Source: Candidatus Harrisonbacteria bacterium
GTDB lineage: Bacteria; Patescibacteriota; Minisyncoccia; UBA6257; UBA11618
DNA: 64,000 nt
Direction: 5' to 3'
Assembly (NCBI GenBank): GCA_016867415.1
Contig: VGJO01000001.1
Coordinates: 7,823-71,822, forward strand
This document shows, in pieces, positions 1 through 64,000 of this stretch. How positions within the stretch are numbered: position 1 is the first letter of the stretch; each line of letters opens with the position of its first letter. Position numbers and translations under genes: made by a program. Under the pieces are notes generated by a model that did not search any database, was not told the origin of the DNA, and saw only the letters and a list, made by a program, of their open reading frames with translations.

Positions 1-1634
1 GAATAATTCTTATCACTAATCTCTCGACCGAGGAAAGTCATCTCGTCGTTTAGATATGCCACAGGACCAATCTTCTCAGACATCCCGTACCGAGCGACTA
101 AGTCCCGCGCAAGCATCGCCGCCTTCTTCAAATCATTTGACGCTCCTGTCGACATATCAGAAAACACCGTCTCCTCAGCCGCGTACCCACCCATAATCAT
201 AGTAAGATCTGAAAGAAACTGGGATCGCGTCCGTAATCTGTTCTCTTCATTTGGTAGTTTCAAGGTATACCCCCCGGCAAACCCTCGCGACACGATCGAG
301 ACCTTATGCACCGGATCTGAGTTCTCAAGTGATGCTGCCACCAGTGCATGCCCTGCCTCATGATATGCGGTCACCTTTCGCTCCTTGTCCGATATGATCC
401 GCCCCTTCCGCTCGGGCCCAAGCATCACTTTCTCGACCGATTCAAGCAAATCCACCTCGCTCACTTTTTGCTTTCCTATCCGAGCTGCAAGAATCGCCGC
501 CTCGTTTGCAAGATTCGCTAAGTCCGCCCCCGAAAACCCTGGAGTCCGAATCGCCACTTTCCGAAGAGAAAGTCCCTCCTCAATTGGCTTCCCCTTCAAA
601 TGAATCGCGAGAATCTCCTCCCGATCGTTCATGTCCGGCATATCCAAAACTACCCGCCGATCAAACCGCCCTGGTCGAAGTAAAGCCGCATCCAAAACAT
701 CTGGCCTATTAGTAGCCGCGAGCACAATGAGCTGCGTATCCCGCTCAAAGCCATCCATCTCCGTCAGGATCTGGTTCAGTGTCTGCTCCCGCTCGTCATT
801 GCCACCCCCCATCCCCACGCCACGCTGCCGACCCACCGCATCAATTTCATCAATAAAAAGAATCGCTGGCGCCGCCTTCTTAGCTGTAGCAAAAGCGTCT
901 CTCGTCCGCGCCGCGCCCACTCCCACAAACATCTCCACAAACTCCGATGCCGAAATCGAAAAGAAGGGGACTCCGCTCTCTCCAGCCACCGCTCGTGCGA
1001 GCAATGTCTTCCCCGTCCCTGGCGCCCCTACTAGAAGCACCCCGCGCGGAATCTTCGCTCCCATATCCAAAAACTTCTTTGGATTTTTCAAAAAATCCAC
1101 CACCTCAAAAAGCTCCTGCTTAGCCTCCTTGAGCCCCGCCACCTCGGCAAATGTCGTCTGATCTTTCTCCCCACCCGCAAATAAGCGGATATTAGACCGA
1201 CCAAAAGTAAAGGCCTGCGCCGCCCCCTGCCGCGCCTGCCGAAAAAGAAACCAAAAGATGAGCCCCATCACAAGAAGTGGCAACAAAGTCGGCACCACAA
1301 TCTCCCAAAGAAAACGTGCTCCGCTCTCATCCTTCACTGAGATCACAACCTCGGAGAGTCGCTCCGGCGCTACTCCATAATTGCGAAAAGTCGTCGACAA
1401 AGCCTCACCTTCCTCCTTCCGCCCTGTCGCCTCAGATTCATCTTTCATAGTAAGTGACAAATTACTCCCCGATATTTCAATCGATTTCACCTGACTTGCA
1501 TTCACCGCCGCCGCAATCTCCGAAATTGAAAGCTTTTTTTGCTCCACCATCGTGGAAAAAAGCATGGAAAACAAATATGCCGCCAAAAATAATCCAAAAA
1601 TAGCCCACAAAAAATTCTTCGTCAGTATCTTCAT
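1..1634 (-). CDS. ftsH: ATP-dependent zinc metalloprotease FtsH (N-terminal ~545 aa; the C-terminus runs off the window start)
   Basis: Minus-strand translation gives an N-terminal TM segment, Walker [19 protein letters not shown] second region of homology and the HEAGHA zinc-binding motif. The plus-strand ORFs 385-1161 in the track are overlapping artefacts. Confidence 0.9.
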
Positions 1635-1874
1635 ATGTCGCCAATAATAAAATATTTTTGCTCAGAGGTCAAAATAAAAAATCACCACGACCTCCATCTC
1701 TCATCTACATTTACCCCAAGATCCGTTGACTCTTCCGCCACGACTTTCTGCAAATAATAGAAATTCCAAAAAAATCCGGCGGTAAGGGACTGCCCTCCTC
1801 GCGCATCTGTGACTTCCCTGAAGTCAGTTTTCTATAAAAAAACTAAAAACCTTATTTTACTTGCTAAAAAAGAT

Positions 1875-1905
1875 TGTCGCACAATATTAATAATATTGTG
1901 CGACA
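1875..1905. promoter_or_regulatory. Perfect 15-bp-arm palindrome TGTCGCACAATATTA-A-TAATATTGTGCGACA flanked by A/T runs, in the divergent ftsH/xer intergenic region
   Basis: Read directly: the arms are exact reverse complements, with T-runs on both sides. It could be an operator or a bidirectional hairpin. Confidence 0.4.
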
Positions 1906-1940
1906 TTTTTTTAAAAAAAATGCTATCTTAAAGAAAAGAT

Positions 1941-2843
1941 ATGGGTCTCCGCCAAAGGTCCTCCCTCCGCGAACTCGCCGACGATTTTCTCACTCATCTC
2001 ACCTTAGAAAAAGGAAGGAGTAAAAAAACCATCGAAAATTACAATCGTTACCTCAACCACCTCTTCACTTTTACGGGAAGCGGTAAGGTAGGGGATATCA
2101 CCCTTGACTCAATCCGCCGCTTTCGCCTCCATCTAGAAAGTAAAGGCTTAAAAAAAATAACGCAAAACTACTATCTCATTGCCCTCCGCAGTTTCCTAAA
2201 GCATTTGCAAAAAAACGACCTCGACTGCCTCGCCCCCGAGAAGATTGATCTGCCCAAAGTCGAGTCCCGCACCCTCGACATCCTCCCCGTCCGCGACCTC
2301 GAACGCATTTTAGACTTCTTAAAGAAAAAAGATGATCTTATCGGCCGCCGCGACCACGCCTTAATCGAAACCTTCTTCTCTACCGGTCTTCGCCTCTCCG
2401 AGCTCGTCGCTCTCGACCGCTACCTTGACCTCGACCACCCCGAGCTCACTGTAAAAGGTAAAGGAGGCAAAGTCCGTCTCGTCTTCTTCTCTGATACGGC
2501 CATTACCGCAATTCGTCTCTACCTCGCGACCCGCGTCGACCTCGATCCCGCCCTCTTTATCTCAATAAAAGGCAAAAAAGTCTTAGGCCGCATCACCCCC
2601 CGCTCGGTGGAGCGCATCATCTCTCGCCGCGCCCGCGAAGCCGGCGTCATGCACCGCATCACCCCCCACATGCTCCGCCATGAATTCGCCACTGATCTCT
2701 TGAGTAACGGCGCCGACATCCGCTCCGTTCAGGAACTCCTGGGCCACAGCAGTATCACCACCACCCAGATCTACACCCACGTCACCAACCGCGCCCTAAA
2801 GCGCGTCCACACCTCCTACCACCGCCACCCCTCAGAAAAATAA
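1941..2843 (+). CDS. Tyrosine site-specific recombinase, XerC/XerD family (300 aa)
   Basis: C-terminal catalytic region ...HMLRHEFATDLLSNGADIRSVQELLGHSSITTTQIYTHV... with the R..H..R..Y pattern; the N-terminal core-binding domain is typical of Xer proteins. Confidence 0.85.
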   Translation: MGLRQRSSLRELADDFLTHLTLEKGRSKKTIENYNRYLNHLFTFTGSGKVGDITLDSIRRFRLHLESKGLKKITQNYYLIALRSFLKHLQKNDLDCLAPEKIDLPKVESRTLDILPVRDLERILDFLKKKDDLIGRRDHALIETFFSTGLRLSELVALDRYLDLDHPELTVKGKGGKVRLVFFSDTAITAIRLYLATRVDLDPALFISIKGKKVLGRITPRSVERIISRRAREAGVMHRITPHMLRHEFATDLLSNGADIRSVQELLGHSSITTTQIYTHVTNRALKRVHTSYHRHPSEK

Positions 2844-2887
2844 TTTCTCTTTTTCACTAAAAAATGCTTAAATAACCTAGATTTTAC

Positions 2888-2968
2888 GGGCAGGTGGTGA
2901 AACGGCAGACACGCCAGCTTTAGGAGCTGGTGCCGCAAGGCGTGGAGGTTCAAGTCCTCTCCTGCCCA
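2888..2968 (+). tRNA. tRNA-Leu (anticodon TAG), long variable arm
   Basis: Acceptor stem GGGCAGG/CCTGCCC, anticodon stem-loop CCAGC-TTTAGGA-GCTGG, long extra arm, T-arm GGAGGTTCAAGTCCTCT, discriminator A. Confidence 0.8.
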
Positions 2969-2997
2969 CAAAAAAAGTTTATTTAAAGAAACAAAAA

Positions 2998-3023
2998 ATC
3001 GCGCCTCACTGCGCGATTTTTTT
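2998..3023 (+). terminator. Intrinsic terminator hairpin ATCGCGC-CTCACT-GCGCGAT followed by TTTTTT
   Basis: GC stem plus T-run directly downstream of tRNA-Leu. Confidence 0.55.
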
Positions 3024-3063
3024 ACTGAATTTTCTTATAATACTGCACTTGGTAAAGACATAA

Positions 3064-3180
3064 GCACAGGATTTTTGAGAAGATTTTGGATTTTCTTTCT
3101 GAGTACGCATCGGAGCATACTAGTGCTCAAGTATGTGAGAAGCGAACGGAAGAAAAAAATTAAAAATCTTCCAAAATACC
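3064..3180 (+). repeat. Family-1 intergenic structured repeat, copy A
   Basis: Shares with the other copies the 5' AGGATTTTTGAGAAG, an internal CTGAGTAC...CGGAGCATACT-hairpin-AGTATGTGAG...AACGGAAGAAAAAAAT, and the 3' CCAAAATACC. The 5' GAAGATTTT is complementary to the 3' AAAATCTTC. Confidence 0.6.
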
Positions 3181-3184
3181 ATCG

Positions 3185-3538
3185 TTAGCGTACACCAAAA
3201 AAACTTCGGATAACGGGGATAACTGAATAGGAAAGCAATGCCACTATTATACCAATAATCGCGTACGTTAAAATTTTTCTAGCGTCTTCCGTCTTTCCAT
3301 TTCCCAACCAGTTAGCGCTCACGAAGAGAAATGCGGAATAGAGAATCGCTCCCACTGCGATTGTGAGCACAAACACGCGAAAAAAAGCAATGATTCGATC
3401 AATAAGTGAAAGAAATGCTCTCTCATCTTGCACCACCACTTGCCCGCTACTATTAAACTGCCCTGGAAGCTGAGCCATCGCTAACATAGGAAGCACCAAA
3501 TAGGCGCTCGTCATCAAACTAAAAAAAAACTTTTTCAT
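3185..3538 (-). CDS. TrbC/VirB2-like pilin candidate (117 aa; signal peptide plus two TM helices separated by a short charged loop)
   Basis: The signal peptide ends ...LAMA. It is followed by hydrophobic helix 1, the loop NWLGNGKTEDARK, and hydrophobic helix 2. This matches the architecture of T4SS pilins. Confidence 0.5.
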   Translation of the reverse strand: MKKFFFSLMTSAYLVLPMLAMAQLPGQFNSSGQVVVQDERAFLSLIDRIIAFFRVFVLTIAVGAILYSAFLFVSANWLGNGKTEDARKILTYAIIGIIVALLSYSVIPVIRSFFGVR

Positions 3539-3858
3539 TAATATAGCAATGAAAGTCTACGACCTTTATTATTATTCTCATTATACCAAATCCTCCTCAC
3601 CTCGTTGTGGAAAAAATATTATTTATAAAAAAATCACATGTCGTCACGCGAAGTAATTTTGAACTTCTTTTTGTTCTTCTTTCCTAAAAAGGTACTAAGA
3701 GCTACCTGCGGGAAGTTTATGAGAAACATCCTTAGAAAAAAAGATGGGCCTCCACTACTTCTAGATTAAAAAAAGAAGAAAGAGAAGCATCAGCTAAGAT
3801 GGGGTCGGCTACACAAGCAAAAGAAGGCAAAAGTATGAGCACGTCGCAAACAGAGAAA

Positions 3859-4209
3859 TTAACCACACTTCACCTGATACCACGGATATGGACTCCCTCC
3901 AGTAATAGCAAGGAAAAAAGAAGAGATAATCACCCACGATGCCATCACAATAATAAGGCCAATTAGAGCTGTCTTAATAATATTTTTACCAGCTTTTATA
4001 CGCTCTTGTGATTCACCACTAGTGAGAATGACAAGACCGCCCCACATCATAAACATCCCGGCGAGAATAGGTGCCAACGTGGCAAAAAGTTTTATAAAGT
4101 TATCGAGAAGTTTCAGGAGATCACAAAGAGTGCAAAAAGCTTCTCCATTTGGCAAAGGCCGGCCAGAACACTTAGGAAGAAGAGGTCCGACAAATTGAAA
4201 AAGAAACAT
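3859..4209 (-). CDS. TrbC/VirB2-like small membrane protein (116 aa)
   Basis: Cys-containing N-terminus, then TM1 - loop SGESQERIKAGK - TM2, the same core as the neighbouring genes. Confidence 0.4.
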   Translation of the reverse strand: MFLFQFVGPLLPKCSGRPLPNGEAFCTLCDLLKLLDNFIKLFATLAPILAGMFMMWGGLVILTSGESQERIKAGKNIIKTALIGLIIVMASWVIISSFFLAITGGSPYPWYQVKCG

Positions 4210-4261
4210 TATATTTATAGTATATCACAAAAAAAATTGTAAAATGATATACTAAAGAAAG

Positions 4262-4846
4262 ATGAAATACTTTTCTTTTTTAGCTTTTTTTCTTTTTTTT
4301 ATTTCTTTCCAAGCAGTTTTTGCTGAATCATATTTTCCAGGAGGAAGTTCTGGTAGAAGACCTTTCCAAGAAGTTCGGAATCCAAAGTATGACACTTCGA
4401 AAAATAGATTTGTACCAGTACCACAGCAAGATCCTTGGTATATTCAGGTTCCTAACATCCCTACCACCCAGCAATCAGGGCCAATGGGACCGGGAGTATT
4501 TACTCCAGGAGCAGGGATGAATACTCCAGGAGCAGGGATAAATACTCCAGGAGCAGGGATGCAAGATATCAATCTCTCGCAATCATTCCCATATTCATTC
4601 TCTAATATCGGAGAGCTCGCAACTAAATTAGCGAATTTTCTCTTCCTCCTCGCCGCCCCCCTTGTGATTATTACTATTCTCTATGGTTCGTTTGTCTTAA
4701 TTTTCGCAGGAGCAATTCCTGCAAACATTAGTAAAGGATGGAGCATAATCCGTTACGCCGTTTTAGGCTACGTCATCATTGTTGTCGCTCGCCTCATCGT
4801 CTCCTTCATCACCACCTTCTTCGCCACTGCAAACTATCTAAGCTAA
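4262..4846 (+). CDS. Secreted Gly/Pro-rich protein with a C-terminal VirB2/TrbC-like two-helix membrane domain (194 aa)
   Basis: N-terminal signal peptide, internal TPGAGMN tandem repeats, and a C-terminal TM1-loop(NISKGWS)-TM2. Confidence 0.45.
   Translation: MKYFSFLAFFLFFISFQAVFAESYFPGGSSGRRPFQEVRNPKYDTSKNRFVPVPQQDPWYIQVPNIPTTQQSGPMGPGVFTPGAGMNTPGAGINTPGAGMQDINLSQSFPYSFSNIGELATKLANFLFLLAAPLVIITILYGSFVLIFAGAIPANISKGWSIIRYAVLGYVIIVVARLIVSFITTFFATANYLS
4501..4563 (+). repeat. 21-bp tandem repeat x3 (TACTCCAGGAGCAGGGATGAA) encoding TPGAGMN repeats
   Basis: Direct reading of three near-identical adjacent 21-mers. Confidence 0.85.
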
Positions 4847-4878
4847 GCAATCTAAAGCAATATAGATTAAATAAAAAT

Positions 4879-6153
4879 ATGAAATGGAAGATAATTCTAT
4901 TTAGTGTATTTGGGTTAATAGCAATAACTTTACTCCTCGCATATTTGCAAATAATTCCCGGAATTTTCCGGAAGGACATCGAGCAGATCTCCCTCACCGT
5001 TGTCGGTCCGGAAGATAATCGTGCCATGTATGATGTCATTGATCTCTATCAAGCCGAGCACCCAAACGTAAAAATCACCTACCTTCAAAAAAATCCGGAT
5101 AATTACGAACAAGAGTTGCTAAATCTCCTCGCCTCCGGCGAAAAGGTAGACGCCATGTATTTCAAAAGTTCCTGGCTTTCCAAACATTTCAATAAAATCA
5201 TCCCAGCAAGAGAGGAGGAGATGACCCTTACCCGCTTCGAAAATATTTTCCCTACCGTAGTCCGCCAAGATTTTGCTCCTGACAACTATGTCTTTGGTCT
5301 TCCTCTCTATCTCGATACTCTGGGAGTCATCTACAACAAAAATCTCTTTGACGCCGCAAGTGTCGCCACTCGTCCCAAGACCTGGGTCGATTTCCAAGAT
5401 GCAATTCTCAAAGTCCGTAAACTCGGCAAGAAAAATATGATTGAAGTCGCCGGAGCCGCAATCGGCGGCAATGACACAAATACCCTCCGTGGACCCGAAG
5501 TCCTCCAGACGCTCATGATGCAATCTGGCGCCGTCATGGTAGATCGCGTGGGTGGGGGAGTCACTTTTGATCGCGAAGGTTTGCCCGGACTCAACTTCTA
5601 CCTTTCCTTCACTGACCCAAAAAACACCTACTATACCTGGAACTCAAAAGAGCTCGACGCCCCCACTCTCTTCTCCCAAGGTAAGCTCGGAATGCTCTTT
5701 GGTTACTTTGAAGACTACCGCACCCTCGCCCGCGCCTTCCCAAATATTGAGATAGGTTCTTTTGCCATGCCTCAACCCTTTAATACCGAGAAGCCTCTCA
5801 CTCTTGCTGATTACTATGGTCTCGCCGTCTCCGCCGCCTCCAAAAATCAAGCCGAAGCCTGGAAATTCATCGTCTTTGCCACCACTAATTCCTCCGCCAT
5901 CCAGAGCTACTTAAACGCCACCGGCCACATCCCCGCCCTCCGCGAATACTTGAGTCTCGCCGTCAACAATCCCGAAATGAGTGAGTTCGCTTCCCAAGCT
6001 TTAATAGCCCGAAGTTGGATCCGCCCCGATGACTCTGTCGTCCGCTCCGCCTTCAACAGGCTCATTCAAGAAGCCGGTAGTGGGAGAATTCGCGAAGATC
6101 AAGCCCTCGAACAAGCCGCCTCAACCATCTCCTCCTCCTTCCGCTATCAGTGA
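4879..6153 (+). CDS. Extracellular solute-binding protein (ABC transporter substrate-binding, family 1-like); the start is probably the MKWKIILFS internal ATG
   Basis: N-terminal signal/TM then a periplasmic-binding-protein-like fold (~420 aa). No adjacent permease or ATPase genes. Confidence 0.65.
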   Translation: MKWKIILFSVFGLIAITLLLAYLQIIPGIFRKDIEQISLTVVGPEDNRAMYDVIDLYQAEHPNVKITYLQKNPDNYEQELLNLLASGEKVDAMYFKSSWLSKHFNKIIPAREEEMTLTRFENIFPTVVRQDFAPDNYVFGLPLYLDTLGVIYNKNLFDAASVATRPKTWVDFQDAILKVRKLGKKNMIEVAGAAIGGNDTNTLRGPEVLQTLMMQSGAVMVDRVGGGVTFDREGLPGLNFYLSFTDPKNTYYTWNSKELDAPTLFSQGKLGMLFGYFEDYRTLARAFPNIEIGSFAMPQPFNTEKPLTLADYYGLAVSAASKNQAEAWKFIVFATTNSSAIQSYLNATGHIPALREYLSLAVNNPEMSEFASQALIARSWIRPDDSVVRSAFNRLIQEAGSGRIREDQALEQAASTISSSFRYQ

Positions 6154-6485
6154 CAGCCGCCGTTAGGCGGCTGTCATCCCAGACTTGATCTGGGATCCAA
6201 TCAATGTATTATTCCAAACACAAATATTCTGCTCGTTTCGCGAAGCGGATAATCAGAATATTTCCCTAATCTAATTCAGTGCAACCCCGATCTCTTTCTT
6301 AATTTGTATGTATTTCCATATCTCAACAATCCCTTATACGAACTAACCCATCTTTCATTGTCATCCAACCTTACATTTCTTATCATCCTCCTTTTTGTCA
6401 CCGTCCGCAGCACTCGATGATCCGGAAAATGCACCCAGCCTAAAAAATCCACTCCCGCCGCCACGGTCCGAATAAAAACCTTATC

Positions 6486-6737
6486 TGGATAAAGATTAAA
6501 AATCTTTTACTCAGCCCGCCTACTTCACCGCCCCCAACTAATTCTGGCATCACAAGAAATTATCACCTTACCCCTGAATGACCTTCTGGAGAAAAGAAGT
6601 ATGGCTTTTTTATGGTGTTGTTTTATCCTCTTGTTCCCCAAAAACAACACCATGAAAAATTCTTTTTGAGGACTGAATGAAAGTCCGCAGGGACTTTCAT
6701 GTGTCATGAAGGGGTAAGGTGAGAATTTCAAAAAAAC
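6486..6737 (+). repeat. Family-X structured element, copy X1 (candidate ncRNA, ~250 nt)
   Basis: Shares with X2 and X3 the blocks CTTCTGGAGAAAAGAAG.ATGG, a long hairpin ATGGTGTTGTTTT...AAAACAACACCAT, TCATGAAGGGG.AAG, and a terminal TTCAAAAAAA. Confidence 0.45.
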
Positions 6738-6781
6738 TATCCACCCGCGAAAGAAGAATAAAAAAAGGCTTTCGCCCTTTT

Positions 6782-9253
6782 TTATTCTTCTTTTCCGTTA
6801 ATTTCTTTTAAGCATATAGACCCGATAATATAATCTGCGTCGTTCAACGACATTAGTCGGACTCCCTGCGTCGCCCGCGACGCCTCCCGTACGCTCTCAA
6901 GGGTCGTCCGAATCATCTGCCCCTTCGCCGAGAGCACAAAAAGATCCTTCTCCTCGGTAATAAGATGCGCCGAAATCAATTTTCCCGTCTTATTGGTAAT
7001 CTTCGCCGTTAAGATTCCCGAGCCGCCTCTTCCTTGCGTCTTATACTCGCTCATCCTTGTCTTCTTCCCATACCCCTTATCCATAATCACGAGAAACTTG
7101 GCTTTCTTAGCTGCTTCTTTGTCAATCACAGTGAGCGAGCTCACCATGTCTCCCGCATGAAGCCGGATCCCCGTCACTCCCGCCGCTACTCTCCCCATTG
7201 CCCGGATATCATCCTCCGAAAATCGGATCGCCTGCCCAAGCACGGTTGTGAGCACCACCTCATCCTTCCCTGTTGATCGCTTCACAAAGTGGAGCATATC
7301 CCCCTCATGGAGACTGATCGCGATGATTCCGCCCCGCCGCACGTTGGCAAAATCCGACAACGCCGTCTTCTTTACGACTCCTTTTTCCGTCGTCATCACA
7401 AGATACCCATCTGATTCCTGATCCGAGTAAGAGACTAAAGCCGTCACCTCCTCTGAAGAGGGAATCTCAAGAAAGCTCTGAATTGCTTTTCCTTTTGAAG
7501 TCCGGAGCGCTACTGGAATCTCCCACACTTTGGTCTGAAAGACTCGTCCGCGGCTCGTAAAGAAAAGGATATTATCGTGCGTATTTGCGTGCGTGATATG
7601 TGAGATGAAGTCCTCCTCCGCTACCTCTGAGCCTATAAGCCCCTTCCCGCCCCGATGCTGTGATTTATATGTGTCCGGTGCTAGCCGCTTGATATACCCT
7701 CCGCGAGAAAGAGTGATAATCGCCTCCTCCTCCGCAATCAAGTCTGCCTCCGAAAATTCCTTAAGCCCCGACATGACGACCTTGGTCCGCCGTGCATCGG
7801 CAAATCGCTCCTTAAGATCCATCATCTCATCCTTGATGAGCGCCAAAATCTTTTTCTCACTTTTCAAAAGCGCTTCCAAGTCCGCAATCAGCTGATGCTT
7901 TTCCTTAAGTTCATCAATAATCTTTTGTACCTCGAGATTTGCGAGTGTTGAAAGCCGCATTTCAAGAATCGCCCCCGCCTGAATTTCCGTAAAGTCAAAC
8001 TTCTTCATGAGGTTAATACTCGCTTCCTCCCGATCCGCAGATTTCTTAATAGTCTTAATCACCGCGTCAATGTCATCGAGCGCCCGCTTGAGTCCCTCGA
8101 GAATATGAGCTCGCTCCTTTGCTTTTTTGAGATCAAACTCCGCCCGCCTGCGTACGACCACTTTCCTATGGCTAATATGCGCACCGATAATATCAAGAAG
8201 AGTGTGAATCCGTGGCTGGATCCCTTCATGAAGGGCCAGCATATTAAAGTGAAAACTCTTCTGCAAATCCGTGTGCTTATAAAGAAGATTGAGGATCTTC
8301 TGTGGCACCGCATCGCGCTTCAATTCAATCACGATCCGCACGCCATCCTTGTCTGTCTCATTACGCACATCCCGGATGCCCTCAATCTTCTTTTCATTGA
8401 CGAGCTCCGCGATCTTTATGAGAAAATCCGAAATATTCGTCTGATAGGGAAATTCCGAAATAATAATCTCCGAGTCCTCAATCTCCGTCACGCCACGGCA
8501 GACTACTGATCCGCGACCAGTGAGATACGCCTGCTGAATGTCTTTTTTATTGTAAATAATGCCTCCTGTAGGGAAATCTGGTCCCTTTACATATTGAAGT
8601 AAATCCTCGCCGGTACACTCTGGGTTTTCGATCATGTGTATAGTGGCATCGATTACTTCACCAAGATTGTGGGGCGGAATAGAGGTAGCCATTCCGACCG
8701 CAATACCAATACCACCGTTTATTAAAAGATTTGGCACCTTCGCTGGCAAAACTCTCGGCTCCTTGAGTCGTCCGTCATAATTATCTACCCAATCAACCGT
8801 CTCTTTCTCAATATCAATCAAGAGCTCCTCTGAGATCTTGCTCATCTTGCACTCGGTATACCGCATAGCGGCCGCGGCATCACCCTCTGGAGAGCCCCAA
8901 TTGCCCTGACCTACAAGAAGGGGATAACGTAGGGAAAAATCCTGCACCATTCTCGTTATCGTGTCATACACTGCCTGATCCCCATGTGGGTGATAGCTTC
9001 CAAGTACTTCTCCAACTACATTTGCCGACTTACGCAACTTGGCCGTGGAAGTAATCCCGAGACCCCACATCGCCCACAAGACTCTCCGGTGCACTGGCTT
9101 CATTCCATCTCGCACGTCAGGAAGCGCCCGCGAAACAATCACCGACATTGCATAGTCAAGATATGACTGTTTAAGCTCATCCGTAATCTCTCTTGGTTCA
9201 ATCCGTCCAAGAATAATCCCTTCCTCCTGCCCTTTTTCCTTCTTAATCGCCAT
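6782..9253 (-). CDS. gyrA: DNA gyrase subunit A
   Basis: 823 aa; N-terminal ...YAMSVIVSRALPDVRDGMKPVHRR... with the active-site Tyr region, and C-terminal beta-pinwheel repeats. No gyrB is adjacent. Confidence 0.95.
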   Translation of the reverse strand: MAIKKEKGQEEGIILGRIEPREITDELKQSYLDYAMSVIVSRALPDVRDGMKPVHRRVLWAMWGLGITSTAKLRKSANVVGEVLGSYHPHGDQAVYDTITRMVQDFSLRYPLLVGQGNWGSPEGDAAAAMRYTECKMSKISEELLIDIEKETVDWVDNYDGRLKEPRVLPAKVPNLLINGGIGIAVGMATSIPPHNLGEVIDATIHMIENPECTGEDLLQYVKGPDFPTGGIIYNKKDIQQAYLTGRGSVVCRGVTEIEDSEIIISEFPYQTNISDFLIKIAELVNEKKIEGIRDVRNETDKDGVRIVIELKRDAVPQKILNLLYKHTDLQKSFHFNMLALHEGIQPRIHTLLDIIGAHISHRKVVVRRRAEFDLKKAKERAHILEGLKRALDDIDAVIKTIKKSADREEASINLMKKFDFTEIQAGAILEMRLSTLANLEVQKIIDELKEKHQLIADLEALLKSEKKILALIKDEMMDLKERFADARRTKVVMSGLKEFSEADLIAEEEAIITLSRGGYIKRLAPDTYKSQHRGGKGLIGSEVAEEDFISHITHANTHDNILFFTSRGRVFQTKVWEIPVALRTSKGKAIQSFLEIPSSEEVTALVSYSDQESDGYLVMTTEKGVVKKTALSDFANVRRGGIIAISLHEGDMLHFVKRSTGKDEVVLTTVLGQAIRFSEDDIRAMGRVAAGVTGIRLHAGDMVSSLTVIDKEAAKKAKFLVIMDKGYGKKTRMSEYKTQGRGGSGILTAKITNKTGKLISAHLITEEKDLFVLSAKGQMIRTTLESVREASRATQGVRLMSLNDADYIIGSICLKEINGKEE

Positions 9254-9377
9254 AAAAATTAGGTAGCCCCATTATTACAAAAAAAACCTCTTTAGGCAAT
9301 CTACTCAAACCAATGCTTTATTAATCAAAAAAAGAATAAGTGGCCCAAACAGTAATAGTTTTTGAGAGTTTTCGGTT

Positions 9378-9406
9378 GTCATTCCGGCCTCCGAGCCGGA
9401 ATCCAG
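9378..9406. repeat. REP-like palindromic unit GTCATTCCGG-CCTCCGAG-CCGGAATCCAG
   Basis: Identical to the 17881-17909 copy. The stem is ATTCCGG/CCGGAAT. Confidence 0.6.
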
Positions 9407-9463
9407 TTCATTTCCTTTAAACTTCTTCTTAATATTATAAATCGAAAAAAGACCAAAAATTAT

Positions 9464-9862
9464 TTACGGAAGATTAGTATCTGGCACTTTCTCTAAACCA
9501 TCATAAGAAAAATCTAATTGATCAGCCTTCGGAAAAATCCGTGGACTTGATTTCTCAACGTTCACCTGTGGATCCAAAAAATCCTTAAAAAAAACAAAAC
9601 TATTCGCCAAGCCATAGCTTGTCGTCTCCGATATTTTTTGGAAACCAAAAGCTACAATTTTTACCGGATCCGGCCGCAGATCCGATTCCTTCACCACTCC
9701 ATTTTGGTCCGCCACCGCGAGCACCTTGTGATCCATCTGATAGAGGAAAATAACGAGCGCTAAAAGTCCTCCTAAAGTAGAAAAAGAGACAAGCCACAGC
9801 CACTTTGTCCTCTCATCCTGATCCCGCAACTCCTTTATATGCCGAATCACCGATCTCATCAC
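9464..9862 (-). CDS. Hypothetical single-pass membrane protein (132 aa)
   Basis: ORF with one hydrophobic helix (LWLVSFSTLGGLLALVIFLY); no recognisable domain. Confidence 0.4.
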   Translation of the reverse strand: MMRSVIRHIKELRDQDERTKWLWLVSFSTLGGLLALVIFLYQMDHKVLAVADQNGVVKESDLRPDPVKIVAFGFQKISETTSYGLANSFVFFKDFLDPQVNVEKSSPRIFPKADQLDFSYDGLEKVPDTNLP

Positions 9863-10065
9863 TTCTAATTGTACCTGATAATAAAAATCCTAAAAACACC
9901 CTCTCAAAAACCTTAACCCCAAATTTTTCATTTATCAGCTCAAATGTAGTAAATACAAAATTTTAAATAGGTAATACAGTGTACTTTCTATCAAATATTA
10001 GAAAAAATAGGCAAGAAAATCATCATATTTTGTCTTTTTCTAATAAAATTGCTACTTTGTAGGGC

Positions 10066-10569
10066 ATGGTTATGCAAACTTTTTCCGGCGACGGCGTAAG
10101 ACTTCAGTCCGGCGGGATTGATATCATATTCGAGCCCAAAGAAGGCGCTATTCCCGCCCGCACCAAAACCAACATTTTTATAAAATCAAAAAGACCCTTC
10201 GAGACCGATGAGCTAAAAGACATAGCAGACAGAGTGATTGCCGGTCCCGGCGAATATGATGTGAAAGGAATTGAGATGTGGGGGTCTCCCGACTGGAGCT
10301 ATCTTCTGCGCGCCGAAAATATCTATATAGGTTTCCTAGGAAGCGAAGAGGGAAATGAGTTGATCGCCAAGGCCGAAGTAATCTTCTTGAAGAACAAAGC
10401 TAAAATGGCCGCATTTAGCAAGCAATTTGAAGCTAAAGTCATAATTGTCCTCGACGACAAAGCTGATCAAGTAGAAAAAGAATTAGGCCTCAAAGCCGAA
10501 TCTTTAGAAAAAATCACCTTAAAAAAGAAAGACCTTGCAAGCGAAGTAAAGCTCTACATATTAAAATAA
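10066..10569 (+). CDS. Hypothetical protein (167 aa)
   Basis: ORF with coding-like composition; no motif I can assign. Confidence 0.4.
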   Translation: MVMQTFSGDGVRLQSGGIDIIFEPKEGAIPARTKTNIFIKSKRPFETDELKDIADRVIAGPGEYDVKGIEMWGSPDWSYLLRAENIYIGFLGSEEGNELIAKAEVIFLKNKAKMAAFSKQFEAKVIIVLDDKADQVEKELGLKAESLEKITLKKKDLASEVKLYILK

Positions 10570-11250
10570 AAAGTAAGAAAGATTTGCATCTAAAATACTT
10601 AAAAGCCTCATAAAAAAACTCCTTGCTCTCATAAAGAAAACAAGGAGTAATTCTATACATTCCGGGCAGAAGTATTTCTACTTCAATTAGATGAGAAAGT
10701 AAGAAAACTCGAAACACCCCTCTCACCCTAAACCCACATTTTTTGAACTAAGGAAGGGAAGACCAGAGTCCAAGAAAAACCTGCCGCGAGGCGAGTCGTT
10801 TCAATAAGAAAGGGTCATTCTTATCTATCCCTCGGAAGACCACTCTACGCCTTACATCGGGAAGTATATAGAATTTTTCACCAAAGAACTAAAAACACCC
10901 TTACTATTCTATAATTATTTTATTTAAAAAGTAAAAATGTACTATTTATAAAGGTTATTGACTATATTGAGAGATATGATATATTTATAAAGTTACTTGG
11001 AATCATGTAGCCGGGTTGGGGTGCTCAACTTCCTCTTTTAATAAAGGATATCCGTGTTGATCCGCGATCACCCGTAGTCGTTCCTTGGTTTCTCCCTCTT
11101 TTTTTTTGAATTCACCCAGCGCCCGAAATGGTGCCTCGGCCAAATAGTCAAATAAACAAAGATTTTGGTCGAGAGAATGAAGGCAGACCATGAAGATTCG
11201 TCGTCTCCTCATTCCTCCGTAGTACTTGACTGCGGACCCCCTCTTACCCT

Positions 11251-11296
11251 CCGCTTCACGTATTCCCCTCAAAGGAACGTGAAGCGGTATTTTTTT
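11251..11296 (+). terminator. Strong intrinsic terminator CCGCTTCACGT-(loop)-ACGTGAAGCGG followed by TTTTTTT
   Basis: 11-bp perfect stem plus T-run, ~680 bp from the nearest upstream plus-strand CDS. This implies an unannotated short transcript ending here. Confidence 0.6.
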
Positions 11297-11412
11297 AGCA
11301 AAAATCCCTTGCAAAACCCCCGAAAATACTCTATAATAAGCCCAACTTCTTTTTCTTTAGAAAATTTTCATAACAAACCTAATAAAAGAATAAAGAAGCC
11401 AATTACAAACCA

Positions 11413-12507
11413 ATGAAAATACTTTCCGCAAAGAAAAATGCCTCTCCCTTGGCCAAGATAGTAAAGGAGAATCCCAATGCAGTCGTGGTGCTCAAGACCG
11501 ATGAGCACGTTGAAGCCAAATATTTAAAAAAGACCAACAAAGCCGCTTTTTTTGATCTCGGTCGCCATGGCACTGGCGTCATCTATGGCTTTGAGCTCAT
11601 CAATTCTCAAGACGCACTCAAAGAAGTGAATCCTGGCGACACTCTCCTTGTGAAAGTGGTCGACGTGGAAAACGAAGATGGCTACATTGAGCTCTCCCTC
11701 CGCGAGACTCATAAGCAAAAGGCCTGGGACAAAGTGAAGGAACTCAAAGAAGTCGGCGAGCCGATCATGGTTCGTATTGAAGGTGCCAATACTGGCGGCC
11801 TCATCACCGATCTCCACGGCCTCAAAGCCTTCCTCCCTGTCTCCCAGCTCTCGGCCGAACATTACCCCGATATTGGCGAAGGTGATAAGAGTAAACTCCT
11901 CGAAGAGCTAAAAAAGTTTGTCGGCGAGACCTTCAAGGTCAAGATTCTTGATCTTAATCCTCGCACCAACAAGCTCATCATCTCCGAGCGCGCACTCATG
12001 GCAGTGAATCTCGTCGAGCGCCTCTCTACCTACAAAATAGGAGACATCATCGACGGCATCGTGACCGGCGTCGCTGACTTCGGCGCTTTTGTGAAGTTTG
12101 CAAACGACACCGATCTTGAAGGTCTCATTCACATCTCCGAGCTCTCCCACAGCCTTATCGAAAATCCGAAGGAGATCTTAAAGATTGACGATGTGGTCAA
12201 AGCCAAGATCGTCGATATCAAAGATGGCCGCGTCTCCCTTTCCTTAAAAGCCTTAGTGCCTAATCCTTGGGATGAAGTCGGGAGCAAGTTTAAAGCTGGT
12301 GACGTTGTGGAAGGTGTTGTGAATCGCTTCAATCCTTTTGGCGCCTTCATCGGCCTTAAAAAGAATATCCAGGGCTTGATCCACGTCTCTGAATTCGGAT
12401 CTGTGGAAGAGATGAAAAAGAAGCTCGAAATCGGCAAGAATTATCACTTCACCGTCGAAGTAGTGAAACCCGAAGAAAAAAGAATTGTGCTTAAATTAAA
12501 AAAATAA
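11413..12507 (+). CDS. rpsA: 30S ribosomal protein S1 (four S1 domains)
   Basis: Repeated S1-domain signatures (G-D/E...V...V..FGAFV...GL.H.SE.). Confidence 0.85.
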   Translation: MKILSAKKNASPLAKIVKENPNAVVVLKTDEHVEAKYLKKTNKAAFFDLGRHGTGVIYGFELINSQDALKEVNPGDTLLVKVVDVENEDGYIELSLRETHKQKAWDKVKELKEVGEPIMVRIEGANTGGLITDLHGLKAFLPVSQLSAEHYPDIGEGDKSKLLEELKKFVGETFKVKILDLNPRTNKLIISERALMAVNLVERLSTYKIGDIIDGIVTGVADFGAFVKFANDTDLEGLIHISELSHSLIENPKEILKIDDVVKAKIVDIKDGRVSLSLKALVPNPWDEVGSKFKAGDVVEGVVNRFNPFGAFIGLKKNIQGLIHVSEFGSVEEMKKKLEIGKNYHFTVEVVKPEEKRIVLKLKK

Positions 12508-12511
12508 ATTC

Positions 12512-12772
12512 ATGTTAAGTCCTCGACAAAAGAAAAACGTCATGAAAGACATTTCTATTCATGACAAAGATACTGGTTCTACTGGCGTCCAGATCGGCCT
12601 GATCACCAAGTCGGTCAACGAGCTCGTCTCTCACTTAAAGAAAAACCCAAAAGACAATCACTCCCGACGGGGCCTCTTGAAGATGGTTGGCAAGCGCCGC
12701 CGCCTCCTAAAGTATATGGAGACGCATGACGAAAAAGGCTACAAAGCCCTCATCAAAAAGCTCGATCTCTAA
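12512..12772 (+). CDS. rpsO: 30S ribosomal protein S15
   Basis: ...HLKKNPKDNHSRRGLLKMVGKRRRLLKYM... is the canonical S15 signature. The true start may be the internal MKDISI. Confidence 0.85.
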   Translation: MLSPRQKKNVMKDISIHDKDTGSTGVQIGLITKSVNELVSHLKKNPKDNHSRRGLLKMVGKRRRLLKYMETHDEKGYKALIKKLDL

Positions 12773-12975
12773 TTCTTTTTTTCTTCAGTAGATCTGTTTC
12801 ACCCAGGAATTTTTCCCTTCAGAAAAATTCCTGCCCCGTGACCGTTTTTTCAAGCTATTAATTTTCCCTTTTAAAACCTGAAAGAATTTTCATTAAAAAA
12901 AAATTATAAAATAATATCTGCATTACCTCCCTCATTTAAAAACATAAAAAAGGGGAAATAATGCGCGTACACATG

Positions 12976-13096
12976 CGAAGTAATTTTGGAGGACTTTTCG
13001 ATTTTATTTCTGAGCAGCGAACGGAACATACTGGAGCCAAGTCTGTGAGCACGCAACGCAAGAAAAAAATCGAAAAGAGCCCAAAAGTACGAGCAC
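12976..13096 (+). repeat. Family-1 structured repeat, copy B
   Basis: The 5' CTTTTCGATTT is perfectly complementary to the 3' AAATCGAAAAG. The internal CTGAGCAGCGAACGG / AACATACT hairpin / GTGAGCACGCAACGC block is conserved. Confidence 0.6.
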
Positions 13097-13103
13097 TAAA
13101 TAT

Positions 13104-13955
13104 ATGATAAAAAATCGTGAACAGAGAGTTGGAATTTTTATTGATATCCAAAACCTCTACCACTCCTCAAAAAACCTCTACTCTGCAAGAGTAAATTATA
13201 AAGAACTCATGGACACGCTTGTCGCAGATAGGAAGCTCGTCCGGGCTATTGGCTATGTCGTCAAGACCGAATCCACTCTTGGCGAATCCTCCTTCTTTGA
13301 TGCCTTGGTAAAGTCCGGTATTGATCTTCGGATGAAAGATATCCAGATCTTCCCTGATGGCATGAAAAAAGCCGACTGGGATGTCGGCCTCGCTATCGAT
13401 GCCGTCCGCTTAAGTAACGCCCTCGACGTCGTCGTCCTCGTGACCGGCGATGGCGACTTCGTCCCACTCGTCGAGTATCTCCGCTGGGGCCTTGGTAAGA
13501 CCGTTGAGGTCGCCGCTTTTGGTCGCAGCGCTTCAAGTAAGCTCAAAGAATCCGCCGACGAATTTATTAATATGGATGAGTTAAACAAAGTCGTCATGCG
13601 CCGACCTGATATCTTTAATAGCAGAAACAATAACAACCAAAACCAATCTTTTGATCGTTTTCCAAGACGCACAAGCTCTCTCCGAAATGAAGGAGGGGAT
13701 CTTTCTTTTGCTAAATCAAAATATCGGGAAGACATCTCTCGCCTTTCAAGAGATGATGAAGAGTATGTGAGAAAGATAGAGACCGGAGAAGCCTCTCAAG
13801 ATGCGGGAAATAAGAAAAAACCCGCCCGCCGTATCCGGGGAAAAAGTGCTCTCACAGAAAAAAAGTCTGAAGCTAAAAATCCCATCCGCACCCGCAAGAA
13901 AATAAATGAAGATAAAAAAACCAACGAATCATATCTCAATGAACGCAACAACTAA
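13104..13955 (+). CDS. NYN-domain (LabA-like) protein with a long basic, low-complexity C-terminal tail
   Basis: RVGIFIDIQNLY...VVLVTGDGDF.PLVEYLR..GK.VEV... is the LabA/NYN PIN-like fold. The tail is K/R/N-rich and overlaps the pnp start. Confidence 0.75.
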   Translation: MIKNREQRVGIFIDIQNLYHSSKNLYSARVNYKELMDTLVADRKLVRAIGYVVKTESTLGESSFFDALVKSGIDLRMKDIQIFPDGMKKADWDVGLAIDAVRLSNALDVVVLVTGDGDFVPLVEYLRWGLGKTVEVAAFGRSASSKLKESADEFINMDELNKVVMRRPDIFNSRNNNNQNQSFDRFPRRTSSLRNEGGDLSFAKSKYREDISRLSRDDEEYVRKIETGEASQDAGNKKKPARRIRGKSALTEKKSEAKNPIRTRKKINEDKKTNESYLNERNN

Positions 13956-16035
13956 AAAAGTTTTTAAGACTGAATTTGCCGGCCGACCTCTCGAATTTGA
14001 AGTGGGGGAACTCGCTTTTCGCGCCACCAAAGCCGTTCTTGGCCGATACGGTGACACCGAAGTTTTAGTCACCGTCGTGATGGGGGAGTTGGACACTAAT
14101 TTAGATTACATGCCTCTCACCGTAGATTTCGAAGAGCGTTTCTATGCCATCGGCAAGATCCTTGGGAGTCGTTACACTCGCCGCGAAGGAAAATCTTCTG
14201 ATGAAGCTGTCCTCTCCGGCCGGGTCATCGATCGCACCATTCGCCCCCTCTTTGATCAGCGCCTCCGCCGTGAGATCCAAGTCGTCGTCACCACTCTCGC
14301 TCTCGATGGCGAGAATGATCACAATTTTCTTTCTTTAGTAACTGCTTCTCTTGCCCTTCACCTCTCCTCTATTCCTTGGCAAGGACCAGTCGCCGGCGTA
14401 AATCTCGCCGAAGTTGATAACAAAATCCTCGTAAACCCCAAAAATTCAGAAAGCGTCGAAAATACCTTTGAGGGTTTTATCTCTGGTCCCAAAGGCCGGA
14501 TTAATATGATTGAGATCGAAGGCCTAAATGCTCATGAAGAAAAAATCCTCACTGCTTTCAAAGCGGGTCAGGAAGCTATTGATAGCTTGATCGATTTTCA
14601 GGAAAGTATTCGCAAAGAAATCGGCGATAAAAAAATAGATGCCGTACTTGCTTCTTCAAATGCTGATTTGAAAAAAGAAATAAAAGAAAAATTAGGCAAT
14701 GACCTAGAAGCCGCTCTCTTTTTAGGAAAGCGCGACGCAAGCGAAAAGGGAGTAAAAGAGCTTCTTGTAAATCTTATAAAAAGTTATGAAGACAATGGAG
14801 CCGATGAAAAAAGCATAAAAGAACTCTCGCATATTTTCGAAGAACTTTCTGATGAGCTCGTCCACCAAAACGCCTTAGAAAAAAATCTCCGCCCTGATAA
14901 CCGCGGCTTTGAGGAAATCCGCCCTCTAGAGGGGAAAGTCTCCGTCATCAAGCGTGCTCACGGCTCCGCTCTCTTCACGCGCGGCGAGACTCAATCTCTT
15001 GCAGTAGTCACCCTTGCTTCTCCCGACTCCGAAAAAATCGTCGAATCCATTGAAGGCATTCAAAACAAGAGCTTCATGCTTCACTATAATTTTCCGCCAT
15101 ATTCCACGGGTGAAGTCGGTCGGATGCGCGGCCCTGGTCGCCGCGAAATCGGTCATGGCTCTTTAGCCGAAAAAGCTCTCCGCCGCTTAATTCCAAAAAA
15201 AGAGCTCTTCCCATATATCATTCGAATAGTCTCTGAAATCCTTTCTTCCAACGGCTCCTCTTCCATGGCCTCAGTCTGCGCGGGCACGCTCGCGATGATG
15301 GACGCCGGCATTCCTCTTCTTGCTCCCGCCGCCGGTATTGCTATTGGCCTCATGAGTAATGAAAAAGGGGATTATAAGATTTTGACCGACATTCAAGGCG
15401 CAGAGGATCACTATGGAGATATGGACTTCAAAGTTGCCGGCACCGAAACTGGTATTACCGCCATCCAGCTTGATACTAAAGTTTCAGGCATCACTCTTAA
15501 TACCATAAAAGACGCCCTAGAAGCGGGGAAAAAAGCCCGTAAGGAAATTCTCGAAACAATCATCTCAACAATTAGTGCCCCCCGTGCCGCTCTTTCTCCC
15601 TTTGCCCCCTCAGTCTTTTCAGTCTCTATCAATCCCGACAAGATTGGCTTATTGATCGGCCCCGGCGGCAAGACTATTAATAGCATCATTGCCGATACTG
15701 GCATCGATAATATTGATGTGAATCAAGATGGTAAGATCTATGTCTACGCGAGCAACCAAGAAAAAGGCTGGCGCGCCAGAGAACGGATCGAACAACTAAC
15801 GAAAGACTATTCAATAGGCGACATCGTCACTGGCAAAATCGTCCGTATCTTTGAATTCGGCGCTATTCTCGAATTCGCTCCTGGTAAAGACGGTATGATC
15901 CACGTCTCCGAACTCAAAGATGGTTTCGTTAAAAAAGTAGAAGATGTGGTAAAGCTTGGCGAAGAAGTCACGGCCAAAATCGTAAAAATGGAAGGCGACA
16001 AAATCGGCCTCTCCCTCAAAGCCCTCAAAAAGTAG
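13906..16035 (+). CDS. pnp: Polynucleotide phosphorylase / polyadenylase
   Basis: Two RNase PH domains, the FxRxxGPGRREIGHG motif, and C-terminal KH and S1 domains. The start may be the internal MNATTKK. Confidence 0.95.
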   Translation: MKIKKPTNHISMNATTKKVFKTEFAGRPLEFEVGELAFRATKAVLGRYGDTEVLVTVVMGELDTNLDYMPLTVDFEERFYAIGKILGSRYTRREGKSSDEAVLSGRVIDRTIRPLFDQRLRREIQVVVTTLALDGENDHNFLSLVTASLALHLSSIPWQGPVAGVNLAEVDNKILVNPKNSESVENTFEGFISGPKGRINMIEIEGLNAHEEKILTAFKAGQEAIDSLIDFQESIRKEIGDKKIDAVLASSNADLKKEIKEKLGNDLEAALFLGKRDASEKGVKELLVNLIKSYEDNGADEKSIKELSHIFEELSDELVHQNALEKNLRPDNRGFEEIRPLEGKVSVIKRAHGSALFTRGETQSLAVVTLASPDSEKIVESIEGIQNKSFMLHYNFPPYSTGEVGRMRGPGRREIGHGSLAEKALRRLIPKKELFPYIIRIVSEILSSNGSSSMASVCAGTLAMMDAGIPLLAPAAGIAIGLMSNEKGDYKILTDIQGAEDHYGDMDFKVAGTETGITAIQLDTKVSGITLNTIKDALEAGKKARKEILETIISTISAPRAALSPFAPSVFSVSINPDKIGLLIGPGGKTINSIIADTGIDNIDVNQDGKIYVYASNQEKGWRARERIEQLTKDYSIGDIVTGKIVRIFEFGAILEFAPGKDGMIHVSELKDGFVKKVEDVVKLGEEVTAKIVKMEGDKIGLSLKALKK

Positions 16036-16087
16036 ATTGTCATTCCGGAATCTATAATCCTAAATAAAAAGGCTGGGACGTGGCACC

Positions 16088-16381
16088 GGCCCTCCAAAGG
16101 GGTGAATCTCTTTTATAAAAAAGTTGAAGACTTTTTATTCGCCCCTCCACCTCCCCTCTGATCTCCCTAATATCCCTTTTTCTCTAATAATGCGCTAAGA
16201 GAAACTTTTTATTTCCCTTGAATGGCTTTCTGGAGGAGAAAAGCATGGTTTTTTCATGATATTATTTTTTTCTTCTTATTCCCCAAAAATAACATCGTGA
16301 AAAATTTTCTCTGAAGCCTAAATAAAAAATTACTGGAGTTTTTATGGGTCATGAAGGGGAAAGAAAAAGTTTCTAAAAAAA
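16088..16381 (+). repeat. Family-X structured element, copy X2 (~290 nt)
   Basis: GGCCCTCCAAAGGGGTGAATCT..., hairpin AAAAAGTTGAAGACTTTTT, CCCCTCCACC, GGAGGAGAAAAGCATGG, hairpin ATGATATTATTTTT...AAAAATAACATCGT, TCATGAAGGGGAAAG, TTCTAAAAAAA. Confidence 0.5.
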
Positions 16382-16411
16382 TTTAAATAATATGATAAAA
16401 TAATTACTACT

Positions 16412-17878
16412 ATGGACATGGATCCCAAAAAAAATAATCCTGACCCAAGTTCTTGGGACTCTTTTTTCAAAGAAGGCACTGTTCCGCCGACTTCTCCTGC
16501 CTCTGAATCTCCTAAAGAAATCCTTCCCCAATCTACTGAAACATCCCCACCCTTCAATCCTTTCGCCTCAGTAAATAACACCTCTCAACCTTCTCCTGCT
16601 CCCACCCCTGAGCCCATGAAAGAAACTGCCGCTCCGCCTTCCCGAATTCCTTTTGAAAACAGTAAATTTTTCGATCCTAAGTCTATCTCTTCTACTCCTG
16701 AACCTATTAAACCTATTGAAGAATCTCATTCCGAACCTATCGAAGAAATAAAAATCACTCCTAAAGTTCCAAACGAGCATTCACCCTTCTTTGCTCCCGA
16801 AAATCCTTTCAACTTTCCTAATAGCTCAGTAAATAATCCATTTAAAGACGCTAAAGAAAATCAGCCTAAAGCCCAGAGCATTGAAGCCGGCCTTCCCGAA
16901 ACTCGCAGCCTTCCCGAAATGCAGCTTCGCACCATGAGTTCCGACCTTGCTTCAATAAAAAGCTCCGGCGGCAACCTCCCCGAAGCTCTCATAGTTAGCG
17001 AAAAAGAGCTCGACACTAAAAGCCCTCTTTTCAAACCCGAGACCACCATTCCCCAAAGTCCCGCGAATGACATTTTAGTAGAAAAAAAATCAGGCCTAAG
17101 TCTCCCGATAAAAACCCTCCTAATTTTCCTCGCACTGATCGTCCTAGGTGGTCTCGGCTTTATTATCTACTTCCTCATGAAAGACCTCTTCTTTCCCGAA
17201 ACCTTAGATCTTTCTCCTTCAGTTAATATCGAGCCAAATACTCCCGCAATGACTATTGATCGCATGCCGCCAGAGACAAGAGAGGAGCCGACCATGCTTC
17301 CTCACACCTCCGCCTTTGGCCTCACCCCCGAGTCAAAAGATCTCGCCGTTATTCAGATCAATAATTATAATCTCGTCGACATCCTATCCGCCTTCCAGGG
17401 TAAAGTTAACCTCACTCGCCCCGAAGACACTCTCCAAGAAATTGTCGTTGGTACTCCGGAAGGTCAGGCTATTTTCTCTAAATATTTCCTCACCCTCCTC
17501 CCCGAGCTCCAAGGCGCGCCCTTAAGCGCCGCTCTCGAGACCTACTTCGACAAAGACTTCACTGCCTTCCTCTACTACGAAAAAGGAAAAGCCTATCCAG
17601 GCCTCATCGCCAAAAAACTGCCCAATAGCAACTTCGATCCCGAACTTCTCAAAAATATCGAATCTGCTTCCTTAAAAAATCTCTACCTCGCTCTGCCCAA
17701 GGGAGAGATCAGCCCTTTCAAGGATAGTGTCATCGCTGGCGTCACCACCCGCTATGGAAGTTTCTTCGAAGATCGTCCCGCCGCGGTCAACTACGGTCTC
17801 TTCGGTGATAATCTCATTATCACTACTACCAACAAATCCCTCTTCAAAGTCCTCGATCTCCTCCGCGCCTCCAACTGA
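16412..17878 (+). CDS. Hypothetical Pro/Ser-rich membrane-anchored protein (488 aa)
   Basis: Long low-complexity P/S/E-rich N-terminal half, one TM helix (LLIFLALIVLGGLGFIIYFLM), and a globular C-terminal half. Confidence 0.5.
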   Translation: MDMDPKKNNPDPSSWDSFFKEGTVPPTSPASESPKEILPQSTETSPPFNPFASVNNTSQPSPAPTPEPMKETAAPPSRIPFENSKFFDPKSISSTPEPIKPIEESHSEPIEEIKITPKVPNEHSPFFAPENPFNFPNSSVNNPFKDAKENQPKAQSIEAGLPETRSLPEMQLRTMSSDLASIKSSGGNLPEALIVSEKELDTKSPLFKPETTIPQSPANDILVEKKSGLSLPIKTLLIFLALIVLGGLGFIIYFLMKDLFFPETLDLSPSVNIEPNTPAMTIDRMPPETREEPTMLPHTSAFGLTPESKDLAVIQINNYNLVDILSAFQGKVNLTRPEDTLQEIVVGTPEGQAIFSKYFLTLLPELQGAPLSAALETYFDKDFTAFLYYEKGKAYPGLIAKKLPNSNFDPELLKNIESASLKNLYLALPKGEISPFKDSVIAGVTTRYGSFFEDRPAAVNYGLFGDNLIITTTNKSLFKVLDLLRASN

Positions 17879-17880
17879 TT

Positions 17881-17909
17881 GTCATTCCGGCCTCCGAGCC
17901 GGAATCCAG
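17881..17909. repeat. REP-like palindromic unit GTCATTCCGG-CCTCCGAG-CCGGAATCCAG immediately after the stop codon
   Basis: Exact copy of the 9378-9406 unit. Confidence 0.6.
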
Positions 17910-18002
17910 TACATTTTCTATCAAATTAATTTTAAAAAGAAAAAAGCGGCGACCTTACAGCCACCGCTTGTTTGAGATTTTTCCGTCTTCCCGTGATGCG
18001 CC

Positions 18003-18716
18003 TCAGGTCGCGACGGTATCATTAGCTACAGCAGTTGCCGAAGCCACTTCTTCCGTCTCAGCGTCCTGAGCTTCTTTCGCCGCCTTGAGAATATCCCGCC
18101 GTGTGCAAGGCGAAATATGCTCCTTCTTGCGCAATCCTCGCACCTGGGAGACTCGGAGACCAGCGATTTTGGCGATCATCGTGTCCGGCAACTTGCCCAA
18201 GAACGGCCGAATCTTCTTTTCGATATCGACCACCTCCGGAAATCCGTAGATAATCCCAATCGAAGTAAACGCATTCCGAAGCGTCCCGTGATGCACGATG
18301 GTGCTGTGATAGAGCGCCGGATCCTCCCGCCTGAAAGCGTCAGGATCCAACACCTCTTTCCCACGCAATCGAGCGAGCGACTGGCTAGCGCAAAAAAAGG
18401 GCACTTCCATCGCCGACACCAACTCTTGCCACACAAGCTTCGGCGGAAAGCGATGGCCACATCTCGTACAAGTAGTGTTAAGATCGTTCGGATCATCCAC
18501 AAATCCTTTGAGGATCTCGGCCGGCGTCAAAGACCGATTGCATTTGGGACAAAGCGCCTGCGGCCGAAACTTCTCATGACCATGGATAGCGCCCACCAAT
18601 TCCAATCGCATACTGAGCATCTGCGCCTGGCAGAGCATCCGCTGTGCCTGCGTCATCCGCTGTGCCTGCGTCATCCGCTGTTCCATTGAATGGTGCTGAG
18701 AAAAAGTAAGCATCAT
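18003..18716 (-). CDS. Hypothetical protein with N-terminal QRMTQA tandem repeats, a CxxC...CxxC zinc-ribbon and a C-terminal HTH-like segment (237 aa); GC-rich relative to its surroundings
   Basis: CPKCNRS...CTRCGHRF; C-terminal ...TMIAKIAGLRVSQVRGLRKK... The locally elevated GC and an overlapping 190-aa plus-strand ORF make the frame assignment uncertain. Confidence 0.4.
   Translation of the reverse strand: MMLTFSQHHSMEQRMTQAQRMTQAQRMLCQAQMLSMRLELVGAIHGHEKFRPQALCPKCNRSLTPAEILKGFVDDPNDLNTTCTRCGHRFPPKLVWQELVSAMEVPFFCASQSLARLRGKEVLDPDAFRREDPALYHSTIVHHGTLRNAFTSIGIIYGFPEVVDIEKKIRPFLGKLPDTMIAKIAGLRVSQVRGLRKKEHISPCTRRDILKAAKEAQDAETEEVASATAVANDTVAT
18646..18691. repeat. 18-bp tandem repeat x2.5 (CATCCGCTGTGCCTGCGT)
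   Basis: Direct reading; encodes QRMTQAQRMTQAQRM on the minus strand. Confidence 0.85.
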
Positions 18717-18819
18717 AATTCAAATTCCTTCACAAAGAAGAAGAGGGGAGAAACCAACTTTTCAAAGTCCTTTCAGACTAACACACCTGTTATAGCACAC
18801 TAAAAATCCAATGTCAATA

Positions 18820-18838
18820 TTTTGTCAACTTGACAAAA
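18820..18838. promoter_or_regulatory. Operator-like palindrome TTTTGTCAA-C-TTGACAAAA
   Basis: 9-bp perfect inverted arms ~25 bp upstream of the -35 element below. Being symmetric, it could serve either divergent transcript. Confidence 0.4.
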
Positions 18839-18860
18839 ATAGATAAAAACCAATAGGGTA

Positions 18861-18888
18861 TTGACATAGGCTGTGGATATGCTATAAT
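18861..18888 (+). promoter_or_regulatory. Near-consensus sigma70 promoter: TTGACA, 16-nt spacer, TATAAT
   Basis: Exact -35 and -10 hexamers read directly. Confidence 0.55.
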
Positions 18889-18895
18889 AGTTTTA

Positions 18896-19500
18896 GAACT
18901 TAGAAATAAGACGCTTCTTACCTAATCCTAAAAAGCTTTCGCAGATCTACTCTTGAGATCTTTTTAGGATTAGGTAAGTTAGCGTAAAGACGAATGCTTG
19001 CTTTCCTGAATCTTTTCTTGAACCTACTTGTCACTGGTATTAGGCAACCGTTCTGGATAAGTCGATGAACTTATTCTCCCTGAGCGCGTCTCAGGCAAGA
19101 GAATACCCGTTCGCGGGGTACGGTGAAGACCATCTGTTCGGTTATAAGCTCCGCCAGGACCGACTGGTTAAGCGACAAGGCTTGAGGAAACTCGTACGCT
19201 ACTTGAATATTCTTTTTGTAAGTGGAACCGGTTTCACTTCAAAAAGGAGAGGTCAAGCAAAGCGCGGGTACAGCCGTTCTCCCCAGCAGGGTACAGAACG
19301 TACAAAGAAGTGGGAATCCTCAGAGAAAAATGCAGATCCCTCTGGATCTGCTAATACTCAATCCACTTTCAAAGGTGTGAAAGCACCATCCCAAAAGCTC
19401 ATCACGTGAGAGCATGGGAAAAGGGCACTGCCAAGCGTCGTCTTCTAGCGAAAGCTAGGCGAGCCGGTTTTGTGGGTAATCCCCAAAACCGGTTTTTTTA
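18896..19500 (+). ncRNA. Candidate ~600-nt structured non-coding RNA (family not identified)
   Basis: Starts just downstream of the consensus promoter. An 18-bp perfect stem CTTACCTAATCCTAAAAA/TTTTTAGGATTAGGTAAG sits near the 5' end, and GC content is higher than the genome background. It ends in the intrinsic terminator CCGGTTTTGTGGG-TAAT-CCCCAAAACCGG plus TTTTTTT. The only ORF (114 aa, 19065-19409) has no SD and a low-complexity composition. Confidence 0.35.
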
Positions 19501-19564
19501 TACTTAATTTTGTACAAAAATTATTTCAAGAAAAATATTCAAGTTCAACGTTGCGTTACGCCAA

Positions 19565-19683
19565 GCGCAGGATTTTTTCTTCAGGGCTAGGAGAAAGCGA
19601 GGCTTGCGAGGAAGCATACGTAAGCTGTATGTTGACGAGCAAACGGAGCTTTCGACAACGCCCTGGAGGAAAAAGACAAGCTC
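19565..19683 (+). repeat. Family-1 variant repeat, copy G
   Basis: 5' GCGCAGGATTTTTTCTTCAGGGCTAGGAGAAAG...GTATGTTGACGAGCAAACGGAGC...GCCCTGGAGGAAAAAGACAAGC. The closing stem is CAGGGC/GCCCTG. Confidence 0.5.
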
Positions 19684-19684
19684 A

Positions 19685-21700
19685 TCAATCTTTCTTATCA
19701 GCAGCCTTTCGGGGATCGGTCCACGTCGCATTGTCACATTGCGGATATCTACTACATCCAAAAAATAACCTCCTCCCTTTCTTCGTAAATCTCTTCATCA
19801 TCTCTCCCTCCCCGCACTTATCACACTTCACTCCCGTACTCCTATTATCTGCCTCCGGCTCAATCACCGCTCCCGATTCAGTTTTTACTTCTCCAGTAAT
19901 CTTCTTCGCATTCTTGCACTCCGGAAATCCTGAGCACGCTAAAAATTTTCCATACCGCCCCGCACGCACCACCATTTTTTTCCCGCACTTATCACAAATC
20001 TCATTTGTCTCAATTGGCTCCGGCCGCTCTGCCCGCGCTACCGACTCATACTTTTCCGCTAGATTCTTCGCAAACGGATCATAAAAATCTTTCAGGAGTT
20101 TTTTCCAAGCAATCTTTTTCTCCGCGACGTCATCCAAACCTTCCTCCATCCCTGCTGTAAAACCGACATCCACTATAGTCGGGAAGTGTTCTTCAAGAAG
20201 CGTTGTTACTTTTTCCCCGATCTCCGTCGGGTGAAATCGCCGCTCAATCTTCTCCACGTAGCCTCGCGCCTCAATCGTGCTGATCGTCGGCGCATAGGTC
20301 GACGGTCGCCCCACCCCATTCTCTTCCAAAGCTTTAATAAGAGTCGCTTCACTGTAGCGCGCCGCCGGCTCGGTGAAGTGTTCCTCATACTTCACTTCCT
20401 TTACATCCATCTCCTCCTTTTCTTCCAAAGTTGGCAAAATTACATCCTCTGTCTTTGATGGGTATACCTTAAGAAATCCCGGGAAAAGCATCTGGCTCCC
20501 AGTCGTCTTCAAGATGTGCGGCCCCGCCTCAAAAAGAATCGTCATCTGGTTAAATCGGGCCGGCGGCATCTGTGACGCCAAAAACCTCTTACTAATAAGG
20601 TCATACACCTTCCGCATCGAAGGCTCAAGCGCCTCAATATCCGCCGCGCTCCGATTGAGATGCGTCGGCCGGATCGCCTCGTGCGCTTCCTGCGCCCCTT
20701 TTGACTTCGTCGCGAATCGCCGCGGCGCGTCAGCCGCATACTCCGCTCCCAACTCTTTTTCTAAATATTCCTTCGCCATTGAAAGCGCTTCCGAGGCGAT
20801 ATTTACCGAGTCCGTTCTCATGTAAGTGATCCAACCATTTTCATACAACTTCTGCGCCGCAAACATTGTCTTCTTTGCCGCGTAGCCGAGCTTATTCGCC
20901 GCTGTCTGCGTAAGCGTGCTCGTAGTAAAAGGCGGTGACGGATGCCGTTTCACCTCTTTTTGGGTAATTTCTTTGACTCGTACCGTCGCCACCTTGATAT
21001 CGTCTACAATTTTCTTAGCCGCCGCTTCATCCTGCAGCTCCAGTCGATCCACCTGCTTTCCATACGCTGAAAAAAGCTCCGCAAGGCACGTTGCGGCCGG
21101 ATCTGTCTTCTTCGTAAGCTCCGCCACCACCGAAAAATATCTCGTCGGCACAAACGCCCGAATCTCCCGCTCCCGATCCACAATCAGCCGAAGAGTTACC
21201 GACTGCACCCGTCCCGCCGAGAGTCCTCGCGCCACCTTCTGCCATAAAAACGGCGAGAGTTTATATCCCACGATTCTATCCAAAATTCTTCGGGCTTGCT
21301 GAGCATCTACAAGGCTCATATCGATCCGCCGTGGCGACTTGAGCGCCTCCTGGATCGCTCGCTCCGTGATCTCATGAAAGACAATTCTCTCCGTCTTCTC
21401 TGCATCCAAGCCTAAAGCCGCGGCAAGATGCCAGGCAATCGCTTCTCCCTCTCGGTCTTCGTCAGTGGCAAGCACTACCGCGTCCGCTTTACCCGCCTCT
21501 TTTTTGAGCTTCTTCACCGTCTCTCGCGCTTTAGCTGGAATCATGTACTTCGGCTCAAAATCATTCTCAAGATCCACCCCGATTTTTGACTTTGGTAAAT
21601 CCCGAATGTGGCCAAAAGACGACAAGAGTTCATACCCCTTACCTAAAAATTTTCCGATCGTCTTTGCCTTTGTCGGACTCTCTACAATAATAAGTTTCAT
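19685..21700 (-). CDS. topA: DNA topoisomerase I
   Basis: TOPRIM N-terminus MKLIIVESPTKAKTI, the active-site Tyr region, and C-terminal C4 zinc ribbons (CDKCGKKM...CSGFPEC; CDKCGEGEM...CSRYPQC). Confidence 0.95.
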   Translation of the reverse strand: MKLIIVESPTKAKTIGKFLGKGYELLSSFGHIRDLPKSKIGVDLENDFEPKYMIPAKARETVKKLKKEAGKADAVVLATDEDREGEAIAWHLAAALGLDAEKTERIVFHEITERAIQEALKSPRRIDMSLVDAQQARRILDRIVGYKLSPFLWQKVARGLSAGRVQSVTLRLIVDREREIRAFVPTRYFSVVAELTKKTDPAATCLAELFSAYGKQVDRLELQDEAAAKKIVDDIKVATVRVKEITQKEVKRHPSPPFTTSTLTQTAANKLGYAAKKTMFAAQKLYENGWITYMRTDSVNIASEALSMAKEYLEKELGAEYAADAPRRFATKSKGAQEAHEAIRPTHLNRSAADIEALEPSMRKVYDLISKRFLASQMPPARFNQMTILFEAGPHILKTTGSQMLFPGFLKVYPSKTEDVILPTLEEKEEMDVKEVKYEEHFTEPAARYSEATLIKALEENGVGRPSTYAPTISTIEARGYVEKIERRFHPTEIGEKVTTLLEEHFPTIVDVGFTAGMEEGLDDVAEKKIAWKKLLKDFYDPFAKNLAEKYESVARAERPEPIETNEICDKCGKKMVVRAGRYGKFLACSGFPECKNAKKITGEVKTESGAVIEPEADNRSTGVKCDKCGEGEMMKRFTKKGRRLFFGCSRYPQCDNATWTDPRKAADKKD

Positions 21701-21794
21701 CGTGAAAATAAAAACAAAACAATTTCCTTCTATAGTAACATTCAGAGATTTTACCTACTCCAAAATAAATGCAGGATCTACAAAGATAAAAATC

Positions 21795-22679
21795 TTAGCG
21801 AACAAGATTATAGCCATTTCTCCCCTCAAAAACCTGATCATTAAGTATAAACTTTGATAAAATAACGCTAACTGAATGAGCCTCTAGTTTAGTAATTTCG
21901 CAAATTTTGTCAATCGATATATCATCCGAACTCTCCGAAAGGATAGTAAACACCAATCTCTCTTCCGGCGTAAAAAGCTCCAATTGTTTCGCATTCACCC
22001 CCTTCTTTTCCTTTTCTTTATCCGGCTTCACAATCCCTAAGCACTCCAGTATTTGAGTAGGGGAAAGGGCTACCTGCGCCCCATCCCGAATAAGCATATT
22101 TGACCCTTCGTAATTCCGATCAAAGATCTTCCCCGGCACCACAAAGACATCCAGCCCTATTTGCAAAGCATGGCTCGCCGTATTGAGCGCCCCTGACGCC
22201 TTCGGCGCTTCTATCACAATCACCGCCCGAGAGATCCCAGCCACGATCCGATTCCGTTCCAAGAAAGAATACACTCGAGCCGACTCCTTCGCCTCATACT
22301 CCGAAAGGGCCAAACCACCTCCTTTTACTATCTCTTGATAAAGCCGAAGATTTTCCTTGGGATATACATTGGAAAGACCACTAGGCAAAACCGCAATTGT
22401 TTTTCCCGAAGCCATAAGCGCCGCCCGATGCGCCGCCGCATCCACGCCATAAGCAAGGCCAGAAACGATCGTGATTCCCGCCTCAGCGAGCGTCCGCGAA
22501 AACCACTCCGTCGCCTTAAGCCCATACTCCGAGACCCGCCTCGTCCCCACGATCGCTACCCGGATTTCTTGCGGGGATAGCAATTCCACATTCCCTTCAA
22601 AACTCATTTTCCGCAATAGCGGAGTGATAATATCAAAGGCCGCCTCCTTAGAAATATCCCGCTTGCTTTCGTCAACCAT
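21795..22679 (-). CDS. dprA: DNA processing protein A (DprA/Smf)
   Basis: Rossmann-like DprA core ...VAIVGTRRVSEYG...IVSGLAYGVDAAAHRAAL...IAVLPSGL... Confidence 0.85.
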   Translation of the reverse strand: MVDESKRDISKEAAFDIITPLLRKMSFEGNVELLSPQEIRVAIVGTRRVSEYGLKATEWFSRTLAEAGITIVSGLAYGVDAAAHRAALMASGKTIAVLPSGLSNVYPKENLRLYQEIVKGGGLALSEYEAKESARVYSFLERNRIVAGISRAVIVIEAPKASGALNTASHALQIGLDVFVVPGKIFDRNYEGSNMLIRDGAQVALSPTQILECLGIVKPDKEKEKKGVNAKQLELFTPEERLVFTILSESSDDISIDKICEITKLEAHSVSVILSKFILNDQVFEGRNGYNLVR

Positions 22680-22733
22680 GATATACTTTGTATAAATGTA
22701 GGTACTTATAAAGCATCAAATATTTTTTGGCAA

Positions 22734-23258
22734 ATGACCTCTTTTTTTAAAACAAAAATTTCCCTATCTCTTCTTTATCCTTCCCTTATCGCTCTTTTTC
22801 TCATTCTCTGCTTTTTCTTTCTCGTAATTCTCACAAGAAACAGCGTAAAAAATATCTCTCTTCTCAAAGATGCGCTCGCTGCTCGCAAGTCCGATAATCA
22901 GTCTTTCCTCCTCCTCACTGCCTCCAAAGACGCTGCCGCTCTCACAAGCTCTCGCCTTGGTTCCATCCTTCCCATTACCGATAATTTGATCAAACTCCCC
23001 CAAGATATCAAAGCCCTTGGCGCTACACTCGGCGTAAATGCCGCTCTCATCTTTGGCAATGAACGCGAAGGGAAAGCGGCCGAACCCGGCTCCATCATTT
23101 TTACCCTCATTGCCGAAAGCTCCGATCCGCAAGCTCTTCTCGCCTTTCTGCATAAACTCGAGACTTCCCGCTACCTCATCCACTTTGACAAAGTAAACCG
23201 AGGAAAAAATGGAATAAACTACAAAATCATCGTCAATGGCCAAATTTACACTCAATAA
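22734..23258 (+). CDS. Hypothetical membrane-anchored protein (174 aa)
   Basis: N-terminal TM helix, ORF only. Confidence 0.35.
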   Translation: MTSFFKTKISLSLLYPSLIALFLILCFFFLVILTRNSVKNISLLKDALAARKSDNQSFLLLTASKDAAALTSSRLGSILPITDNLIKLPQDIKALGATLGVNAALIFGNEREGKAAEPGSIIFTLIAESSDPQALLAFLHKLETSRYLIHFDKVNRGKNGINYKIIVNGQIYTQ

Positions 23259-23451
23259 AAAAGAAACTCCTTATATAATAGGAAGCCTTGCCATAAGTGC
23301 AGGCTTGATTGCCTTTATTATCTTCTTCCTCTTCTTCCTCACCGAAAACATTAATTCTCTCGTCAGCTCTCGCTCCTTGAATAACTCACTAAAAAATGTT
23401 AGATTTAACCTCGAATCCGCCGAATCTATCCTAAAAAATCGAGGATTTTAG
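23236..23451 (+). CDS. Hypothetical small membrane protein (71 aa)
   Basis: One TM helix; overlaps the previous ORF by ~20 nt. Confidence 0.3.
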   Translation: MAKFTLNKKETPYIIGSLAISAGLIAFIIFFLFFLTENINSLVSSRSLNNSLKNVRFNLESAESILKNRGF

Positions 23452-23650
23452 TATGGTCATTCCAGGCTCGACCTAGAATCTATACAAACAAATAATCCTT
23501 CATTTACGTTTTTGATAAAGCAATAGCATCCCCAAGCATAAAAGCCCTAGGATTTTTTTCTTAGTACGAGGAGAAAATACAGTAAAGAAAAATATCCTTT
23601 GCATAAAAGCGAAGTGATGCCAAAATCCCTCTAAATATAACAATGCGTAA

Positions 23651-23770
23651 AGCGCCGGATTTTTGGAGGGCATTTCGTCTTTTCTTCTGAGTATGGGACG
23701 GAGCATACTGTGGAAAGTATGTGAGTACCTAACGGAAGAAAAAAGATAAAATGCACCCCAAAATACCAGC
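23651..23770 (+). repeat. Family-1 structured repeat, copy C (immediately upstream of tRNA-Ile)
   Basis: GCGCCGGATTTTTGGAGGGCATTT...CTGAGTATGGGACGGAGCATACT hairpin GTATGTGAGTACCTAACGGAAGAAAAAAGATAAAATGCACCCCAAAATACCAGCG. The closing stem is GCATTT/AAATGC. Confidence 0.6.
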
Positions 23771-23780
23771 GAAAACCAGA

Positions 23781-23853
23781 GGGGCGTGTAGCTCAGTGGT
23801 AGAGCACAGTCCTGATAAGACTGGGGTCGGAAGTTCGATCCTTCCCACGCCCA
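23781..23853 (+). tRNA. tRNA-Ile (anticodon GAT)
   Basis: GGGCGTG acceptor, GTAGCTCAGTGGTAGAGCAC D-arm, anticodon loop CTGATAA, T-arm GGAAGTTCGATCCTTCC, discriminator A. The 118-aa minus-strand ORF over it is spurious. Confidence 0.85.
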
Positions 23854-24009
23854 CAAAATAAAAATACCCGCAAGGGTATTTTTATTTGGCGTGGGAAGGG
23901 TCGGGAAGGGTATTTAATACCCTTCCCGTGTCAGATATATGTGAAACCGAGGGTTTCGCAAAATAAATATCTGCAAAATTTTATTTTTAATATTTCCTTC
24001 CCACGCCCA
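23838..24009. repeat. Copies of the tRNA-Ile 3' end (CCTTCCCACGCC), one inverted at 23888-23899 and one direct at 23996-24009, forming a long hairpin with the tRNA 3' end
   Basis: Direct reading. CCTTCCCACGCCCACAAAATAAAAATACCC-GCAA-GGGTATTTTTATTTGGCGTGGGAAGG is a ~27-bp hairpin, and a second hairpin GGGAAGGGTAT-TTAA-TACCCTTCCC follows. Confidence 0.7.
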
Positions 24010-24206
24010 TATTCCTTATTCCTCTTTTTTCTGATATCTAATAAGACTTGTCCGCTCTCCCGGCATTCCTTTTCTTTGTCCTAAAGGGGAAAAAATACTC
24101 GGCTTCTTATAGCTATTAGCGAAGATGGGTCACTTTTATGTACACAAAAAACAATGTATCGCGACAACGCAGAAAAAAATCGCAAAATCAGTCAAACAAG
24201 CTAGCT

Positions 24207-25160
24207 CTAAAAATGCTTAACTAGGGGATTCTCTGCGCCTAGTACTTCAAAATGCAAATGGCACCCCGTTACCCCATGTGTCTTACCTGTATTCCCCATG
24301 AGCCCCAACTTTTCCCCCTGAGAAACCTTAGTTCCTAAGACTACTTCCATATTTTTCAAGTGTGCATACCGAGTCTCAATTCCTTCCGGACTCATCACTA
24401 TTACAATAGTCCCATAGCCATTATTCCATCCCACCTCCGCTCGAATCACCTCTCCCTCTGTCGCTGCAAAGACCGGCGTCCCACACTCATTGGCAATATC
24501 CACCGCATTATTATAGTGAAGAGCGCCCCAGTTCCATCCCGAAGCGGGAATAGCAATCGTCGCCTTTCCATCCCGCACGAGAATCGTGTTTTCACTCACC
24601 AAAATTCCCTTTGGCACAAATATAGTTACCCCCTCTTTTATCTTCTGATTTTTATTGTACGCTTCAAGCTCTAAAAGAGTCAGTCCATACCGTGACGCGA
24701 TCATCACCGCATCCTCTCGACTTTTTACTGTATAAAAAATACCGTTCATCGGGGGAATTACCACTCTCTCCCCGCCTAAAGTCTTTGCCTCATGCATAAG
24801 TTCCGGATTCGCCGCTACAATCGTCTCAAGCGACACTCCGTATCGTGCCGCAATCTCTCCTGCTGTTTCTCCAGCTCTCGCCTTATAAAAAATAGTCCTC
24901 TCCCGTTCTGCTCCCTCACTCACTTCTCCACTTAAAAAAAATCCTGATCTAAGAGAAAAAACGCTTGTCGATAAAATTTGCTCTGAATTATCTTTTAAAA
25001 ACACCTCGGAAAAAAGAGCCTGCTCCTCCGGACCTCCTAAAATCTGACTCTCTGCCACTTTCGTAGGAAAATCTGTGATACAATCATATCCTATCAGTGC
25101 CGCAAACGCCGCAATGATTATGATGCGCCGACTCACCACTGCAAATGGCAAGCGCCGCAT
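24207..25160 (-). CDS. M23 family metallopeptidase with two LysM domains
   Basis: LysM-like segments (GETAGEIAARYGVSLETIVAANP; IASRYGLTLLELEAYN) and the M23 motifs H..AVDI...G.PV.A...G.V and GNTG.THG...HLHFEV. Confidence 0.85.
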   Translation of the reverse strand: MRRLPFAVVSRRIIIIAAFAALIGYDCITDFPTKVAESQILGGPEEQALFSEVFLKDNSEQILSTSVFSLRSGFFLSGEVSEGAERERTIFYKARAGETAGEIAARYGVSLETIVAANPELMHEAKTLGGERVVIPPMNGIFYTVKSREDAVMIASRYGLTLLELEAYNKNQKIKEGVTIFVPKGILVSENTILVRDGKATIAIPASGWNWGALHYNNAVDIANECGTPVFAATEGEVIRAEVGWNNGYGTIVIVMSPEGIETRYAHLKNMEVVLGTKVSQGEKLGLMGNTGKTHGVTGCHLHFEVLGAENPLVKHF

Positions 25161-25280
25161 ATATGTAAGGAATGTATCAATAGCTCAGCCATTCTAGCAC
25201 ATCCTAAACCCCTATTGCAAAGCCTAAAAAATAGCAGATTTTCTTCTAGATTTTGCCAATATAAACAGGCGTCTTCAGTT

Positions 25281-25405
25281 CCGAAAAATAATTTTTGATA
25301 AAGTTTCGTGATTCTTTTCGAGCAGCGAGCCGAAAATACATAGCGAACGGTATGCGAGCATACAGCACAGAAAAAACCGTGAAATTTGCCAAAAATACGA
25401 GCGCC
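25281..25405 (+). repeat. Family-1 structured repeat, copy D (5'-divergent), ending 15 nt before the uvrD start
   Basis: TCGAGCAGCGAGCC...CATAGCGAACGGTATGCGAGCATACAGCACAGAAAAAACCGTGAAATTTGCCAAAAATACGAGCGCC. Confidence 0.5.
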
Positions 25406-25419
25406 ATCAAAATCGTACA

Positions 25420-27219
25420 ATGCTCAAAAATCCCAAGTACAACGATAAGCAATTAGAAGCCATCAACCATGGAAATGGTCCTTTATTAATCCTCGCCGGC
25501 GCCGGTAGTGGCAAGACGAGCACCTTAGTCGGCCGGATCATCCACCTCCTCGAGCAGGGAACTCCGCCCGAAAGCATCTTAGCCATCACCTTCACTAATA
25601 AAGCCGCCCGAGAAATCCGCGAACGAGTAAAAAAAGTCCTCCACAATAAAGATCCTGAGATCGCCAGAAACATCTTCCTTGGCACCTTCCACTCCTTTGG
25701 TGCCCTCCTCCTTCGAAAACTTGCCCCCCACGCCCGCCGCACTCCCAGCTTCACCATCTATGACAGCTCCGACTCTGAAGGCCTGGTCAAAAAAATCCTA
25801 AAAGAACTCAATCTCCCCGAAAATCCCTCTCGCAAGCCCGCCAAAGTCCTTGGAGAATTTTCTCGCATCAAAAGCCGCCGCGAAGAATCTACCGACGAAC
25901 TCATAAACAATCTCTTTAAGACCTATGAAGAGCGCCTCGAGCGCAATAACGCCTTTGACTTTGATGACTTGATAGTAAAACCCATCGAGATTCTTGAGAG
26001 AGAAGAGAATCTCGCCGCCCGCTACCACTCTCTCTACGACTATATCCTGATCGATGAGTTTCAAGATACCAACACCGCCCAATATTCCTTAATTCGTCTC
26101 TTAGCCGGCAAAGGGAATGTAAATGTCGTCGGCGACGACGCTCAATCCATCTATGGCTGGCGCCACGCCGACTACCGTATTTTTCTAAATTTCGAATCCG
26201 ACTGGCCCGGCACAAAAATCGTCAAACTCGAAGAAAATTACCGCTCCACCGGCACCATCTTGAAAGCCGCCAATCATCTAATCGGTTTCAATAAATTCCA
26301 AAAAGAAAAAACTCTCTTCACTAAAAATCCCGAAGGAAAAGAAATTAAAGTGGTGATTGCCGATGGCCCCGAATCCGAAGCTGATTATATAGTAGGGGAG
26401 ATTCGCAATATGGTCCGCGATGGAGAAAGTATGCAGGAAATCGCCCTTCTCTACCGTACCAATGCCCAATCCCGCGCTCTTGAGCAAGCTCTCTTAGGTG
26501 AAGGTATTCCATACCAAATCTTTGGCGGCTTAAAATTTTACGAACGCATGGAAATCAAAGACATCTTAGCCGGCCTTCGGTTGATCGCGAATCCCACCGA
26601 CTCTGCCTCCTTCGACCGCCTCGAAAAAAACCTTGGCAAACGCATTACTAAAAAAGTAGTGGGACGCTTGAAAGAAAAATCTGGTGCCGACAGTCCCGCC
26701 CCTCTTATTAATTTCTTTCTTGAAGTTAGTGACTACGTCCAATCCTTAAAAACAGAAAAAAATGCCCTCGACCGCTTAGAAAACATCCAAGAGCTTATCA
26801 AGTATGCCGAAGGAAAGTCTGATCTTGTGAGTTTCTTAGAAGAGGTCAGCCTCGTCCAAAGCGTTGATGACCCTTCCGGGTCACGGCTCCCGGGCGTCAA
26901 TCTGCTCACCATTCATCTTGCAAAAGGCCTTGAGTTTAATCGCGTCTTTGTAGTCGGCTGCGTCGACGGCATCCTCCCGCACGAACGTTCCTTGAGCTCT
27001 CACATTGATATTGAGGAAGAACGTCGCCTTATGTATGTCGCGATCACTAGAGCCCGCCATGAGCTAGTGATCACCATCTATGGTATTCCCTCCCGCTTCC
27101 TAAATGAGCTCCCGCAAGAAGTCCTTTCTCTCCAAAGCCTCGCTCCCCGCCGCCGTTTCAGCGACTCCCGTTCCTTTGATGACCTCGAAGAAGACGCTTG
27201 GCTCTCCTATGATAATTAA
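25420..27219 (+). CDS. uvrD: ATP-dependent DNA helicase, UvrD/PcrA/Rep family (599 aa)
   Basis: Motif I AGAGSGKTSTLV, motif II-like DEFQDTN, and the remaining helicase motifs in order. Confidence 0.9.
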   Translation: MLKNPKYNDKQLEAINHGNGPLLILAGAGSGKTSTLVGRIIHLLEQGTPPESILAITFTNKAAREIRERVKKVLHNKDPEIARNIFLGTFHSFGALLLRKLAPHARRTPSFTIYDSSDSEGLVKKILKELNLPENPSRKPAKVLGEFSRIKSRREESTDELINNLFKTYEERLERNNAFDFDDLIVKPIEILEREENLAARYHSLYDYILIDEFQDTNTAQYSLIRLLAGKGNVNVVGDDAQSIYGWRHADYRIFLNFESDWPGTKIVKLEENYRSTGTILKAANHLIGFNKFQKEKTLFTKNPEGKEIKVVIADGPESEADYIVGEIRNMVRDGESMQEIALLYRTNAQSRALEQALLGEGIPYQIFGGLKFYERMEIKDILAGLRLIANPTDSASFDRLEKNLGKRITKKVVGRLKEKSGADSPAPLINFFLEVSDYVQSLKTEKNALDRLENIQELIKYAEGKSDLVSFLEEVSLVQSVDDPSGSRLPGVNLLTIHLAKGLEFNRVFVVGCVDGILPHERSLSSHIDIEEERRLMYVAITRARHELVITIYGIPSRFLNELPQEVLSLQSLAPRRRFSDSRSFDDLEEDAWLSYDN

Positions 27220-27302
27220 ATTTCCATAGGCCGCGTGGGCGTAATCGCCTTTACAGGCCCATAGGCGACGTGAGAATTATGTACTCATATTTCTTTTTCG
27301 TC

Positions 27303-27367
27303 GTCATTCCGGGCTTGTATTACCTCACCATATCATAATCGCAGCGGCGGGTTATTCCAGATGGCAG
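27303..27367. repeat. REP-like unit, long variant (GTCATTCCGGGC...GGGTTATTCCAGATGGCAG)
   Basis: Shares the GTCATTCCGG and TTCCAG ends with the short units. Confidence 0.4.
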
Positions 27368-27460
27368 ATTAAAAATATTGTCAAATACAAAAAAAAACTT
27401 TATTCTATAAAAAATTTCCTTGCGCCAACTACTAATTACTAAATACTAACTACTATTCTC

Positions 27461-28237
27461 ATGCCTCGTCTCGGCCAACATTTCCTCAAAAATAAAGAGG
27501 TGATCAAAAAAATCATCAATAGTCTTTCCTTACAAGCAGGGGGGACCGTGCTCGAAATCGGTCCTGGCGAAGGCGCGTTGACCGGTGAACTTCTCACAAA
27601 AAATATTCACCTTCTCGCTATCGAAAAAGACCGCGATCTCATCCACCACCTCACAAGAAACTTTAAAAAAAGTAATTTCGACCTAAAAAGCGGCGATGTT
27701 CGCGACCTTCTCTCCGAAGTTACAGAAAGTATAAGAGGGGAGTACAAACTTGTCGGCAATCTTCCGTATTATTTGACCGGCAGCCTTCTTCGCGATCTCG
27801 TCGACCTCAAAAACAAACCTACTCTTGCTATCTTTATGATCCAACGTGAAGTCGCTGATCGCCTCACAGCTCAAAAAGGCGAGCAAAATCTCCTCTCCGC
27901 CGCCATAAGCTACGCCTATGAATCCCACTTCCTCTTCTCCGTTCCCGCCCGAGATTTTACCCCTCCGCCCAAAGTCGATTCCGCCGTCATCTCCCTCACC
28001 CCTCGCGCAACTCCTCTCACCCCCGAAAAAGACCCTTATTTCAAACTTATTAAAGTCATCTTCAAACAACCTAGGAAAACCCTAGTAAACAATCTCTGTG
28101 ACGGCCTCCACCTTGGCAAAAACGACGTTTCCGAGCTCGTAAAAACCCATCACCTCGCCCTAAACGCCCGCCCCCAAGACCTCTCCCTCAATAATATCCT
28201 TGATTTACTTACCTCTCTCCTCTTCCTTTTAAAATAA
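27461..28237 (+). CDS. rsmA: 16S rRNA (adenine1518/1519-N6)-dimethyltransferase RsmA/KsgA
   Basis: MPRLGQHFL N-terminus, the SAM-binding VLEIGPGEGALT motif, and the NLPY motif. Confidence 0.9.
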   Translation: MPRLGQHFLKNKEVIKKIINSLSLQAGGTVLEIGPGEGALTGELLTKNIHLLAIEKDRDLIHHLTRNFKKSNFDLKSGDVRDLLSEVTESIRGEYKLVGNLPYYLTGSLLRDLVDLKNKPTLAIFMIQREVADRLTAQKGEQNLLSAAISYAYESHFLFSVPARDFTPPPKVDSAVISLTPRATPLTPEKDPYFKLIKVIFKQPRKTLVNNLCDGLHLGKNDVSELVKTHHLALNARPQDLSLNNILDLLTSLLFLLK

Positions 28238-28578
28238 AGGAATATTATCGTTCTGGATTTGTCCGCCGTAGCTTTAGCAGAGGCGAGTCATCCTAAACTT
28301 GCTTTACCCCGCTTTAACTTCAACACAAGTGGGATTCAGGATCCAGTAATTCACTTCTGGGAGGTACTTATAAATCCCTTTCCTTTTTCTGTATTTAACA
28401 TAAAAAAACCTTATTCTACCTAAATTATTGAGACTTTCCATCCTCCCTAAAAAGCAAGAGAAATGTCCGACACTGGTTAAAACTTCGGTTTTTTCTGACC
28501 TCCCTCATATCCCTATGAACTTGATCACTCGTGGGGATTTTTATTCTTTAAACAATAAAAAGGCCAGAGCGCAGCGAA

Positions 28579-28906
28579 GGCCCTCCAAAGAGGTGGATCT
28601 TTGTTTTCTAAACAGAGGATAGAAATATCGATTGAGTATAATCGACATTTCTATAAAAAGATTTTCAATCTTTTTATCTCCCCTCCACCCTCTTTTTTTC
28701 ATCACCTCTGAATCTCTACACTGCTAAAGAACCCTCACCCCTTCCATGAGTGACCTTTTGGAGAAAAGAAGCATAGTTTCTTGTAGTGATGTATTACCTG
28801 GATTCATCTCCTCAATACATAGCCATAAAAAATTATTTTCAAAAATTGCATGAAAGTTCGCTGGAACTTTCATGCATCTTGAAGGAAAGAGGTGAAGATT
28901 CTAAAA
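28579..28906 (+). repeat. Family-X structured element, copy X3 (~330 nt), immediately upstream of the T4SS-like cluster
   Basis: GGCCCTCCAAAGAGGTGGATCT, hairpin AAAAGATTTTCAATCTTTTT, CCCCTCCACC, TGGAGAAAAGAAGCATAG, hairpin GCATGAAAGTTCGCTGGAACTTTCATGC, TTGAAGGAAAG, TTCTAAAAAA. Confidence 0.5.
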
Positions 28907-28949
28907 AACACCCTAATCCCCATATCCATATATGCTAAAATACTAACTA

Positions 28950-29762
28950 ATGAAGCCGCCAAAAAAACTTATTTTTGGTATGGGAATTTTTTTAGCTGGT
29001 TTTGTATCCCTTATTATCTTCGGCAACCTCATTTCTCCTCCTCCCTCCACCCTTCCTTCCCAAAAATCCACTCAAGAAAATCATATAAATACTAAAAAAA
29101 TCTTCGAAAATTCATCTTCTTCCACCCCTCTCTATGAATCCCTCTCTGCCCTCAAAGAAGAGGGGACTAGCTCCACCCCCTCCGAGCTTAGCAAAGCCGA
29201 ATCCGCCATTAACCAAAAAATCGCCCAAGTTCTCACTTCCTTAAATCCCGAAGGGCCAATGAAATATGGAGATGAAGAGCTCTTGAAAGTCGAAGACCCT
29301 GAAGTCTTCGTAGATAAATATTTAAAAACCGAATTGAGCAAAATCACCGACATCATCGCTAAAGAATCCTTCCCCATAGTCTCTTTCCCTCAAGAAAAAA
29401 TTATTACAGCCTCCGATTCCTCTACTCTTCTTTCCTCTCTTCTCTTCCTCAAATCCTCGCTTGAAAAACATGAGCCAAAAGACGTGGATATGGAAAACAT
29501 TCTCACCGCCTACCAAAATCTGAAAATTGATTTGAAAAGTCGCCCCCTTTCCGAATCTCTCGTTCCTTTCTACGAACGCGAGCTCTCCCTGATCGAGCAA
29601 GATATAAAAAATATCATCCGCATCCAAAATGCCAAGCAGAGTCCCTTTGAAGCGATTATTGCTTATAAAAAACGAGAAGAAGTATTAAGTGCTTTCATGA
29701 CGCTAAAAAATGACATTAATACATTCGCCAAAAAAAATAAGCTTTCCTTTGAATGGCTATGA
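28950..29762 (+). CDS. Hypothetical membrane-anchored protein (270 aa), first gene of the T4SS-like cluster
   Basis: N-terminal TM helix LIFGMGIFLAGFVSLIIFGNLI, then a Ser/Glu-rich extracellular region. Confidence 0.45.
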   Translation: MKPPKKLIFGMGIFLAGFVSLIIFGNLISPPPSTLPSQKSTQENHINTKKIFENSSSSTPLYESLSALKEEGTSSTPSELSKAESAINQKIAQVLTSLNPEGPMKYGDEELLKVEDPEVFVDKYLKTELSKITDIIAKESFPIVSFPQEKIITASDSSTLLSSLLFLKSSLEKHEPKDVDMENILTAYQNLKIDLKSRPLSESLVPFYERELSLIEQDIKNIIRIQNAKQSPFEAIIAYKKREEVLSAFMTLKNDINTFAKKNKLSFEWL

Positions 29763-31147
29763 CCTCCACCCTTAAAAAAATTATTCTCTCCTTTCTTCTC
29801 TGTGGCCTTATCATTCCATTAGTTGTAAAGCCTCAAAAAGCGCACGCCATCTTCGGCCTCGGCATCGACGCCGTCGTTGAGCAGGTCTTTCGTAGTGCTT
29901 TGGAGGCTGCAAAGCGCCAAGCCCTCGCTCACATTACAAACAATATCATCGACTGGATTGAAAACGGTGGCTCCCCCCGCTTCATCACTAATTGGGAAAG
30001 CTTCTTCTCTGAAATCACTAATTCCATCACCACTCAATTTGTTGGCGAGCTCGGCCTCGGCTTCCTATGTTCTCCCTTTGGTTTCAATATCCAAATAAGC
30101 ATTAATCGCGCGCCCCGCTTTGCCACCTACGCCGCCTGTACTCTTGATACAGTCGTGAGCAACATTGAAAATTTTTATAATGATTTCCGAAATGGCGGCT
30201 GGATCGCCTTTGCTGAATCCTGGCAACCGCAAAATAATTACTATGGCTCCGTCCTTCTTGCTCTCCAGGAGCGTGATCGCCGCATTGCTCAGGAAGGTTT
30301 GACCGGCGCTATCAAATCCCTCGCCAATCAAGGCTTCCTATCCACGGAAAGCTGCCAAATCTTCAACGGCCGCGTGAATTGCCATATTACCACTCCCGGC
30401 CCTCAAGTCGCCGCCCTCTTATCCAAAGCCATGGGCACCGACATTGATTACATTGTTAATTCCCAGGAACTCTCCGTCTACGCCGCCGCCATCGCCGACG
30501 CCTTGATCAATCGCGCTATCCGTGCCGGCGCCGAAGGCATCTTAGGTCTTAAGGTCCAAAGGGCTGATGTCGTTACCGTCCTAAACACTGATCCCTGCTC
30601 CGGCCTCTCTGGTCCCAGCCTCCGTGATTGCCGCAAAGTCCCACCTCTTGAGCTCCAAGGCCTCTCTTTCGTCCAATCCGCATATATCCAAGAGATCGAC
30701 GCTACTCTCGCTCCTTTAAGCGAAGCGGAGTCCGCCTTGATCGACTCGGCCTACAGCACCGAAGAAGTAATAAATGATCTTACAAATCTCACCGCCTGCT
30801 CTACCCGCTACAATTTCACATCCAAAATAAATCTTATGGCGGAATTAATCTCAGAAACCACTAAACTTAATAATCTCCGTGCCGAAATCACTTCCCTCGA
30901 CGGCAACGTCCGCAGTCTCTTAAATGCCCGAGGATTTATCGGGAACGCTTCCCCGGGCGTCGGCGGCGCCGATGCAGTTGCCACCAATTTCTACAACGTC
31001 TCCGGCCTCCTCGATCCTAATCGGGCAATTTCTCTCTTGGAGACGAAGAGCGGCCAGTCTCTCAGCATCATCACTGAAAACAATCAGAAACTTATTAAAA
31101 TCCGAAGCGAGCTCAACGCCTGCCTCGCTTCTAGGCTAGGTCAATAA
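29753..31147 (+). CDS. Secreted cysteine-rich hypothetical protein (464 aa)
   Basis: Signal peptide ...KPQKAHA, 12 Cys residues, and a coiled-coil-like C-terminus. Confidence 0.5.
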   Translation: MAMTSTLKKIILSFLLCGLIIPLVVKPQKAHAIFGLGIDAVVEQVFRSALEAAKRQALAHITNNIIDWIENGGSPRFITNWESFFSEITNSITTQFVGELGLGFLCSPFGFNIQISINRAPRFATYAACTLDTVVSNIENFYNDFRNGGWIAFAESWQPQNNYYGSVLLALQERDRRIAQEGLTGAIKSLANQGFLSTESCQIFNGRVNCHITTPGPQVAALLSKAMGTDIDYIVNSQELSVYAAAIADALINRAIRAGAEGILGLKVQRADVVTVLNTDPCSGLSGPSLRDCRKVPPLELQGLSFVQSAYIQEIDATLAPLSEAESALIDSAYSTEEVINDLTNLTACSTRYNFTSKINLMAELISETTKLNNLRAEITSLDGNVRSLLNARGFIGNASPGVGGADAVATNFYNVSGLLDPNRAISLLETKSGQSLSIITENNQKLIKIRSELNACLASRLGQ

Positions 31148-31149
31148 CC

Positions 31150-33147
31150 ATGAAAACCATCTTCCGTTTTCTAAAAATATTCGCCCCCGCTCTCGCCCTC
31201 CTCCCTAATTTTGCCTTCGCCGCCCCGATGGATTGGTTTGGCAGCCAAATCTTGGCTGGTGGTATGGCTCTTGCGGTTCGCGTTATTCTCTTCATCTACT
31301 ATGTCTTAGGACAGATGGCCTCCGCCATCTTTGCCTTTAGCGCCGCCTTAGTTGAGCTTGCCGTTGACTTGAATTCCCGCATCATTCTCTCTCCTATAGT
31401 CCAAAACGGCTGGCTCATCATGCGTGACTTCACCAATCTCGGGATTGTGATCGCTCTTATCTTCATCGCCTTTGCCACGATGCTCAATATCGAAAATTAT
31501 GACCTGAAAAAAATCATCCCAAAGCTTGTCATCATCGGTATTCTTATTAATTTTTCCCTCTCCATCGCCGGTAGCTTAATCGATGGCACCGGCATCATCA
31601 GCAACTTCTTCGTTTATAAGATCAATGGGGGAGTAACGAGCACCGGCGGCCTAAGCAAGCTCACGGAAAATATTGGAACCGCTTTTCAACTTGAAAGCCT
31701 TCAGAAAACCACAACCCCCGAAGCCATTAAAAACTCTTCTTTTGATGATTTTTCCGCCGGCGCTCTTGGTCTCATCTTAAGCCTCTTTTTCGTCACCGCC
31801 TTCTCACTCTTAGGCGCTCTTGTAATGGGCATGATCGCCGCCCTCTTTATCGTCCGCTACATCTGGCTCATTCTTCTTTTAGTCGTCATGCCCATAGTCT
31901 GGCTTACTTTTGTCGTCCCTACCTGGAACAGGTACTGGAAAATCTGGTGGGAAAATTTTATCGGCCAACTTTTCTACGTACCGATCTCTCTCTTCTTTGT
32001 TTTCATCTCCATCCTTCTTGTCACTAATTATAAAAATGATCCTAATTCTATTATCCAGCTCTCTCAAGGTTTAAATATTAAAAATGAATTTTTCAATAAA
32101 AATTTCCTTATTAGAATTCAAGACTTCGCCGCCTCTGCCGGCCAAATGGTCATGGTTATGGGCCTTATGTATGGTAGTATTATTTTTTCCAAAAGTATTA
32201 GCAGTATGGGATCAGTAGCCATAGTTGGCGCTTTTGATCGAGCCGCTAAGTATGGCTTTAATAAGTCTAAGTCCTTTGCTAAAAATACCGCAATCGGCGC
32301 CGGCCGAGGAATTAAGACCTCCGTCTACAACACCACTGCGAAACCCTTTCTTCAATCCAATCTCGCCCAGTCTCTTGCAAATCGTTCTGCAGGTACGCCC
32401 GGACTCCGTGGCTTAGGCAGCTCCTTAAGCAACGCCATCACAAATCAGAAAGAAGCTGTAAATAGTCAGGTTACCGCCTATCAAAACAGCTATCTCAAAA
32501 ACCTTCCCTCAAGCAGCGCTGTCGCAAGTTATAGTGAAGGCACTGAAATAGAGCGTCTCGCTAAAGTTAGTGAGCTAAGCTCCCGTGAGAAAGGGGACAT
32601 AAGTGCCATCTTCGCCGGCCTAAAAGGCCCCGCCCTTAATAAAAAATTAACCTCCTACGTCGACTCCGCTAAAAATGCCGGAAATAAAGCCGCTGCCACC
32701 GCCCTCACTAAATTCTTCTTGAGAAACAAAACTCTTTTTGATGCAAAAACTCAGACTACTACCATGAATCGCCTTCTCGACCTTAATCGCGACCTAAAGA
32801 CCGACAAAGAGCTCTTAAAAACCAGCCCACATCTTGCAACCGAATTCGGCAAAAATATTGCCGAAGAAGTAAAGAAGATTAAACCGAGAGACATTATTGA
32901 GCTGGAGCGTGACGCCTTCGAAAATAATGAAGTGATCACCGCCCTCGAGAACTCTCAACTCTCCGAACTCGGTAAAAACGCCACTCCCGAAATCAAAGAT
33001 ATTATCCACACCCAGGTAAAAACCCTCCTTGCGAAAAAAGACACCATGACTCCCGAGCTCCAAGCTAAGCTTAATACTCTTGGCAAAATCATGAATACCC
33101 CCGCCTGGACCACTACAATCACAGTAGCTAAAAATCCTTCTCCTTAA
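31150..33147 (+). CDS. VirB6/TrbL-like polytopic membrane protein (665 aa) with a long hydrophilic C-terminal domain
   Basis: Signal/TM then at least 6 further TM helices in the first ~350 aa, followed by an ~300-aa soluble tail. The architecture and its position next to VirB3/VirB4-like genes are typical of the VirB6 family. Confidence 0.45.
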   Translation: MKTIFRFLKIFAPALALLPNFAFAAPMDWFGSQILAGGMALAVRVILFIYYVLGQMASAIFAFSAALVELAVDLNSRIILSPIVQNGWLIMRDFTNLGIVIALIFIAFATMLNIENYDLKKIIPKLVIIGILINFSLSIAGSLIDGTGIISNFFVYKINGGVTSTGGLSKLTENIGTAFQLESLQKTTTPEAIKNSSFDDFSAGALGLILSLFFVTAFSLLGALVMGMIAALFIVRYIWLILLLVVMPIVWLTFVVPTWNRYWKIWWENFIGQLFYVPISLFFVFISILLVTNYKNDPNSIIQLSQGLNIKNEFFNKNFLIRIQDFAASAGQMVMVMGLMYGSIIFSKSISSMGSVAIVGAFDRAAKYGFNKSKSFAKNTAIGAGRGIKTSVYNTTAKPFLQSNLAQSLANRSAGTPGLRGLGSSLSNAITNQKEAVNSQVTAYQNSYLKNLPSSSAVASYSEGTEIERLAKVSELSSREKGDISAIFAGLKGPALNKKLTSYVDSAKNAGNKAAATALTKFFLRNKTLFDAKTQTTTMNRLLDLNRDLKTDKELLKTSPHLATEFGKNIAEEVKKIKPRDIIELERDAFENNEVITALENSQLSELGKNATPEIKDIIHTQVKTLLAKKDTMTPELQAKLNTLGKIMNTPAWTTTITVAKNPSP

Positions 33148-33410
33148 AAACCTAACTCGAACAATAACCCCAGCCAATTCACCGACAAAGGCCTCGGCAT
33201 CTAACCATGAAGGCATTATAAGATCATTAAACGTTTTTCTTTTTTGCATTCTTAAATGTACTGGATTCCGGCTCGGTGGCCGGAATGACAATCCCTTCAA
33301 AACACTATATATGCCTTGTCTTGCCATAGCGTACTCACGAAGGAGGAGAGGATTTTACGATTTTCTTTATAAATAAATTAAAAATATAGCCCGTCGCCAA
33401 GCGCAGGATT

Positions 33411-33589
33411 TTTGAGTCGAGTTTACGATTTATTTCTGAGGACAAGCCCGGGAGCACTACTAAGAAAAAGGTATGTCGAAGGTATGGAGTACTCTCCGTA
33501 CCGGAGATCTCGAGTGCTCTCGAGGTGAAGGACTTACTGGAAGAAAAAATCGCAAAATTGGCCAAAAAGACAAGCGCCCTACAAGCTAA
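33411..33589 (+). repeat. Family-1 structured repeat, copy E (carries a ~60-nt internal insertion)
   Basis: GCGCAGGATTTTTGAGTCGAGTTTACGATTTATTTCTGAGGAC......GGAAGAAAAAATCGCAAAATTGGCCAAAAAGACAAGCGCC. CGATTT and AAATCG are complementary. Confidence 0.55.
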
Positions 33590-33612
33590 TCAAATATAGT
33601 ATAATACTACTA

Positions 33613-34515
33613 ATGAACCTCGCTTTAGCCTTCCTCTCCCTCCCCGAACCCGTAAAAGATTGGTTTGGCTCGCTCGAGCTCGCTGATCGGCTTTCTGATG
33701 TAAACAACTCTCTTGGTCTGGTAGGGGATAACGAATCTCTTTTAAGCAATCTTCTCCTCCGCATCATCACCCTTGATCTCGATATCCGCGACCTTATAAA
33801 CGAGCTTGGTCTTCTCCTGCAAATAAATGAAGGGAAAGCAAAAGAAATTGCCGCCACTCTCATAAAAACCACTCTCACCCCCATAGAAAAAGAATTAATT
33901 CCTTTAGGAATTAATGTGAGGGACGGACTCGCAAACCCCAGCCTTCCCGACTCCAGACTTTCCACTTTTGGTAATACCCCCCGCCCAATAACACCGGAAA
34001 TAAATCCGCTCGCTACCCCTCTTTCTCCTAAATCCGAAGCTTTCTTTAAAAACATTCCTCTTCCGCAATCTCCCCCTTCCTTTAAAGAAGGGGATTCTCC
34101 TTCTAAAGCCTTCTCCAAAACCCCGATTACTCTCCCTCCTATCTTCGAATTTAGCGAGAACAGACAAGAAGAAAAAAAAGAAAAAAATTTCACCCCTCCC
34201 GAAAATCTTCCCTTAGTTCACCAAAAAGAAGCCTCGCCCTTTATTCTCCATGAAGAGAAGGCAGAGCAAACAATAAATATCTCTCAAACCCCTTCGTTTA
34301 CATACACCCCTTCCATCACCGAAATCCCTAAAAAAGAAGAGGTAATAGTCAGCTCTATAGAAGGTTTAGCTCCCGTAATTCCGCCCACCGCCCAAAAAGT
34401 CATTCATTATACCTCCTACAAGACCGAGCTTAATCACGCCTTTTCCTCCATTCCATCCGCTAAAAAAGATCTGGAATCGAAAATAAAAAAACCTCTTTCT
34501 CATTGGTTTATATGA
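33613..34515 (+). CDS. Hypothetical Pro-rich protein (300 aa)
   Basis: ORF in the cluster; no TM helix and no domain recognised. Confidence 0.4.
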   Translation: MNLALAFLSLPEPVKDWFGSLELADRLSDVNNSLGLVGDNESLLSNLLLRIITLDLDIRDLINELGLLLQINEGKAKEIAATLIKTTLTPIEKELIPLGINVRDGLANPSLPDSRLSTFGNTPRPITPEINPLATPLSPKSEAFFKNIPLPQSPPSFKEGDSPSKAFSKTPITLPPIFEFSENRQEEKKEKNFTPPENLPLVHQKEASPFILHEEKAEQTINISQTPSFTYTPSITEIPKKEEVIVSSIEGLAPVIPPTAQKVIHYTSYKTELNHAFSSIPSAKKDLESKIKKPLSHWFI

Positions 34516-34994
34516 ATTTCCAAGTCCCTCAATTCATCGATATTGAAGATCGGATTATTGGTCCGCTCACATTAAAGCAATTCGGCTATCTCGCCATCGC
34601 TTTTCTTCTCTCTTTCTTCTCTTTTTTTATCTTCACTTTTCTTATCTGGGTACTCATCACTCTCCTTGTAGCCGCAATCAGCATTCTCTTCGCCTTCATC
34701 CGCTACAACGAGCGCCCTTTTTCTATTCTTTTCCTCTCCGTCGTTTCATTTGCCTTTCATAAAAAGAAATATCGCAAAAATATTAGCGGAGAAGAGGAGG
34801 GTAAAAAAGAGATTCCTCAAAGCCACCTCGGCGATCTCACTCTCGCCCTAGAGACGAGTACCGCCCCGATGAAAAACGAACGCTCCTTTTTAAAACCCTT
34901 CCTTGATTCCTTACGTGAAGAAAAAGACCGCTACGAAATCCTAAAAAAGATCACTGGAGAAAAAGAGGTCGCAAGAAGAATTGATTACCGATAA
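34503..34994 (+). CDS. PrgI/VirB3-like small membrane protein (163 aa)
   Basis: N-terminal ...VPQFIDIEDRIIGPLTLKQFGYLAIAFLL... followed by two TM helices. Its position directly before the VirB4-like ATPase is as in Gram-positive T4SS. Confidence 0.45.
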   Translation: MVYMNFQVPQFIDIEDRIIGPLTLKQFGYLAIAFLLSFFSFFIFTFLIWVLITLLVAAISILFAFIRYNERPFSILFLSVVSFAFHKKKYRKNISGEEEGKKEIPQSHLGDLTLALETSTAPMKNERSFLKPFLDSLREEKDRYEILKKITGEKEVARRIDYR

Positions 34995-35628
34995 AGTCAT
35001 GGACAATAAAAATACACTCGGATCAGCCTTTGATCTCTTCCCAATCAAAGAAATCAAAAATAACATCATCTTCCTCAATGATGGCGGTCTCCGTAAAATC
35101 CTCCTCGTCTCCGGCGTTAATTTTGAATTAAAGTCTGAACAAGACCAAAATGTCTTAATCTATACTTTCCAAGACTTTCTAAACTCTCTCAAATTCCCGC
35201 TTCAAATCATCATTCATTCCCGAAAATTAAACATTGCTTCATATCTCGAAAATATCCGCGCCGTTGAGAATATGGAAAAAAACAAACTCCTCCAAAGCAT
35301 CATGAAAGATTATGGGAACTTTGTCGGTGATTTTGTGAAAAATAATCCTATAATGGAAAAAACCTTTTTTGTCGTCGTTCCGTATGATTCCTTTTCGCTA
35401 AGTAGCGCTAAGGCTTCTTTAAAAACATTATTTGGTAAAAAAATAACAGCCACCGAAGAGTCTGAGAACGAACACAAAGAAAAGGTAAAAAATATCGGTC
35501 TTCGCATCGATGAAGTGATGGCTGGGTTAAGCCGTATTGGTCTCCGCTCCGTCGCCTTGGAAACTGAAGAGTTAATTGAATTATTTGAAAACTTTTCTCA
35601 TCCAAAAACTATCGAAAATCATTCTTAG
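34981..35628 (+). CDS. VirB4/TraC-like protein, N-terminal domain encoded as a separate ORF (215 aa)
   Basis: ...IKNNIIFLNDGGLRKILLVSGVNFELKSEQDQNVLIYTFQDFLNSL... resembles the VirB4 N-terminal domain. The ORF ends 218 bp before the ATPase ORF. Confidence 0.45.
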   Translation: MITDKVMDNKNTLGSAFDLFPIKEIKNNIIFLNDGGLRKILLVSGVNFELKSEQDQNVLIYTFQDFLNSLKFPLQIIIHSRKLNIASYLENIRAVENMEKNKLLQSIMKDYGNFVGDFVKNNPIMEKTFFVVVPYDSFSLSSAKASLKTLFGKKITATEESENEHKEKVKNIGLRIDEVMAGLSRIGLRSVALETEELIELFENFSHPKTIENHS

Positions 35629-35846
35629 AATTAATCTTAAAAATATTGTCCATCCAAAAGCCCATGAAACGCGAACCAAAAGATAAGTTTGAAATCAAAG
35701 AGAACCCTCGTTCATTAGGAAAGAAATGAATTCTTTTATCTAGGTTTAGTGAGCTGACGATGACAAAATAAAATAATGCTTCAAATAACTTCTGTTAAAA
35801 TACTTTATCTATTTTTTGTGGTATTTTTGAGATGAGTTCTAGATAA

Positions 35847-37538
35847 ATGGAAAATACAAACGAAGTAAAAAATAAAATCACTCCCGAATCTCTTGATATC
35901 TACTCGAGTAAGCTTAAGGTAGGGGATAAATTTGTAAAAATTATTTTCCTCTTAAATTATCCTCGCTACGTCAGCGTAGGCTGGTTTTCACCCATCGTAA
36001 ACGCACCGGAACTCATGGACATCTCCCTACATTTTGATCCGGTCGAAACTGCAGCCGCTCTAAAAAATCTCAAAAAAAAGACAGCGCAGATCGAAGCCCA
36101 GATCTTCGAACGGGAAGAGCAAGGCCTTATTCGCTCGCCCGAGCTGGAAACCGCCCACCACGATATTGAGACTCTTCGCGACGTTCTTCTCCAAGCCACG
36201 GAAAATCTTTTCAAAGTCAGCGCTTATATTGCTCTTTATGCGGACGATGAATCCTCATTAAACCGCCTGGAAAATAAAATCAGCAACATACTCGAAAGCC
36301 GCCTTATTAATGTAAAAACCGCTATCTTCGAACAACTCTCTGGCTTTCGCTCTATTCTCCCTTTAAATAAAAATGAATTAGAAGTTTCTGCTTTTTTCAA
36401 CTCCTCTCCCGCTTCCTCTTTCTTTCCGTTTGTGAGCGCCACTCTCACTTCTAATAAAGGTGTTCTGCAGGGTATTAATCTTGAAAATAATACTCTTATT
36501 ATTTTTGATCGCTTCTCTTTGGAAAATGCTAATAAAGTCATCTTCGCTACCTCCGGCTCCGGTAAATCCTACGCTGCCAAACTCGAAGCCCTCCGTGAGC
36601 TTATGTTTGGCACCGACGTCATCATCATTGATCCGGAAAATGAATATAAAAAACTCGCCGAATCCGTCGGCGGCACCTTTATTAATATTTCCTTAGCTAG
36701 TAAGGAACATGTAAACCCTTTTGATATTCCTATCATCCCCGAAGATGAAAATCCTGCCGACGTTCTAAAGTCTCACATAGTAAATCTCGCGGGCCTAATC
36801 AAGATGATGCTTGGTAAAATCGAGCCCGAAGAAGAAGCCTTAATCGACAGAGCTATCTCCGAGACCTATGCCGCTTTTGATATCTACCCCGGCAGCAACC
36901 TTAAGAATATTAAGACCCCCCTCCTTTCCGACCTCGAATCCGTCCTGAGAAATCTTGAAGGTGGAGAAAAAATCGCCAGCCGCCTCTACCGGTTTACGAA
37001 CGGCAGCTACGCCGGTTTTAGCAATAAAGAAACAAATATTAATATTAATAATCGGCTCGTCGTCTTCTCTATCCGAGATCTTGAGGAAGAACTCCGTCCG
37101 ATTGCTATGTATGTGATCTTAAACTACATCTGGAATCTTATTAAAAGCGAAAAGAAGAAACGTATCCTAATCGTTGATGAAGCCTGGTGGATGATGAAAT
37201 ATCCTGACGGTGCTTCCTTCCTCTTTGGTCTTGTAAAGCGCGCCCGCAAGTATTATCTAGGAGTCACCACCATCACCCAAGATGTTGAAGATTTCCTCCT
37301 CTCCTCATACGGCCGACCAATCCTGACCAACTCCTCTCAAAAGCTTCTGTTAAAGCAGCAGCCCGCTATGATTGACACTCTGGTTAAGACCTTCAATCTC
37401 ACCGAGAATGAAAAAATTCTCCTCCTCGACGCCGAGGTGGGGGAGGGCCTTTTTTTTGCCGGCTTAAAGCATGTGGTAATCAAAATTGTCGCCTCCGACC
37501 TTGAAGATGAAATAGTAAGCACTAAACCTGCCTCATGA
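35847..37538 (+). CDS. VirB4/TrbE/CagE-family T4SS ATPase, C-terminal ATPase portion (563 aa)
   Basis: Walker A FATSGSGKSYAAK, Walker B ILIVDEAWWMM, and ...GVTTITQDVEDF..., the conserved VirB4 C-terminal motif. Confidence 0.8.
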   Translation: MENTNEVKNKITPESLDIYSSKLKVGDKFVKIIFLLNYPRYVSVGWFSPIVNAPELMDISLHFDPVETAAALKNLKKKTAQIEAQIFEREEQGLIRSPELETAHHDIETLRDVLLQATENLFKVSAYIALYADDESSLNRLENKISNILESRLINVKTAIFEQLSGFRSILPLNKNELEVSAFFNSSPASSFFPFVSATLTSNKGVLQGINLENNTLIIFDRFSLENANKVIFATSGSGKSYAAKLEALRELMFGTDVIIIDPENEYKKLAESVGGTFINISLASKEHVNPFDIPIIPEDENPADVLKSHIVNLAGLIKMMLGKIEPEEEALIDRAISETYAAFDIYPGSNLKNIKTPLLSDLESVLRNLEGGEKIASRLYRFTNGSYAGFSNKETNININNRLVVFSIRDLEEELRPIAMYVILNYIWNLIKSEKKKRILIVDEAWWMMKYPDGASFLFGLVKRARKYYLGVTTITQDVEDFLLSSYGRPILTNSSQKLLLKQQPAMIDTLVKTFNLTENEKILLLDAEVGEGLFFAGLKHVVIKIVASDLEDEIVSTKPAS

Positions 37539-37828
37539 AGAAAATATTCTTAGCCGAAGCCGCCCCTCTCATTATCTTTTCTGTTATTATCGATCTTATT
37601 GAGCTCACCGCCGTTGGTGGCCTCTTTACCAGTATTCCCTCAATTATCCTATTCATTATTATTCGCGAGTATCTTAATATAAAAGGAGCAAAGAAAAATT
37701 ACCTCTTCTGGCTATCCTTCTTTGACTATTTCCCAATCATAAACATCCTCCCTTTAAAAACCACAGCACTTGTGATTTCCATAACCTTCCATAATCATGC
37801 GGCTGCTAAATTTAACTCTGCTTCCTAA
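37535..37828 (+). CDS. Small hydrophobic membrane protein (97 aa)
   Basis: Three predicted TM segments; start overlaps the upstream stop by 4 nt. Confidence 0.4.
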   Translation: MKKIFLAEAAPLIIFSVIIDLIELTAVGGLFTSIPSIILFIIIREYLNIKGAKKNYLFWLSFFDYFPIINILPLKTTALVISITFHNHAAAKFNSAS

Positions 37829-38453
37829 ATCACTCCTTTTTTTCACTATTCTTTCTTCCATTTTTTTGTTGCCAAAAAATAGCCTGGCCACTCCCTCCCT
37901 TTTTATTAATTGGAAAGCCTTAACCCTTTCCTCTGATTCCTATTCCGGTAAAAATCTTCCCACTCCCGGCTCTCAAGTAGAGCTTGGAATCTTTGCTTTA
38001 GATGGCAATCAACTAACAAATCTAAAAACCGCCGATGTTTTCTGGTACCAAAATGAAAATCTTATTAAGAAAGGCTCAGGCCTTTCTCATATCACCCTCA
38101 CTCTTGATGAGTCCGGCACCCCAACTACCATCAGAGTGAAAGTAAAAAAGGACGACACTATTATCGAAGGACTTACTATCATAAACCCGGTCTCATCCAA
38201 TCTCTACATTGAAGTGAAAAAAACTATCTCTAAAAGCTCCGTCTTTTTTGCTCGCCCTCTCTTCTTTAATGTTAATAATCTAGAAAATCTTTCCTTTGAA
38301 TGGGAAGCGGGCGGAAAGAAAGTGGTCGGACCCAGTTCTCTTACTCTAAGCGTCCCTCCGGAAATTGATTCTATTCTCTTAAAAAGCACGGTAAAAAATA
38401 AAACTCGCAAAGTGGAGCAAGTAAGTGAAACTATTTCCCTTAAAAATGGCTAA
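37797..38453 (+). CDS. Secreted hypothetical protein (218 aa)
   Basis: Signal peptide ...NSLATPS; beta-rich composition. Confidence 0.45.
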   Translation: MRLLNLTLLPKSLLFFTILSSIFLLPKNSLATPSLFINWKALTLSSDSYSGKNLPTPGSQVELGIFALDGNQLTNLKTADVFWYQNENLIKKGSGLSHITLTLDESGTPTTIRVKVKKDDTIIEGLTIINPVSSNLYIEVKKTISKSSVFFARPLFFNVNNLENLSFEWEAGGKKVVGPSSLTLSVPPEIDSILLKSTVKNKTRKVEQVSETISLKNG

Positions 38454-39243
38454 ACATTATCTTTATATACTTCTTTTTTGTCTTTCCTTTGCCCTAATGA
38501 ATCTAGGAGGGGTAGTCTTAGCCCAGACTAAAGCCTGCGGCCCTAATGGCTTAAACTACACGCTCTGTGTTCCTCTACCAGGTCAAAAATCCCCCACTGT
38601 ATCTGGTCTTGATCAATACATCGCCGCCATCTTCACCCTTGCCCTCTCTATTGCCGGCCTCCTCGCCTTCATGCGCCTCCTCTATGGTGGCATCATCTAT
38701 ATTATCTCTTCGAGTAGTGTGGTTAAAAAAGACTATGCCAGAGAGGTAATGAACAAATCCCTCTTGGGTCTCCTTCTTTTATTTGCCGGAACTCTCATTC
38801 TTTATTTTATTAATCCCGATCTTCTCTACGTCGGCCGTATTTTCTCCGACGCTAATCGTATTGGTATCACTGGTCTCGATGATCTAAAAGTAAAACGCAT
38901 TGAAGAATTTAAAGCCACTAATGAAGCGGCAAAAATACAAGAAGAGCAAGATCGGGCTGAATGGATGTTTCGCTACCAAAAAGAGACAGAGTCTCTTAGT
39001 CGGGAAAAAGAATCCTTAAGCGACAATCTTTCATATCTTATGAATAGCTATGGGCAAAATATAAGTAGTAGGGGGAGCGCCGCCGAACGTACCCGCCTCG
39101 AAAGCGAAATTAAGGCTCGCAACACCGAGCTCCTTAAGGTTCACTCCACTCTTCAAGGCATCGAGCAGGAATATCGTCTCTATAATAATAAAAAAGATTC
39201 TATCATTCCCATTGAATTCGACATTTCTAATATTCGGCCATAA
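38425..39243 (+). CDS. VirB2/TrbC-like pilin candidate with a C-terminal coiled-coil extension (272 aa)
   Basis: Signal peptide ...VLAQT, then TM1 (AAIFTLALSIAGLLAFMRLLYGGIIYI) - loop - TM2 (LLGLLLLFAGTLILYFI), then a heptad-like tail. Confidence 0.45.
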   Translation: MKLFPLKMAKHYLYILLFCLSFALMNLGGVVLAQTKACGPNGLNYTLCVPLPGQKSPTVSGLDQYIAAIFTLALSIAGLLAFMRLLYGGIIYIISSSSVVKKDYAREVMNKSLLGLLLLFAGTLILYFINPDLLYVGRIFSDANRIGITGLDDLKVKRIEEFKATNEAAKIQEEQDRAEWMFRYQKETESLSREKESLSDNLSYLMNSYGQNISSRGSAAERTRLESEIKARNTELLKVHSTLQGIEQEYRLYNNKKDSIIPIEFDISNIRP

Positions 39244-39245
39244 CC

Positions 39246-40361
39246 ATGAAAAAATATCTTATTAGTATCGGTTTCATAATAATCTTCCTTGGACTTCTTT
39301 ATTCTGCTTATCTTCTCACTAAAGAAACCTCAGAAAACACTTCAAAAGAAGACGTGGCAGTGATAGTGGAAGAAAAAAAAGAAGCTATTCCTACCGAAAA
39401 TATAATAAAACTTAAAGCTTCACTTCTCTCTGAGAGTCCTGTGGTCTGGTACTCTCCTTTCTCTTTTACCTCTACCCCCGGAACTACTACCATCGACACT
39501 CTCTCTCCCTCCGCCACTGATCAAAATATTCTTTCTTTATCCCGATCTCTACCAATATCCGACTTTACCTTAAGCCCTTCTGGCCGCTTCTCTCTTATTG
39601 AGCTGGGCAACAGCCCAATCCACACCCTGACCGTCTTCGACCGAAAAACAAACTCTCTTATCTCTCTTGGCGCGACCCCAATAAGCGCCGCCTTCATTCC
39701 CGGCTCCGATACCGAAGTTTTCGTCCTAGAAAAAAATATTGGAATAAAAAGAGTAAACCTCGAAAAAAAGACTGAAAAAATTCTCTTAAGCCTCGATCTT
39801 GTGGAAGCCGATATTACTCCGCTCTCCGTCTCCGAAATCCTTGTTTCTGAAAAAGCCGATCCTGACACAAAAGAAAAAACTTTTCTCGTAAACACAGTAA
39901 ATCAGACTGTCACCCTTATTAACGAAGCTCCTGTAAGCCTCTATAAAAATATCAACGCCTTCTATCTCGAGTATAAAGAGGCCGACAACACTCCCGAAAT
40001 CATTCTTAAAGATTCCATCACTAAAAAAGAAATTATCAACTTTAAAAACGCCCTAGGCGGCGAGAATAATTTCACCCTCCCCTCAAAATGTGCTGGTAAA
40101 GACGCGCTCGTCATCTGTGCCTTCCCTCAAGAAGTAATTAATAAAAATAATTTTAGCAACCGCTACACTCGTGGCGAAGAATACCCTAGAGACGATCTCT
40201 ACTCCTTCGAGATTCGCAAAGGAGAGGGGATAGTGAAACGCCACCTTATCTTCTCCTCCACCGACTCCGAATCCTACCAATTCAAAAATCTCTTCATCCT
40301 CAACTCCACTCTCTACTTCATTAACCACCAAACCGACCTCCTCCACTCCCTCCCCCTCTAA
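39246..40361 (+). CDS. Hypothetical membrane-anchored or lipoprotein-like protein (371 aa), last gene of the cluster
   Basis: N-terminal TM helix, Ser/Thr-rich linker, and a beta-rich C-terminal domain. Confidence 0.45.
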   Translation: MKKYLISIGFIIIFLGLLYSAYLLTKETSENTSKEDVAVIVEEKKEAIPTENIIKLKASLLSESPVVWYSPFSFTSTPGTTTIDTLSPSATDQNILSLSRSLPISDFTLSPSGRFSLIELGNSPIHTLTVFDRKTNSLISLGATPISAAFIPGSDTEVFVLEKNIGIKRVNLEKKTEKILLSLDLVEADITPLSVSEILVSEKADPDTKEKTFLVNTVNQTVTLINEAPVSLYKNINAFYLEYKEADNTPEIILKDSITKKEIINFKNALGGENNFTLPSKCAGKDALVICAFPQEVINKNNFSNRYTRGEEYPRDDLYSFEIRKGEGIVKRHLIFSSTDSESYQFKNLFILNSTLYFINHQTDLLHSLPL

Positions 40362-40438
40362 TAAAGTTAATATCCACCAGATATTACTCCAGTGGTCATT
40401 TACCTTTTATTATTCTAAAATTTATATAAATAAAAAAA

Positions 40439-40867
40439 CTAAATAGGCTTAATAACCACTCTTCTATTCTTACCCTCTCCTTCACTTTCCGTCTTCACAT
40501 CCGGCCGTATTGAAAGCTCCTCATGCACAATCCTCCTCTCATATGCATTCATCACCGGCAACTTCACTTCTCCTTTAGAAAACACTGCTTTCTTCGCCGC
40601 CGCTTTCGCAAGATCTGAAATAATCCGCTCCCGCTCTTTCCGATAATTATTCACATCAATCCGGATCGGCTCCCGATTTTCCTTAGTGGCCTTAAGTCGT
40701 TCTAAAAGCAATAAAGATCCCACAATCTCCGAAAGCCACCGCTTCAACCATTCTCCTTCATAAAGAAAGATGAGAAGCCTATTTTCTTCCAGATCAAAAT
40801 CAATCGAAAAATCGCTAAACCCCGCTTGTTGGAATAGATTCTGATAAAAGCCCTTGATCTTGTCCAT
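40439..40867 (-). CDS. Jag-like RNA-binding protein (KH/R3H domains)
   Basis: C-terminal R3H ...ERRIVHEELSIRPDVKTESEGEG.NRRVVIKP. It sits downstream of yidC as in the conserved yidC-jag pair. Confidence 0.75.
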   Translation of the reverse strand: MDKIKGFYQNLFQQAGFSDFSIDFDLEENRLLIFLYEGEWLKRWLSEIVGSLLLLERLKATKENREPIRIDVNNYRKERERIISDLAKAAAKKAVFSKGEVKLPVMNAYERRIVHEELSIRPDVKTESEGEGKNRRVVIKPI

Positions 40868-41546
40868 AAATTATTCTCGTAATATACACCTGTTGGACTA
40901 AAGAAAAAAGGGTGCTCGTAAGCCAATAAAGGCCCACTGCCGAAGGTAAGGTTCCTAAGATAAGTAAGGTAAGAATTGGTCCAATAACCATCATTTTCTT
41001 CGCTATATTCCGAGCTTGTGCACCCTCCTTGGTCCCAGTATCTTTTGGTAATGACACCATTCCTAAGAAGTATTGAGCCGCCGCGGTAATAAGAGTCAAC
41101 GCATAACTCCGTTCTGAAAGATTAAGAATAGATAAAAAATTAGTTATGATTATTTCTGGCCGGCTTATAAACGAGTATAAATTTTGATCCAGAGTCGCTG
41201 GAGTAACTCCCGCAAGAAATACATTATAAATAGCGATAAAAATAGGAATCTGAATAAGAATAATAAGAAAACCAGAAAAAGGGTTAATTTTATATTCTTT
41301 ATAAAGAGCCATGATTTTTTCCGTCTGCACCTGGCGATCATCTTTATGTTTTTCCTGAATCTCTTTAATCATCGGCTGAATCTTAGTTATTAAAACCTGA
41401 TTCTTCATACTCTTATAAAAGAGAGGGTAAAGAATCAGACGAATAAGGATAGTGATAAGAATAATTGCGAAGCCAAAATCACCTAAAAGATTATTAAGTA
41501 CTACAAGCGCATTAAATATTGGTTGAGTTAAAAGTTGATTAAACAT
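40815..41546 (-). CDS. yidC: Membrane protein insertase YidC (short form)
   Basis: ...ILIRLILYPLFYKSMKNQV...MALYKEYKINPFSGFL.ILIQIPIFIAIY... is the YidC/Oxa1 core. Confidence 0.85.
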   Translation of the reverse strand: MFNQLLTQPIFNALVVLNNLLGDFGFAIILITILIRLILYPLFYKSMKNQVLITKIQPMIKEIQEKHKDDRQVQTEKIMALYKEYKINPFSGFLIILIQIPIFIAIYNVFLAGVTPATLDQNLYSFISRPEIIITNFLSILNLSERSYALTLITAAAQYFLGMVSLPKDTGTKEGAQARNIAKKMMVIGPILTLLILGTLPSAVGLYWLTSTLFSLVQQVYITRIIYGQDQGLLSESIPTSGV

Positions 41547-41850
41547 AAAAGAGACTTGATAAGTCTTTAATTATTTCCTCTTGATTTCCAGTTTTCTGGA
41601 TAATAATAAAGTATTTTCCTGAAGGAAGCGATAGGAATTTTTCTTGAATAATCCTATAAATAAGTCGCTTTAAAATATTCCGATCAACCGCCTTTAAAAC
41701 CACTTTTTTCGCCACCGACACTGCAAATCTCGCTCGACCTTCTTTTTCAGGATACTTTTTTAACAAGAAAAAAGACGCCTTCGAATATTTTCTCTCAAAT
41801 CCTCGTAAAGGAAGAGATTGAATTGGAAAGCGCCTTTCTTTTGAAAGCAT
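41539..41850 (-). CDS. rnpA: Ribonuclease P protein component
   Basis: ...RFAVSVAKKVVLKAVDRNILKRLIYRII... is the RnpA signature, and the rpmH-rnpA-yidC order is conserved. Confidence 0.8.
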   Translation of the reverse strand: MLSKERRFPIQSLPLRGFERKYSKASFFLLKKYPEKEGRARFAVSVAKKVVLKAVDRNILKRLIYRIIQEKFLSLPSGKYFIIIQKTGNQEEIIKDLSSLFYV

Positions 41851-41853
41851 TTA

Positions 41854-41988
41854 TTAAACAGTAAGCTTTGCTCGACCCTTCGCCCGCCGTCGTGCTAAAA
41901 CCTTCTTACCACTCGCACTCTTTGAACGTTTTAAAAATCCGTGAGTCCGTGCTCGCTTCTTCTTTTTTGGTTGATATGTCGTTGACAT
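41854..41988 (-). CDS. rpmH: 50S ribosomal protein L34
   Basis: Translated by hand: [44 protein letters not shown]. It is not in the ORF track because it is under 60 aa. Confidence 0.9.
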
Positions 41989-42015
41989 AATAAAAGATTA
42001 TAGCATAAAAAAAAG

Positions 42016-42024
42016 TTTTCCACA
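42016..42024 (+). promoter_or_regulatory. DnaA-box-like 9-mer TTTTCCACA in the rpmH-dnaA intergenic region
   Basis: One mismatch from the TTATCCACA consensus. Confidence 0.4.
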
Positions 42025-42090
42025 AATAATCCCCAAAAAAATATTTTCTTCTTTTTTGACCTTATCTGAGTTCTATCTAAAATAGAGTCT

Positions 42091-43449
42091 ATGAACGAAA
42101 CCCAACTCTGGGAAAAGGCACTGAGCGATCTCGAACTAGAAATTCCTCGGCCGAACTTTCTTACGTGGTTAAAGAATAGCCAAATTGTAGAAATGACTGA
42201 TGGAGGAGTAAAAGTTGGACTCGCCAGTCGCTTTGCTCAAAGTTGGGTAGAAAAACATTATCCAATTATTATTTTAAAAGCTCTTCGGAATTTAAATGAT
42301 TCTATTAAGAGGGTAGAGTTTACTGTCATCACTAAGAATATAAATCGTTCCCAACTCCCAAAGGTAGAAACTCGCCTCGATGATTACCAACAAACTTTTG
42401 AGCCCGCCACCGATCCCGAAACTTCTCTTAATCCTAAATACACCCTAAAGTCCTATGCTGTTGGTTCTTCAAATGAAATGGCTTTTGCCGCTATAAATGC
42501 AATTATCGAAAACGTCGGAAAAAAATATAACCCCCTCCTTATCTATGGTGGTGTTGGTGTTGGTAAGACTCACCTTATTCAGGCAGCCGGTAATGAAATA
42601 AAAAATCGCTATGGCACTAAATGTAAGATTCGCTATGTTCACGCTGAAAAATTCATTAATGATGTAGTCCATGCGATGCGTACTCAAAATATGCATACAG
42701 TTAAAAGCCGTTACCGGGATATTAATGTTCTTATAATCGACGATATTCAATTCATCGCTGGTAAGGCAAAAACAGAAGAAGAATTCTTCTATACCTTCAA
42801 CACCCTTAAAGAAGATAATAAACAAATAATTATTTCCTCCGATCGACCTCCTAAATCCATGCCTAATCTCGAAGAACGCCTTCGTTCTCGTCTCGATTCT
42901 GGTATGATTATTGATATTTCCCCACCAGATTATGAGCTCCGCATTGCTGTTTTAAAAAATAAATTAGAAGAAAAAAACCTCTCTCTCGATCCAGTTATTA
43001 TTAGTGAAATTGCTACTAAAGCCGAAAAAAGCCTCCGAGATCTCGAAGGAATAGTAAATAAAATTCAGTTCTATAAAGATCATAAAAAAGCAGAGATTAC
43101 CTCTAAAGTTATTAATGAAATTATCGGAAATAGTTCTCTTCAAAAAATTAATAAACTCGCCAATCCTAATGAAATAATTAAAATTGTCTCTAATTATTTT
43201 GAAATCACCACCCAAGACATTATTGGTCGATCCCGAAAACAAGAAATAGTCGAGCCTAGGCAAATCGCTATTTTTCTCTTACGAGATATTCTTAATATGT
43301 CTTATCCCGCTATAGCCGGAAAATTAGGAAAACGCGATCACACGACCGCTATCTATGCCTACGACAAAATTAAAAAAGAAATTGAACAAAATCAGTCCCT
43401 TAACCAAAAAATAATCTCTATTAAAGATCTTATAGAATCCTCTTGTTAA
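42091..43449 (+). CDS. dnaA: Chromosomal replication initiator DnaA
   Basis: AAA+ Walker A GGVGVGKTHL, Walker B LIIDDIQF, and the C-terminal DNA-binding signature ...IAGKLGKRDHTTAIYAYDKI. Confidence 0.95.
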   Translation: MNETQLWEKALSDLELEIPRPNFLTWLKNSQIVEMTDGGVKVGLASRFAQSWVEKHYPIIILKALRNLNDSIKRVEFTVITKNINRSQLPKVETRLDDYQQTFEPATDPETSLNPKYTLKSYAVGSSNEMAFAAINAIIENVGKKYNPLLIYGGVGVGKTHLIQAAGNEIKNRYGTKCKIRYVHAEKFINDVVHAMRTQNMHTVKSRYRDINVLIIDDIQFIAGKAKTEEEFFYTFNTLKEDNKQIIISSDRPPKSMPNLEERLRSRLDSGMIIDISPPDYELRIAVLKNKLEEKNLSLDPVIISEIATKAEKSLRDLEGIVNKIQFYKDHKKAEITSKVINEIIGNSSLQKINKLANPNEIIKIVSNYFEITTQDIIGRSRKQEIVEPRQIAIFLLRDILNMSYPAIAGKLGKRDHTTAIYAYDKIKKEIEQNQSLNQKIISIKDLIESSC

Positions 43450-43780
43450 AAATTCTTATTTATTAATTATTTTTTCTTAATTATAAATGAAGATTTTTTT
43501 ATTTAATAAAGTACTTTTAATAAAAAATATAAGAAAAAAGAATGTTTGTACAAGTTGTTAATAAGAAGTATAGAAAGAAGGGAAAGTCTGGGGAAAAAAA
43601 AGAAAAGACCAAGATAATTTGAAAAAGAAAAGAGAATGTGGAAAAGTATCAGTAGTTATAGACAAGATACTTTTAGAAAAAACTTCGATTTTACAATAAA
43701 GAAAATCACTTTTCCACATATTCTCACCCCCTAATAATCCTAAAGTTTTAAAAATAAAAAAAACAAAAAATACGTAGAAA
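43450..43780. other. Putative oriC: AT-rich unwinding region plus two inverted TTTTCCACA DnaA-box-like motifs (43637-43645 reverse, 43710-43718 forward)
   Basis: Position between dnaA and dnaN, very high AT content for the first ~110 bp, and two boxes ~65 bp apart. The 167-aa minus-strand ORF here is spurious. Confidence 0.5.
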
Positions 43781-44890
43781 ATGAAAATTATTGTTTTAAA
43801 AAATAATCTTAAAGAAGCCTTATCGGTTATTGAACATGGCGTAGGAGATAATAATGCTCTCCCTATTCTTAAAAACGTTCTTATCCAAACAGAAAATGAA
43901 AAAATAGTCCTCCGGACCACTAATCTCGAATTAGCCATTAAAAAAACTCTTTCCGGAAAAATAATTGAACCAGGAGCTATTACCGTCCCTCTTTCTGTTT
44001 TATATTCAATTATTAGCAATCTTTCTGATGAAAAAGTTTCTCTTGATACGAAAGATACCACTCTCCTTATTAGTACAGAAAAATATCAAGCTAAAATTCA
44101 AGGAGTAAAAGATGATGAATTTCCGGTAATTCCCAAAATAGAGACAGAAAGTGTTCTTATTATCGCTTCTCAGGTTCTTAAGAAAGCTATTAGTAAGGTA
44201 TTTTATGCCGCTGAACTTTCCGAGATTCGCCCTGAGATTGGTGGTGTTTTATTTGATTTTCTTACCTCGAATCTTAAATTAGTTGCTACTGATAGTTTTC
44301 GCCTCGCGGAAATGATTGTAAAAAAAGAATTATTTTCTTTTTCCGGTACTTCGGGCTTTAAAGCTATTATCCCTTTAAAAACCGTTCAAGAAATTATCCG
44401 AATTTTTCCCGAAGATGAGATGATAAAAATTTCTTTTGATCCAACTCAGGTATTTCTTCAATCTTCTTCTATTGAACTTATTTCTCGTCTCTTAGAAGGA
44501 GAATATCCAGATTATGAGCAAATAATTCCCAAGACATTTATAACAGAAGTTATTCTTAAAAAAGAAGATTTAGGAAATGCGGTGAAGGTAGTAAGTACGT
44601 TTAGTGGTAAGAATAATGATGTAAATCTTTCATATAGTGATGCTGGTGATATGTCTTTATACTCCTTAAATCAGGTAATTGGTGAAAATAAGTATTCTTT
44701 TTCCGTTTCTGGAAAAGGAGAATCATTTGAAAATATTGCTTATAATTGGCGATTTATTCAAGATGGCCTACGTGCTCTTGAAGGCCCCACTATTTTTTTT
44801 GGTGTGAATGGTTCTGATCGTCCTTCGCTTATAAAAAGCACTGAAAGTGATATTTTTTTTTCATATATCGTAATGCCAATAAAAAAATAA
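43781..44890 (+). CDS. dnaN: DNA polymerase III beta sliding clamp
   Basis: 369 aa, three-domain clamp pattern, conserved position after dnaA. Confidence 0.9.
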   Translation: MKIIVLKNNLKEALSVIEHGVGDNNALPILKNVLIQTENEKIVLRTTNLELAIKKTLSGKIIEPGAITVPLSVLYSIISNLSDEKVSLDTKDTTLLISTEKYQAKIQGVKDDEFPVIPKIETESVLIIASQVLKKAISKVFYAAELSEIRPEIGGVLFDFLTSNLKLVATDSFRLAEMIVKKELFSFSGTSGFKAIIPLKTVQEIIRIFPEDEMIKISFDPTQVFLQSSSIELISRLLEGEYPDYEQIIPKTFITEVILKKEDLGNAVKVVSTFSGKNNDVNLSYSDAGDMSLYSLNQVIGENKYSFSVSGKGESFENIAYNWRFIQDGLRALEGPTIFFGVNGSDRPSLIKSTESDIFFSYIVMPIKK

Positions 44891-44904
44891 AAAGAGAGAT
44901 TTTT

Positions 44905-47319
44905 TTAACGATAAAGAATAAGGTTATTTTCTATTATCTTTTTATTAGAAGTGGTTAATCGTATAGTGAGTTGATTTTGACTTTCTATATTAGAAAGAGA
45001 TATTAATTCTGAAAAAGTAAAATCATTCCCATAATTTCTCATTTCAGTAAATAAGGTAAGTGAATTAAGAAGTATTTCTATAGATATTACAGGATTAATA
45101 CCTTTATAAGTGAATTGTATGGGAATTTGATTATTCTGGATGAAGATTCCAGTCTTAGGTGAAATAAGGGTAAGATTATTATTTCCGGAATTTTCAGAAG
45201 TATTTATATTTTCCCTCTGATTTCCTTGAAATCCTGGATGATTATCTAACCATTCTTGAAGAGATCCTTCCCAACCAGAAAATTGAGAGTCTCGTTCAGG
45301 GTTAGTAGGTGGTAATCCGCGGGGATCCGCTTTATTTATATAGTAAAGCGTATCATGGATTTCTCCATTAATTATATATTTTCCTTCTAAAATTGGCTTA
45401 CCAGTAATATCTTCTTGAGATTTAGGAAATATTTCACTCTCTTGGGTAAGTAAAGCTTCTTTCATAAACGCATTCCAGATAGGAAGTGCTGCTAAGATGC
45501 TTCCTCCTTGTTTTTGCATTGCGTTATTATTATTATTTCCCACCCATACCCCTGTTACTAATGAGGGAGTATAACCGATTGTCCAAGCATCTCTATAATC
45601 GTTTGTTGTTCCGGTCTTAATTGCTACCTCATAGCCCGGGAAAAGAGTTAGTCCTAGGCTTCCGTGATATAATTCTTTCCTTGCATTAATATCAGTTAAA
45701 ACATCATTGAGTTTTCGTATAGGTTCTGCGTCTACTACTCGTTCTTCTTTATCTTTATATTTTTCTAAGACTATTCCTTTAGTATCTTGGATTTCAAGAA
45801 TAATAGCTGGTTTATGTTTTACCCCATCATTAGAAAATACTGAGTATGCTCCAACGAGTTCAATAAGTTTTATTTCTCCGCCTCCGAGTGCTAGTGATAA
45901 ACCGTAGCGGTTTTTTTCAGTGAGAGTGGTGATACCTAATTTTTCCGCCATACTTAAGACATTATTAATTCCCGTAAGGTAAAGAGTTTTTACAGCGGGT
46001 ACGTTAAGGGATTGAGCTAGAGAGTGCCGCATATCCACTGGTCCTCGAAAAGTGTTATCAAAGTTTTGTGGAGTATATGGATTTATTCCAGAAGTATCAA
46101 AATCTGTTGGTGTATCAAAGAGAATAGTGTTTGGGGTATAACCTCGGGTAAAGGCAGTGAGGTAGACAATCGGCTTAATAGCTGATCCTGGCTGCCGTAA
46201 TCCTTGTGTTGCTACATTAAAATTTCCATCATTCTTAATATCAAAATAATCATATGATCCGACCATTACTAAGACCTCGCCCGTCTTAGAATTCATTACC
46301 ACCATCGAAGCGTTAGTGCCTTTATAAAGCCGAGTATTTCGTTCCGCCCCTTCTCTAACCGCCTTTTCTGCTATTTGCTGTAAATCATAATCTAGAGTAG
46401 AAATCACTTTTAATCCAGCTTTCCGGACATAATCTTCCCCATATTTATTTATTAAATATTCTTGAATAAGAATAGAAAAATGTGGCGCCTTTATTCCATA
46501 AGATTGTGGTGTAAACGATAATATTTCTACTTTCGCTTCCTGCCGCTCTTCACTTGTGATATACCCTTCTTTTTCCATTTGTAAAAGTACTATATCTCGC
46601 CGCCTTAAAAGCTGGTCTATATGGCTTCCATAAGGAGAATAGTAACTTGGTGCTTGCGGTAAACTTACAAGAAGTGCCGCTTCATTAAGAGTAAGATCCC
46701 GCGCGTTTTTATTAAAAAAAGTCTGACTCGCTGCTTGGATACCATACGCGTTTGACCCATAAGGAATCTGGTTAAGGTAGAAATTAAGAATCTCATCTTT
46801 AGAATATTTTCTTTCTAGTTGATAAGCGATCACTGCTTCTTTAAGTTTACGAGTTAAAGTTTTTTCCGTACTTAAGAAAGCATTTTTTGCTAACTGTTGG
46901 GTAATTGTTGATCCTCCTTGTGTTATTTCCCCGGAAGAAATATTAGTGAAGAGTGCTCGGAGAATAGATCGGTAATTAAGCGCGGAATGATTATAAAAAG
47001 TAGCGTCTTCAATTGCTACTGTCGCCCGCTTTACATTTTCTGGTATTTCCTCAAAGGGGATTACCGTTCTTTTTTCCTCTCCATAAATTTCATAAAGAAC
47101 CACTTTTCCAGTTCTATCTAAAATCTTTGTTGATTGGTTTATTTGTCGGGTATCAAAAAGTTCTGGTCGAGGTAAATCTTTTAGAATAAAAAAAACATAA
47201 GCCGTTCCCGAAGCCCCTAAAAATAAAAGAATACTAATAAGGAGTGGTGTCTTCTTTAAAAAATTATACATCCTAGTTTTTATAGGATATATAATAACAC
47301 ACCTTATTTTTATTGACAA
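44905..47319 (-). CDS. Class A penicillin-binding protein (bifunctional glycosyltransferase/transpeptidase, PBP1A-like) with an ~180-aa C-terminal extension
   Basis: GT51 motifs (EDATFY.H, GGSTITQQLAKN), and transpeptidase SAIKP (SxxK), SLN and KTGTT. The probable start is the internal MYNFLKK at ~47271. Confidence 0.9.
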   Translation of the reverse strand: MSIKIRCVIIYPIKTRMYNFLKKTPLLISILLFLGASGTAYVFFILKDLPRPELFDTRQINQSTKILDRTGKVVLYEIYGEEKRTVIPFEEIPENVKRATVAIEDATFYNHSALNYRSILRALFTNISSGEITQGGSTITQQLAKNAFLSTEKTLTRKLKEAVIAYQLERKYSKDEILNFYLNQIPYGSNAYGIQAASQTFFNKNARDLTLNEAALLVSLPQAPSYYSPYGSHIDQLLRRRDIVLLQMEKEGYITSEERQEAKVEILSFTPQSYGIKAPHFSILIQEYLINKYGEDYVRKAGLKVISTLDYDLQQIAEKAVREGAERNTRLYKGTNASMVVMNSKTGEVLVMVGSYDYFDIKNDGNFNVATQGLRQPGSAIKPIVYLTAFTRGYTPNTILFDTPTDFDTSGINPYTPQNFDNTFRGPVDMRHSLAQSLNVPAVKTLYLTGINNVLSMAEKLGITTLTEKNRYGLSLALGGGEIKLIELVGAYSVFSNDGVKHKPAIILEIQDTKGIVLEKYKDKEERVVDAEPIRKLNDVLTDINARKELYHGSLGLTLFPGYEVAIKTGTTNDYRDAWTIGYTPSLVTGVWVGNNNNNAMQKQGGSILAALPIWNAFMKEALLTQESEIFPKSQEDITGKPILEGKYIINGEIHDTLYYINKADPRGLPPTNPERDSQFSGWEGSLQEWLDNHPGFQGNQRENINTSENSGNNNLTLISPKTGIFIQNNQIPIQFTYKGINPVISIEILLNSLTLFTEMRNYGNDFTFSELISLSNIESQNQLTIRLTTSNKKIIENNLILYR

Positions 47320-47505
47320 TTAATAGTTATCTCCCCCTTCTTCAAATGAAGGTTCTACATCATCATCATCATCATATAAATCAATCTCATCTTCCTCGTC
47401 ATCCTCTCCATCATCTATATCATCATCTTCCTCCTCCTCTTCTTCTATCGCTTCATCTTCCTGTAAAGTAAGCAGCTCTCGCGTATATAATTCTAATGGA
47501 TTCAT
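47320..47505 (-). CDS. Tiny hyper-acidic protein (61 aa, ~60% Asp/Glu) immediately upstream of and abutting the PBP gene
   Basis: MNPLELYTRELLTLQEDEAIEEEEEEDDDIDDGEDDEEDEIDLYDDDDDVEPSFEEGGDNY. Its stop abuts the PBP start. It could be a real acidic peptide, or low-complexity DNA read through. Confidence 0.3.
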   Translation of the reverse strand: MNPLELYTRELLTLQEDEAIEEEEEEDDDIDDGEDDEEDEIDLYDDDDDVEPSFEEGGDNY

Positions 47506-47607
47506 TTTTGTAAAATGCTTTTTTATAAAGTGTAAAAAAAGTATATTCGATGAAAATTGTCTGTCAAGATAAAAAAAGAGTGGAAAAAAGAATATTTTTT
47601 ATATTTA

Positions 47608-48075
47608 TTATCTTTCCTGAAATGCCGCTGAAATAGCGATAGCAATCGCATCAGTGGTGTCATCAATATAATTAAATCTTGGCAATCCTAAGAGCCTCGC
47701 TGTCATTATAGCTACTGCTTTCTTATCTGCTGATCCATAATTAGTTACCGCCGCCTTGATTTGATTTGGAGTGAATTCTACCACCTTTGCTCCACTTCGA
47801 TACGCTAAAAAAAGAATTACTCCCCGCGCCTGGGCAACCTCGATCGCTGTTTTAATATTCCGTTGAAAAAAAATCTTTTCAATTGCAATCACATCCGGTC
47901 GTATTTCTGTAAATAATAATTCAAACGCTGTGCCGATATGCCGGATCTTCCCTTCCATATCTTGTTTTTTATTTTCAATAATATCCGCCATAGTAAGCGT
48001 TATCTTCCCTTTTTCTTTAGTAAGTAAGGCATATCCTGCCCGCGCGCTCCCCGGATCAATTCCTAATATTTTCAT
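47608..48075 (-). CDS. ruvC: Holliday junction resolvase RuvC
   Basis: MKILGIDPGSARAGYALL... contains the catalytic Asp; 155 aa. Confidence 0.85.
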   Translation of the reverse strand: MKILGIDPGSARAGYALLTKEKGKITLTMADIIENKKQDMEGKIRHIGTAFELLFTEIRPDVIAIEKIFFQRNIKTAIEVAQARGVILFLAYRSGAKVVEFTPNQIKAAVTNYGSADKKAVAIMTARLLGLPRFNYIDDTTDAIAIAISAAFQER

Positions 48076-48182
48076 TTAATTAAGCGAAGTGAAATACAAT
48101 TATTTCGTAATAATAATTAAATAGATTATTCCATATCTATTATTATGAAGTCACCTTTATTTTAGAATCGAAGTAGGTTACC

Positions 48183-48725
48183 TTATTCTTCCCCAGTTAT
48201 TTCTTTATATTGGGCAGGATCTATATTCATTTTTATTTCCTGGGTGTCTGGATATTCGTGAAGAGCTTCGTAAAGTTTGCTGAATTTTTGTAGATCCACC
48301 TCAGGAAGAGTTTGAAAAAACTGTGGCGCTTCTCCCTGAAAAATCCATTGTACTGATCCTTGTTCCGCCATCCGTGCTCCAAAATCCGAGAGAAGTTTCC
48401 GGAGTTCTGATATTGTCCGATTACTATTATCGGTAATACAGGGGATAAGAAGAGCTACACCCCCCGTTCCATATGCTTCGATAATAATCTCTAAAAGTGG
48501 CCGTTCACTCATCTTATGAATAGCCCGCTCAATATTATCTTGAGGAAGAGATGCCGCCCGCGCCTTCTCAATCAAGCTCCGGAGCCGAGGATTAAACTGC
48601 GGATTTTTTTCTTCTCGAGCCGCTAAAGTAATCGCCGCTAAGATCTTGGAAAAAACCCTATTTTTCTTTTTATCCACTACTTCTTTCCGGTTTTTTATCT
48701 GTTTCCATTTATTATGCCCCGCCAT
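48183..48725 (-). CDS. YebC/PmpR-family transcriptional regulator (short, 180 aa)
   Basis: N-terminal MAGHNKWKQIKNRK signature; classic yebC-ruvC linkage. Confidence 0.8.
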   Translation of the reverse strand: MAGHNKWKQIKNRKEVVDKKKNRVFSKILAAITLAAREEKNPQFNPRLRSLIEKARAASLPQDNIERAIHKMSERPLLEIIIEAYGTGGVALLIPCITDNSNRTISELRKLLSDFGARMAEQGSVQWIFQGEAPQFFQTLPEVDLQKFSKLYEALHEYPDTQEIKMNIDPAQYKEITGEE

Positions 48726-48962
48726 ATCTCTTAAAAAGTATCCTACTTTAAATTATAAATCCGCTTCTTAATCTGTTTCTTCTTTATTTCGAGCGAGCCG
48801 CTTTTTCTGAAGCGAAGTACTACCAAATAAAAAAAGGTAACATAAACTGAAGAAAAAGATGGCGCAGCCGAAAGAAGTAGAAATAGGTAAGAATAGGATC
48901 TTGTAATTCAAAGTATAATAATGAGGCCAAAAAGAAAAGCGTAATAAGGTATAATAGTGTAA

Positions 48963-50714
48963 ATGGGAGTTATCGAAGAAAAGTTAAAGCGCATGAAGCG
49001 TGAAGCCGAAGAGCGCCAAGTCGCCTATCTTGCTCTTACTCATAATTTTAATTATCAAGATCCGAAGGATTTGATTATTAAAACCGAAATAAAAAATATT
49101 TTTGAAAAAAATAGAGAAAGCTTTACTCATGCTCTTCCCTTGCAATTCGCCGACAATCGTCTCGTCTGTGCAATAAAAAATCCATCCGATTGGCAAGCCG
49201 TTTCTATTCCTACCCATATTCTCCCTTTAGGCGCCCCGCCTACTGCCGTCCTCGTCTCCACGACTACCTTCACGGAATTAAAAAATCAATTATCCGATGA
49301 GCCTAATGGAGGATCAGAAGAAAAATCAGAAAGTGAGACACATAATGAGGAAAAACCCGTTCTTCTTCCCGACACTCTTCTTCCCGCTTCAAAAGAGACG
49401 CCTTCGGAAGGAGAGTTAGAAAAAGAAAAGGAATATGAGTTTAATCCAAAAAATCTTTTCGCTTCCATTAAAAGCCTTTTTGATCTCCGCGATTTCTTTG
49501 CCCGGGAAAAAAATGTAATTTCCATCACCGATCTTGTTGGTATTCTTCTTGTAAGCGGAGTTTCTTTAGGCGCCTCTGATATTCACCTTGAAGCGGGAAG
49601 AGATGCTTTTAAAGTTCGCTACCGCCTCGATGGCCGCCTCCTCGACGCTCTTGATAATCTTGAGTACAACTATCACAATCTTGTCACCCGTATAAAACTT
49701 CTCGGTGGGCTTAAAATTGATATCACTGCCCGTCCCCAAGATGGCCACTTCTCTTTCAGTATTGGTGATCGCGCCGTTGATTTCCGCGTCTCCTCGATTC
49801 CTACCGAACTTGGTGAAAATATTGTTCTCCGCATTCTCGATCCGCAATCGATTAAAGTATCCTTAAACGATCTTGGTCTCCGCCCTGATGATCTCATAAT
49901 TATCAAAAAATATATTAAGGCGCCCAATGGCTTGATTGCTCTCACTGGACCTACTGGTTCTGGTAAGACTACTACTCTCTACAGTTTCTTAGAGGAACGT
50001 AAAACTGATTCGGTAAAAATTATCACCATTGAAGATCCAATCGAGTATCATGTAGGCGGTATTGAGCAGACTGAAGTGAATATCTCCTCGGGTTATACCT
50101 TCGCTTCCGGCCTTTCCGCCATCCTCCGCCAGGATCCTGATATTATCTTCGTCGGTGAGATTCGCGACAATAAGACCGCTGATATTGCTCTCCAAGCCGC
50201 TCTCACTGGTCACCTTGTCTTTACGACCGTCCACGCCAACGATGCTGCAGGCGCGATTCCTCGTTTTATAAATCTTGGCGCCATTCCACTCGTCTTAGGG
50301 CCAGCTCTTAGGATTATAATTGCCGAACGTCTCCTCCGTCGCCTCTGTCCTTATTGTAAAAAAGAGCAGGTACTTTCTCCGGAGTTTTTGGCTCAGTTAC
50401 AATCTTTAATAAAAGGATTACCATCTAGGGTAATTCGATCTCACGATAGTCCTTTTTCAGTATTTGAGCCCGTTGGTTGTGATAAGTGTAATGGCGAAGG
50501 TTTTAAAGGCCGCATCGGCATCTTCGAGCTCATCGAGCGCACGCCCGATCTTGAATCAGCGATTGAGCGTGGAGCAGGGGAGTCCGAACTTCGCATTATT
50601 GCCAAGAAAAATAGTTTCGTCAGCATGCAGGAAGATGGCCTCCTTAAAGTTCTCTCAGGTATCACAAGCCTCTCCGAACTCGAACTCACAACCGGCCCCC
50701 TTTCCCTCGAATAA
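48963..50714 (+). CDS. Type II/IV secretion system ATPase, PilB/GspE family
   Basis: N-terminal GspE_N-like region, Walker A GPTGSGKTTTL, Asp box, Walker B IIFVGEIRD, His box TVHAND, and a tetracysteine CPYC...CDKC motif. Confidence 0.85.
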   Translation: MGVIEEKLKRMKREAEERQVAYLALTHNFNYQDPKDLIIKTEIKNIFEKNRESFTHALPLQFADNRLVCAIKNPSDWQAVSIPTHILPLGAPPTAVLVSTTTFTELKNQLSDEPNGGSEEKSESETHNEEKPVLLPDTLLPASKETPSEGELEKEKEYEFNPKNLFASIKSLFDLRDFFAREKNVISITDLVGILLVSGVSLGASDIHLEAGRDAFKVRYRLDGRLLDALDNLEYNYHNLVTRIKLLGGLKIDITARPQDGHFSFSIGDRAVDFRVSSIPTELGENIVLRILDPQSIKVSLNDLGLRPDDLIIIKKYIKAPNGLIALTGPTGSGKTTTLYSFLEERKTDSVKIITIEDPIEYHVGGIEQTEVNISSGYTFASGLSAILRQDPDIIFVGEIRDNKTADIALQAALTGHLVFTTVHANDAAGAIPRFINLGAIPLVLGPALRIIIAERLLRRLCPYCKKEQVLSPEFLAQLQSLIKGLPSRVIRSHDSPFSVFEPVGCDKCNGEGFKGRIGIFELIERTPDLESAIERGAGESELRIIAKKNSFVSMQEDGLLKVLSGITSLSELELTTGPLSLE

Positions 50715-50906
50715 AAAAATCCCCAAGAAACTTCTTCTAAGAAGGGAAATCTTTTTGATAAATCCACCGAGAAAATTTTATTTTTTCTTTCGTCACATCA
50801 TCACCCAGCGTAAGCGAAGTATTTTTATTTTATCTTCTCGTATTTATATGAACATAAAAGAATTTTCAATTTATTTCATCAGTGCTGGCGTACAATACGT
50901 AAAAGT

Positions 50907-51070
50907 ATAGGATTTTTCCTTAGGGCTAGGGGAAAGAGAATAATAAGAGGAGGTATACTGGGCTAATGTATTTACTGCAAGTAGTGAGTGCTCTCTCTGG
51001 TGTAGGCCCCAAGTACTCGAGGTATAAGACGAGAAATCAGAGCCTCTGATAATGCCCTAAAGAAAAAAAT
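50907..51070 (+). repeat. Family-1 variant repeat, copy I
   Basis: TAGGATTTTTCCTTAGGGCTAGGGGAAAG...GCCCTAAAGAAAAAAAT, with closing stem TTAGGGC/GCCCTAA. Related to copy G. Confidence 0.45.
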
Positions 51071-51092
51071 AGTAAAGATGAATAAAGGCCAT

Positions 51093-51246
51093 TGATCTGT
51101 GGGCACAGTCACGAAATATAAATATATGTGACATAACCAATTCCCTTTTAATAAATAAAAGAGTTAGAATCTCCTTGAGGAGTAGCCCAGCCGAAACCAA
51201 GCTATCCGGGTGCTAAAAGAAATTCCCGCCCACAGATCAATAGCCT
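51093..51246. repeat. Element bounded by a perfect 14-bp inverted repeat (ATTGATCTGTGGGC ... GCCCACAGATCAAT) within the 710-bp pilB-ruvB intergenic region
   Basis: Direct reading. It has an internal hairpin GTCACGAAATATAAATATATGTGAC and no ORF. Confidence 0.45.
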
Positions 51247-51425
51247 CTATTTCTAGTGATTTTCAAGCTCCTAACCATTTGATCATAGCATAGTAAAATT
51301 CATTTGTCAATAATTCCGCCTTTTTTTAAAAAAAACTATAAAAACTGGAAAATGAGTTTTTCCTTCATTTCTTCCTTAATTTTCCTAAAAACATTACACT
51401 CTAAAAAAGCCGAAGCGGAGAAAAC

Positions 51426-52460
51426 GTGATTTTTTGTAATCAAAATATTTTTCGTTCTACGAGCACTAAAAAGGAAAACATGGATAACATAACTGTTGAT
51501 ACCCTTTTAAGGCCTACCGACTGGAATGACTACATTGGCCAAGAAAAAGTGAAAAAAAACCTCCGGATCATCATCGACGCCGCCAAAAAACGCGGTGAAT
51601 CCGCCGACCACCTTCTCTTTCATGGTCAAGCCGGCTTAGGCAAGACTACCTTGGCTCACCTTGTTGCTCATGATCTTCAGGCTAATTTAAAGATCACCAC
51701 CGGCCCCGCCTTAGAAAAAATGGGAGATCTTGCCGCTGTGCTAAGCAATCTTGAAGATCGCGATGTCCTTTTTATCGACGAGATTCACCGACTCAACAAA
51801 TCAATTGAAGAGGTGCTCTACCCGGCCATGGAGAGCCGCAAGCTTCATATTATTGTTGGAAAGGGTCCTGGCGCCCGCACCGTCTCCCTTGATCTCCCTC
51901 CTTTCACCATCATCGCCGCTACGACCAAGCCCCATCTTGTCTCCGGGCCACTCCGTTCTCGCTTTGGCGCCAGCTTCAAACTCGATTTTTACGAACTTAC
52001 TGATATTGAGCGGATTATCGCTCGCTCCGCTGAGACTCTTTCCTTATCTATCGACCCTGAGGCTATTCATGAGCTTGCACTTGCTTCCCGAGCTACTCCT
52101 CGCGTTGCCAACCGGCTCTTAAAGCGCGTCCGTGACTACGCCGAGGTCCATAACCATTCCATAATTAATAAAGAAGTAGTAAGAAAAACTCTTGAAGTTC
52201 TTGATATTGATTCTATTGGCCTCGAGCCTATGGACCGGCGTCTCATCGAGCTTATTATCTCTAATTTCAACGGCGGGCCCGTCGGCGTTAATTCTCTTGC
52301 CGCCGCCTTGAACGATGACGTGGGAAATATCGAAGACGTCTATGAGCCTTTCCTTATTTCTCTTGGATTTCTTATCCGTACCCCTTCTGGAAGGATTGCG
52401 ACCGACGCCGCCTATCACCACCTTGGTCTTCCCGAGAAAGAAAATCGCTTCATTAAATAA
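51426..52460 (+). CDS. ruvB: Holliday junction branch-migration helicase RuvB (likely start at MDNITVD, ~51480)
   Basis: Walker A GQAGLGKTTLA, Walker B LFIDEIHRL, sensor motifs, and a C-terminal winged helix. Confidence 0.9.
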   Translation: MIFCNQNIFRSTSTKKENMDNITVDTLLRPTDWNDYIGQEKVKKNLRIIIDAAKKRGESADHLLFHGQAGLGKTTLAHLVAHDLQANLKITTGPALEKMGDLAAVLSNLEDRDVLFIDEIHRLNKSIEEVLYPAMESRKLHIIVGKGPGARTVSLDLPPFTIIAATTKPHLVSGPLRSRFGASFKLDFYELTDIERIIARSAETLSLSIDPEAIHELALASRATPRVANRLLKRVRDYAEVHNHSIINKEVVRKTLEVLDIDSIGLEPMDRRLIELIISNFNGGPVGVNSLAAALNDDVGNIEDVYEPFLISLGFLIRTPSGRIATDAAYHHLGLPEKENRFIK

Positions 52461-52471
52461 ATACTTCCCAC

Positions 52472-52900
52472 ATGATAAAAAATTTCCACTCTGATTCTCT
52501 TTCTGACACTGATGTAATTGCCGGGGAAATCCTCTCCGAATTTCCCGCTCGTATCTACGCACTTATTGGTGACCTTGGTTCCGGTAAGACCACTCTTGCT
52601 AAATCCCTTCTCTACAGAGCTGGAGTAAAAGACGAGGTCACGAGCCCTACCTTTATTATCTTTAAAAAATATCCAGTCGGCGACCGTATATACCTGCACA
52701 TGGATTGTTACCGTCTAGAGTCCCTTGAAGAACTCAAGCCTCTTCACTTTAAAAAAGAATTGGCCGACCCTAAAAATATCTGTATTATTGAGTGGGCTGA
52801 TAAAATAGAAGAAATTCTCCCCAAAGACCGAGTGGAAATCCGTTGCACCCCCGGCCCCCACCCCGACTCCCGAATCTTCACAGTTATTCAACTTCCTTAA
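52472..52900 (+). CDS. tsaE: tRNA threonylcarbamoyladenosine biosynthesis protein TsaE (YjeE-like P-loop)
   Basis: P-loop GDLGSGKTT, ...SPTF.I...Y...H.D.YRL motif. Confidence 0.7.
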   Translation: MIKNFHSDSLSDTDVIAGEILSEFPARIYALIGDLGSGKTTLAKSLLYRAGVKDEVTSPTFIIFKKYPVGDRIYLHMDCYRLESLEELKPLHFKKELADPKNICIIEWADKIEEILPKDRVEIRCTPGPHPDSRIFTVIQLP

Positions 52901-52963
52901 TTCGCTACATTTTTAGACAAGTTTAAATTAGAGGAGGTATTTAAAAATCGTTGCATCACACAT

Positions 52964-53081
52964 GCGCAGGATTTTTGAGAAGAGTTTGGATTTTCTTTAC
53001 GAGTACCGAACGGAGCATGCTCTAAAAGTCTGTGAGTACGGAACACAGTAAAAAAATTCAAAATATTCCAAAAATACAAGC
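52964..53081 (+). repeat. Family-1 structured repeat, copy F (directly upstream of the polA 5'-3' exonuclease ORF)
   Basis: ~85% identical to copy A: GCGCAGGATTTTTGAGAAGAGTTTGGATTTTCTTTACGAGTACCGAACGGAGCATGCT...GTCTGTGAGTACGGAACACAGTAAAAAAATTCAAAATATTCCAAAAATACAAGC. Confidence 0.6.
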
Positions 53082-53089
53082 TTAACCCC

Positions 53090-53962
53090 ATGAAAAAGAC
53101 TCTTATTTTAATAGATACTTTCGGCCTAGTCTTTCGCTTCTTCTTCGCCCTGCCGCCCTTAAGTACCAAAGATGGCCGCGTCGTAAATGTCGTCTTCGGC
53201 CTCGCCAATCTCCTCCTTAAAATTCGCAAAGAACAGCACCCTGATTATTTAGCCGCCGCCTTTGATCTCCCTGCCCCTACTTTCCGGGATAAGCTCTATG
53301 ATCAGTATAAGATTCACCGTCCCACTCCGCCGAATGATCTGATTTCTCAAATTCCGCTCGTACGCAAACTTCTCGAGATTTTCCGTATCCCCATCCTTTC
53401 TGCTGAGGGTTTTGAAGCTGATGATGTTTTAGGGAGTGTTACTGAAAAATTTCTCTCCGAGCCGAATCTTATTCAGATTATTTTCTCTGGCGACAAAGAT
53501 CTTCTTCAGCTTATTAAGGACGATAAAGTGCTGGTTAAATTTTTAAAAAAAGGTATTTCGGACAGCGATTTATATAATGAATCTTCCGTAGTCAGTCACT
53601 TAGGTGTCGCCCCGAAAGCCATCCCTGATCTTAAAGGTCTTCTAGGGGACTCTTCCGATAATCTTCCTGGTGTAAAAGGAATAGGGGATAAGACCGCCGT
53701 CCCACTCATCCTTAAATATGGATCCTTAGAAAAAGTATACGAAAATCTCTGGGAAATTCCGGAAAAAATCAGTAAGAAACTCGAAGTTGGTAAAGAATCC
53801 GCTTTTATTACTAAAGAACTTGCTACTATAAGAAAAGATGTCCCACTCTCTTTATCTTTAGAGAATCTTAAAAATTATCCACTTGATAAGGCAGCTCTCG
53901 GTACCTTTTTTCATGAACTCGATTTCATTAGTCTTGAAAATAAGTTGTCTTTTACAGATTAA
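53090..53962 (+). CDS. polA: 5'-3' exonuclease (FEN-like; equivalent to the DNA polymerase I N-terminal domain) as a stand-alone ORF
   Basis: MKKTLILIDTFGLVFRFFFA..., acidic metal-binding residues, and the H3TH motif ...IPGVKGIGDKTA... Confidence 0.85.
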   Translation: MKKTLILIDTFGLVFRFFFALPPLSTKDGRVVNVVFGLANLLLKIRKEQHPDYLAAAFDLPAPTFRDKLYDQYKIHRPTPPNDLISQIPLVRKLLEIFRIPILSAEGFEADDVLGSVTEKFLSEPNLIQIIFSGDKDLLQLIKDDKVLVKFLKKGISDSDLYNESSVVSHLGVAPKAIPDLKGLLGDSSDNLPGVKGIGDKTAVPLILKYGSLEKVYENLWEIPEKISKKLEVGKESAFITKELATIRKDVPLSLSLENLKNYPLDKAALGTFFHELDFISLENKLSFTD

Positions 53963-53979
53963 ATTCTATATTCAAATAA

Positions 53980-55278
53980 ATGTTTGAAGAAGAAAAACAA
54001 AAAATAGCTAATTGGCTTTTAAACCCCGATCATCCAGAGTCTCTTTCTTTAGAAGAAGCGGAGGAAAGGCTTCGCACTCTTTCTCTGTGGAAAGTGTACG
54101 AAGAAATTGAAGTGCCTTTATTCCCGATTTTAAAAGACATGTCAGCGACCGGCATTCGTCTCGATCATAGTCGTCTTGCTTCGCTCGCTAAAGAATTAAA
54201 AGATGAGATTGCTAAAGAAACCAAGGAGATTTTTGCCTTAGCTGGTGGGGAATTTAATCTTAATTCTCCCAAGCAGGTTGCAGATATCCTTTTTACTAAT
54301 CTCGGCTTAAAGCCGTTGAAAAAAAACAGTAAATCCGGCACCTCCTCCACCGATTATGAAACTTTAGTGAGTCTTAAGGCTGCCCACCCCATCGTCGAGC
54401 ATCTCCTTAAATCCCGAGAGCTTATAAAAATAGAAGGCACGTACGTAAGTAAACTCCTTTCTGCTCCCGAGCGCATTCATGCGGTTTTTAATCAGATGGG
54501 CGCCGCTACTGGCCGCTTCAGTTCCCACGACCCTAACATGCAAAATATTCCTCCAGTAGTGAAGCAGGTGTTTATTCCTAGCGATGGCTTTACTTTTGTC
54601 TCCCTCGATTATTCTCAAATCGAACTTCGCTTAATCGCTAGTCTTTCAGGGGATGAGACGATGATTGCTGCTTTCAAGAAAGGCATAGATATTCATCGCC
54701 TTACCGCCTCTAAGATATTCAAAATTCCCCTGCAAGAAGTAGATGATAGAATGCGCGGGATGGCGAAGACTTTAAACTTTGGCATTATCTATGGCATGGG
54801 CAGCGTTGCTTTTAGTAAACAAGCTGGCGTCACCCGCAAGGAAGCCGAAGCATTCATTAAAGAATATTTCAAAAATTTCAGCGCCATTAAAAACTATGAA
54901 GAAGATATTGTGATGCAAGCCTTGCAAGTCGGTTATACCGAGAATATTCATGGTCGTAAACGTTTCCTTCCTGACCTGGCTTCAAGAAATTCTTTCTTGG
55001 CAAATAATGCTCGCCGAGCCGCTATTAATATGCCGGTCCAAAGTCTTGGTGCTGATGTCATCAAGCTCGCCATGATTAAGTTTTGGGAAAAGTACCATGC
55101 CAACAGCTCAGTAAAACTTCTTCTTTCTATTCACGATGAACTTCTTTTTGAAATAAAAGACAGCAAGATAGATTTAGTGATTCCTGATCTAATAAAAATT
55201 ATGGAAAGCGTCCTCTCTCTTTCTGTTCCTCTAAAAGTAGATGTAGCTAAAGGAAAACGCTGGTCTGATCTCTCGTAA
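53980..55278 (+). CDS. polA: DNA polymerase I polymerase domain only (432 aa), with no 3'-5' exonuclease domain
   Basis: Motif A ...LVSLDYSQIELR.., motif B RRAAINMPVQSLGADVIK, motif C SIHDELLFE. It starts 17 bp after the exonuclease ORF stop. Confidence 0.85.
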   Translation: MFEEEKQKIANWLLNPDHPESLSLEEAEERLRTLSLWKVYEEIEVPLFPILKDMSATGIRLDHSRLASLAKELKDEIAKETKEIFALAGGEFNLNSPKQVADILFTNLGLKPLKKNSKSGTSSTDYETLVSLKAAHPIVEHLLKSRELIKIEGTYVSKLLSAPERIHAVFNQMGAATGRFSSHDPNMQNIPPVVKQVFIPSDGFTFVSLDYSQIELRLIASLSGDETMIAAFKKGIDIHRLTASKIFKIPLQEVDDRMRGMAKTLNFGIIYGMGSVAFSKQAGVTRKEAEAFIKEYFKNFSAIKNYEEDIVMQALQVGYTENIHGRKRFLPDLASRNSFLANNARRAAINMPVQSLGADVIKLAMIKFWEKYHANSSVKLLLSIHDELLFEIKDSKIDLVIPDLIKIMESVLSLSVPLKVDVAKGKRWSDLS

Positions 55279-55389
55279 TAATCTGGTACAATACAAGGTG
55301 AACTAGTTTTTTTCATTCCGGACTCGCTGTGCTCCGCTGAAGCTTCAGCGTAAGTAGGATTAGGAATCTATGTAAATAATTAACTCCAC

Positions 55390-56511
55390 ATGAGTTTTTT
55401 TTCTAAAAAATCCCCCCCTTCCCCTCCTTGGAGCTTTGAAAAAGGTGCTCTTCTCTCTCTTCTTGAAGCGCTCGATGTAAACGCCGCCATTGTCTATGCG
55501 CCGGATTTTACCATTCTTTCTGTAAACTCCACCGCCGAAAAAATTTTTTCCATTAAAAAAGAAGATCTTGTTGGTAAGATTTTTTCTCTTGATATTGCAA
55601 AGAATTTTCCTTCTAGGCTCTTTGCCGAGGTTATGTATATCTCTTTGGCACCAAGCGTTATCCGACATTCTGATCCAGGAGTTTTCCCACAAATTCTTGA
55701 GCTTTCCTTAGAAAATCCGCAAAGAAATCTGAGAGTTGTGACGAGCGAGATTCGTGATGGAGAGGGAAGACTCTGGGGTTTTGTGAAGGTGGTGAGTGAT
55801 AGCACGGAGACCGTGGCCTTGAGCCGGGCAAAGAGTGACTTTATTGCCATTGCCGCTCACCAACTTCGGACGCCTACGATTGCCGTCAGTTGGGCTATTG
55901 ATTCTCTTATCTCCGCTTTAGGGAATCCCGCTGACAAGGAAATCGCTATGATAGCCAAGACTGCTACGCAAAATCTCTTAAAGATCATCAATGATCTCCT
56001 TCGTGCCGCCGAGATTGATGAGGGTCGTTTCGGCTACGAGTTTGCCGAGTTTGATCTTATTCCTTTCTTAGAAAAAATTCTTTTAGACGCCGAGCTCATT
56101 AGTCGGGAATTTGGCGTGAGACTCTACTTTAAAAAAGCTATTGAAGATAAAGTGCTTATAAAAGGGAACAGTACTCAGCTTGGTCTCTGCTTTGCCTCCT
56201 TGATCGATAATGCGATTAAGTACAATGTGAAAAATGGCGAGGTCTGGGTTGGAGCTAGACCTACTCCCGATAATAAGTACATTGAAGTCGCTATCAAAGA
56301 CACTGGCGTGGGTATCTCTGATGAAGATCAGAAAAAAATCTTTACTAAATTTTTCCGAGCTCCAAGCGTAGTCAAAGCGGAAACTACCGGCAGCGGACTC
56401 GGCCTCTATTTAGCCAAAAATATCATTGAGCGCCATGGTGGTACAATCTCTTTTACTTCCATCCTCGGCCGAGGCACCACCTTCTTGATTAAGTTGCCCT
56501 TAGCCTTATAA
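55390..56511 (+). CDS. Sensor histidine kinase (PAS-like sensor + HisKA + HATPase_c); no response regulator adjacent
   Basis: H-box AAHQLRTPT, N-box, and G boxes DTGVGISDED and GSGLGLYLAK. Confidence 0.85.
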   Translation: MSFFSKKSPPSPPWSFEKGALLSLLEALDVNAAIVYAPDFTILSVNSTAEKIFSIKKEDLVGKIFSLDIAKNFPSRLFAEVMYISLAPSVIRHSDPGVFPQILELSLENPQRNLRVVTSEIRDGEGRLWGFVKVVSDSTETVALSRAKSDFIAIAAHQLRTPTIAVSWAIDSLISALGNPADKEIAMIAKTATQNLLKIINDLLRAAEIDEGRFGYEFAEFDLIPFLEKILLDAELISREFGVRLYFKKAIEDKVLIKGNSTQLGLCFASLIDNAIKYNVKNGEVWVGARPTPDNKYIEVAIKDTGVGISDEDQKKIFTKFFRAPSVVKAETTGSGLGLYLAKNIIERHGGTISFTSILGRGTTFLIKLPLAL

Positions 56512-56521
56512 TTCCAGGGCA

Positions 56522-57373
56522 ATGCCCGAGCTTCCCGAAGTTGAAACCACTGTCCGTGACCTAAAAAGAATTCTCATCGGCCGGAAAATTACCTCCGTCT
56601 GGTTTGATGTGCCTAAATTCAAATCCATCGCTAAGACCAAAGGCTTAAAGATCGAAGGAATCACTCGCCAAGGGAAAAACATCCTCTTTTCTTTAAGTGG
56701 AGGTCATGTCCTTCTCGTCCATATGAAGATGACCGGCCATCTCCTTCTAGGGAAGTGGCGGATAGGCAAAAAAGGCGTTGAGCCCATCTCACCTGCCGTT
56801 ATTAAAGAGCGGGTGAATAGCTATATTCACTTCATCCTCTCCTTTGATAAAGGGCCGATGCTCGGCTTTTCTGATCTTAGAAAATTTGGGAATGTTAAAT
56901 TTGGCAAGGCTGATAGTGTTGCTGCTGGAAAAGATCTCACCTCTCTCGGTCCCGACGTTCTTATAGTTGATTCTAAAGTATTCAGTGATCGTATCCGCGC
57001 TCGCAAGAAAAAGATCTACCAAATCCTCCTCGATCAGACCGTCATCTCCGGCCCGGGAAATATTTATGTGAACGAATCCCTTTTTCTTTCCGGCATTCAT
57101 CCGGAGACCGTGTCTTCTCAAATTTCTCCAGCGCTCCTAAAGCGCCTCCATAGTAAGCTCGCTGAGATTCTTACAGTGGGAGTCAATCTCGGCGGTACCT
57201 CTCTTGATGATTATCGCCGCCCAAACGGAGAAAGGGGATTCTTTGGTAATAAAATCCAGATCTATGGCCGAGAAAAGCTTCCTTGTATGGTTTGCGGTAC
57301 TATTATTATGAGAAAAAAGATCGGCGCCCGCTCTGCCTTCTTCTGTCTCAAATGCCAAAAACCAAAAAGATAA
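56522..57373 (+). CDS. mutM: Formamidopyrimidine-DNA glycosylase (Fpg/MutM)
   Basis: N-terminal MPELPEVET (catalytic Pro2/Glu3), H2TH, and the C-terminal zinc finger C.VCG......C..CQ. Confidence 0.9.
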   Translation: MPELPEVETTVRDLKRILIGRKITSVWFDVPKFKSIAKTKGLKIEGITRQGKNILFSLSGGHVLLVHMKMTGHLLLGKWRIGKKGVEPISPAVIKERVNSYIHFILSFDKGPMLGFSDLRKFGNVKFGKADSVAAGKDLTSLGPDVLIVDSKVFSDRIRARKKKIYQILLDQTVISGPGNIYVNESLFLSGIHPETVSSQISPALLKRLHSKLAEILTVGVNLGGTSLDDYRRPNGERGFFGNKIQIYGREKLPCMVCGTIIMRKKIGARSAFFCLKCQKPKR

Positions 57374-57377
57374 TGAT

Positions 57378-57405
57378 CATTCCGGACTCCGAGCCGGAAT
57401 CTAGT
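57378..57405. repeat. REP-like unit TCATTCCGG-ACTCCGAG-CCGGAATCTAG immediately after the mutM stop
   Basis: Same family as 9378 and 17881. Confidence 0.6.
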
Positions 57406-57416
57406 TCTTACTTAAT

Positions 57417-58184
57417 ATGATTTTCCTTCTCTACGGCACCGACTCTTATAAAAAAGAGGAAAACCTCCAAGTCATAGTCTCGGAGTTTAAGCGCCGCCAC
57501 GGCAACCCCCTCACCATCAACTTCTTTGACGACAAAAATACCGATCTCGAGTCCGAGCTTCTCTCTCATGCCCGGAGCCAATCCCTCTTCAGCGCTCCGC
57601 GGGCTCTTATCCTTCGCGAGCCCTTTGCCCTCAAAAAAGACGCGCTTCTTATTCCTATATTCAAGCAAGCGATTGATGACCCTAAGCTCATCCTGATTCT
57701 AGTAAGCGAAGCCGCTCCTGATAAAAAATTATCCTTCCTCTTAGAAAAGCCAGTGGTGGTAAAAAGCTACGAGATCCCCGAAGGCAAAGCCTGGCTTGAT
57801 TATGTTCTCCGCGAGATGAAAAAAAGAGGAGTAGAGCCAAAGAAGGGGATAGAGAGGACTCTTGCCACCTATTTTGTGGGCGACCCTTGGGGTCTCGTGA
57901 CCGAGCTTGATAAGCTCTCCCTTGGCGCCTCTCTCGGTAATTATGAGCTTGATACCGCCGGCCTTTTTAACCAAATATTCAGCCTCCGCCCCAGTGCCCG
58001 CTCTCCTCGCAGCCGCCTCGCCACCCTTTACAAGCTATTAAAAAAAGAAGACGCCGCCAAAGTCTTCAATCTCCTCGCCTATCAAAAAGGTGGTCTCCCA
58101 AAAAGCTTTTTCGCCCACGAAGACGTCCTAATCAAGCTCGGTAAGACCGATCACTCCCTCTCCCTCCTTAAAGCCATTTTATAG
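57417..58184 (+). CDS. holA: DNA polymerase III delta subunit-like (HolA family), short form
   Basis: N-terminal MIFLLYGTDSYKKEE... pattern typical of delta subunits; convergent with rpsT as in many bacteria. Confidence 0.55.
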   Translation: MIFLLYGTDSYKKEENLQVIVSEFKRRHGNPLTINFFDDKNTDLESELLSHARSQSLFSAPRALILREPFALKKDALLIPIFKQAIDDPKLILILVSEAAPDKKLSFLLEKPVVVKSYEIPEGKAWLDYVLREMKKRGVEPKKGIERTLATYFVGDPWGLVTELDKLSLGASLGNYELDTAGLFNQIFSLRPSARSPRSRLATLYKLLKKEDAAKVFNLLAYQKGGLPKSFFAHEDVLIKLGKTDHSLSLLKAIL

Positions 58185-58194
58185 AAACAAAAAA

Positions 58195-58213
58195 CCCGCA
58201 CACAAGGTGCGGG
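58195..58213. terminator. Bidirectional terminator hairpin CCCGCAC-ACAAG-GTGCGGG with A/T runs on both sides, between holA and rpsT
   Basis: Direct reading. Confidence 0.6.
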
Positions 58214-58236
58214 GAAAAACGAAAGTCTGAACTCTT

Positions 58237-58500
58237 TTACTTAATCTTCGAAATAGCCTTAGTCAGACGAGATTTCAATCTTGCCGCCTTATTCTTCTTA
58301 ATAAGATTCGTCTTCGCCGCCTTATCGAGCTTCTTATAGACTATTGGCAAGTTCTTTAAAGCCTCATCTTTCTTAGAAGAAGCTGTACTCTTGCGCACTT
58401 CTCGGATTAAGTCTTTCAAGACCTTCCGCTGGCTGTCATTATGCTCTCTCCGGGTCTTATTTTTCCGGATATTCTTTTTCGCTGTTCGTGTATTTGGCAT
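58237..58500 (-). CDS. rpsT: 30S ribosomal protein S20
   Basis: MPNTRTAKKNIRKNKTRREHNDSQRK...KNKAARLKSRL... matches the S20 signature. Confidence 0.9.
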   Translation of the reverse strand: MPNTRTAKKNIRKNKTRREHNDSQRKVLKDLIREVRKSTASSKKDEALKNLPIVYKKLDKAAKTNLIKKNKAARLKSRLTKAISKIK

Positions 58501-58584
58501 TTGTCCAATATAATAAACATCTTTCTCTAAAAAATCAAGCTTCCTTTAATTTCTAATTATTTTCCAGTAAAGTTAGTCATAATA

Positions 58585-59172
58585 ATGATCTATAGTCTTT
58601 CTGGTAAAATAACAAAAATAACCGATTCCTACGCCGTTATAAATGTCTCCGGTGTCGGCTATAAAGTTTTCATTCCCAAGCGCACCGCCGACTTTTTACG
58701 CTCCTCCGCCCTTTCCGAAACCACGCTCTATACCTATCTTGCCGTAAAAGATGATGCCCTTGACCTCTATGGCTTTCTCGAAGACTATGAACTCGCTTTT
58801 TTTGAAAAGCTCATCTCGGTAAATGGCGTTGGTCCCAAAAGCGCGCAGGGGATAATGTCTATCTCGAGCGTCGATGAGCTTGTTGGCGCGATTGTGAGCG
58901 AGAGAGTTGAGCTTCTCACCCGCGCCTCCGGCATCGGAAAGAAGACCGCCGAGCGCATTATTCTCGAGCTTCGCGGTCGTCTCGAGCATCTCGGAGAGCA
59001 AGCCTCCGTCACCTCTCTTGAAAACGATCTTGAGCTCGAAGAAGTGCTTTCTGGCCTAGGTTACAGCCGCTTTGATATAAAGAAACTCCTTAGTGAAAAT
59101 AAAGAAAAAATTACCGGCGACACCCTCCAAATCCGCTTAAAGTCCGCCTTAAAGCTTCTTAAAAAACAATGA
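58585..59172 (+). CDS. ruvA: Holliday junction DNA helicase RuvA
   Basis: MIYSLSGKI...VNGVGYKVFIP OB domain, two HhH motifs (GVGPKSAQ; GIGKKTAERI), and a C-terminal domain. Confidence 0.9.
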   Translation: MIYSLSGKITKITDSYAVINVSGVGYKVFIPKRTADFLRSSALSETTLYTYLAVKDDALDLYGFLEDYELAFFEKLISVNGVGPKSAQGIMSISSVDELVGAIVSERVELLTRASGIGKKTAERIILELRGRLEHLGEQASVTSLENDLELEEVLSGLGYSRFDIKKLLSENKEKITGDTLQIRLKSALKLLKKQ

Positions 59173-60371
59173 TCCTCATAAACTTTTTGCGCAAAATCGC
59201 TCGCAAGACCGGCCTCATTAGTCTCTATCATTACGCGTGGGCGCTTGGCTCCGCCATCCTCTATGGCTTCCCTGGCAAGGACCTCGTCGTGATCGGTGTC
59301 ACGGGTACGAAAGGCAAGACTACTACCATCTCCCTTCTTAAGCATATCTTTGAATATGCCGGCCACCCCTCCGCCATGGTTACTTCCTCCGATATCTGCA
59401 TAGAGGATCAGTGTGAAAAAAATCTTCTGGGTAATTCCATGCCCGGCCGATTTTTTCTCCAAAAATTTCTCGCTCGCGCCAAGCGCGCCGGCGTAGAATA
59501 TGTCTTCGTCGAAGTCACTTCCGAAGGTGTCCGTTTCTTTCGTAATTATTTCCTCCACTTTTCTGGAGCGGTCTTTCTAAATCTTACTAAAGAACACATT
59601 GAGTCTCATGGTTCTTTTGAAAAATATAAAGACGCCAAACTCTCTTTTTTCCGCCGGGCCAAAAAAGAAAATTCCTCTACCAAATTTTTCATAAACAAAA
59701 ATGACTATTTTTCCTCCAAGTTTCTTCTCGCCGCGGGAGGCCAAGCTTTTATTTTTGAAAAAAGCGATCTAGAAAGCCAGCTCTTTGGTGAGCATAATAA
59801 GTGTAATATCGGCGCGGCTACGAGTGTCGCTCACGCCTTTGATATTAATGAATCCCTTATCGAAGAAGCCACCGCAAGTTTTCCTGGAGTCTCTGGCCGG
59901 ATGGATCTTGTCTTTAATAAAGATTTCAAGGTCTTTGTAGATTATGCCCACACCCCAGATTCTCTCTGGGCCGCTTTAGTAGCTGGAGAGGAACAGGCGA
60001 AAAAAAATATTCTAGTAGTAATCGGTGCCGCCGGTGGTGGTCGGGATCGTTGGAAGCGAAAAGAAATTGGTAAAGTAGCCGCTACGTTTGCTAATACTGT
60101 CGTGATCACGAATGAAGATCCTTTTGATGAAGATCCTCGTGCCATCATGGAAGAAATTAATGCCGGTGCCCTTGAGGTCATCGAGAAAAAAGACCACGTC
60201 CGAATAATCGAAGACCGTAAAGAGGCAATTCTCTTTGCCCTTAAAGAAGCGAAAAAAGGTGACGTTGTCCTCGTGACTGGTAAAGGCAGCGAACCCTGGA
60301 TCCGGGTAAAAAATGGTAAAAAAATCCCCTGGAGCGACCATCAAATTATCCACGACTTTTTCAAAAAATAG
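59169..60371 (+). CDS. Mur ligase family protein (MurE/MurF/MurT-like; short, 400 aa)
   Basis: ATP-binding GVTGTKGKTTT, DYAHTPDSL, and a C-terminal ...TGKGSE... block. Confidence 0.6.
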   Translation: MILINFLRKIARKTGLISLYHYAWALGSAILYGFPGKDLVVIGVTGTKGKTTTISLLKHIFEYAGHPSAMVTSSDICIEDQCEKNLLGNSMPGRFFLQKFLARAKRAGVEYVFVEVTSEGVRFFRNYFLHFSGAVFLNLTKEHIESHGSFEKYKDAKLSFFRRAKKENSSTKFFINKNDYFSSKFLLAAGGQAFIFEKSDLESQLFGEHNKCNIGAATSVAHAFDINESLIEEATASFPGVSGRMDLVFNKDFKVFVDYAHTPDSLWAALVAGEEQAKKNILVVIGAAGGGRDRWKRKEIGKVAATFANTVVITNEDPFDEDPRAIMEEINAGALEVIEKKDHVRIIEDRKEAILFALKEAKKGDVVLVTGKGSEPWIRVKNGKKIPWSDHQIIHDFFKK

Positions 60372-60544
60372 TTTTTGTTTCACTGAAAATTTTATTTAAT
60401 AAGGATAATCGTTTCAGCTCCGCGCATGATTTTTTGTCCCTATGATGAGTCTCCGCTAGGAATAGTAGGCTTTAAAAGAAAAAATCAAAGCTTTATTTAA
60501 GAATGAATAAAAAAAGATAAAGTGAACGAAAATAAGTAAGTATT

Positions 60545-60624
60545 AGCAGGAGGTATACATAATCAGTATGTTGACGAGCAAACGAAAGCTTAGACATGCG
60601 TCAGAGGAAAAAAAGACAAGCGCC
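60545..60624 (+). repeat. Family-1 variant (3' half), copy H
   Basis: GTATGTTGACGAGCAAACGAAAGCTT...GAGGAAAAAAAGACAAGCGCC shares its 3' half with copy G. It overlaps the 5' extension of the RNase J ORF, so the real rnj start is probably MKLRFIGG at ~60653. Confidence 0.45.
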
Positions 60625-62002
60625 TAAAATAGCTCATGGTAAAATTAAGGAGATGAAACTCAGATTTATTGGAGGAGCCGGCGAGGTCACTGGTGCCTGC
60701 TATCTTCTCGAAGGTACAGCAACCAAAATCCTAATCGACTGTGGCCTCCGTCAAGGCAGCGCCGAGACAGAAATAAAAAACTGGAATCCTTTCCCTTTTC
60801 CACCCGAATCCCTTGATGCGGTTCTAATCACTCACTCTCATATTGATCACATAGGCCTTCTTCCGCGACTTTCTCGTGGTAATTTTCGTGCCAAGATTTT
60901 TTCCACCGAACCCTGCCGGGAGTTTTCTGAAATCCTCCTCTTTGATTCTATGCGTCTTATTAATGAAGATGGTCTTCGTCGCGGCCTCGGTGAGCTTTAT
61001 ACAGAATCCAATATTTATAAAGCCATGGATCACTGGCAAGCCGTGGAGTATTACAAGACTTTCACGATTGGAGAGTTTTCTATCACTTTTTATAATGCCG
61101 GCCACATTCTTGGCTCTTCTTTTATTCTTGTGACCGATGGGAAAAAAAGGATCGTCTTTTCTGGAGATCTGGGTAATAGCCCCGCTCCACTTATCGGTAG
61201 CAAAGATTCCCTTCCCTATTGTGACTACTGCTTGATCGAATCCGCATATGGCGATCGCCTCCACGAAAATTCTCTTTCCCGCCGCGAAATAATTGAGGAC
61301 GTTATCGAAGATGTGGTTCTGAGTAAGGGTGTTCTCCTTATTCCGTCCTTCGCTATGGAACGCACCCAGCAACTCTTATTTGAAATAGATCAGCTCTTTG
61401 AAGAGGGAAGAGTGCCTCGCGTCCCGGTGTATGTCGATAGCCCTCTTGCCTTAAAGCTTACCGAAGTCTACAAGCGCTTTAAGAAATATTGGAGCGGCGA
61501 AACGCAGATGTTAAAATCCTCCGATGGATCGCTCTTTAGTTTTTCTGGTCTCCATAAATCATTTTCTAGTGAAGATTCAAAAAGAATTGACACTGCTCCG
61601 AATCCTAAAGTAATTATTGCTGGTTCTGGTATGTCTCATGGCGGCCGGATCCTCCGTCATGAAAAACTCTATCTCAATAATCCTCGAACATTTCTCTTCA
61701 TTGTCGGCTATCAAGGAATTGGTTCTATTGGCCGCGCTATTTTAGAAGGAAAAAAATCCATTAAAATCCAAGGTGAGGAAGTATCTATTCAGGCCAAAGT
61801 AGTAGCAACGAGCGGCTATAGCGCTCACGCCGATCAAGCCCAGCTTCTTGCATGGTTAAAGCCCCAGAGTCAGGGTATGCGCCAAGTATTTATTGTCCAA
61901 GGAGAGGCTTTGAGTGGTGTTGCTCTCGCAGTAAAGATTAGAGATGAACTTGCTCTTGATGCTATTATCCCCAAAGAAAATGAAGTCCGTGATATTATCT
62001 AA
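60596..62002 (+). CDS. Metallo-beta-lactamase/beta-CASP ribonuclease (RNase J / CPSF-like family)
   Basis: HSHIDHIG motif 2, Asp/His motifs, and beta-CASP motif C ...SGYSAHADQAQLLAWL... Confidence 0.75.
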   Translation: MRQRKKRQAPKIAHGKIKEMKLRFIGGAGEVTGACYLLEGTATKILIDCGLRQGSAETEIKNWNPFPFPPESLDAVLITHSHIDHIGLLPRLSRGNFRAKIFSTEPCREFSEILLFDSMRLINEDGLRRGLGELYTESNIYKAMDHWQAVEYYKTFTIGEFSITFYNAGHILGSSFILVTDGKKRIVFSGDLGNSPAPLIGSKDSLPYCDYCLIESAYGDRLHENSLSRREIIEDVIEDVVLSKGVLLIPSFAMERTQQLLFEIDQLFEEGRVPRVPVYVDSPLALKLTEVYKRFKKYWSGETQMLKSSDGSLFSFSGLHKSFSSEDSKRIDTAPNPKVIIAGSGMSHGGRILRHEKLYLNNPRTFLFIVGYQGIGSIGRAILEGKKSIKIQGEEVSIQAKVVATSGYSAHADQAQLLAWLKPQSQGMRQVFIVQGEALSGVALAVKIRDELALDAIIPKENEVRDII

Positions 62003-62025
62003 GTAAAATATTTCCATTTATTATC

Positions 62026-62631
62026 ATGCCTTCTACCAAAGGTCTCCCATCTCTCAAAAAAGTAATTCGGGAAGTGAATCGCAGTAAATATAAGATCTGT
62101 GTCTCCGGTGCCGCGGAGACTGGTCACTGCAGCGCCGAAGCCTTAAAAAATGCTGAGCTTATTGGTCGAGAGATTGCCAAAGCCGGTATTGTCTTAGTGA
62201 CCGGCGCCACCACTGGCACCCCTTATTGGGCTGCCAAAGGTGCTAAAAGCGAAGGTGGATTTGTTGTTGGTATTTCTCCAGCCACCTCCGAAGCCGCCCA
62301 TATCAAGTCTTACCGCCTTCCTATCGACTACCATGATATGATTATCTATACTGGTTTTGATTACTCCGGTCGCAATCTCCTTCTTACTCGTTCCGCCGAC
62401 GCCATCATCACGATCTGCGGTCGCGTAGGCACGCTCAATGAATTCACTATCGGCTTTGAAGATAATAAACCCGCTGGCGTCTTAGAAGGTTCTGGTGGCG
62501 CCGCCGATCATATTCAGTCCTGGCTGAAAGAGCTCCATCGAGGATTAGGTAAGACCGTTTTTTCTAGTGATCCAAAAGAGCTTCTTCGTTTAGTGATTGG
62601 GATGATTGATGAAGAAAAAATCCGAGAGTAA
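62026..62631 (+). CDS. TIGR00725/LOG-like (SLOG) Rossmann-fold protein
   Basis: ...KICVSGAAETG...GIVLVTGATTGTPYWAAKGAKSEGGFVVGISPA... and ...ICGRVGTLNEF... are typical of this family. Confidence 0.6.
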   Translation: MPSTKGLPSLKKVIREVNRSKYKICVSGAAETGHCSAEALKNAELIGREIAKAGIVLVTGATTGTPYWAAKGAKSEGGFVVGISPATSEAAHIKSYRLPIDYHDMIIYTGFDYSGRNLLLTRSADAIITICGRVGTLNEFTIGFEDNKPAGVLEGSGGAADHIQSWLKELHRGLGKTVFSSDPKELLRLVIGMIDEEKIRE

Positions 62632-63759
62632 ATGACTCCTTTCGTAAAGGATAAGGTATTGCCCACTTCAATCATGGTTAGCTCCTTGATTGGCGCTGGT
62701 ATTTTTTCACTGCCCTATATTGTAAGTCAAATTGGTTTTTTATTTTCTCTTCTTCTTCTCCTCATCGCTTTCATTACCATGCTCTCTTCCTCGTTCTTTT
62801 ATGCCGAGCTCCTTAAAAATAATGTTGATTCGGGAAATATTATTAGCCTAGCTCATCGCTACTTCGGCCGAGAGGGGAGTATTATCGCTTTCTGTATCTC
62901 TGTTTTTCAGATGATTATTGGTCTTATGATTTATCTTGTCCTTGGAGAAAAATTTCTCTCTGTAATTATCCCGGGCAATCCTTTTAATTGGACATATCTC
63001 TATATTTTAGCCACTCCATTAATCTTCATTTCTCTTCGCCGATTAGAAGAATTAGAGTTTGTTATTGCTTTTGGAAAAGTAAGTGTAATTTTCCTTATCT
63101 TTTTTTTCTCTCTCTCACTTGTAAATCCCGCAACTTATTTCCCTGTGGAGATTCAACTGCCTTTCTCGCGCCTCTTCCTTTTTTTAGGGCCAATGCTTTT
63201 TGCCTTAAATGGGCGCGTTGCCATCGCTGAAATTTTAAGAGTGGTTAATAAACGTCTTTATCTTACGAAAGCGGCAATTGGTAAGGGTTTATGCATTGTA
63301 GCTCTAGCATATCTTATCTTCTCCTATGCAGTAGTGATCGGAAGCCCGATCGTTTCAAGTGATACCATCACTGGTCTTACCACATCTTTCCCTCTTGTTA
63401 TTTTTGTTATCATTGCGGCTTTGGGTTGGTGCAATATGTGGAGTTCATATGTTCTTTTTGGATATGAAATAAACGATGTTTTAAAACTCGATTTCAAATT
63501 CCGTCCTCTCCTCCGCTTTTTTCTTATTGCCACGTTGCCCATATTTTTCTTTTATCTGGGTTTTAAAGACTTTTTAGGATTAGTTGGTTTTGCTGGTGGT
63601 ATCCTAGGCTCCTGTGAAGGTTTTTTCATCGGCTGCATGTACCTGAAGCATAAAAAGTATCAATTTTCTCCCGCTCTCGCTTTCACTCTTATTGTTTTCT
63701 CTTCGGTTTTCCTAGTAGAAATAGCAAATTATCTAGGATATTTTCCCCAGGTGGGGTAA
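62632..63759 (+). CDS. Polytopic membrane transporter, amino-acid (aromatic amino acid/tyrosine-type) permease-like
   Basis: ~11 TM helices; N-terminal ...SLIGAGIFSLPY... motif. Confidence 0.5.
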   Translation: MTPFVKDKVLPTSIMVSSLIGAGIFSLPYIVSQIGFLFSLLLLLIAFITMLSSSFFYAELLKNNVDSGNIISLAHRYFGREGSIIAFCISVFQMIIGLMIYLVLGEKFLSVIIPGNPFNWTYLYILATPLIFISLRRLEELEFVIAFGKVSVIFLIFFFSLSLVNPATYFPVEIQLPFSRLFLFLGPMLFALNGRVAIAEILRVVNKRLYLTKAAIGKGLCIVALAYLIFSYAVVIGSPIVSSDTITGLTTSFPLVIFVIIAALGWCNMWSSYVLFGYEINDVLKLDFKFRPLLRFFLIATLPIFFFYLGFKDFLGLVGFAGGILGSCEGFFIGCMYLKHKKYQFSPALAFTLIVFSSVFLVEIANYLGYFPQVG

Positions 63760-64000
63760 ACTAAAGAAAGTTATGAGTCTTTACTTAGTTGGTATTTTTC
63801 TCATTCGGAGTTTTGTATTCAGGATTTTTGGGTTCTTTCATCACTGGTATGGCCATACTTTTATCATTCTCCGACGCATAATTGACCGCTTCCCTTCAGG
63901 AAGTGCTTCTCGTTTTTGCGTCTCAATTCTCCTTTTCTTTTTTTATTGTCTCTGGTCGATGATTCCTCTGTATCTCATCCTCCGTTTTTTCTATGAGGTA

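Follow-up and report, generated by a model that had tools for sequence, protein, structure and literature searches.

A cluster of the kind analysed here, lacking a relaxase and lying beside dnaA, has already been described for Patescibacteria in papers of 2020-2025. Quinonero-Coronel et al. 2025 (Microb Genom 11:001409, PMC12102498) found the same type IV secretion system (T4SS) across 3,035 Patescibacteria genomes, with TrsD, PrgI, VirB6, separate arrays of VirB2-like pilins, no relaxase and a VirB4 clade within MPF_FATA; it lies near dnaA, dnaN, rnpA, ksgA and rpmH, an origin-adjacent location being typical in Paceibacteria and Microgenomatia, and an import hypothesis was put forward. Other descriptions are those of McLean 2020 and Wang et al. 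2023 (Cell 186:4803, PMC10633639), where the Saccharibacterium Southlakia epibionticum, the one genetically tractable relative, cannot grow as an epibiont without its T4SS (SEML1_0006-0019) and pilin array. Further systems for comparison are the MPF_FATA class, including pCF10 Prg/Pcf, pGO1 Trs and the C. difficile CTn / CD1110-family ICEs; the mycoplasma ICE, in which Mbov_0397 is a VirB4 with a fused VirB3-like N-terminus and Mbov_0395 a pilin-like protein; and ComB of Helicobacter pylori, a precedent for DNA import by a T4SS.

The source genome of our window, which denotes the whole analysed stretch of 64 kb, belongs to Patescibacteria of Paceibacteria type. Eleven plus-strand ORFs, herein g1 to g11, occupy positions 28950-40361 with most junctions overlapping or 2 nt apart, which bears out the eleven co-directional genes of the initial annotation. 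The cluster is real and of biological interest, and it is a conserved non-conjugative T4SS cluster of ultra-small Patescibacteria (CPR) beside the replication origin, namely an instance of the Patescibacteria-clade T4SS. With that system it shares VirB4, a TrsD-like VirB4 N-terminal protein, PrgI/VirB3, VirB6 and VirB2-like pilins with a separate array, as well as the chromosomal position beside dnaA/dnaN/rnpA/rpmH/ksgA and the lack of a relaxase or coupling protein (T4CP) nearby. Judging from the sequences, it is very probably a vertically inherited core-genome module derived from MPF_FATA, whose link to DNA mobilisation has been lost. The core set consists of colinear VirB3 (PrgI), a VirB4 N-terminal piece, the VirB4 ATPase, a VirB6-like channel protein and a VirB2-like pilin-domain protein, and it is accompanied by six lineage-specific membrane or secreted proteins, namely g1, the Cys-containing g2, g4, g8, the Ig-like g9 and the TolB-like propeller g11. 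Eleven genes here amount to ten functional units, VirB4 being split in two; neither a VirB8-like nor a VirB1-like component could be identified within the cluster. In profile searches of the cluster proteins, PrgI and VirB4 score above cut-offs, and VirB6 and the pilin are recognised through orthologues.

The VirB3 and VirB4 genes are the most directly identified. The small membrane protein g5 (34503..34994, +) matches Pfam PrgI at 38 bits (cut-off 27), as the annotation of a PrgI/VirB3-like protein had it, and is found in 73 of the best 80 loci of VirB4 relatives. The ATPase g7 (35847..37538, +), comprising the remaining N-terminal domain and the P-loop domain, passes the NCBIfam model conju_CD1110 with 378 bits (cut-off 325; profile positions 184-732 of 752), and in Pfam it matches P-loop_TraG (84 bits) and, from profile position 62, CagE_TrbE_VirB (21.9 bits). 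The VirB4-like ATPase had been recognised earlier by its motifs, and these indeed stand (Walker A SGSGKS at residue 236, Walker B ILIVDEAW at 440, GVTTITQD at 472); what has to be amended is that VirB4 is split, its N-terminus being the TrsD-like / TraC-like g6 (34981..35628, +; 215 aa). In NCBIfam g6 matches VirB4_plasma at positions 98-237 (1.4e-9), TIGR00929 VirB4_CagE at positions 11-184 (5e-9), TrsD (2.2e-4) and CD1110 at positions 13-141, and its precomputed Pfam label is PF26593 TraC-like. Moreover, g6 and VirB4 are fused in frame in 5/74 relatives (L003, L005, L006, L024 and L027; 768-790 aa), and in the fused proteins a TraC_F_IV match of 29-35 bits (cut-off 28.1) spans the junction. 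For a fused homologue the best solved relative is the Thermoanaerobacter VirB4 (PDB 4AG5, 2.5e-40, against 2e-3 for TrwK), and the best plasmid-borne VirB4 relatives are all from Firmicutes or Actinobacteria, with 30-37% identity. Judged by best hits and not by phylogeny, the affinity of VirB4 seems to be with monoderm systems of MPF_FATA type. The three proteins g5, g6 and g7 are colinear with VirB3-VirB4 fusion models: g5 aligns to positions 20-115 of the mycoplasma ICE fusion model NF045975, and on the Mbov_0397 model the three follow in order at positions 20-115, 98-237 and 292-893. The hosts of the mycoplasma ICE and of our cluster are both wall-poor or monoderm lineages with reduced genomes; however, the scores against the mycoplasma models are far under the equivalog cut-offs (300 vs 590 bits; 24 vs 40 bits), g5, g6 and g7 are separate genes here, and the mycoplasma system sits on a mobile ICE.

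The VirB6-like and pilin identities of g3 and g10 rest on orthologues, the window copies being under the family cut-offs, and are therefore given as probable. The polytopic membrane protein g3 (31150..33147, +) has about eight hydrophobic segments and a long hydrophilic C-terminal extension of the 'extended VirB6' type. The window copy itself has no direct Pfam or NCBIfam match; among its family, TrbL/VirB6 is matched by 4/45 members (best E 1.3e-7) and TrbL_4 by two, which agrees with the earlier call of a VirB6-like protein, and N134-F135-S136 and R236 are invariant in the family alignment (A1). The predicted pilin g10 (38425..39243, +) bears a signal peptide, two hydrophobic helices at about residues 59-129 and, unusually, a charged C-terminal tail about 140 aa long. 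Its match to T4SS_pilin is sub-threshold at 19 bits (cut-off 26.6), while all four orthologues tested pass at 31.6-38.9 bits, so that the VirB2/TrbC-like pilin reported initially is upheld; the family occurs in 63 loci, +1.5 kb from the virB4 stop. As for the three additional VirB2/TrbC-like paralogs claimed in the window, those at 3859-4209 (-, 44.2 bits) and 4262-4846 (+, 34.0 bits) are retained and the one at 3185-3538 (-, 18.5 bits) stays sub-threshold. This distal array lies 25 kb from the cluster, separate pilin arrays having been described for the Patescibacteria T4SS (PMC12102498), and the gene at 3859-4209 weakly matches the mycoplasma Mbov_0395 model at 24 bits (cut-off 40).

Among the lineage-specific proteins, the first gene of the module, g1 (28950..29762, +), encodes a bitopic membrane protein with a TM segment at about residues 5-31 and a predicted helical ectodomain; it has no match in Pfam or NCBIfam and no informative match in PDB, and its AF2 model is unusable (pLDDT 42.7). 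An iterated profile recovers its family from 40 related loci, where the median offset from the virB4 stop is -8.9 kb, and in relatives L019 and L009 it is fused to g2. The secreted protein g2 (29753..31147, +; 464 aa) carries a Sec signal and 9 Cys, four of them conserved. The signal-peptide proteins noticed at first, which are signal-peptide or membrane-anchored ones, and the Cys-rich secreted protein are confirmed. The g2 protein consists of a conserved N-terminal domain (about residues 40-265), without Pfam match, and a variable C-terminal domain, which in a few relatives contains Ig-like, F5/8-C, Fn3, PKD or CHB_HEX_C domains and which, according to the AF2 model, is here a helical bundle. 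Structure prediction for this product, proposed in the initial annotation, gave a mean pLDDT of 73 and a confident C-terminal part (300-464 mostly >=87, maximum 98), and fold comparison of the model yielded no significant match. The g2 family is large, with 6,088 representatives at E<=1e-3, and has no Pfam model. The product of g4 (33613..34515, +) lacks TM segments and has a conserved N-terminal domain of about 100 aa followed by a Pro-rich low-complexity region; PDB, Pfam and NCBIfam gave no match, and the family (alignment A7) is present in 53 loci, its median offset to the virB4 stop being -4.0 kb. The small membrane protein g8 (37535..37828, +; 2-3 TM), without match in Pfam or NCBIfam, belongs to a family in 64 loci that starts at a median of 4 nt past the virB4 stop. 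For g9 (37797..38453, +; 218 aa), an all-beta protein with a signal peptide or anchor, Pfam and NCBIfam gave no match, and profile A4 matches the Ig-like domains of phage T4 Hoc (3shs, E 1.6e-5); the family is in 67 loci, +0.5 kb from the virB4 stop. The last gene, g11 (39246..40361, +), encodes an N-terminally anchored TolB-like beta-propeller protein whose profile (A5) matches TolB 4r40 at E 5.6e-13 and 11 further TolB sequences; K281, C282 and C291 are invariant, the latter two as a conserved Cys pair, and the family occurs in 53 loci, +2.3 kb from the virB4 stop.

The cluster ends 77 bp from jag, against about 80 bp estimated before, and all genes of the jag-yidC-rnpA-rpmH-dnaA module are present, plus dnaN. 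They are jag (40439-40867, -; R3H/Jag) and, by translation, yidC (40815-41546, -), rnpA (41539-41850, -), dnaA (42091-43449, +) and dnaN (43781-44890, +), with rpmH (41854-41988, -) identified within the module. DnaA-box-like TTTTCCACA occurs at 42016, 43637 and 43710, and at about 43 kb the GC content goes down to 0.30 and the GC-skew level shifts. On the other side, an M23/LysM peptidase is encoded at 24207-25160, 4 kb upstream of the cluster. VirB4 relatives were found in more than 585 species genomes; the best 80 loci (54-65% identical) are all from Patescibacteria MAGs, and dnaA is present in 46 of these 80. The block ksgA-[11 genes]-jag-yidC-dnaA-dnaN, then PBP and often with uvrD ahead of ksgA, recurs in dozens of related Patescibacteria species, so the synteny near oriC suggested for checking does hold. 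Size and TM pattern are conserved in all eleven slots, and all eleven families stand at fixed offsets from virB4. Such recurrence of the block together with the fixed offsets indicates a vertically inherited core-genome module and not an integrative conjugative element. The origin neighbourhood, regarded initially as unusual for conjugative DNA, is for this lineage the rule, as seen in the relative loci and in PMC12102498.

That the cluster is an integrative conjugative element, in part or as a decayed remnant, which lies beside the origin by chance, is extremely improbable. It is true that VirB4 exceeds the cut-off of conju_CD1110, a model named after ICE and conjugative ATPases, that outside CPR the closest relatives are carried by conjugative plasmids and ICEs in Firmicutes and Actinobacteria, and that the window contains a tyrosine recombinase (1941-2843). 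However, many species and candidate phyla within Paceibacteria share the whole block and its housekeeping flanks, the GC content of the cluster (0.38-0.50) is inside the range of the remaining window (0.30-0.50), and for 99.3% of VirB4s the published phylogeny places the nearest relative in the same class (PMC12102498). In Pfam or NCBIfam scans over 53 ORFs, each of at least 110 aa and judged a real gene, no T4CP and no relaxase was found in the 64 kb, and ORFs other than T4SS genes showed housekeeping functions only. The previous statement that VirD4, relaxase and integrase are absent therefore stands for the first two, while the recombinase has to be added; the latter, sole recombinase in the 64 kb and 26 kb from the cluster, is of housekeeping type, aligning full-length to XerC/XerD with 241 and 226 bits. 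With the fixed conserved locus, no relaxase or T4CP and a recombinase of XerC/D type only, the conjugative-element explanation is largely refuted, and the earlier view of a chromosomally fixed apparatus is sustained. The absence of a coupling protein is valid for the 64-kb window; most Patescibacteria genomes do have VirD4-like genes at other places (5,713 in 2,918 genomes, PMC12102498), and outside the window the present genome too may encode one, or an unrecognised relaxase. As compared with the MPF_FATA class, the cluster has a VirB4 passing the CD1110-family cut-off, PrgI, a TrsD-like protein as in pGO1 and no outer-membrane core parts; unlike the conjugative systems of this class, it has a fixed chromosomal position, with no relaxase, T4CP, oriT or integrase near it in the window, and it includes VirB2-like pilins, which are normally missing from Gram-positive systems, but neither an adhesin of PrgB type nor any gene recognisable as VirB8-like (PrgL) or VirB1-like (PrgK).

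As to the function of such a module, the initial annotation had also proposed DNA uptake or cell contact by analogy with ComB. A competence machine of this kind, taking up DNA for transformation together with DprA and a type IV pilus ATPase, was raised as an idea in PMC11665869 and PMC12102498. Like our cluster, ComB is chromosomal and non-conjugative, with VirB2/3/4/6-like parts and neither relaxase nor coupling protein, and the DprA (21795-22679) and PilB-type ATPase (48963-50714) annotated in the window were confirmed by domain scan; yet these lie at least 6-9 kb off and are widespread in Patescibacteria irrespective of T4SS. Moreover, ComB moves DNA across an outer membrane, which monoderm Patescibacteria do not have, and passes it to ComEC, while ComB7/8/9/10-type parts were not detected in the cluster; a weak match to CedB (archaeal DNA import) of 42 bits is far under the 700-bit cut-off. 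In S. epibionticum transformation requires ComEC, with type IV pili also implicated, and deletion of comEC abolishes transformation yet is tolerated (PMC12857230). As the T4SS is essential there, its essential role is not ComEC-coupled transformation, a point that separates the Saccharibacterial system from ComB. Hence the chromosomal fixation of the proposed apparatus is retained, whereas its ComB-like uptake, with VirB7/8/9/10-type parts undetected, is not established and appears quite unlikely.

Two other roles can be entertained tentatively. One is the import of host nucleic acid (RNA/DNA) or other cytoplasmic material as food via a pilus-like tube through the host envelope, a possible though uncertain role and the favoured hypothesis of PMC12102498. 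According to the literature, Patescibacteria are generally without nucleotide synthesis, and a cultured relative showed host RNA uptake, with tubular structures where the two cells meet. In the host-RNA-uptake study the VirB4 and PNPase sequences each group as a monophyletic clade across the phylum, and the window holds PNPase (13906-16035), an NYN-domain protein and an RNase J-like beta-CASP protein. In this reading the tubes would be T4SS pili and RNA would be a T4SS cargo. However, RNA import by any T4SS is not known, and because nucleic-acid enzymes abound near the origin of small genomes regardless, their co-location is weak evidence for import. The other role, likewise possible but to be taken with caution, is an export system whose protein effectors or toxins, delivered inside the host cell or to its surface, would make the host release nutrients, in the style of Xanthomonas or Streptococcus suis 89K, as suggested by Wang 2023 and McLean 2020. 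An absent relaxase suits protein secretion, and several secreted or surface proteins are encoded in the cluster with C-termini differing among species; but these bear Sec signals and therefore need no T4SS for leaving the cytoplasm, and nothing in the window can be recognised as an effector, a secretion signal or a coupling protein.

Beyond Quinonero-Coronel 2025 and Wang 2023, as far as the accessible portions of these papers go, our analysis seems to make small additions: all eleven slots are conserved Paceibacteria families, g11 is a TolB-like propeller and g9 is Ig-like, and the TrsD-like g6 is the VirB4 N-terminus as a detached gene, which a minority of relatives have fused to virB4; a further one is that the g2 family is large and has no Pfam model. 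For the core-genome module as preferred here, a mechanism can be proposed in which VirB3, VirB4 and VirB6 would form a translocon in the cytoplasmic membrane, which would build Sec-exported VirB2-like pilins into a putative tube or pilus. Where the epibiont touches the host cell that it depends on, the extracytoplasmic g2, g9 and g11 may decorate this structure or anchor it. Such a machine would not conjugate DNA, and it would probably carry macromolecules between epibiont and host, with nucleic acid or other material moving in, or effectors moving out.

The stretch at 28950-40361 carries eleven + strand open reading frames (270, 464, 665, 300, 163, 215, 563, 97, 218, 272 and 371 aa; here g1 to g11 in order), and our results revealed that this cluster is a real, well-delimited and complete instance of the Patescibacteria type IV secretion system (T4SS), a system that is already known. 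The gene junctions are mostly overlapping or 2 nt apart, with two exceptions, a spacing of 465 bp between g3 and g4 and one of 218 bp between g6 and g7. As the initial annotation stated, the cluster abuts the origin module: the g11 stop lies 77 bp from a convergent jag, beyond which come yidC, rnpA, rpmH (41854-41988), dnaA and dnaN. With the T4SS of the Patescibacteria clade, which is derived from MPF_FATA, it shares VirB4, a TrsD-like protein, PrgI/VirB3 and VirB2-like pilins, the chromosomal location near dnaA, dnaN, rnpA, rpmH and ksgA, and the lack of a relaxase in the window.

The PrgI/VirB3-like protein and the VirB4-like ATPase named initially were both recovered by profile matches. 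Adjoining virB4, g5 (34503-34994, 163 aa) belongs to the PrgI/VirB3 family (Pfam PrgI, 38 bits against a cut-off of 27), and g7 (35847-37538, 563 aa) is a VirB4 with 378 bits to NCBIfam conju_CD1110, over the curated cut-off of 325, with additional matches to P-loop_TraG (84 bits) and AAA_10, and with Walker A at residue 236, Walker B at 440 and GVTTITQD at 472. The best solved relative of this VirB4 is 4AG5 at 2.5e-40, against 2e-3 for TrwK, and its top plasmid matches all come from Firmicutes or Actinobacteria; judged by best hits and not by a tree, it appears closest to the VirB4s of monoderms. Of the 752 positions of the conju_CD1110 profile, g7 aligns only from 184 onward. The preceding g6 (34981-35628, 215 aa), which matches TrsD weakly, covers positions 13-141 of that model, 11-184 of TIGR00929 VirB4_CagE and 98-237 of a mycoplasma VirB3-VirB4 fusion model. 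Among the 80 related loci fetched around the best VirB4 relatives, g6 and g7 are separate in 69, as in the window, and form one ORF of 768-790 aa in five (L003, L005, L006, L024 and L027); in both fused proteins tested, those of L005 and L024, Pfam TraC_F_IV runs across the junction above its cut-off. Because the model matches supply the part that g7 is missing, and because fused relatives exist, the TrsD-like gene encodes the N-terminal part of VirB4, detached from the rest, and the order PrgI, VirB4N, VirB4C is the domain order of fused VirB3-VirB4 proteins. In the window g6 and g7 are spaced by 218 bp with stops in all frames. The organism has also been assembled independently by JGI and Logan, and there the split recurs, spacer included, so an assembly artefact is excluded. 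In many relatives the two VirB4 parts abut, and gaps of up to several hundred bp occur too; both states, split and fused, occur within a set of loci each sharing about 60-65% identity with the query.

As for the VirB6-like protein and the VirB2/TrbC-like pilin of the initial annotation, orthologues speak for both, but the window copies fall short of a family match. Thus g3 (31150-33147, 665 aa), which has about eight hydrophobic segments followed by a long hydrophilic tail, gave no direct family match, while 4 of its 45 orthologues match TrbL/VirB6 (best E 1.3e-7) and two match TrbL_4. Since these matches come from orthologues, the VirB6-like call is reasonable but indirect. Compared with PDB sequences, the family profiles of g1, g2, g3 and g4 found only coiled-coil or low-complexity noise. 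The pilin candidate g10 (38425-39243, 272 aa), built of a signal peptide, the pilin domain with its two helices and, atypically, a charged tail of ~140 residues, scores 19 bits for T4SS_pilin, under the cut-off of 26.6, whereas all four orthologues tested lie above it (31.6-38.9 bits). Three further VirB2/TrbC-like paralogs had been claimed at a distance; those at 3859-4209 (44 bits) and 4262-4846 (34 bits) pass the cut-off, and the third, at 18.5 bits, does not. In that region a XerC/D-like recombinase gene (1941-2843), tRNA-Leu directly after it (2888-2969) and the array of three pilin genes (to 4846) stand in a row; the stretch 1941-4846 has a GC content of 0.39, lower than its flanks, and its layout resembles an integration hotspot, the recombinase however looking like a housekeeping type.

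Besides these components, the cluster encodes several accessory proteins. The family profile of g11 (39246-40361) matches TolB beta-propellers (E 5.6e-13), with an invariant Cys pair in the family, and the g9 family (37797-38453) matches Ig-like domains (T4 Hoc, E 1.6e-5). A Sec-signal protein, g2 (29753-31147) combines a conserved Cys-containing N-domain without a Pfam model and a variable C-terminus, and its family counts 6,088 cluster representatives at E<=1e-3 in a library of 1.84 billion proteins. In a few relatives the C-terminus carries Ig-like, discoidin, Fn3, PKD or chitobiase-C domains, the C-terminal domain being exchanged from species to species. Structure prediction of the g2 product, suggested initially, succeeded in part: the AF2 model (pLDDT 73) has a confidently predicted helical bundle as the C-terminus in this genome, the conserved N-domain reaches only 34-76 (mean per 10-residue block), and Foldseek against PDB returned generic helical bundles only (E>=0.03), with which no fold assignment is possible. 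The g11 profile also matches two g2 homologues, probably in their variable C-termini, since hhalign of the two families gives no relationship (probability 1.6%). In two of the related loci, L019 and L009, g1 and g2 are fused. As a VirB8-like candidate, g1 (28950-29762) retrieved only 10 homologues and gave an unusable AF2 model (pLDDT 42.7); its predicted secondary structure is all-helical and, tentatively, not suggestive of an NTF2-like fold. Three proteins, g1, g4 and g8, matched no Pfam or NCBIfam model and are left unassigned. On account of these features g2, g9 and g11 are likely extracytoplasmic and g1 probably so, which would fit a role on the surface of the cell or where it touches the host.

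The locus is conserved well beyond this genome. VirB4 relatives are found in more than 585 species genomes, and the best 80, which are 54-65% identical, all come from Patescibacteria MAGs labelled as Paceibacterota, Wolfe-, Jorgensen-, Kaiser-, Campbell-, Nomurabacteria and others. Upstream in the fetched loci lies ksgA (40 of 80), with uvrD before it in 26, and downstream lie yidC (50) and jag (26), then dnaA-dnaN-PBP, all in the same orientations; dnaA is present in 46 of the 80, its absences being mostly contig ends. Identical housekeeping genes thus flank the cluster across dozens of species, in agreement with the initial view that it is chromosomally fixed. The slot-by-slot architecture, in protein size and TM number, is the same in 15 of 17 long loci inspected. 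Moreover, six poorly conserved families were traced by iterated profile searches with offsets taken from virB4, and they lie at a fixed offset in 40 (g1), 53 (g4, 33613-34515), 64 (g8, 37535-37828), 67 (g9), 63 (g10) and 53 (g11) loci. Since the families recur in this way, the cluster appears to be a vertically inherited core-genome module and not a mobile element. In L047 and L060, two Kaiserbacteria-type loci inspected in detail, PrgI to g11 and yidC-dnaA are retained but the genes upstream of PrgI differ, and in seven mostly Kaiserbacteria-type loci (L033, L037, L047, L053, L058, L060 and L068) ksgA and g1-g3 were not detected by tblastn. As the upstream half is undetected or different while PrgI-g11 is kept, the module may consist of two sub-blocks.

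Motifs resembling the DnaA box (TTTTCCACA) occur at 42016, 43637 and 43710, and around the dnaA-dnaN spacer the GC content goes down to 0.30 and the level of GC skew shifts. Over the window (1-64000) the skew left of ~43 kb is strongly negative (-0.2 to -0.3) throughout, irrespective of gene strand, and right of it rises only to about 0 or -0.1, never becoming positive, an asymmetric pattern around the putative origin. The cluster and the preceding uvrD and ksgA are transcribed toward the presumed origin (dnaA at 42091), an orientation kept in all related loci, and if oriC is at dnaA, transcription of the cluster would run head-on to replication; the published 'gene dosage' argument, in the portion available to us, is silent on this orientation. 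Within the 712-bp non-coding gap before g1, 74 bp upstream of the gene, there is a perfect 13-bp inverted repeat with a 4-nt spacer (TGCATGAAAGTTC GCTG GAACTTTCATGCA, 28847-28876), which has no second copy in the window and none in related loci, and which could be an operator or terminator. The 465-bp gap between the VirB6-like g3 and g4 (33148-33612) contains an imperfect 18-nt direct repeat (33346-33363, 33414-33431). Rfam found two tRNAs only in the whole window and no match in the three non-coding gaps of the cluster, and a scan for promoter and terminator consensus stayed at chance level (26 against 21.7 expected; 16 against 14.7 expected).

Other identities of the cluster were weighed against these data. 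Among 53 ORFs of at least 110 aa judged to be real genes and scanned with Pfam or NCBIfam over the whole 64 kb, there is neither a match to a relaxase family of any MOB class nor a VirD4/TcpA coupling protein, just as the initial annotation had seen none. It had also seen no integrase, which holds for an element integrase but not for the tyrosine recombinase at 1941-2843, the sole recombinase in the window, which is 26 kb from the cluster and aligns end to end with XerC (241 bits) and XerD (226 bits). With no relaxase or coupling protein in 64 kb, no element integrase and the same housekeeping flanks in dozens of species, an integrative conjugative element is rejected, as had been proposed from the sequence. 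As for the proposed likeness to ComB-type DNA uptake, Patescibacteria are without an outer membrane, and no cluster protein gave a Pfam or NCBIfam match to the ComB7/8/9/10 (VirB7-10-like) parts. Moreover in S. epibionticum the T4SS is essential independently of ComEC, deletion of comEC ending transformation yet leaving the cells viable (PMC12857230). The analogy is therefore weak and this identity is rejected; so is the archaeal Ced DNA-import system, with CedB at 42 bits against a cut-off of 700. The housekeeping genes of the window serve DNA topology, replication and repair (GyrA, TopA, Pol I, Fpg), recombination and competence (DprA, UvrD, RuvABC), RNA metabolism (PNPase, NYN-domain protein, RNase J-like protein, KsgA), and the cell envelope and pili (PilB-type ATPase, PBP1, MurE-like); DprA and the PilB-type ATPase, both reported initially, were seen in the Pfam/NCBIfam scans. 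A LysM + M23 peptidase (24207-25160, - strand), 4 kb upstream of the cluster, is a VirB1-analogue candidate found in just 2 fetched loci, most loci ending before that position; the 2025 survey counts M23/LysM proteins as VirB1-like candidates associated with virB4 in Paceibacteria.

Much of this picture has precedents. McLean et al. 2020 described, for Saccharibacteria as well as other CPR, a region encoding VirB4, VirB6 and VirB2 together with an array of secreted proteins. In Wang et al. 2023 (PMC10633639), Tn-seq found the T4SS (SEML1_0006-0019) and pilins essential for epibiotic growth, and a coupling protein and relaxase were not recognisable; S. epibionticum is the only case in which the T4SS is known to be required for host-dependent growth. 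Quinonero-Coronel et al. 2025 (PMC12102498) report VirB4 in 2,417 of 3,035 genomes surveyed, in a monophyletic clade nested in MPF_FATA, with TrsD, PrgI/VirB3, VirB6 and arrays of VirB2, only 109 relaxases, VirD4-like genes elsewhere in most Patescibacteria genomes and T4CP homologues mostly far from virB4, and with dnaA, dnaN, rnpA, ksgA and rpmH near the T4SS in Paceibacteria and Microgenomatia. A 2025 FEMS review lists the Patescibacteria systems as a new T4SS type. In view of the three studies, the initial observation and its main interpretation reproduce published work. Our additions are incremental: the fused homologues prove the TrsD-like gene to be a VirB4 fragment, all eleven slots are conserved families, g11 is recognised as TolB-like and g9 as Ig-like, and the family of g2, which has no annotation, is shown to be large.

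From what is known of T4SSs, VirB3, VirB4 and VirB6 would form a membrane translocon and a pilin dislocation motor, and Sec-exported VirB2-like pilins would polymerise into a tube. That the system imports host RNA or DNA as food is plausible, and about equally so is the export of effectors, which was raised in Wang et al. 2023 (PMC10633639) and McLean et al. 2020. For import, PMC12102498 proposes DNA or other macromolecules as cargo, and in a 2026 preprint PNPase and VirB4 are connected with the use of host RNA as food. The NYN-domain protein and PNPase (13104-16035) and the RNase J-like beta-CASP protein (60596-62002) share the origin-proximal window of the T4SS, although this co-location may just reflect the housekeeping content of the region. 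A fuller picture can be drawn, in which the cluster is a feeding organelle: the split VirB4/VirB3/VirB6 translocon would assemble a VirB2-like tube that passes through the envelope of the host and brings in host RNA or DNA as a nucleotide and energy source, g2 (whose C-terminal domain can be exchanged), Ig-like g9 and TolB-like g11 would tip or anchor the tube, and the variable g2 C-terminus together with the divergent pilin paralogues would set the host range. Import here is the hypothesis of the literature, the roles of g2, g9 and g11 are what we ourselves infer, and as a whole we consider the picture rather unlikely.

A large part of bacterial diversity belongs to Patescibacteria, and the T4SS matters for the question of how they live off their hosts. 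It is the leading host-interface candidate, is essential in Saccharibacteria and belongs to the small number of conserved envelope machines that these bacteria have retained. The window holds no new kind of system; it provides a clean and complete example from Paceibacteria, with each of the eleven slots assignable to a conserved family. Among these, g2, g9 and g11 are three extracellular proteins left unannotated in the available parts of the published surveys, and they may serve as targets once Paceibacteria co-cultures become genetically tractable.

Follow-up and report, generated by a model that had tools for sequence, protein, structure and literature searches.

A VirB4-type ATPase probably encoded by two genes, with a putative insert between them, in Candidatus Harrisonbacteria

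Type IV secretion (T4SS) loci of Patescibacteria are often located near the replication origin, and in about 1,660 cases they contain a gene for TrsD, TraC-like in Pfam, that adjoins virB4 (Quinonero-Coronel et al., Microb Genom 2025, PMC12102498). In that work TrsD is termed a remote homologue of unknown function, and a TrsD homologue is essential in Southlakia (PMC12102498). Epibiotic growth of Patescibacteria has also been reported to require the T4SS. A similar pair, TrsD/TrsE, is found in MPF-FATA systems of the pGO1/pSK41 type, where a VirB4-N homologue of ~200 aa is placed just upstream of a shortened VirB4. VirB4 is a single chain in TrwK of R388 (PDB 7O43, 8RTB) and in fused proteins of some Paceibacteria, and in the Mycoplasma ICE family of Mbov_0397 (NF045975) VirB3 and VirB4 are fused in a protein of 894 aa.

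The locus described here would belong to a type IV secretion cluster that Candidatus Harrisonbacteria (Paceibacteria, Patescibacteria) carries on the chromosome, close to the origin. We consider, with a probability of roughly 85%, that ORF1 and ORF2 of this locus encode two subunits of a single VirB4-type ATPase that are translated separately, that the split is old, and that an insert of ~213 nt lies between both genes in this species. The two-gene architecture has already been published as TrsD + VirB4, ORF1 being the "TrsD" of PMC12102498; overall, the locus is ordinary and of an already known kind.

The VirB4 genes and their neighbourhood

The window, that is, the whole 64-kb stretch of DNA analysed, contains the two ORFs on its plus strand at the positions given by the original prediction, ORF1 at 34981-35628 and ORF2 at 35847-37538. 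Between them is an AT-rich, non-coding spacer of 218 bp (35629-35846), with a GC content of 29% against about 34-52% in the flanks. In the ORF list, ORF1 is a maximal ORF of 215 aa starting at TTG 34981; a start at ATG 34999, giving 209 aa, is more likely, since this codon is located 4 nt past the stop of the preceding PrgI gene and is the start used in the gene calls of a JGI assembly (L092) and a Logan assembly (L094). With this start the separate gene for the N-terminal module extends over 34999-35628 (plus strand). ORF2 (563 aa) is in a different reading frame, and its start at a new ATG, as predicted, is unambiguous because an in-frame TAA is found directly before it. None of the start codons in the cluster is preceded by a Shine-Dalgarno motif.

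Alignment of both ORFs to VirB4 profiles, the check suggested together with the original prediction, showed that they tile one VirB4 protein with neither overlap nor gap, nothing being missing or duplicated, to an extent far beyond chance. The matches of ORF1 are confined to the N-terminal part of the profiles: positions 11-184 of 792 in TIGR00929 (E 5e-9), 98-237 of 894 in NF045975 (E 1.4e-9) and 13-141 of 752 in NF045971. ORF2 continues with the middle domain and the P-loop ATPase, the VirB4 core, and aligns with positions 184-732 of 752 of NF045971, the CD1110-type VirB4 (377.9 bits, E 9.7e-113); the curated cut-off of this profile, 325 bits, is passed by ORF2 alone. Further Pfam matches of ORF2 are P-loop_TraG, AAA_10, DUF87 and CagE_TrbE_VirB. 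The cut-off of TIGR00929 (VirB4_CagE), 643 bits, was missed by ORF1 (34.9) and by ORF2 (122.4); both are divergent, monoderm-type sequences. The joined ORFs (772-778 aa) are colinear with single-chain homologues of 780-793 aa, in agreement with the proposal that a total of ~780 aa is the normal VirB4 length. An N-terminal and an ATPase domain within one polypeptide of ~800 aa are not found here, as the N-terminal region comes from ORF1. The junction is positioned in a variable linker 3' of a conserved NPxxxEK motif. In ORF2 both Walker A (FATSGSGKSY) and Walker B (ILIVDEAW) are intact, and 24 homologues (alignment A1) all share amino acids G237, G239, K240, S241, D444 and E445.

The relationship of ORF1 to TrsD was reflected in a match of its residues 18-133 to positions 17-142 of 201 of the TrsD/TraD model NF041427; the score was 21.1 bits (E 2.2e-4), missing the cut-off of 200, and by sequence ORF1 would be only a remote homologue of staphylococcal TrsD/TraD. 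The TraC-like family PF26593 is precomputed for the identical products of 209 aa or 215 aa in three other assemblies (L092, L093 and L086) and for 120/120 homologues; scanned locally against Pfam, ORF1 matched no family. When the AlphaFold model of ORF1 (pLDDT 75) was compared with the PDB, the top 14 structures were all TrwK/VirB4 chains of R388. The resemblance to the N-terminal region of TrwK is modest, with TM-scores of 0.38-0.46 at about 10% identity, and searching PDB sequences with the profile of the N part gave no match. The model of the fused homologue P0161 (pLDDT 50) was too poor for the linker or the interface to be considered.

Both genes are part of a co-oriented T4SS-type cluster (29753-40361, plus strand) made up of a 464-aa ORF, a 665-aa ORF, a 300-aa ORF, PrgI, the two VirB4 genes, three small ORFs and a 371-aa ORF. 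The gene located immediately 5' of the N-terminal module (34503-34994, plus strand) encodes a PrgI / VirB3-like small membrane protein (Pfam PrgI, E 2.5e-9, 38 bits for a cut-off of 27). One of the three small ORFs (38425-39243) encodes a pilin-like protein with a weak T4SS_pilin match (E 0.0015); relatives have the same gene order, and in them the equivalent gene matches PF18895, T4SS_pilin. VirB6 might be expected in the place of the 665-aa ORF, which gave no family match, and no clear repeat or feature was seen in a 465-nt gap within the cluster (33148-33612). Directly downstream is the neighbourhood of the replication origin (40439-44890), with jag(R3H)-yidC-rnpA-rpmH on the minus strand followed by dnaA and dnaN on the plus strand (Pfam R3H, 60KD_IMP, Ribonuclease_P, Ribosomal_L34, Bac_DnaA and DNA_pol3_beta). 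From the set of features that defines the Patescibacteria T4SS locus in PMC12102498, a TrsD-like gene, PrgI, VirB4, a weak pilin-like match and the near-origin location are present, and VirB6 is unconfirmed.

The spacer between both genes

The original prediction placed the oddity of the locus in the split. Judging from the related loci, the two-gene VirB4 is the conserved norm in this bacterial group, as the TrsD + VirB4 pair of PMC12102498 also indicates, and it is the 218-bp spacer alone, absent in the closest relatives, that appears to be peculiar to the species. In relatives the gap between the N and C genes has a median of 4.5 nt and is of at most 15 nt in 49/74 loci. Since the genes abut or overlap in relatives, with gaps of 5 nt (L081), 0 nt (L082-L084) and -4 nt (L085) in the closest ones, the spacer is best read as an insertion of about 213 nt specific to this species. 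The spacer recurs in five other assemblies of the species; among the four contigs read, besides which four more are on record, three were base-identical in the spacer and its flanks (L092 from JGI, and L093 and L094 from different Logan runs), and a further Logan assembly (L086) had one extra A in a homopolymer run.

The spacer is bounded by an imperfect inverted repeat of 20 nt, detected by a repeat search, whose arms are 85% complementary and separated by 176 nt. The left arm (35626-35645, plus strand) begins with the ORF1 stop codon TAG, and the right arm (35822-35841, plus strand) stops 5 nt short of the ATG of ORF2. In 1000 dinucleotide shuffles the ends never reached 17/20, the maximum being 15, and the arms pair with each other in the minimum-free-energy fold of the spacer; apart from this terminal stem, the fold of the whole spacer is not unusual (z -1.45 and -0.6 on the two strands). 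TA or TAG is found at both spacer ends and belongs to a palindromic TTCTAGAA-like repeat end. No coding remnant was found among the six-frame segments (no Pfam match at E up to 10). With Rfam, the whole window gave at the gathering threshold only two tRNAs, located elsewhere, and the spacer gave at E up to 10 only chance-level matches.

Most of the relatives' spacers of at least 47 nt that were folded are long hairpins, and at the same junction inverted repeats flank small ORFs in two relatives, PDDEXK_3 in L008 and 23S_rRNA_IVP in L026. The N/C junction was considered as an insertion hot spot and rejected, as the preceding operon junction has a similar share of long gaps (gaps of at least 60 nt in 11/71 loci against 15/74 at the N/C junction). 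We propose that a non-coding segment of ~213 nt with its 20-nt imperfect inverted repeat would have been inserted exactly between the stop and the start codon. We read it as a selfish insert, hairpin-type or MITE-like and of presumed mobile origin, similar to those scattered over the intergenic junctions of these genomes. The spacer would be a small example of hairpin-bounded inserts between tightly coupled genes, one with no evident functional weight.

A functional spacer, acting as internal promoter of ORF2, small RNA, RNase III site or stem that restores translational coupling, is an unlikely alternative, despite the suggestive arrangement of the ends, where the ORF1 stop is included in the left arm and the right arm is close to the ORF2 start, and despite a TGnTATTTT motif at 35819-35827 which, by eye, resembles an extended -10 element. 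The spacer belongs to no Rfam family and its fold z-scores are not unusual; the promoter/terminator scan yielded nothing usable, the sole promoter match on the plus strand having its -10 hexamer 3' of the ATG. Moreover, the closest relatives, which have no spacer, function with abutting genes, and hairpin inserts of unrelated sequence are as common at the preceding junction as they are here. The conservation of the spacer among strains, with 0 differences compared with 7 in the 4-kb locus, carries no weight, as ~0.4 would be expected in 218 bp.

A scan of metagenomes with a pattern derived from the arms in the window recovered five elements of ~200 nt which share the terminal repeat AGAAGTYATCTNAAAAA and have perfect repeats and unrelated interiors. 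The flanking genes of the five elements look non-CPR, an impression gained from their ORFs. Four of them (L087-L090) gave nothing in Rfam, and a literature search for the terminal-repeat sequence found nothing. The scan missed the window locus itself, the scanned collection apparently being one without this genome. The right arm of the window fits the AGAAGTYATCTNAAAAA consensus at 16/17 positions and the left arm at 14/17, a likeness to be read with the fact that the search pattern itself forced most of the similarity of the five elements to those arms. It is conceivable, though doubtful, that non-autonomous elements of ~200 nt with this terminal repeat form a family spanning phyla, to which the spacer belongs as a diverged member, and that the stem of the spacer is not neutral. 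In that case the stem would juxtapose the ORF1 stop and the ORF2 start, which would restore coupling or create an RNase III site between the genes of the two VirB4 subunits.

Conservation of the split

The comparison of orthologous loci, also suggested beforehand, showed the same two-gene layout with the same split point in 76/78 informative related loci of Paceibacteria, counted at species level. The 120 best ORF1 homologues are all stand-alone proteins of 206-236 aa, and 98/120 of the best ORF2 homologues have ~565 aa; the C parts of fused orthologues are 63-66% identical to ORF2. When the states were mapped by parsimony on a neighbour-joining tree, "split" was found at the root of the sampled set and fused forms in at least three clades. 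On account of this distribution, the fused forms may have arisen by re-fusion, and TrsD may have long existed as a gene of its own instead of being the product of a recent fission.

The original prediction had offered a genuine split, a pseudogenised gene and a sequencing or assembly frameshift without choosing among them; from these only the first stood. Considering that: (i) 76/78 loci share the layout; (ii) both halves are under purifying selection; (iii) the Walker motifs are intact, and (iv) the spacer is present in other assemblies, a genuine split gene is supported.

It is very improbable that an insertion disrupted a formerly intact virB4 and left the two ORFs as decaying remnants of it. 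The spacer is indeed an insertion relative to the nearest relatives, and ORF1 and ORF2 are in different frames, but those relatives already have stop and start codons 0-5 nt apart, and the split of the 76/78 informative relatives occurs without any insert. The dN/dS of the C part is 0.03 against L081, and the N part retains 78% protein identity with the nearest relative (dN 0.15) despite saturated synonymous sites. Both Walker motifs are preserved and nothing is missing at the junction.

It is likewise very improbable that both ORFs still yield a single polypeptide by recoding, be it readthrough of the stop codon, frameshifting or a ribosomal bypass of the spacer like that of T4 gene 60. The inverted repeat could join the take-off and landing sites, and in 12-13 relatives both parts are in one frame with a single stop codon between them. 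However, in the window the frames differ, and the landing site of a bypass would have to be the ORF2 ATG itself because of the in-frame TAA directly before it. The relative frames of the N and C genes look random among relatives (about 17/78 share a frame), which fits independent genes; nearly all C parts start with their own ATG, a few nt from the N stop, and the lengths of stand-alone N and C parts are tightly conserved.

A sequencing or assembly artefact, that is, a frameshift or mis-join that mimics a split, has in its favour only the prior that metagenome-assembled genomes contain errors and is practically dismissed by the agreement of the JGI and Logan assemblies, by the fact that 218 bp cannot be added by a frameshift and by the near universality of the split in relatives.

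A two-chain VirB4 compared with known systems

In the separate-subunit reading that we favour, ORF1 would provide the N-terminal module, whose counterpart in single-chain VirB4 contacts VirB3, and here ORF1 directly follows the VirB3-like PrgI gene; ORF2 would provide the middle domain and the RecA-type ATPase. By analogy with the R388 structures, the two chains can presumably reassemble non-covalently, since the break falls in a variable linker. The two-gene state would be old and held by selection across the class, corresponding to the TrsD + VirB4 pair of Patescibacteria and of Gram-positive plasmids of the pGO1 type. As a consequence of the insert, ORF2 would need its own initiation, with a possible effect on expression; independent initiation looks unproblematic, as none of the genes of the cluster carries a Shine-Dalgarno motif.

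The spacer resembles MITEs and the cassettes of L026 and L008 (23S rRNA intervening-sequence protein and PDDEXK_3/GxxExxY, respectively) in being short, AT-rich and flanked by terminal inverted repeats, and in being inserted exactly between genes at a site that is empty in close relatives. It differs from the cassettes in that it has no ORF or remnant and no sequence in common with them, and from MITEs in that searches of the 64-kb window and of the related loci L001-L080 revealed no further copy and its ends show no clear target-site duplication.

The profile of the Mycoplasma ICE protein, NF045975, is matched in order by PrgI (20-115), ORF1 (98-237) and ORF2 (292-893), which are the same three modules; they are fused in Mycoplasma and all three are separate here, the scores being far below the cut-off. 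With single-chain VirB4, such as TrwK or the fused Paceibacteria proteins (e.g. P0161), the pair shares the domain order, the total length and the catalytic motifs, and it differs in consisting of two polypeptides instead of one. The fused orthologues within the clade would thereby indicate where the T4SS motor of Patescibacteria can naturally be divided for expression or modelling.

The closest system is the TrsD + VirB4 pair. As in those loci, the two genes are chromosomal, close to the origin and accompanied by PrgI/VirB3, a pilin-like gene and, putatively, a VirB6-like gene, whereas 218 bp separate them here and they do not abut. The present comparison goes beyond PMC12102498 in that the fused orthologues show the pair to be colinear with a single VirB4. 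Hence, the "hypothetical protein" 5' of a short VirB4 in Paceibacteria would be the detached, TrsD-like N-terminal module of VirB4, to be annotated and modelled together with it.

A VirB4 in two consecutive genes

Both ORFs stand where the original prediction had placed them when checked in the ORF list of the window, ORF1 at 34981-35628 of the plus strand (215 aa counted from TTG) and ORF2 at 35847-37538 of the same strand (563 aa). Their reading frames differ, and an in-frame TAA lies immediately 5' of the ORF2 ATG. As the start of ORF1, ATG 34999 (209 aa) is more plausible than TTG 34981, since it is located 4 nt past the PrgI stop and is used in the recorded gene calls for two other assemblies of the species, L092 (JGI) and L094 (Logan).

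The profiles matching ORF1 do so only with their VirB4 N-terminal stretch (TIGR00929, 11-184 of 792; NF045971, 13-141 of 752; NF045975, 98-237 of 894), and the TrsD/TraD model matched it weakly in the profile search. ORF2 is matched by NF045971 from position 184 to 732 of 752 with 377.9 bits, exceeding the curated cut-off of 325, and also contains P-loop_TraG, AAA_10, DUF87 and CagE_TrbE_VirB middle domain matches. The assignment of ORF1 to the N-terminal domain and of ORF2 to the middle and ATPase domains is borne out and, judged from the profiles, ORF1 and ORF2 together tile VirB4. In the alignment the joined product is colinear with homologues that are single chains of 780-793 aa. The break lies in a variable linker that follows a conserved NPxxxEK motif; the linker of the fused homologue P0161 is as long as that of the joined product. 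For the AlphaFold model of ORF1 (pLDDT 75), each of the 14 best PDB matches was a TrwK/VirB4 chain from the R388 system, at a modest TM-score of 0.38-0.46. Moreover, PrgI, ORF1 and ORF2 correspond to consecutive segments of the VirB3-VirB4 fusion profile of Mycoplasma ICEs.

Conservation of the split

The best 120 homologues of ORF1 are all stand-alone proteins of 206-236 aa, and among the best 120 of ORF2, 98 measure about 565 aa and the other 22 are fusions of 780-793 aa. Comparison of orthologous loci, proposed with the original prediction, was carried out on 80 loci from different GTDB species using HMMs of the N and C parts. The split occurs at the same point in 76 of them; two are fused (L012 and L015) and two are cut by contig ends. 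Recoding into one chain is disfavoured, because the relative frame of both genes is apparently random across the related loci and the C part has an ATG start of its own in nearly all cases, as expected of independent genes.

Regarding the three options originally considered, only the genuine split stands. Against L081, the nearest distinct relative, the C part has a dN/dS of 0.03 and the N part retains 78% protein identity with saturated synonymous sites, and no Walker A or Walker B residue varies in the alignment of homologues; together with the conserved split, these results refute a pseudogene. A sequencing or assembly error is refuted by the assemblies from JGI 3300020200, SRR7990525 and SRR16108670, base-identical over the spacer and its flanks, and by that from ERR14822405, with one extra A in the spacer region. 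Hence, ORF1 and ORF2 are a genuine split gene.

The spacer insertion and other repeats

The unusual feature is the spacer, not the split. Located at 35629-35846, it has the predicted size and AT-richness (218 bp, 29% GC, with flanks of about 34-52% GC). In relatives, the gap between N-part stop and C-part start has a median of 4.5 nt and is at most 15 nt in 49 of 74; only the window (218), L008 (462) and L026 (497) exceed 150 nt. Since the gap is 5 nt in L081, 0 nt in L082-L084 and -4 nt in L085, the closest relatives, the spacer is, on sequence comparison, a species-specific insertion of ~213 nt. Its ends form a 20-nt inverted repeat, 85% complementary (35626-35645 and 35822-35841), whose left arm opens with the ORF1 stop codon and whose right arm stops 5 nt before the ORF2 ATG. 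Dinucleotide shuffling gave no equally good terminal repeat in 1000 sequences and no equally good repeat anywhere in 150. The spacer has no Rfam match and no recognisable coding remnant, and a search of the window and of the related loci L001-L080 gave no second copy; its nature is the residual curiosity.

At the same trsD-like/virB4 junction, L008 (3494-3955) and L026 (3405-3901) carry inverted-repeat-flanked inserts with a small ORF, of the PDDEXK_3 family (GxxExxY-type, E 1e-29) and the 23S rRNA intervening-sequence protein family (E 7e-34), respectively. Such families are usually noted within rRNA intervening sequences; these cassettes are placed between protein-coding genes. Among the spacers of 47-119 nt folded for other relatives, long hairpins of unrelated sequence predominate. 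The share of long gaps is similar at the preceding operon junction, which rules out the N/C boundary as a special insertion hot spot; rather, hairpin inserts occur at the intergenic sites of these genomes in general.

Scanning metagenomes with the repeat arms of the window, three positions being left free, yielded five elements (L087-L091) of about 200-226 nt with perfect terminal repeats AGAAGTYATCTNAAAAA and unrelated, hairpin-rich interiors. Their gene contexts look non-CPR. Protein-coding genes flank at least four of the elements on both sides, in L089 a putative etfB and etfA pair as judged by eye. Rfam gave no match for L087-L090, and a literature search on AGAAGTYATCTNAAAAA elements found nothing. 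Kinship with the spacer is only possible, since the similarity is mostly forced by the scan pattern itself.

Elsewhere in the window, a ~175-nt element is present in three intergenic plus-strand copies (6556-6729, 16200-16374 and 28744-28908; 72-74% identical), the third just upstream of the ORF preceding the T4SS cluster. Its consensus fold is Y-shaped with 63 pairs, 21 of them preserved through two-sided changes in three copies only. No Rfam family was matched at the gathering threshold, and the element may be a new structured RNA or a repeat of the hairpin type. A 171-nt intergenic segment (51081-51251), unrelated in sequence to the other elements, is bounded by inverted repeats (24-nt arms, 92% complementary).

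The cluster and its place among Patescibacteria T4SS

PrgI, both VirB4 genes and a pilin-like gene form a co-oriented T4SS cluster adjoining rpmH-rnpA-yidC-jag and dnaA-dnaN; a 665-aa ORF at the possible VirB6 position had no family match. Between this ORF and a 300-aa ORF, in the otherwise tightly packed cluster, 465 nt (33148-33612) lack a plus-strand ORF and any clear repeat; the counterparts of the flanking genes in L082 are 14 nt apart, and a TATAGTATAAT motif lies just 5' of ATG 33613.

Two conserved genes under selection together constitute one complete VirB4. We propose that both chains associate to build a functional ATPase, whose N module would connect PrgI, the VirB3-like protein, with the motor in the manner of the TrwK N-terminal domain in the R388 structures. 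The insert removes the stop/start proximity of the relatives, and ORF2 would be initiated independently. This should be tolerated, as the cluster genes lack a Shine-Dalgarno motif: none of the 12 start codons inspected (T4SS cluster, dnaA and dnaN; 29753-44890) carries one, which suggests Shine-Dalgarno-independent initiation in this organism.

Quinonero-Coronel et al. (2025, PMC12102498) described 2,272 TrsD homologues, 1,664 of them VirB4-associated, in T4SS loci often near the replication origin, and mention that the Southlakia epibionticum homologue has been listed as essential. The window agrees with these TrsD and VirB4 loci in every respect; the two-gene VirB4 is therefore already known and ordinary for the lineage. 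To that description the present analysis adds: (i) the exact colinearity of same-clade fused orthologues with ORF1 and ORF2; (ii) the interleaving of split and fused states in a neighbour-joining tree of weak rooting, with at least three fused clades, and (iii) a repeat-bounded insert between the two VirB4 genes in the species of the window.
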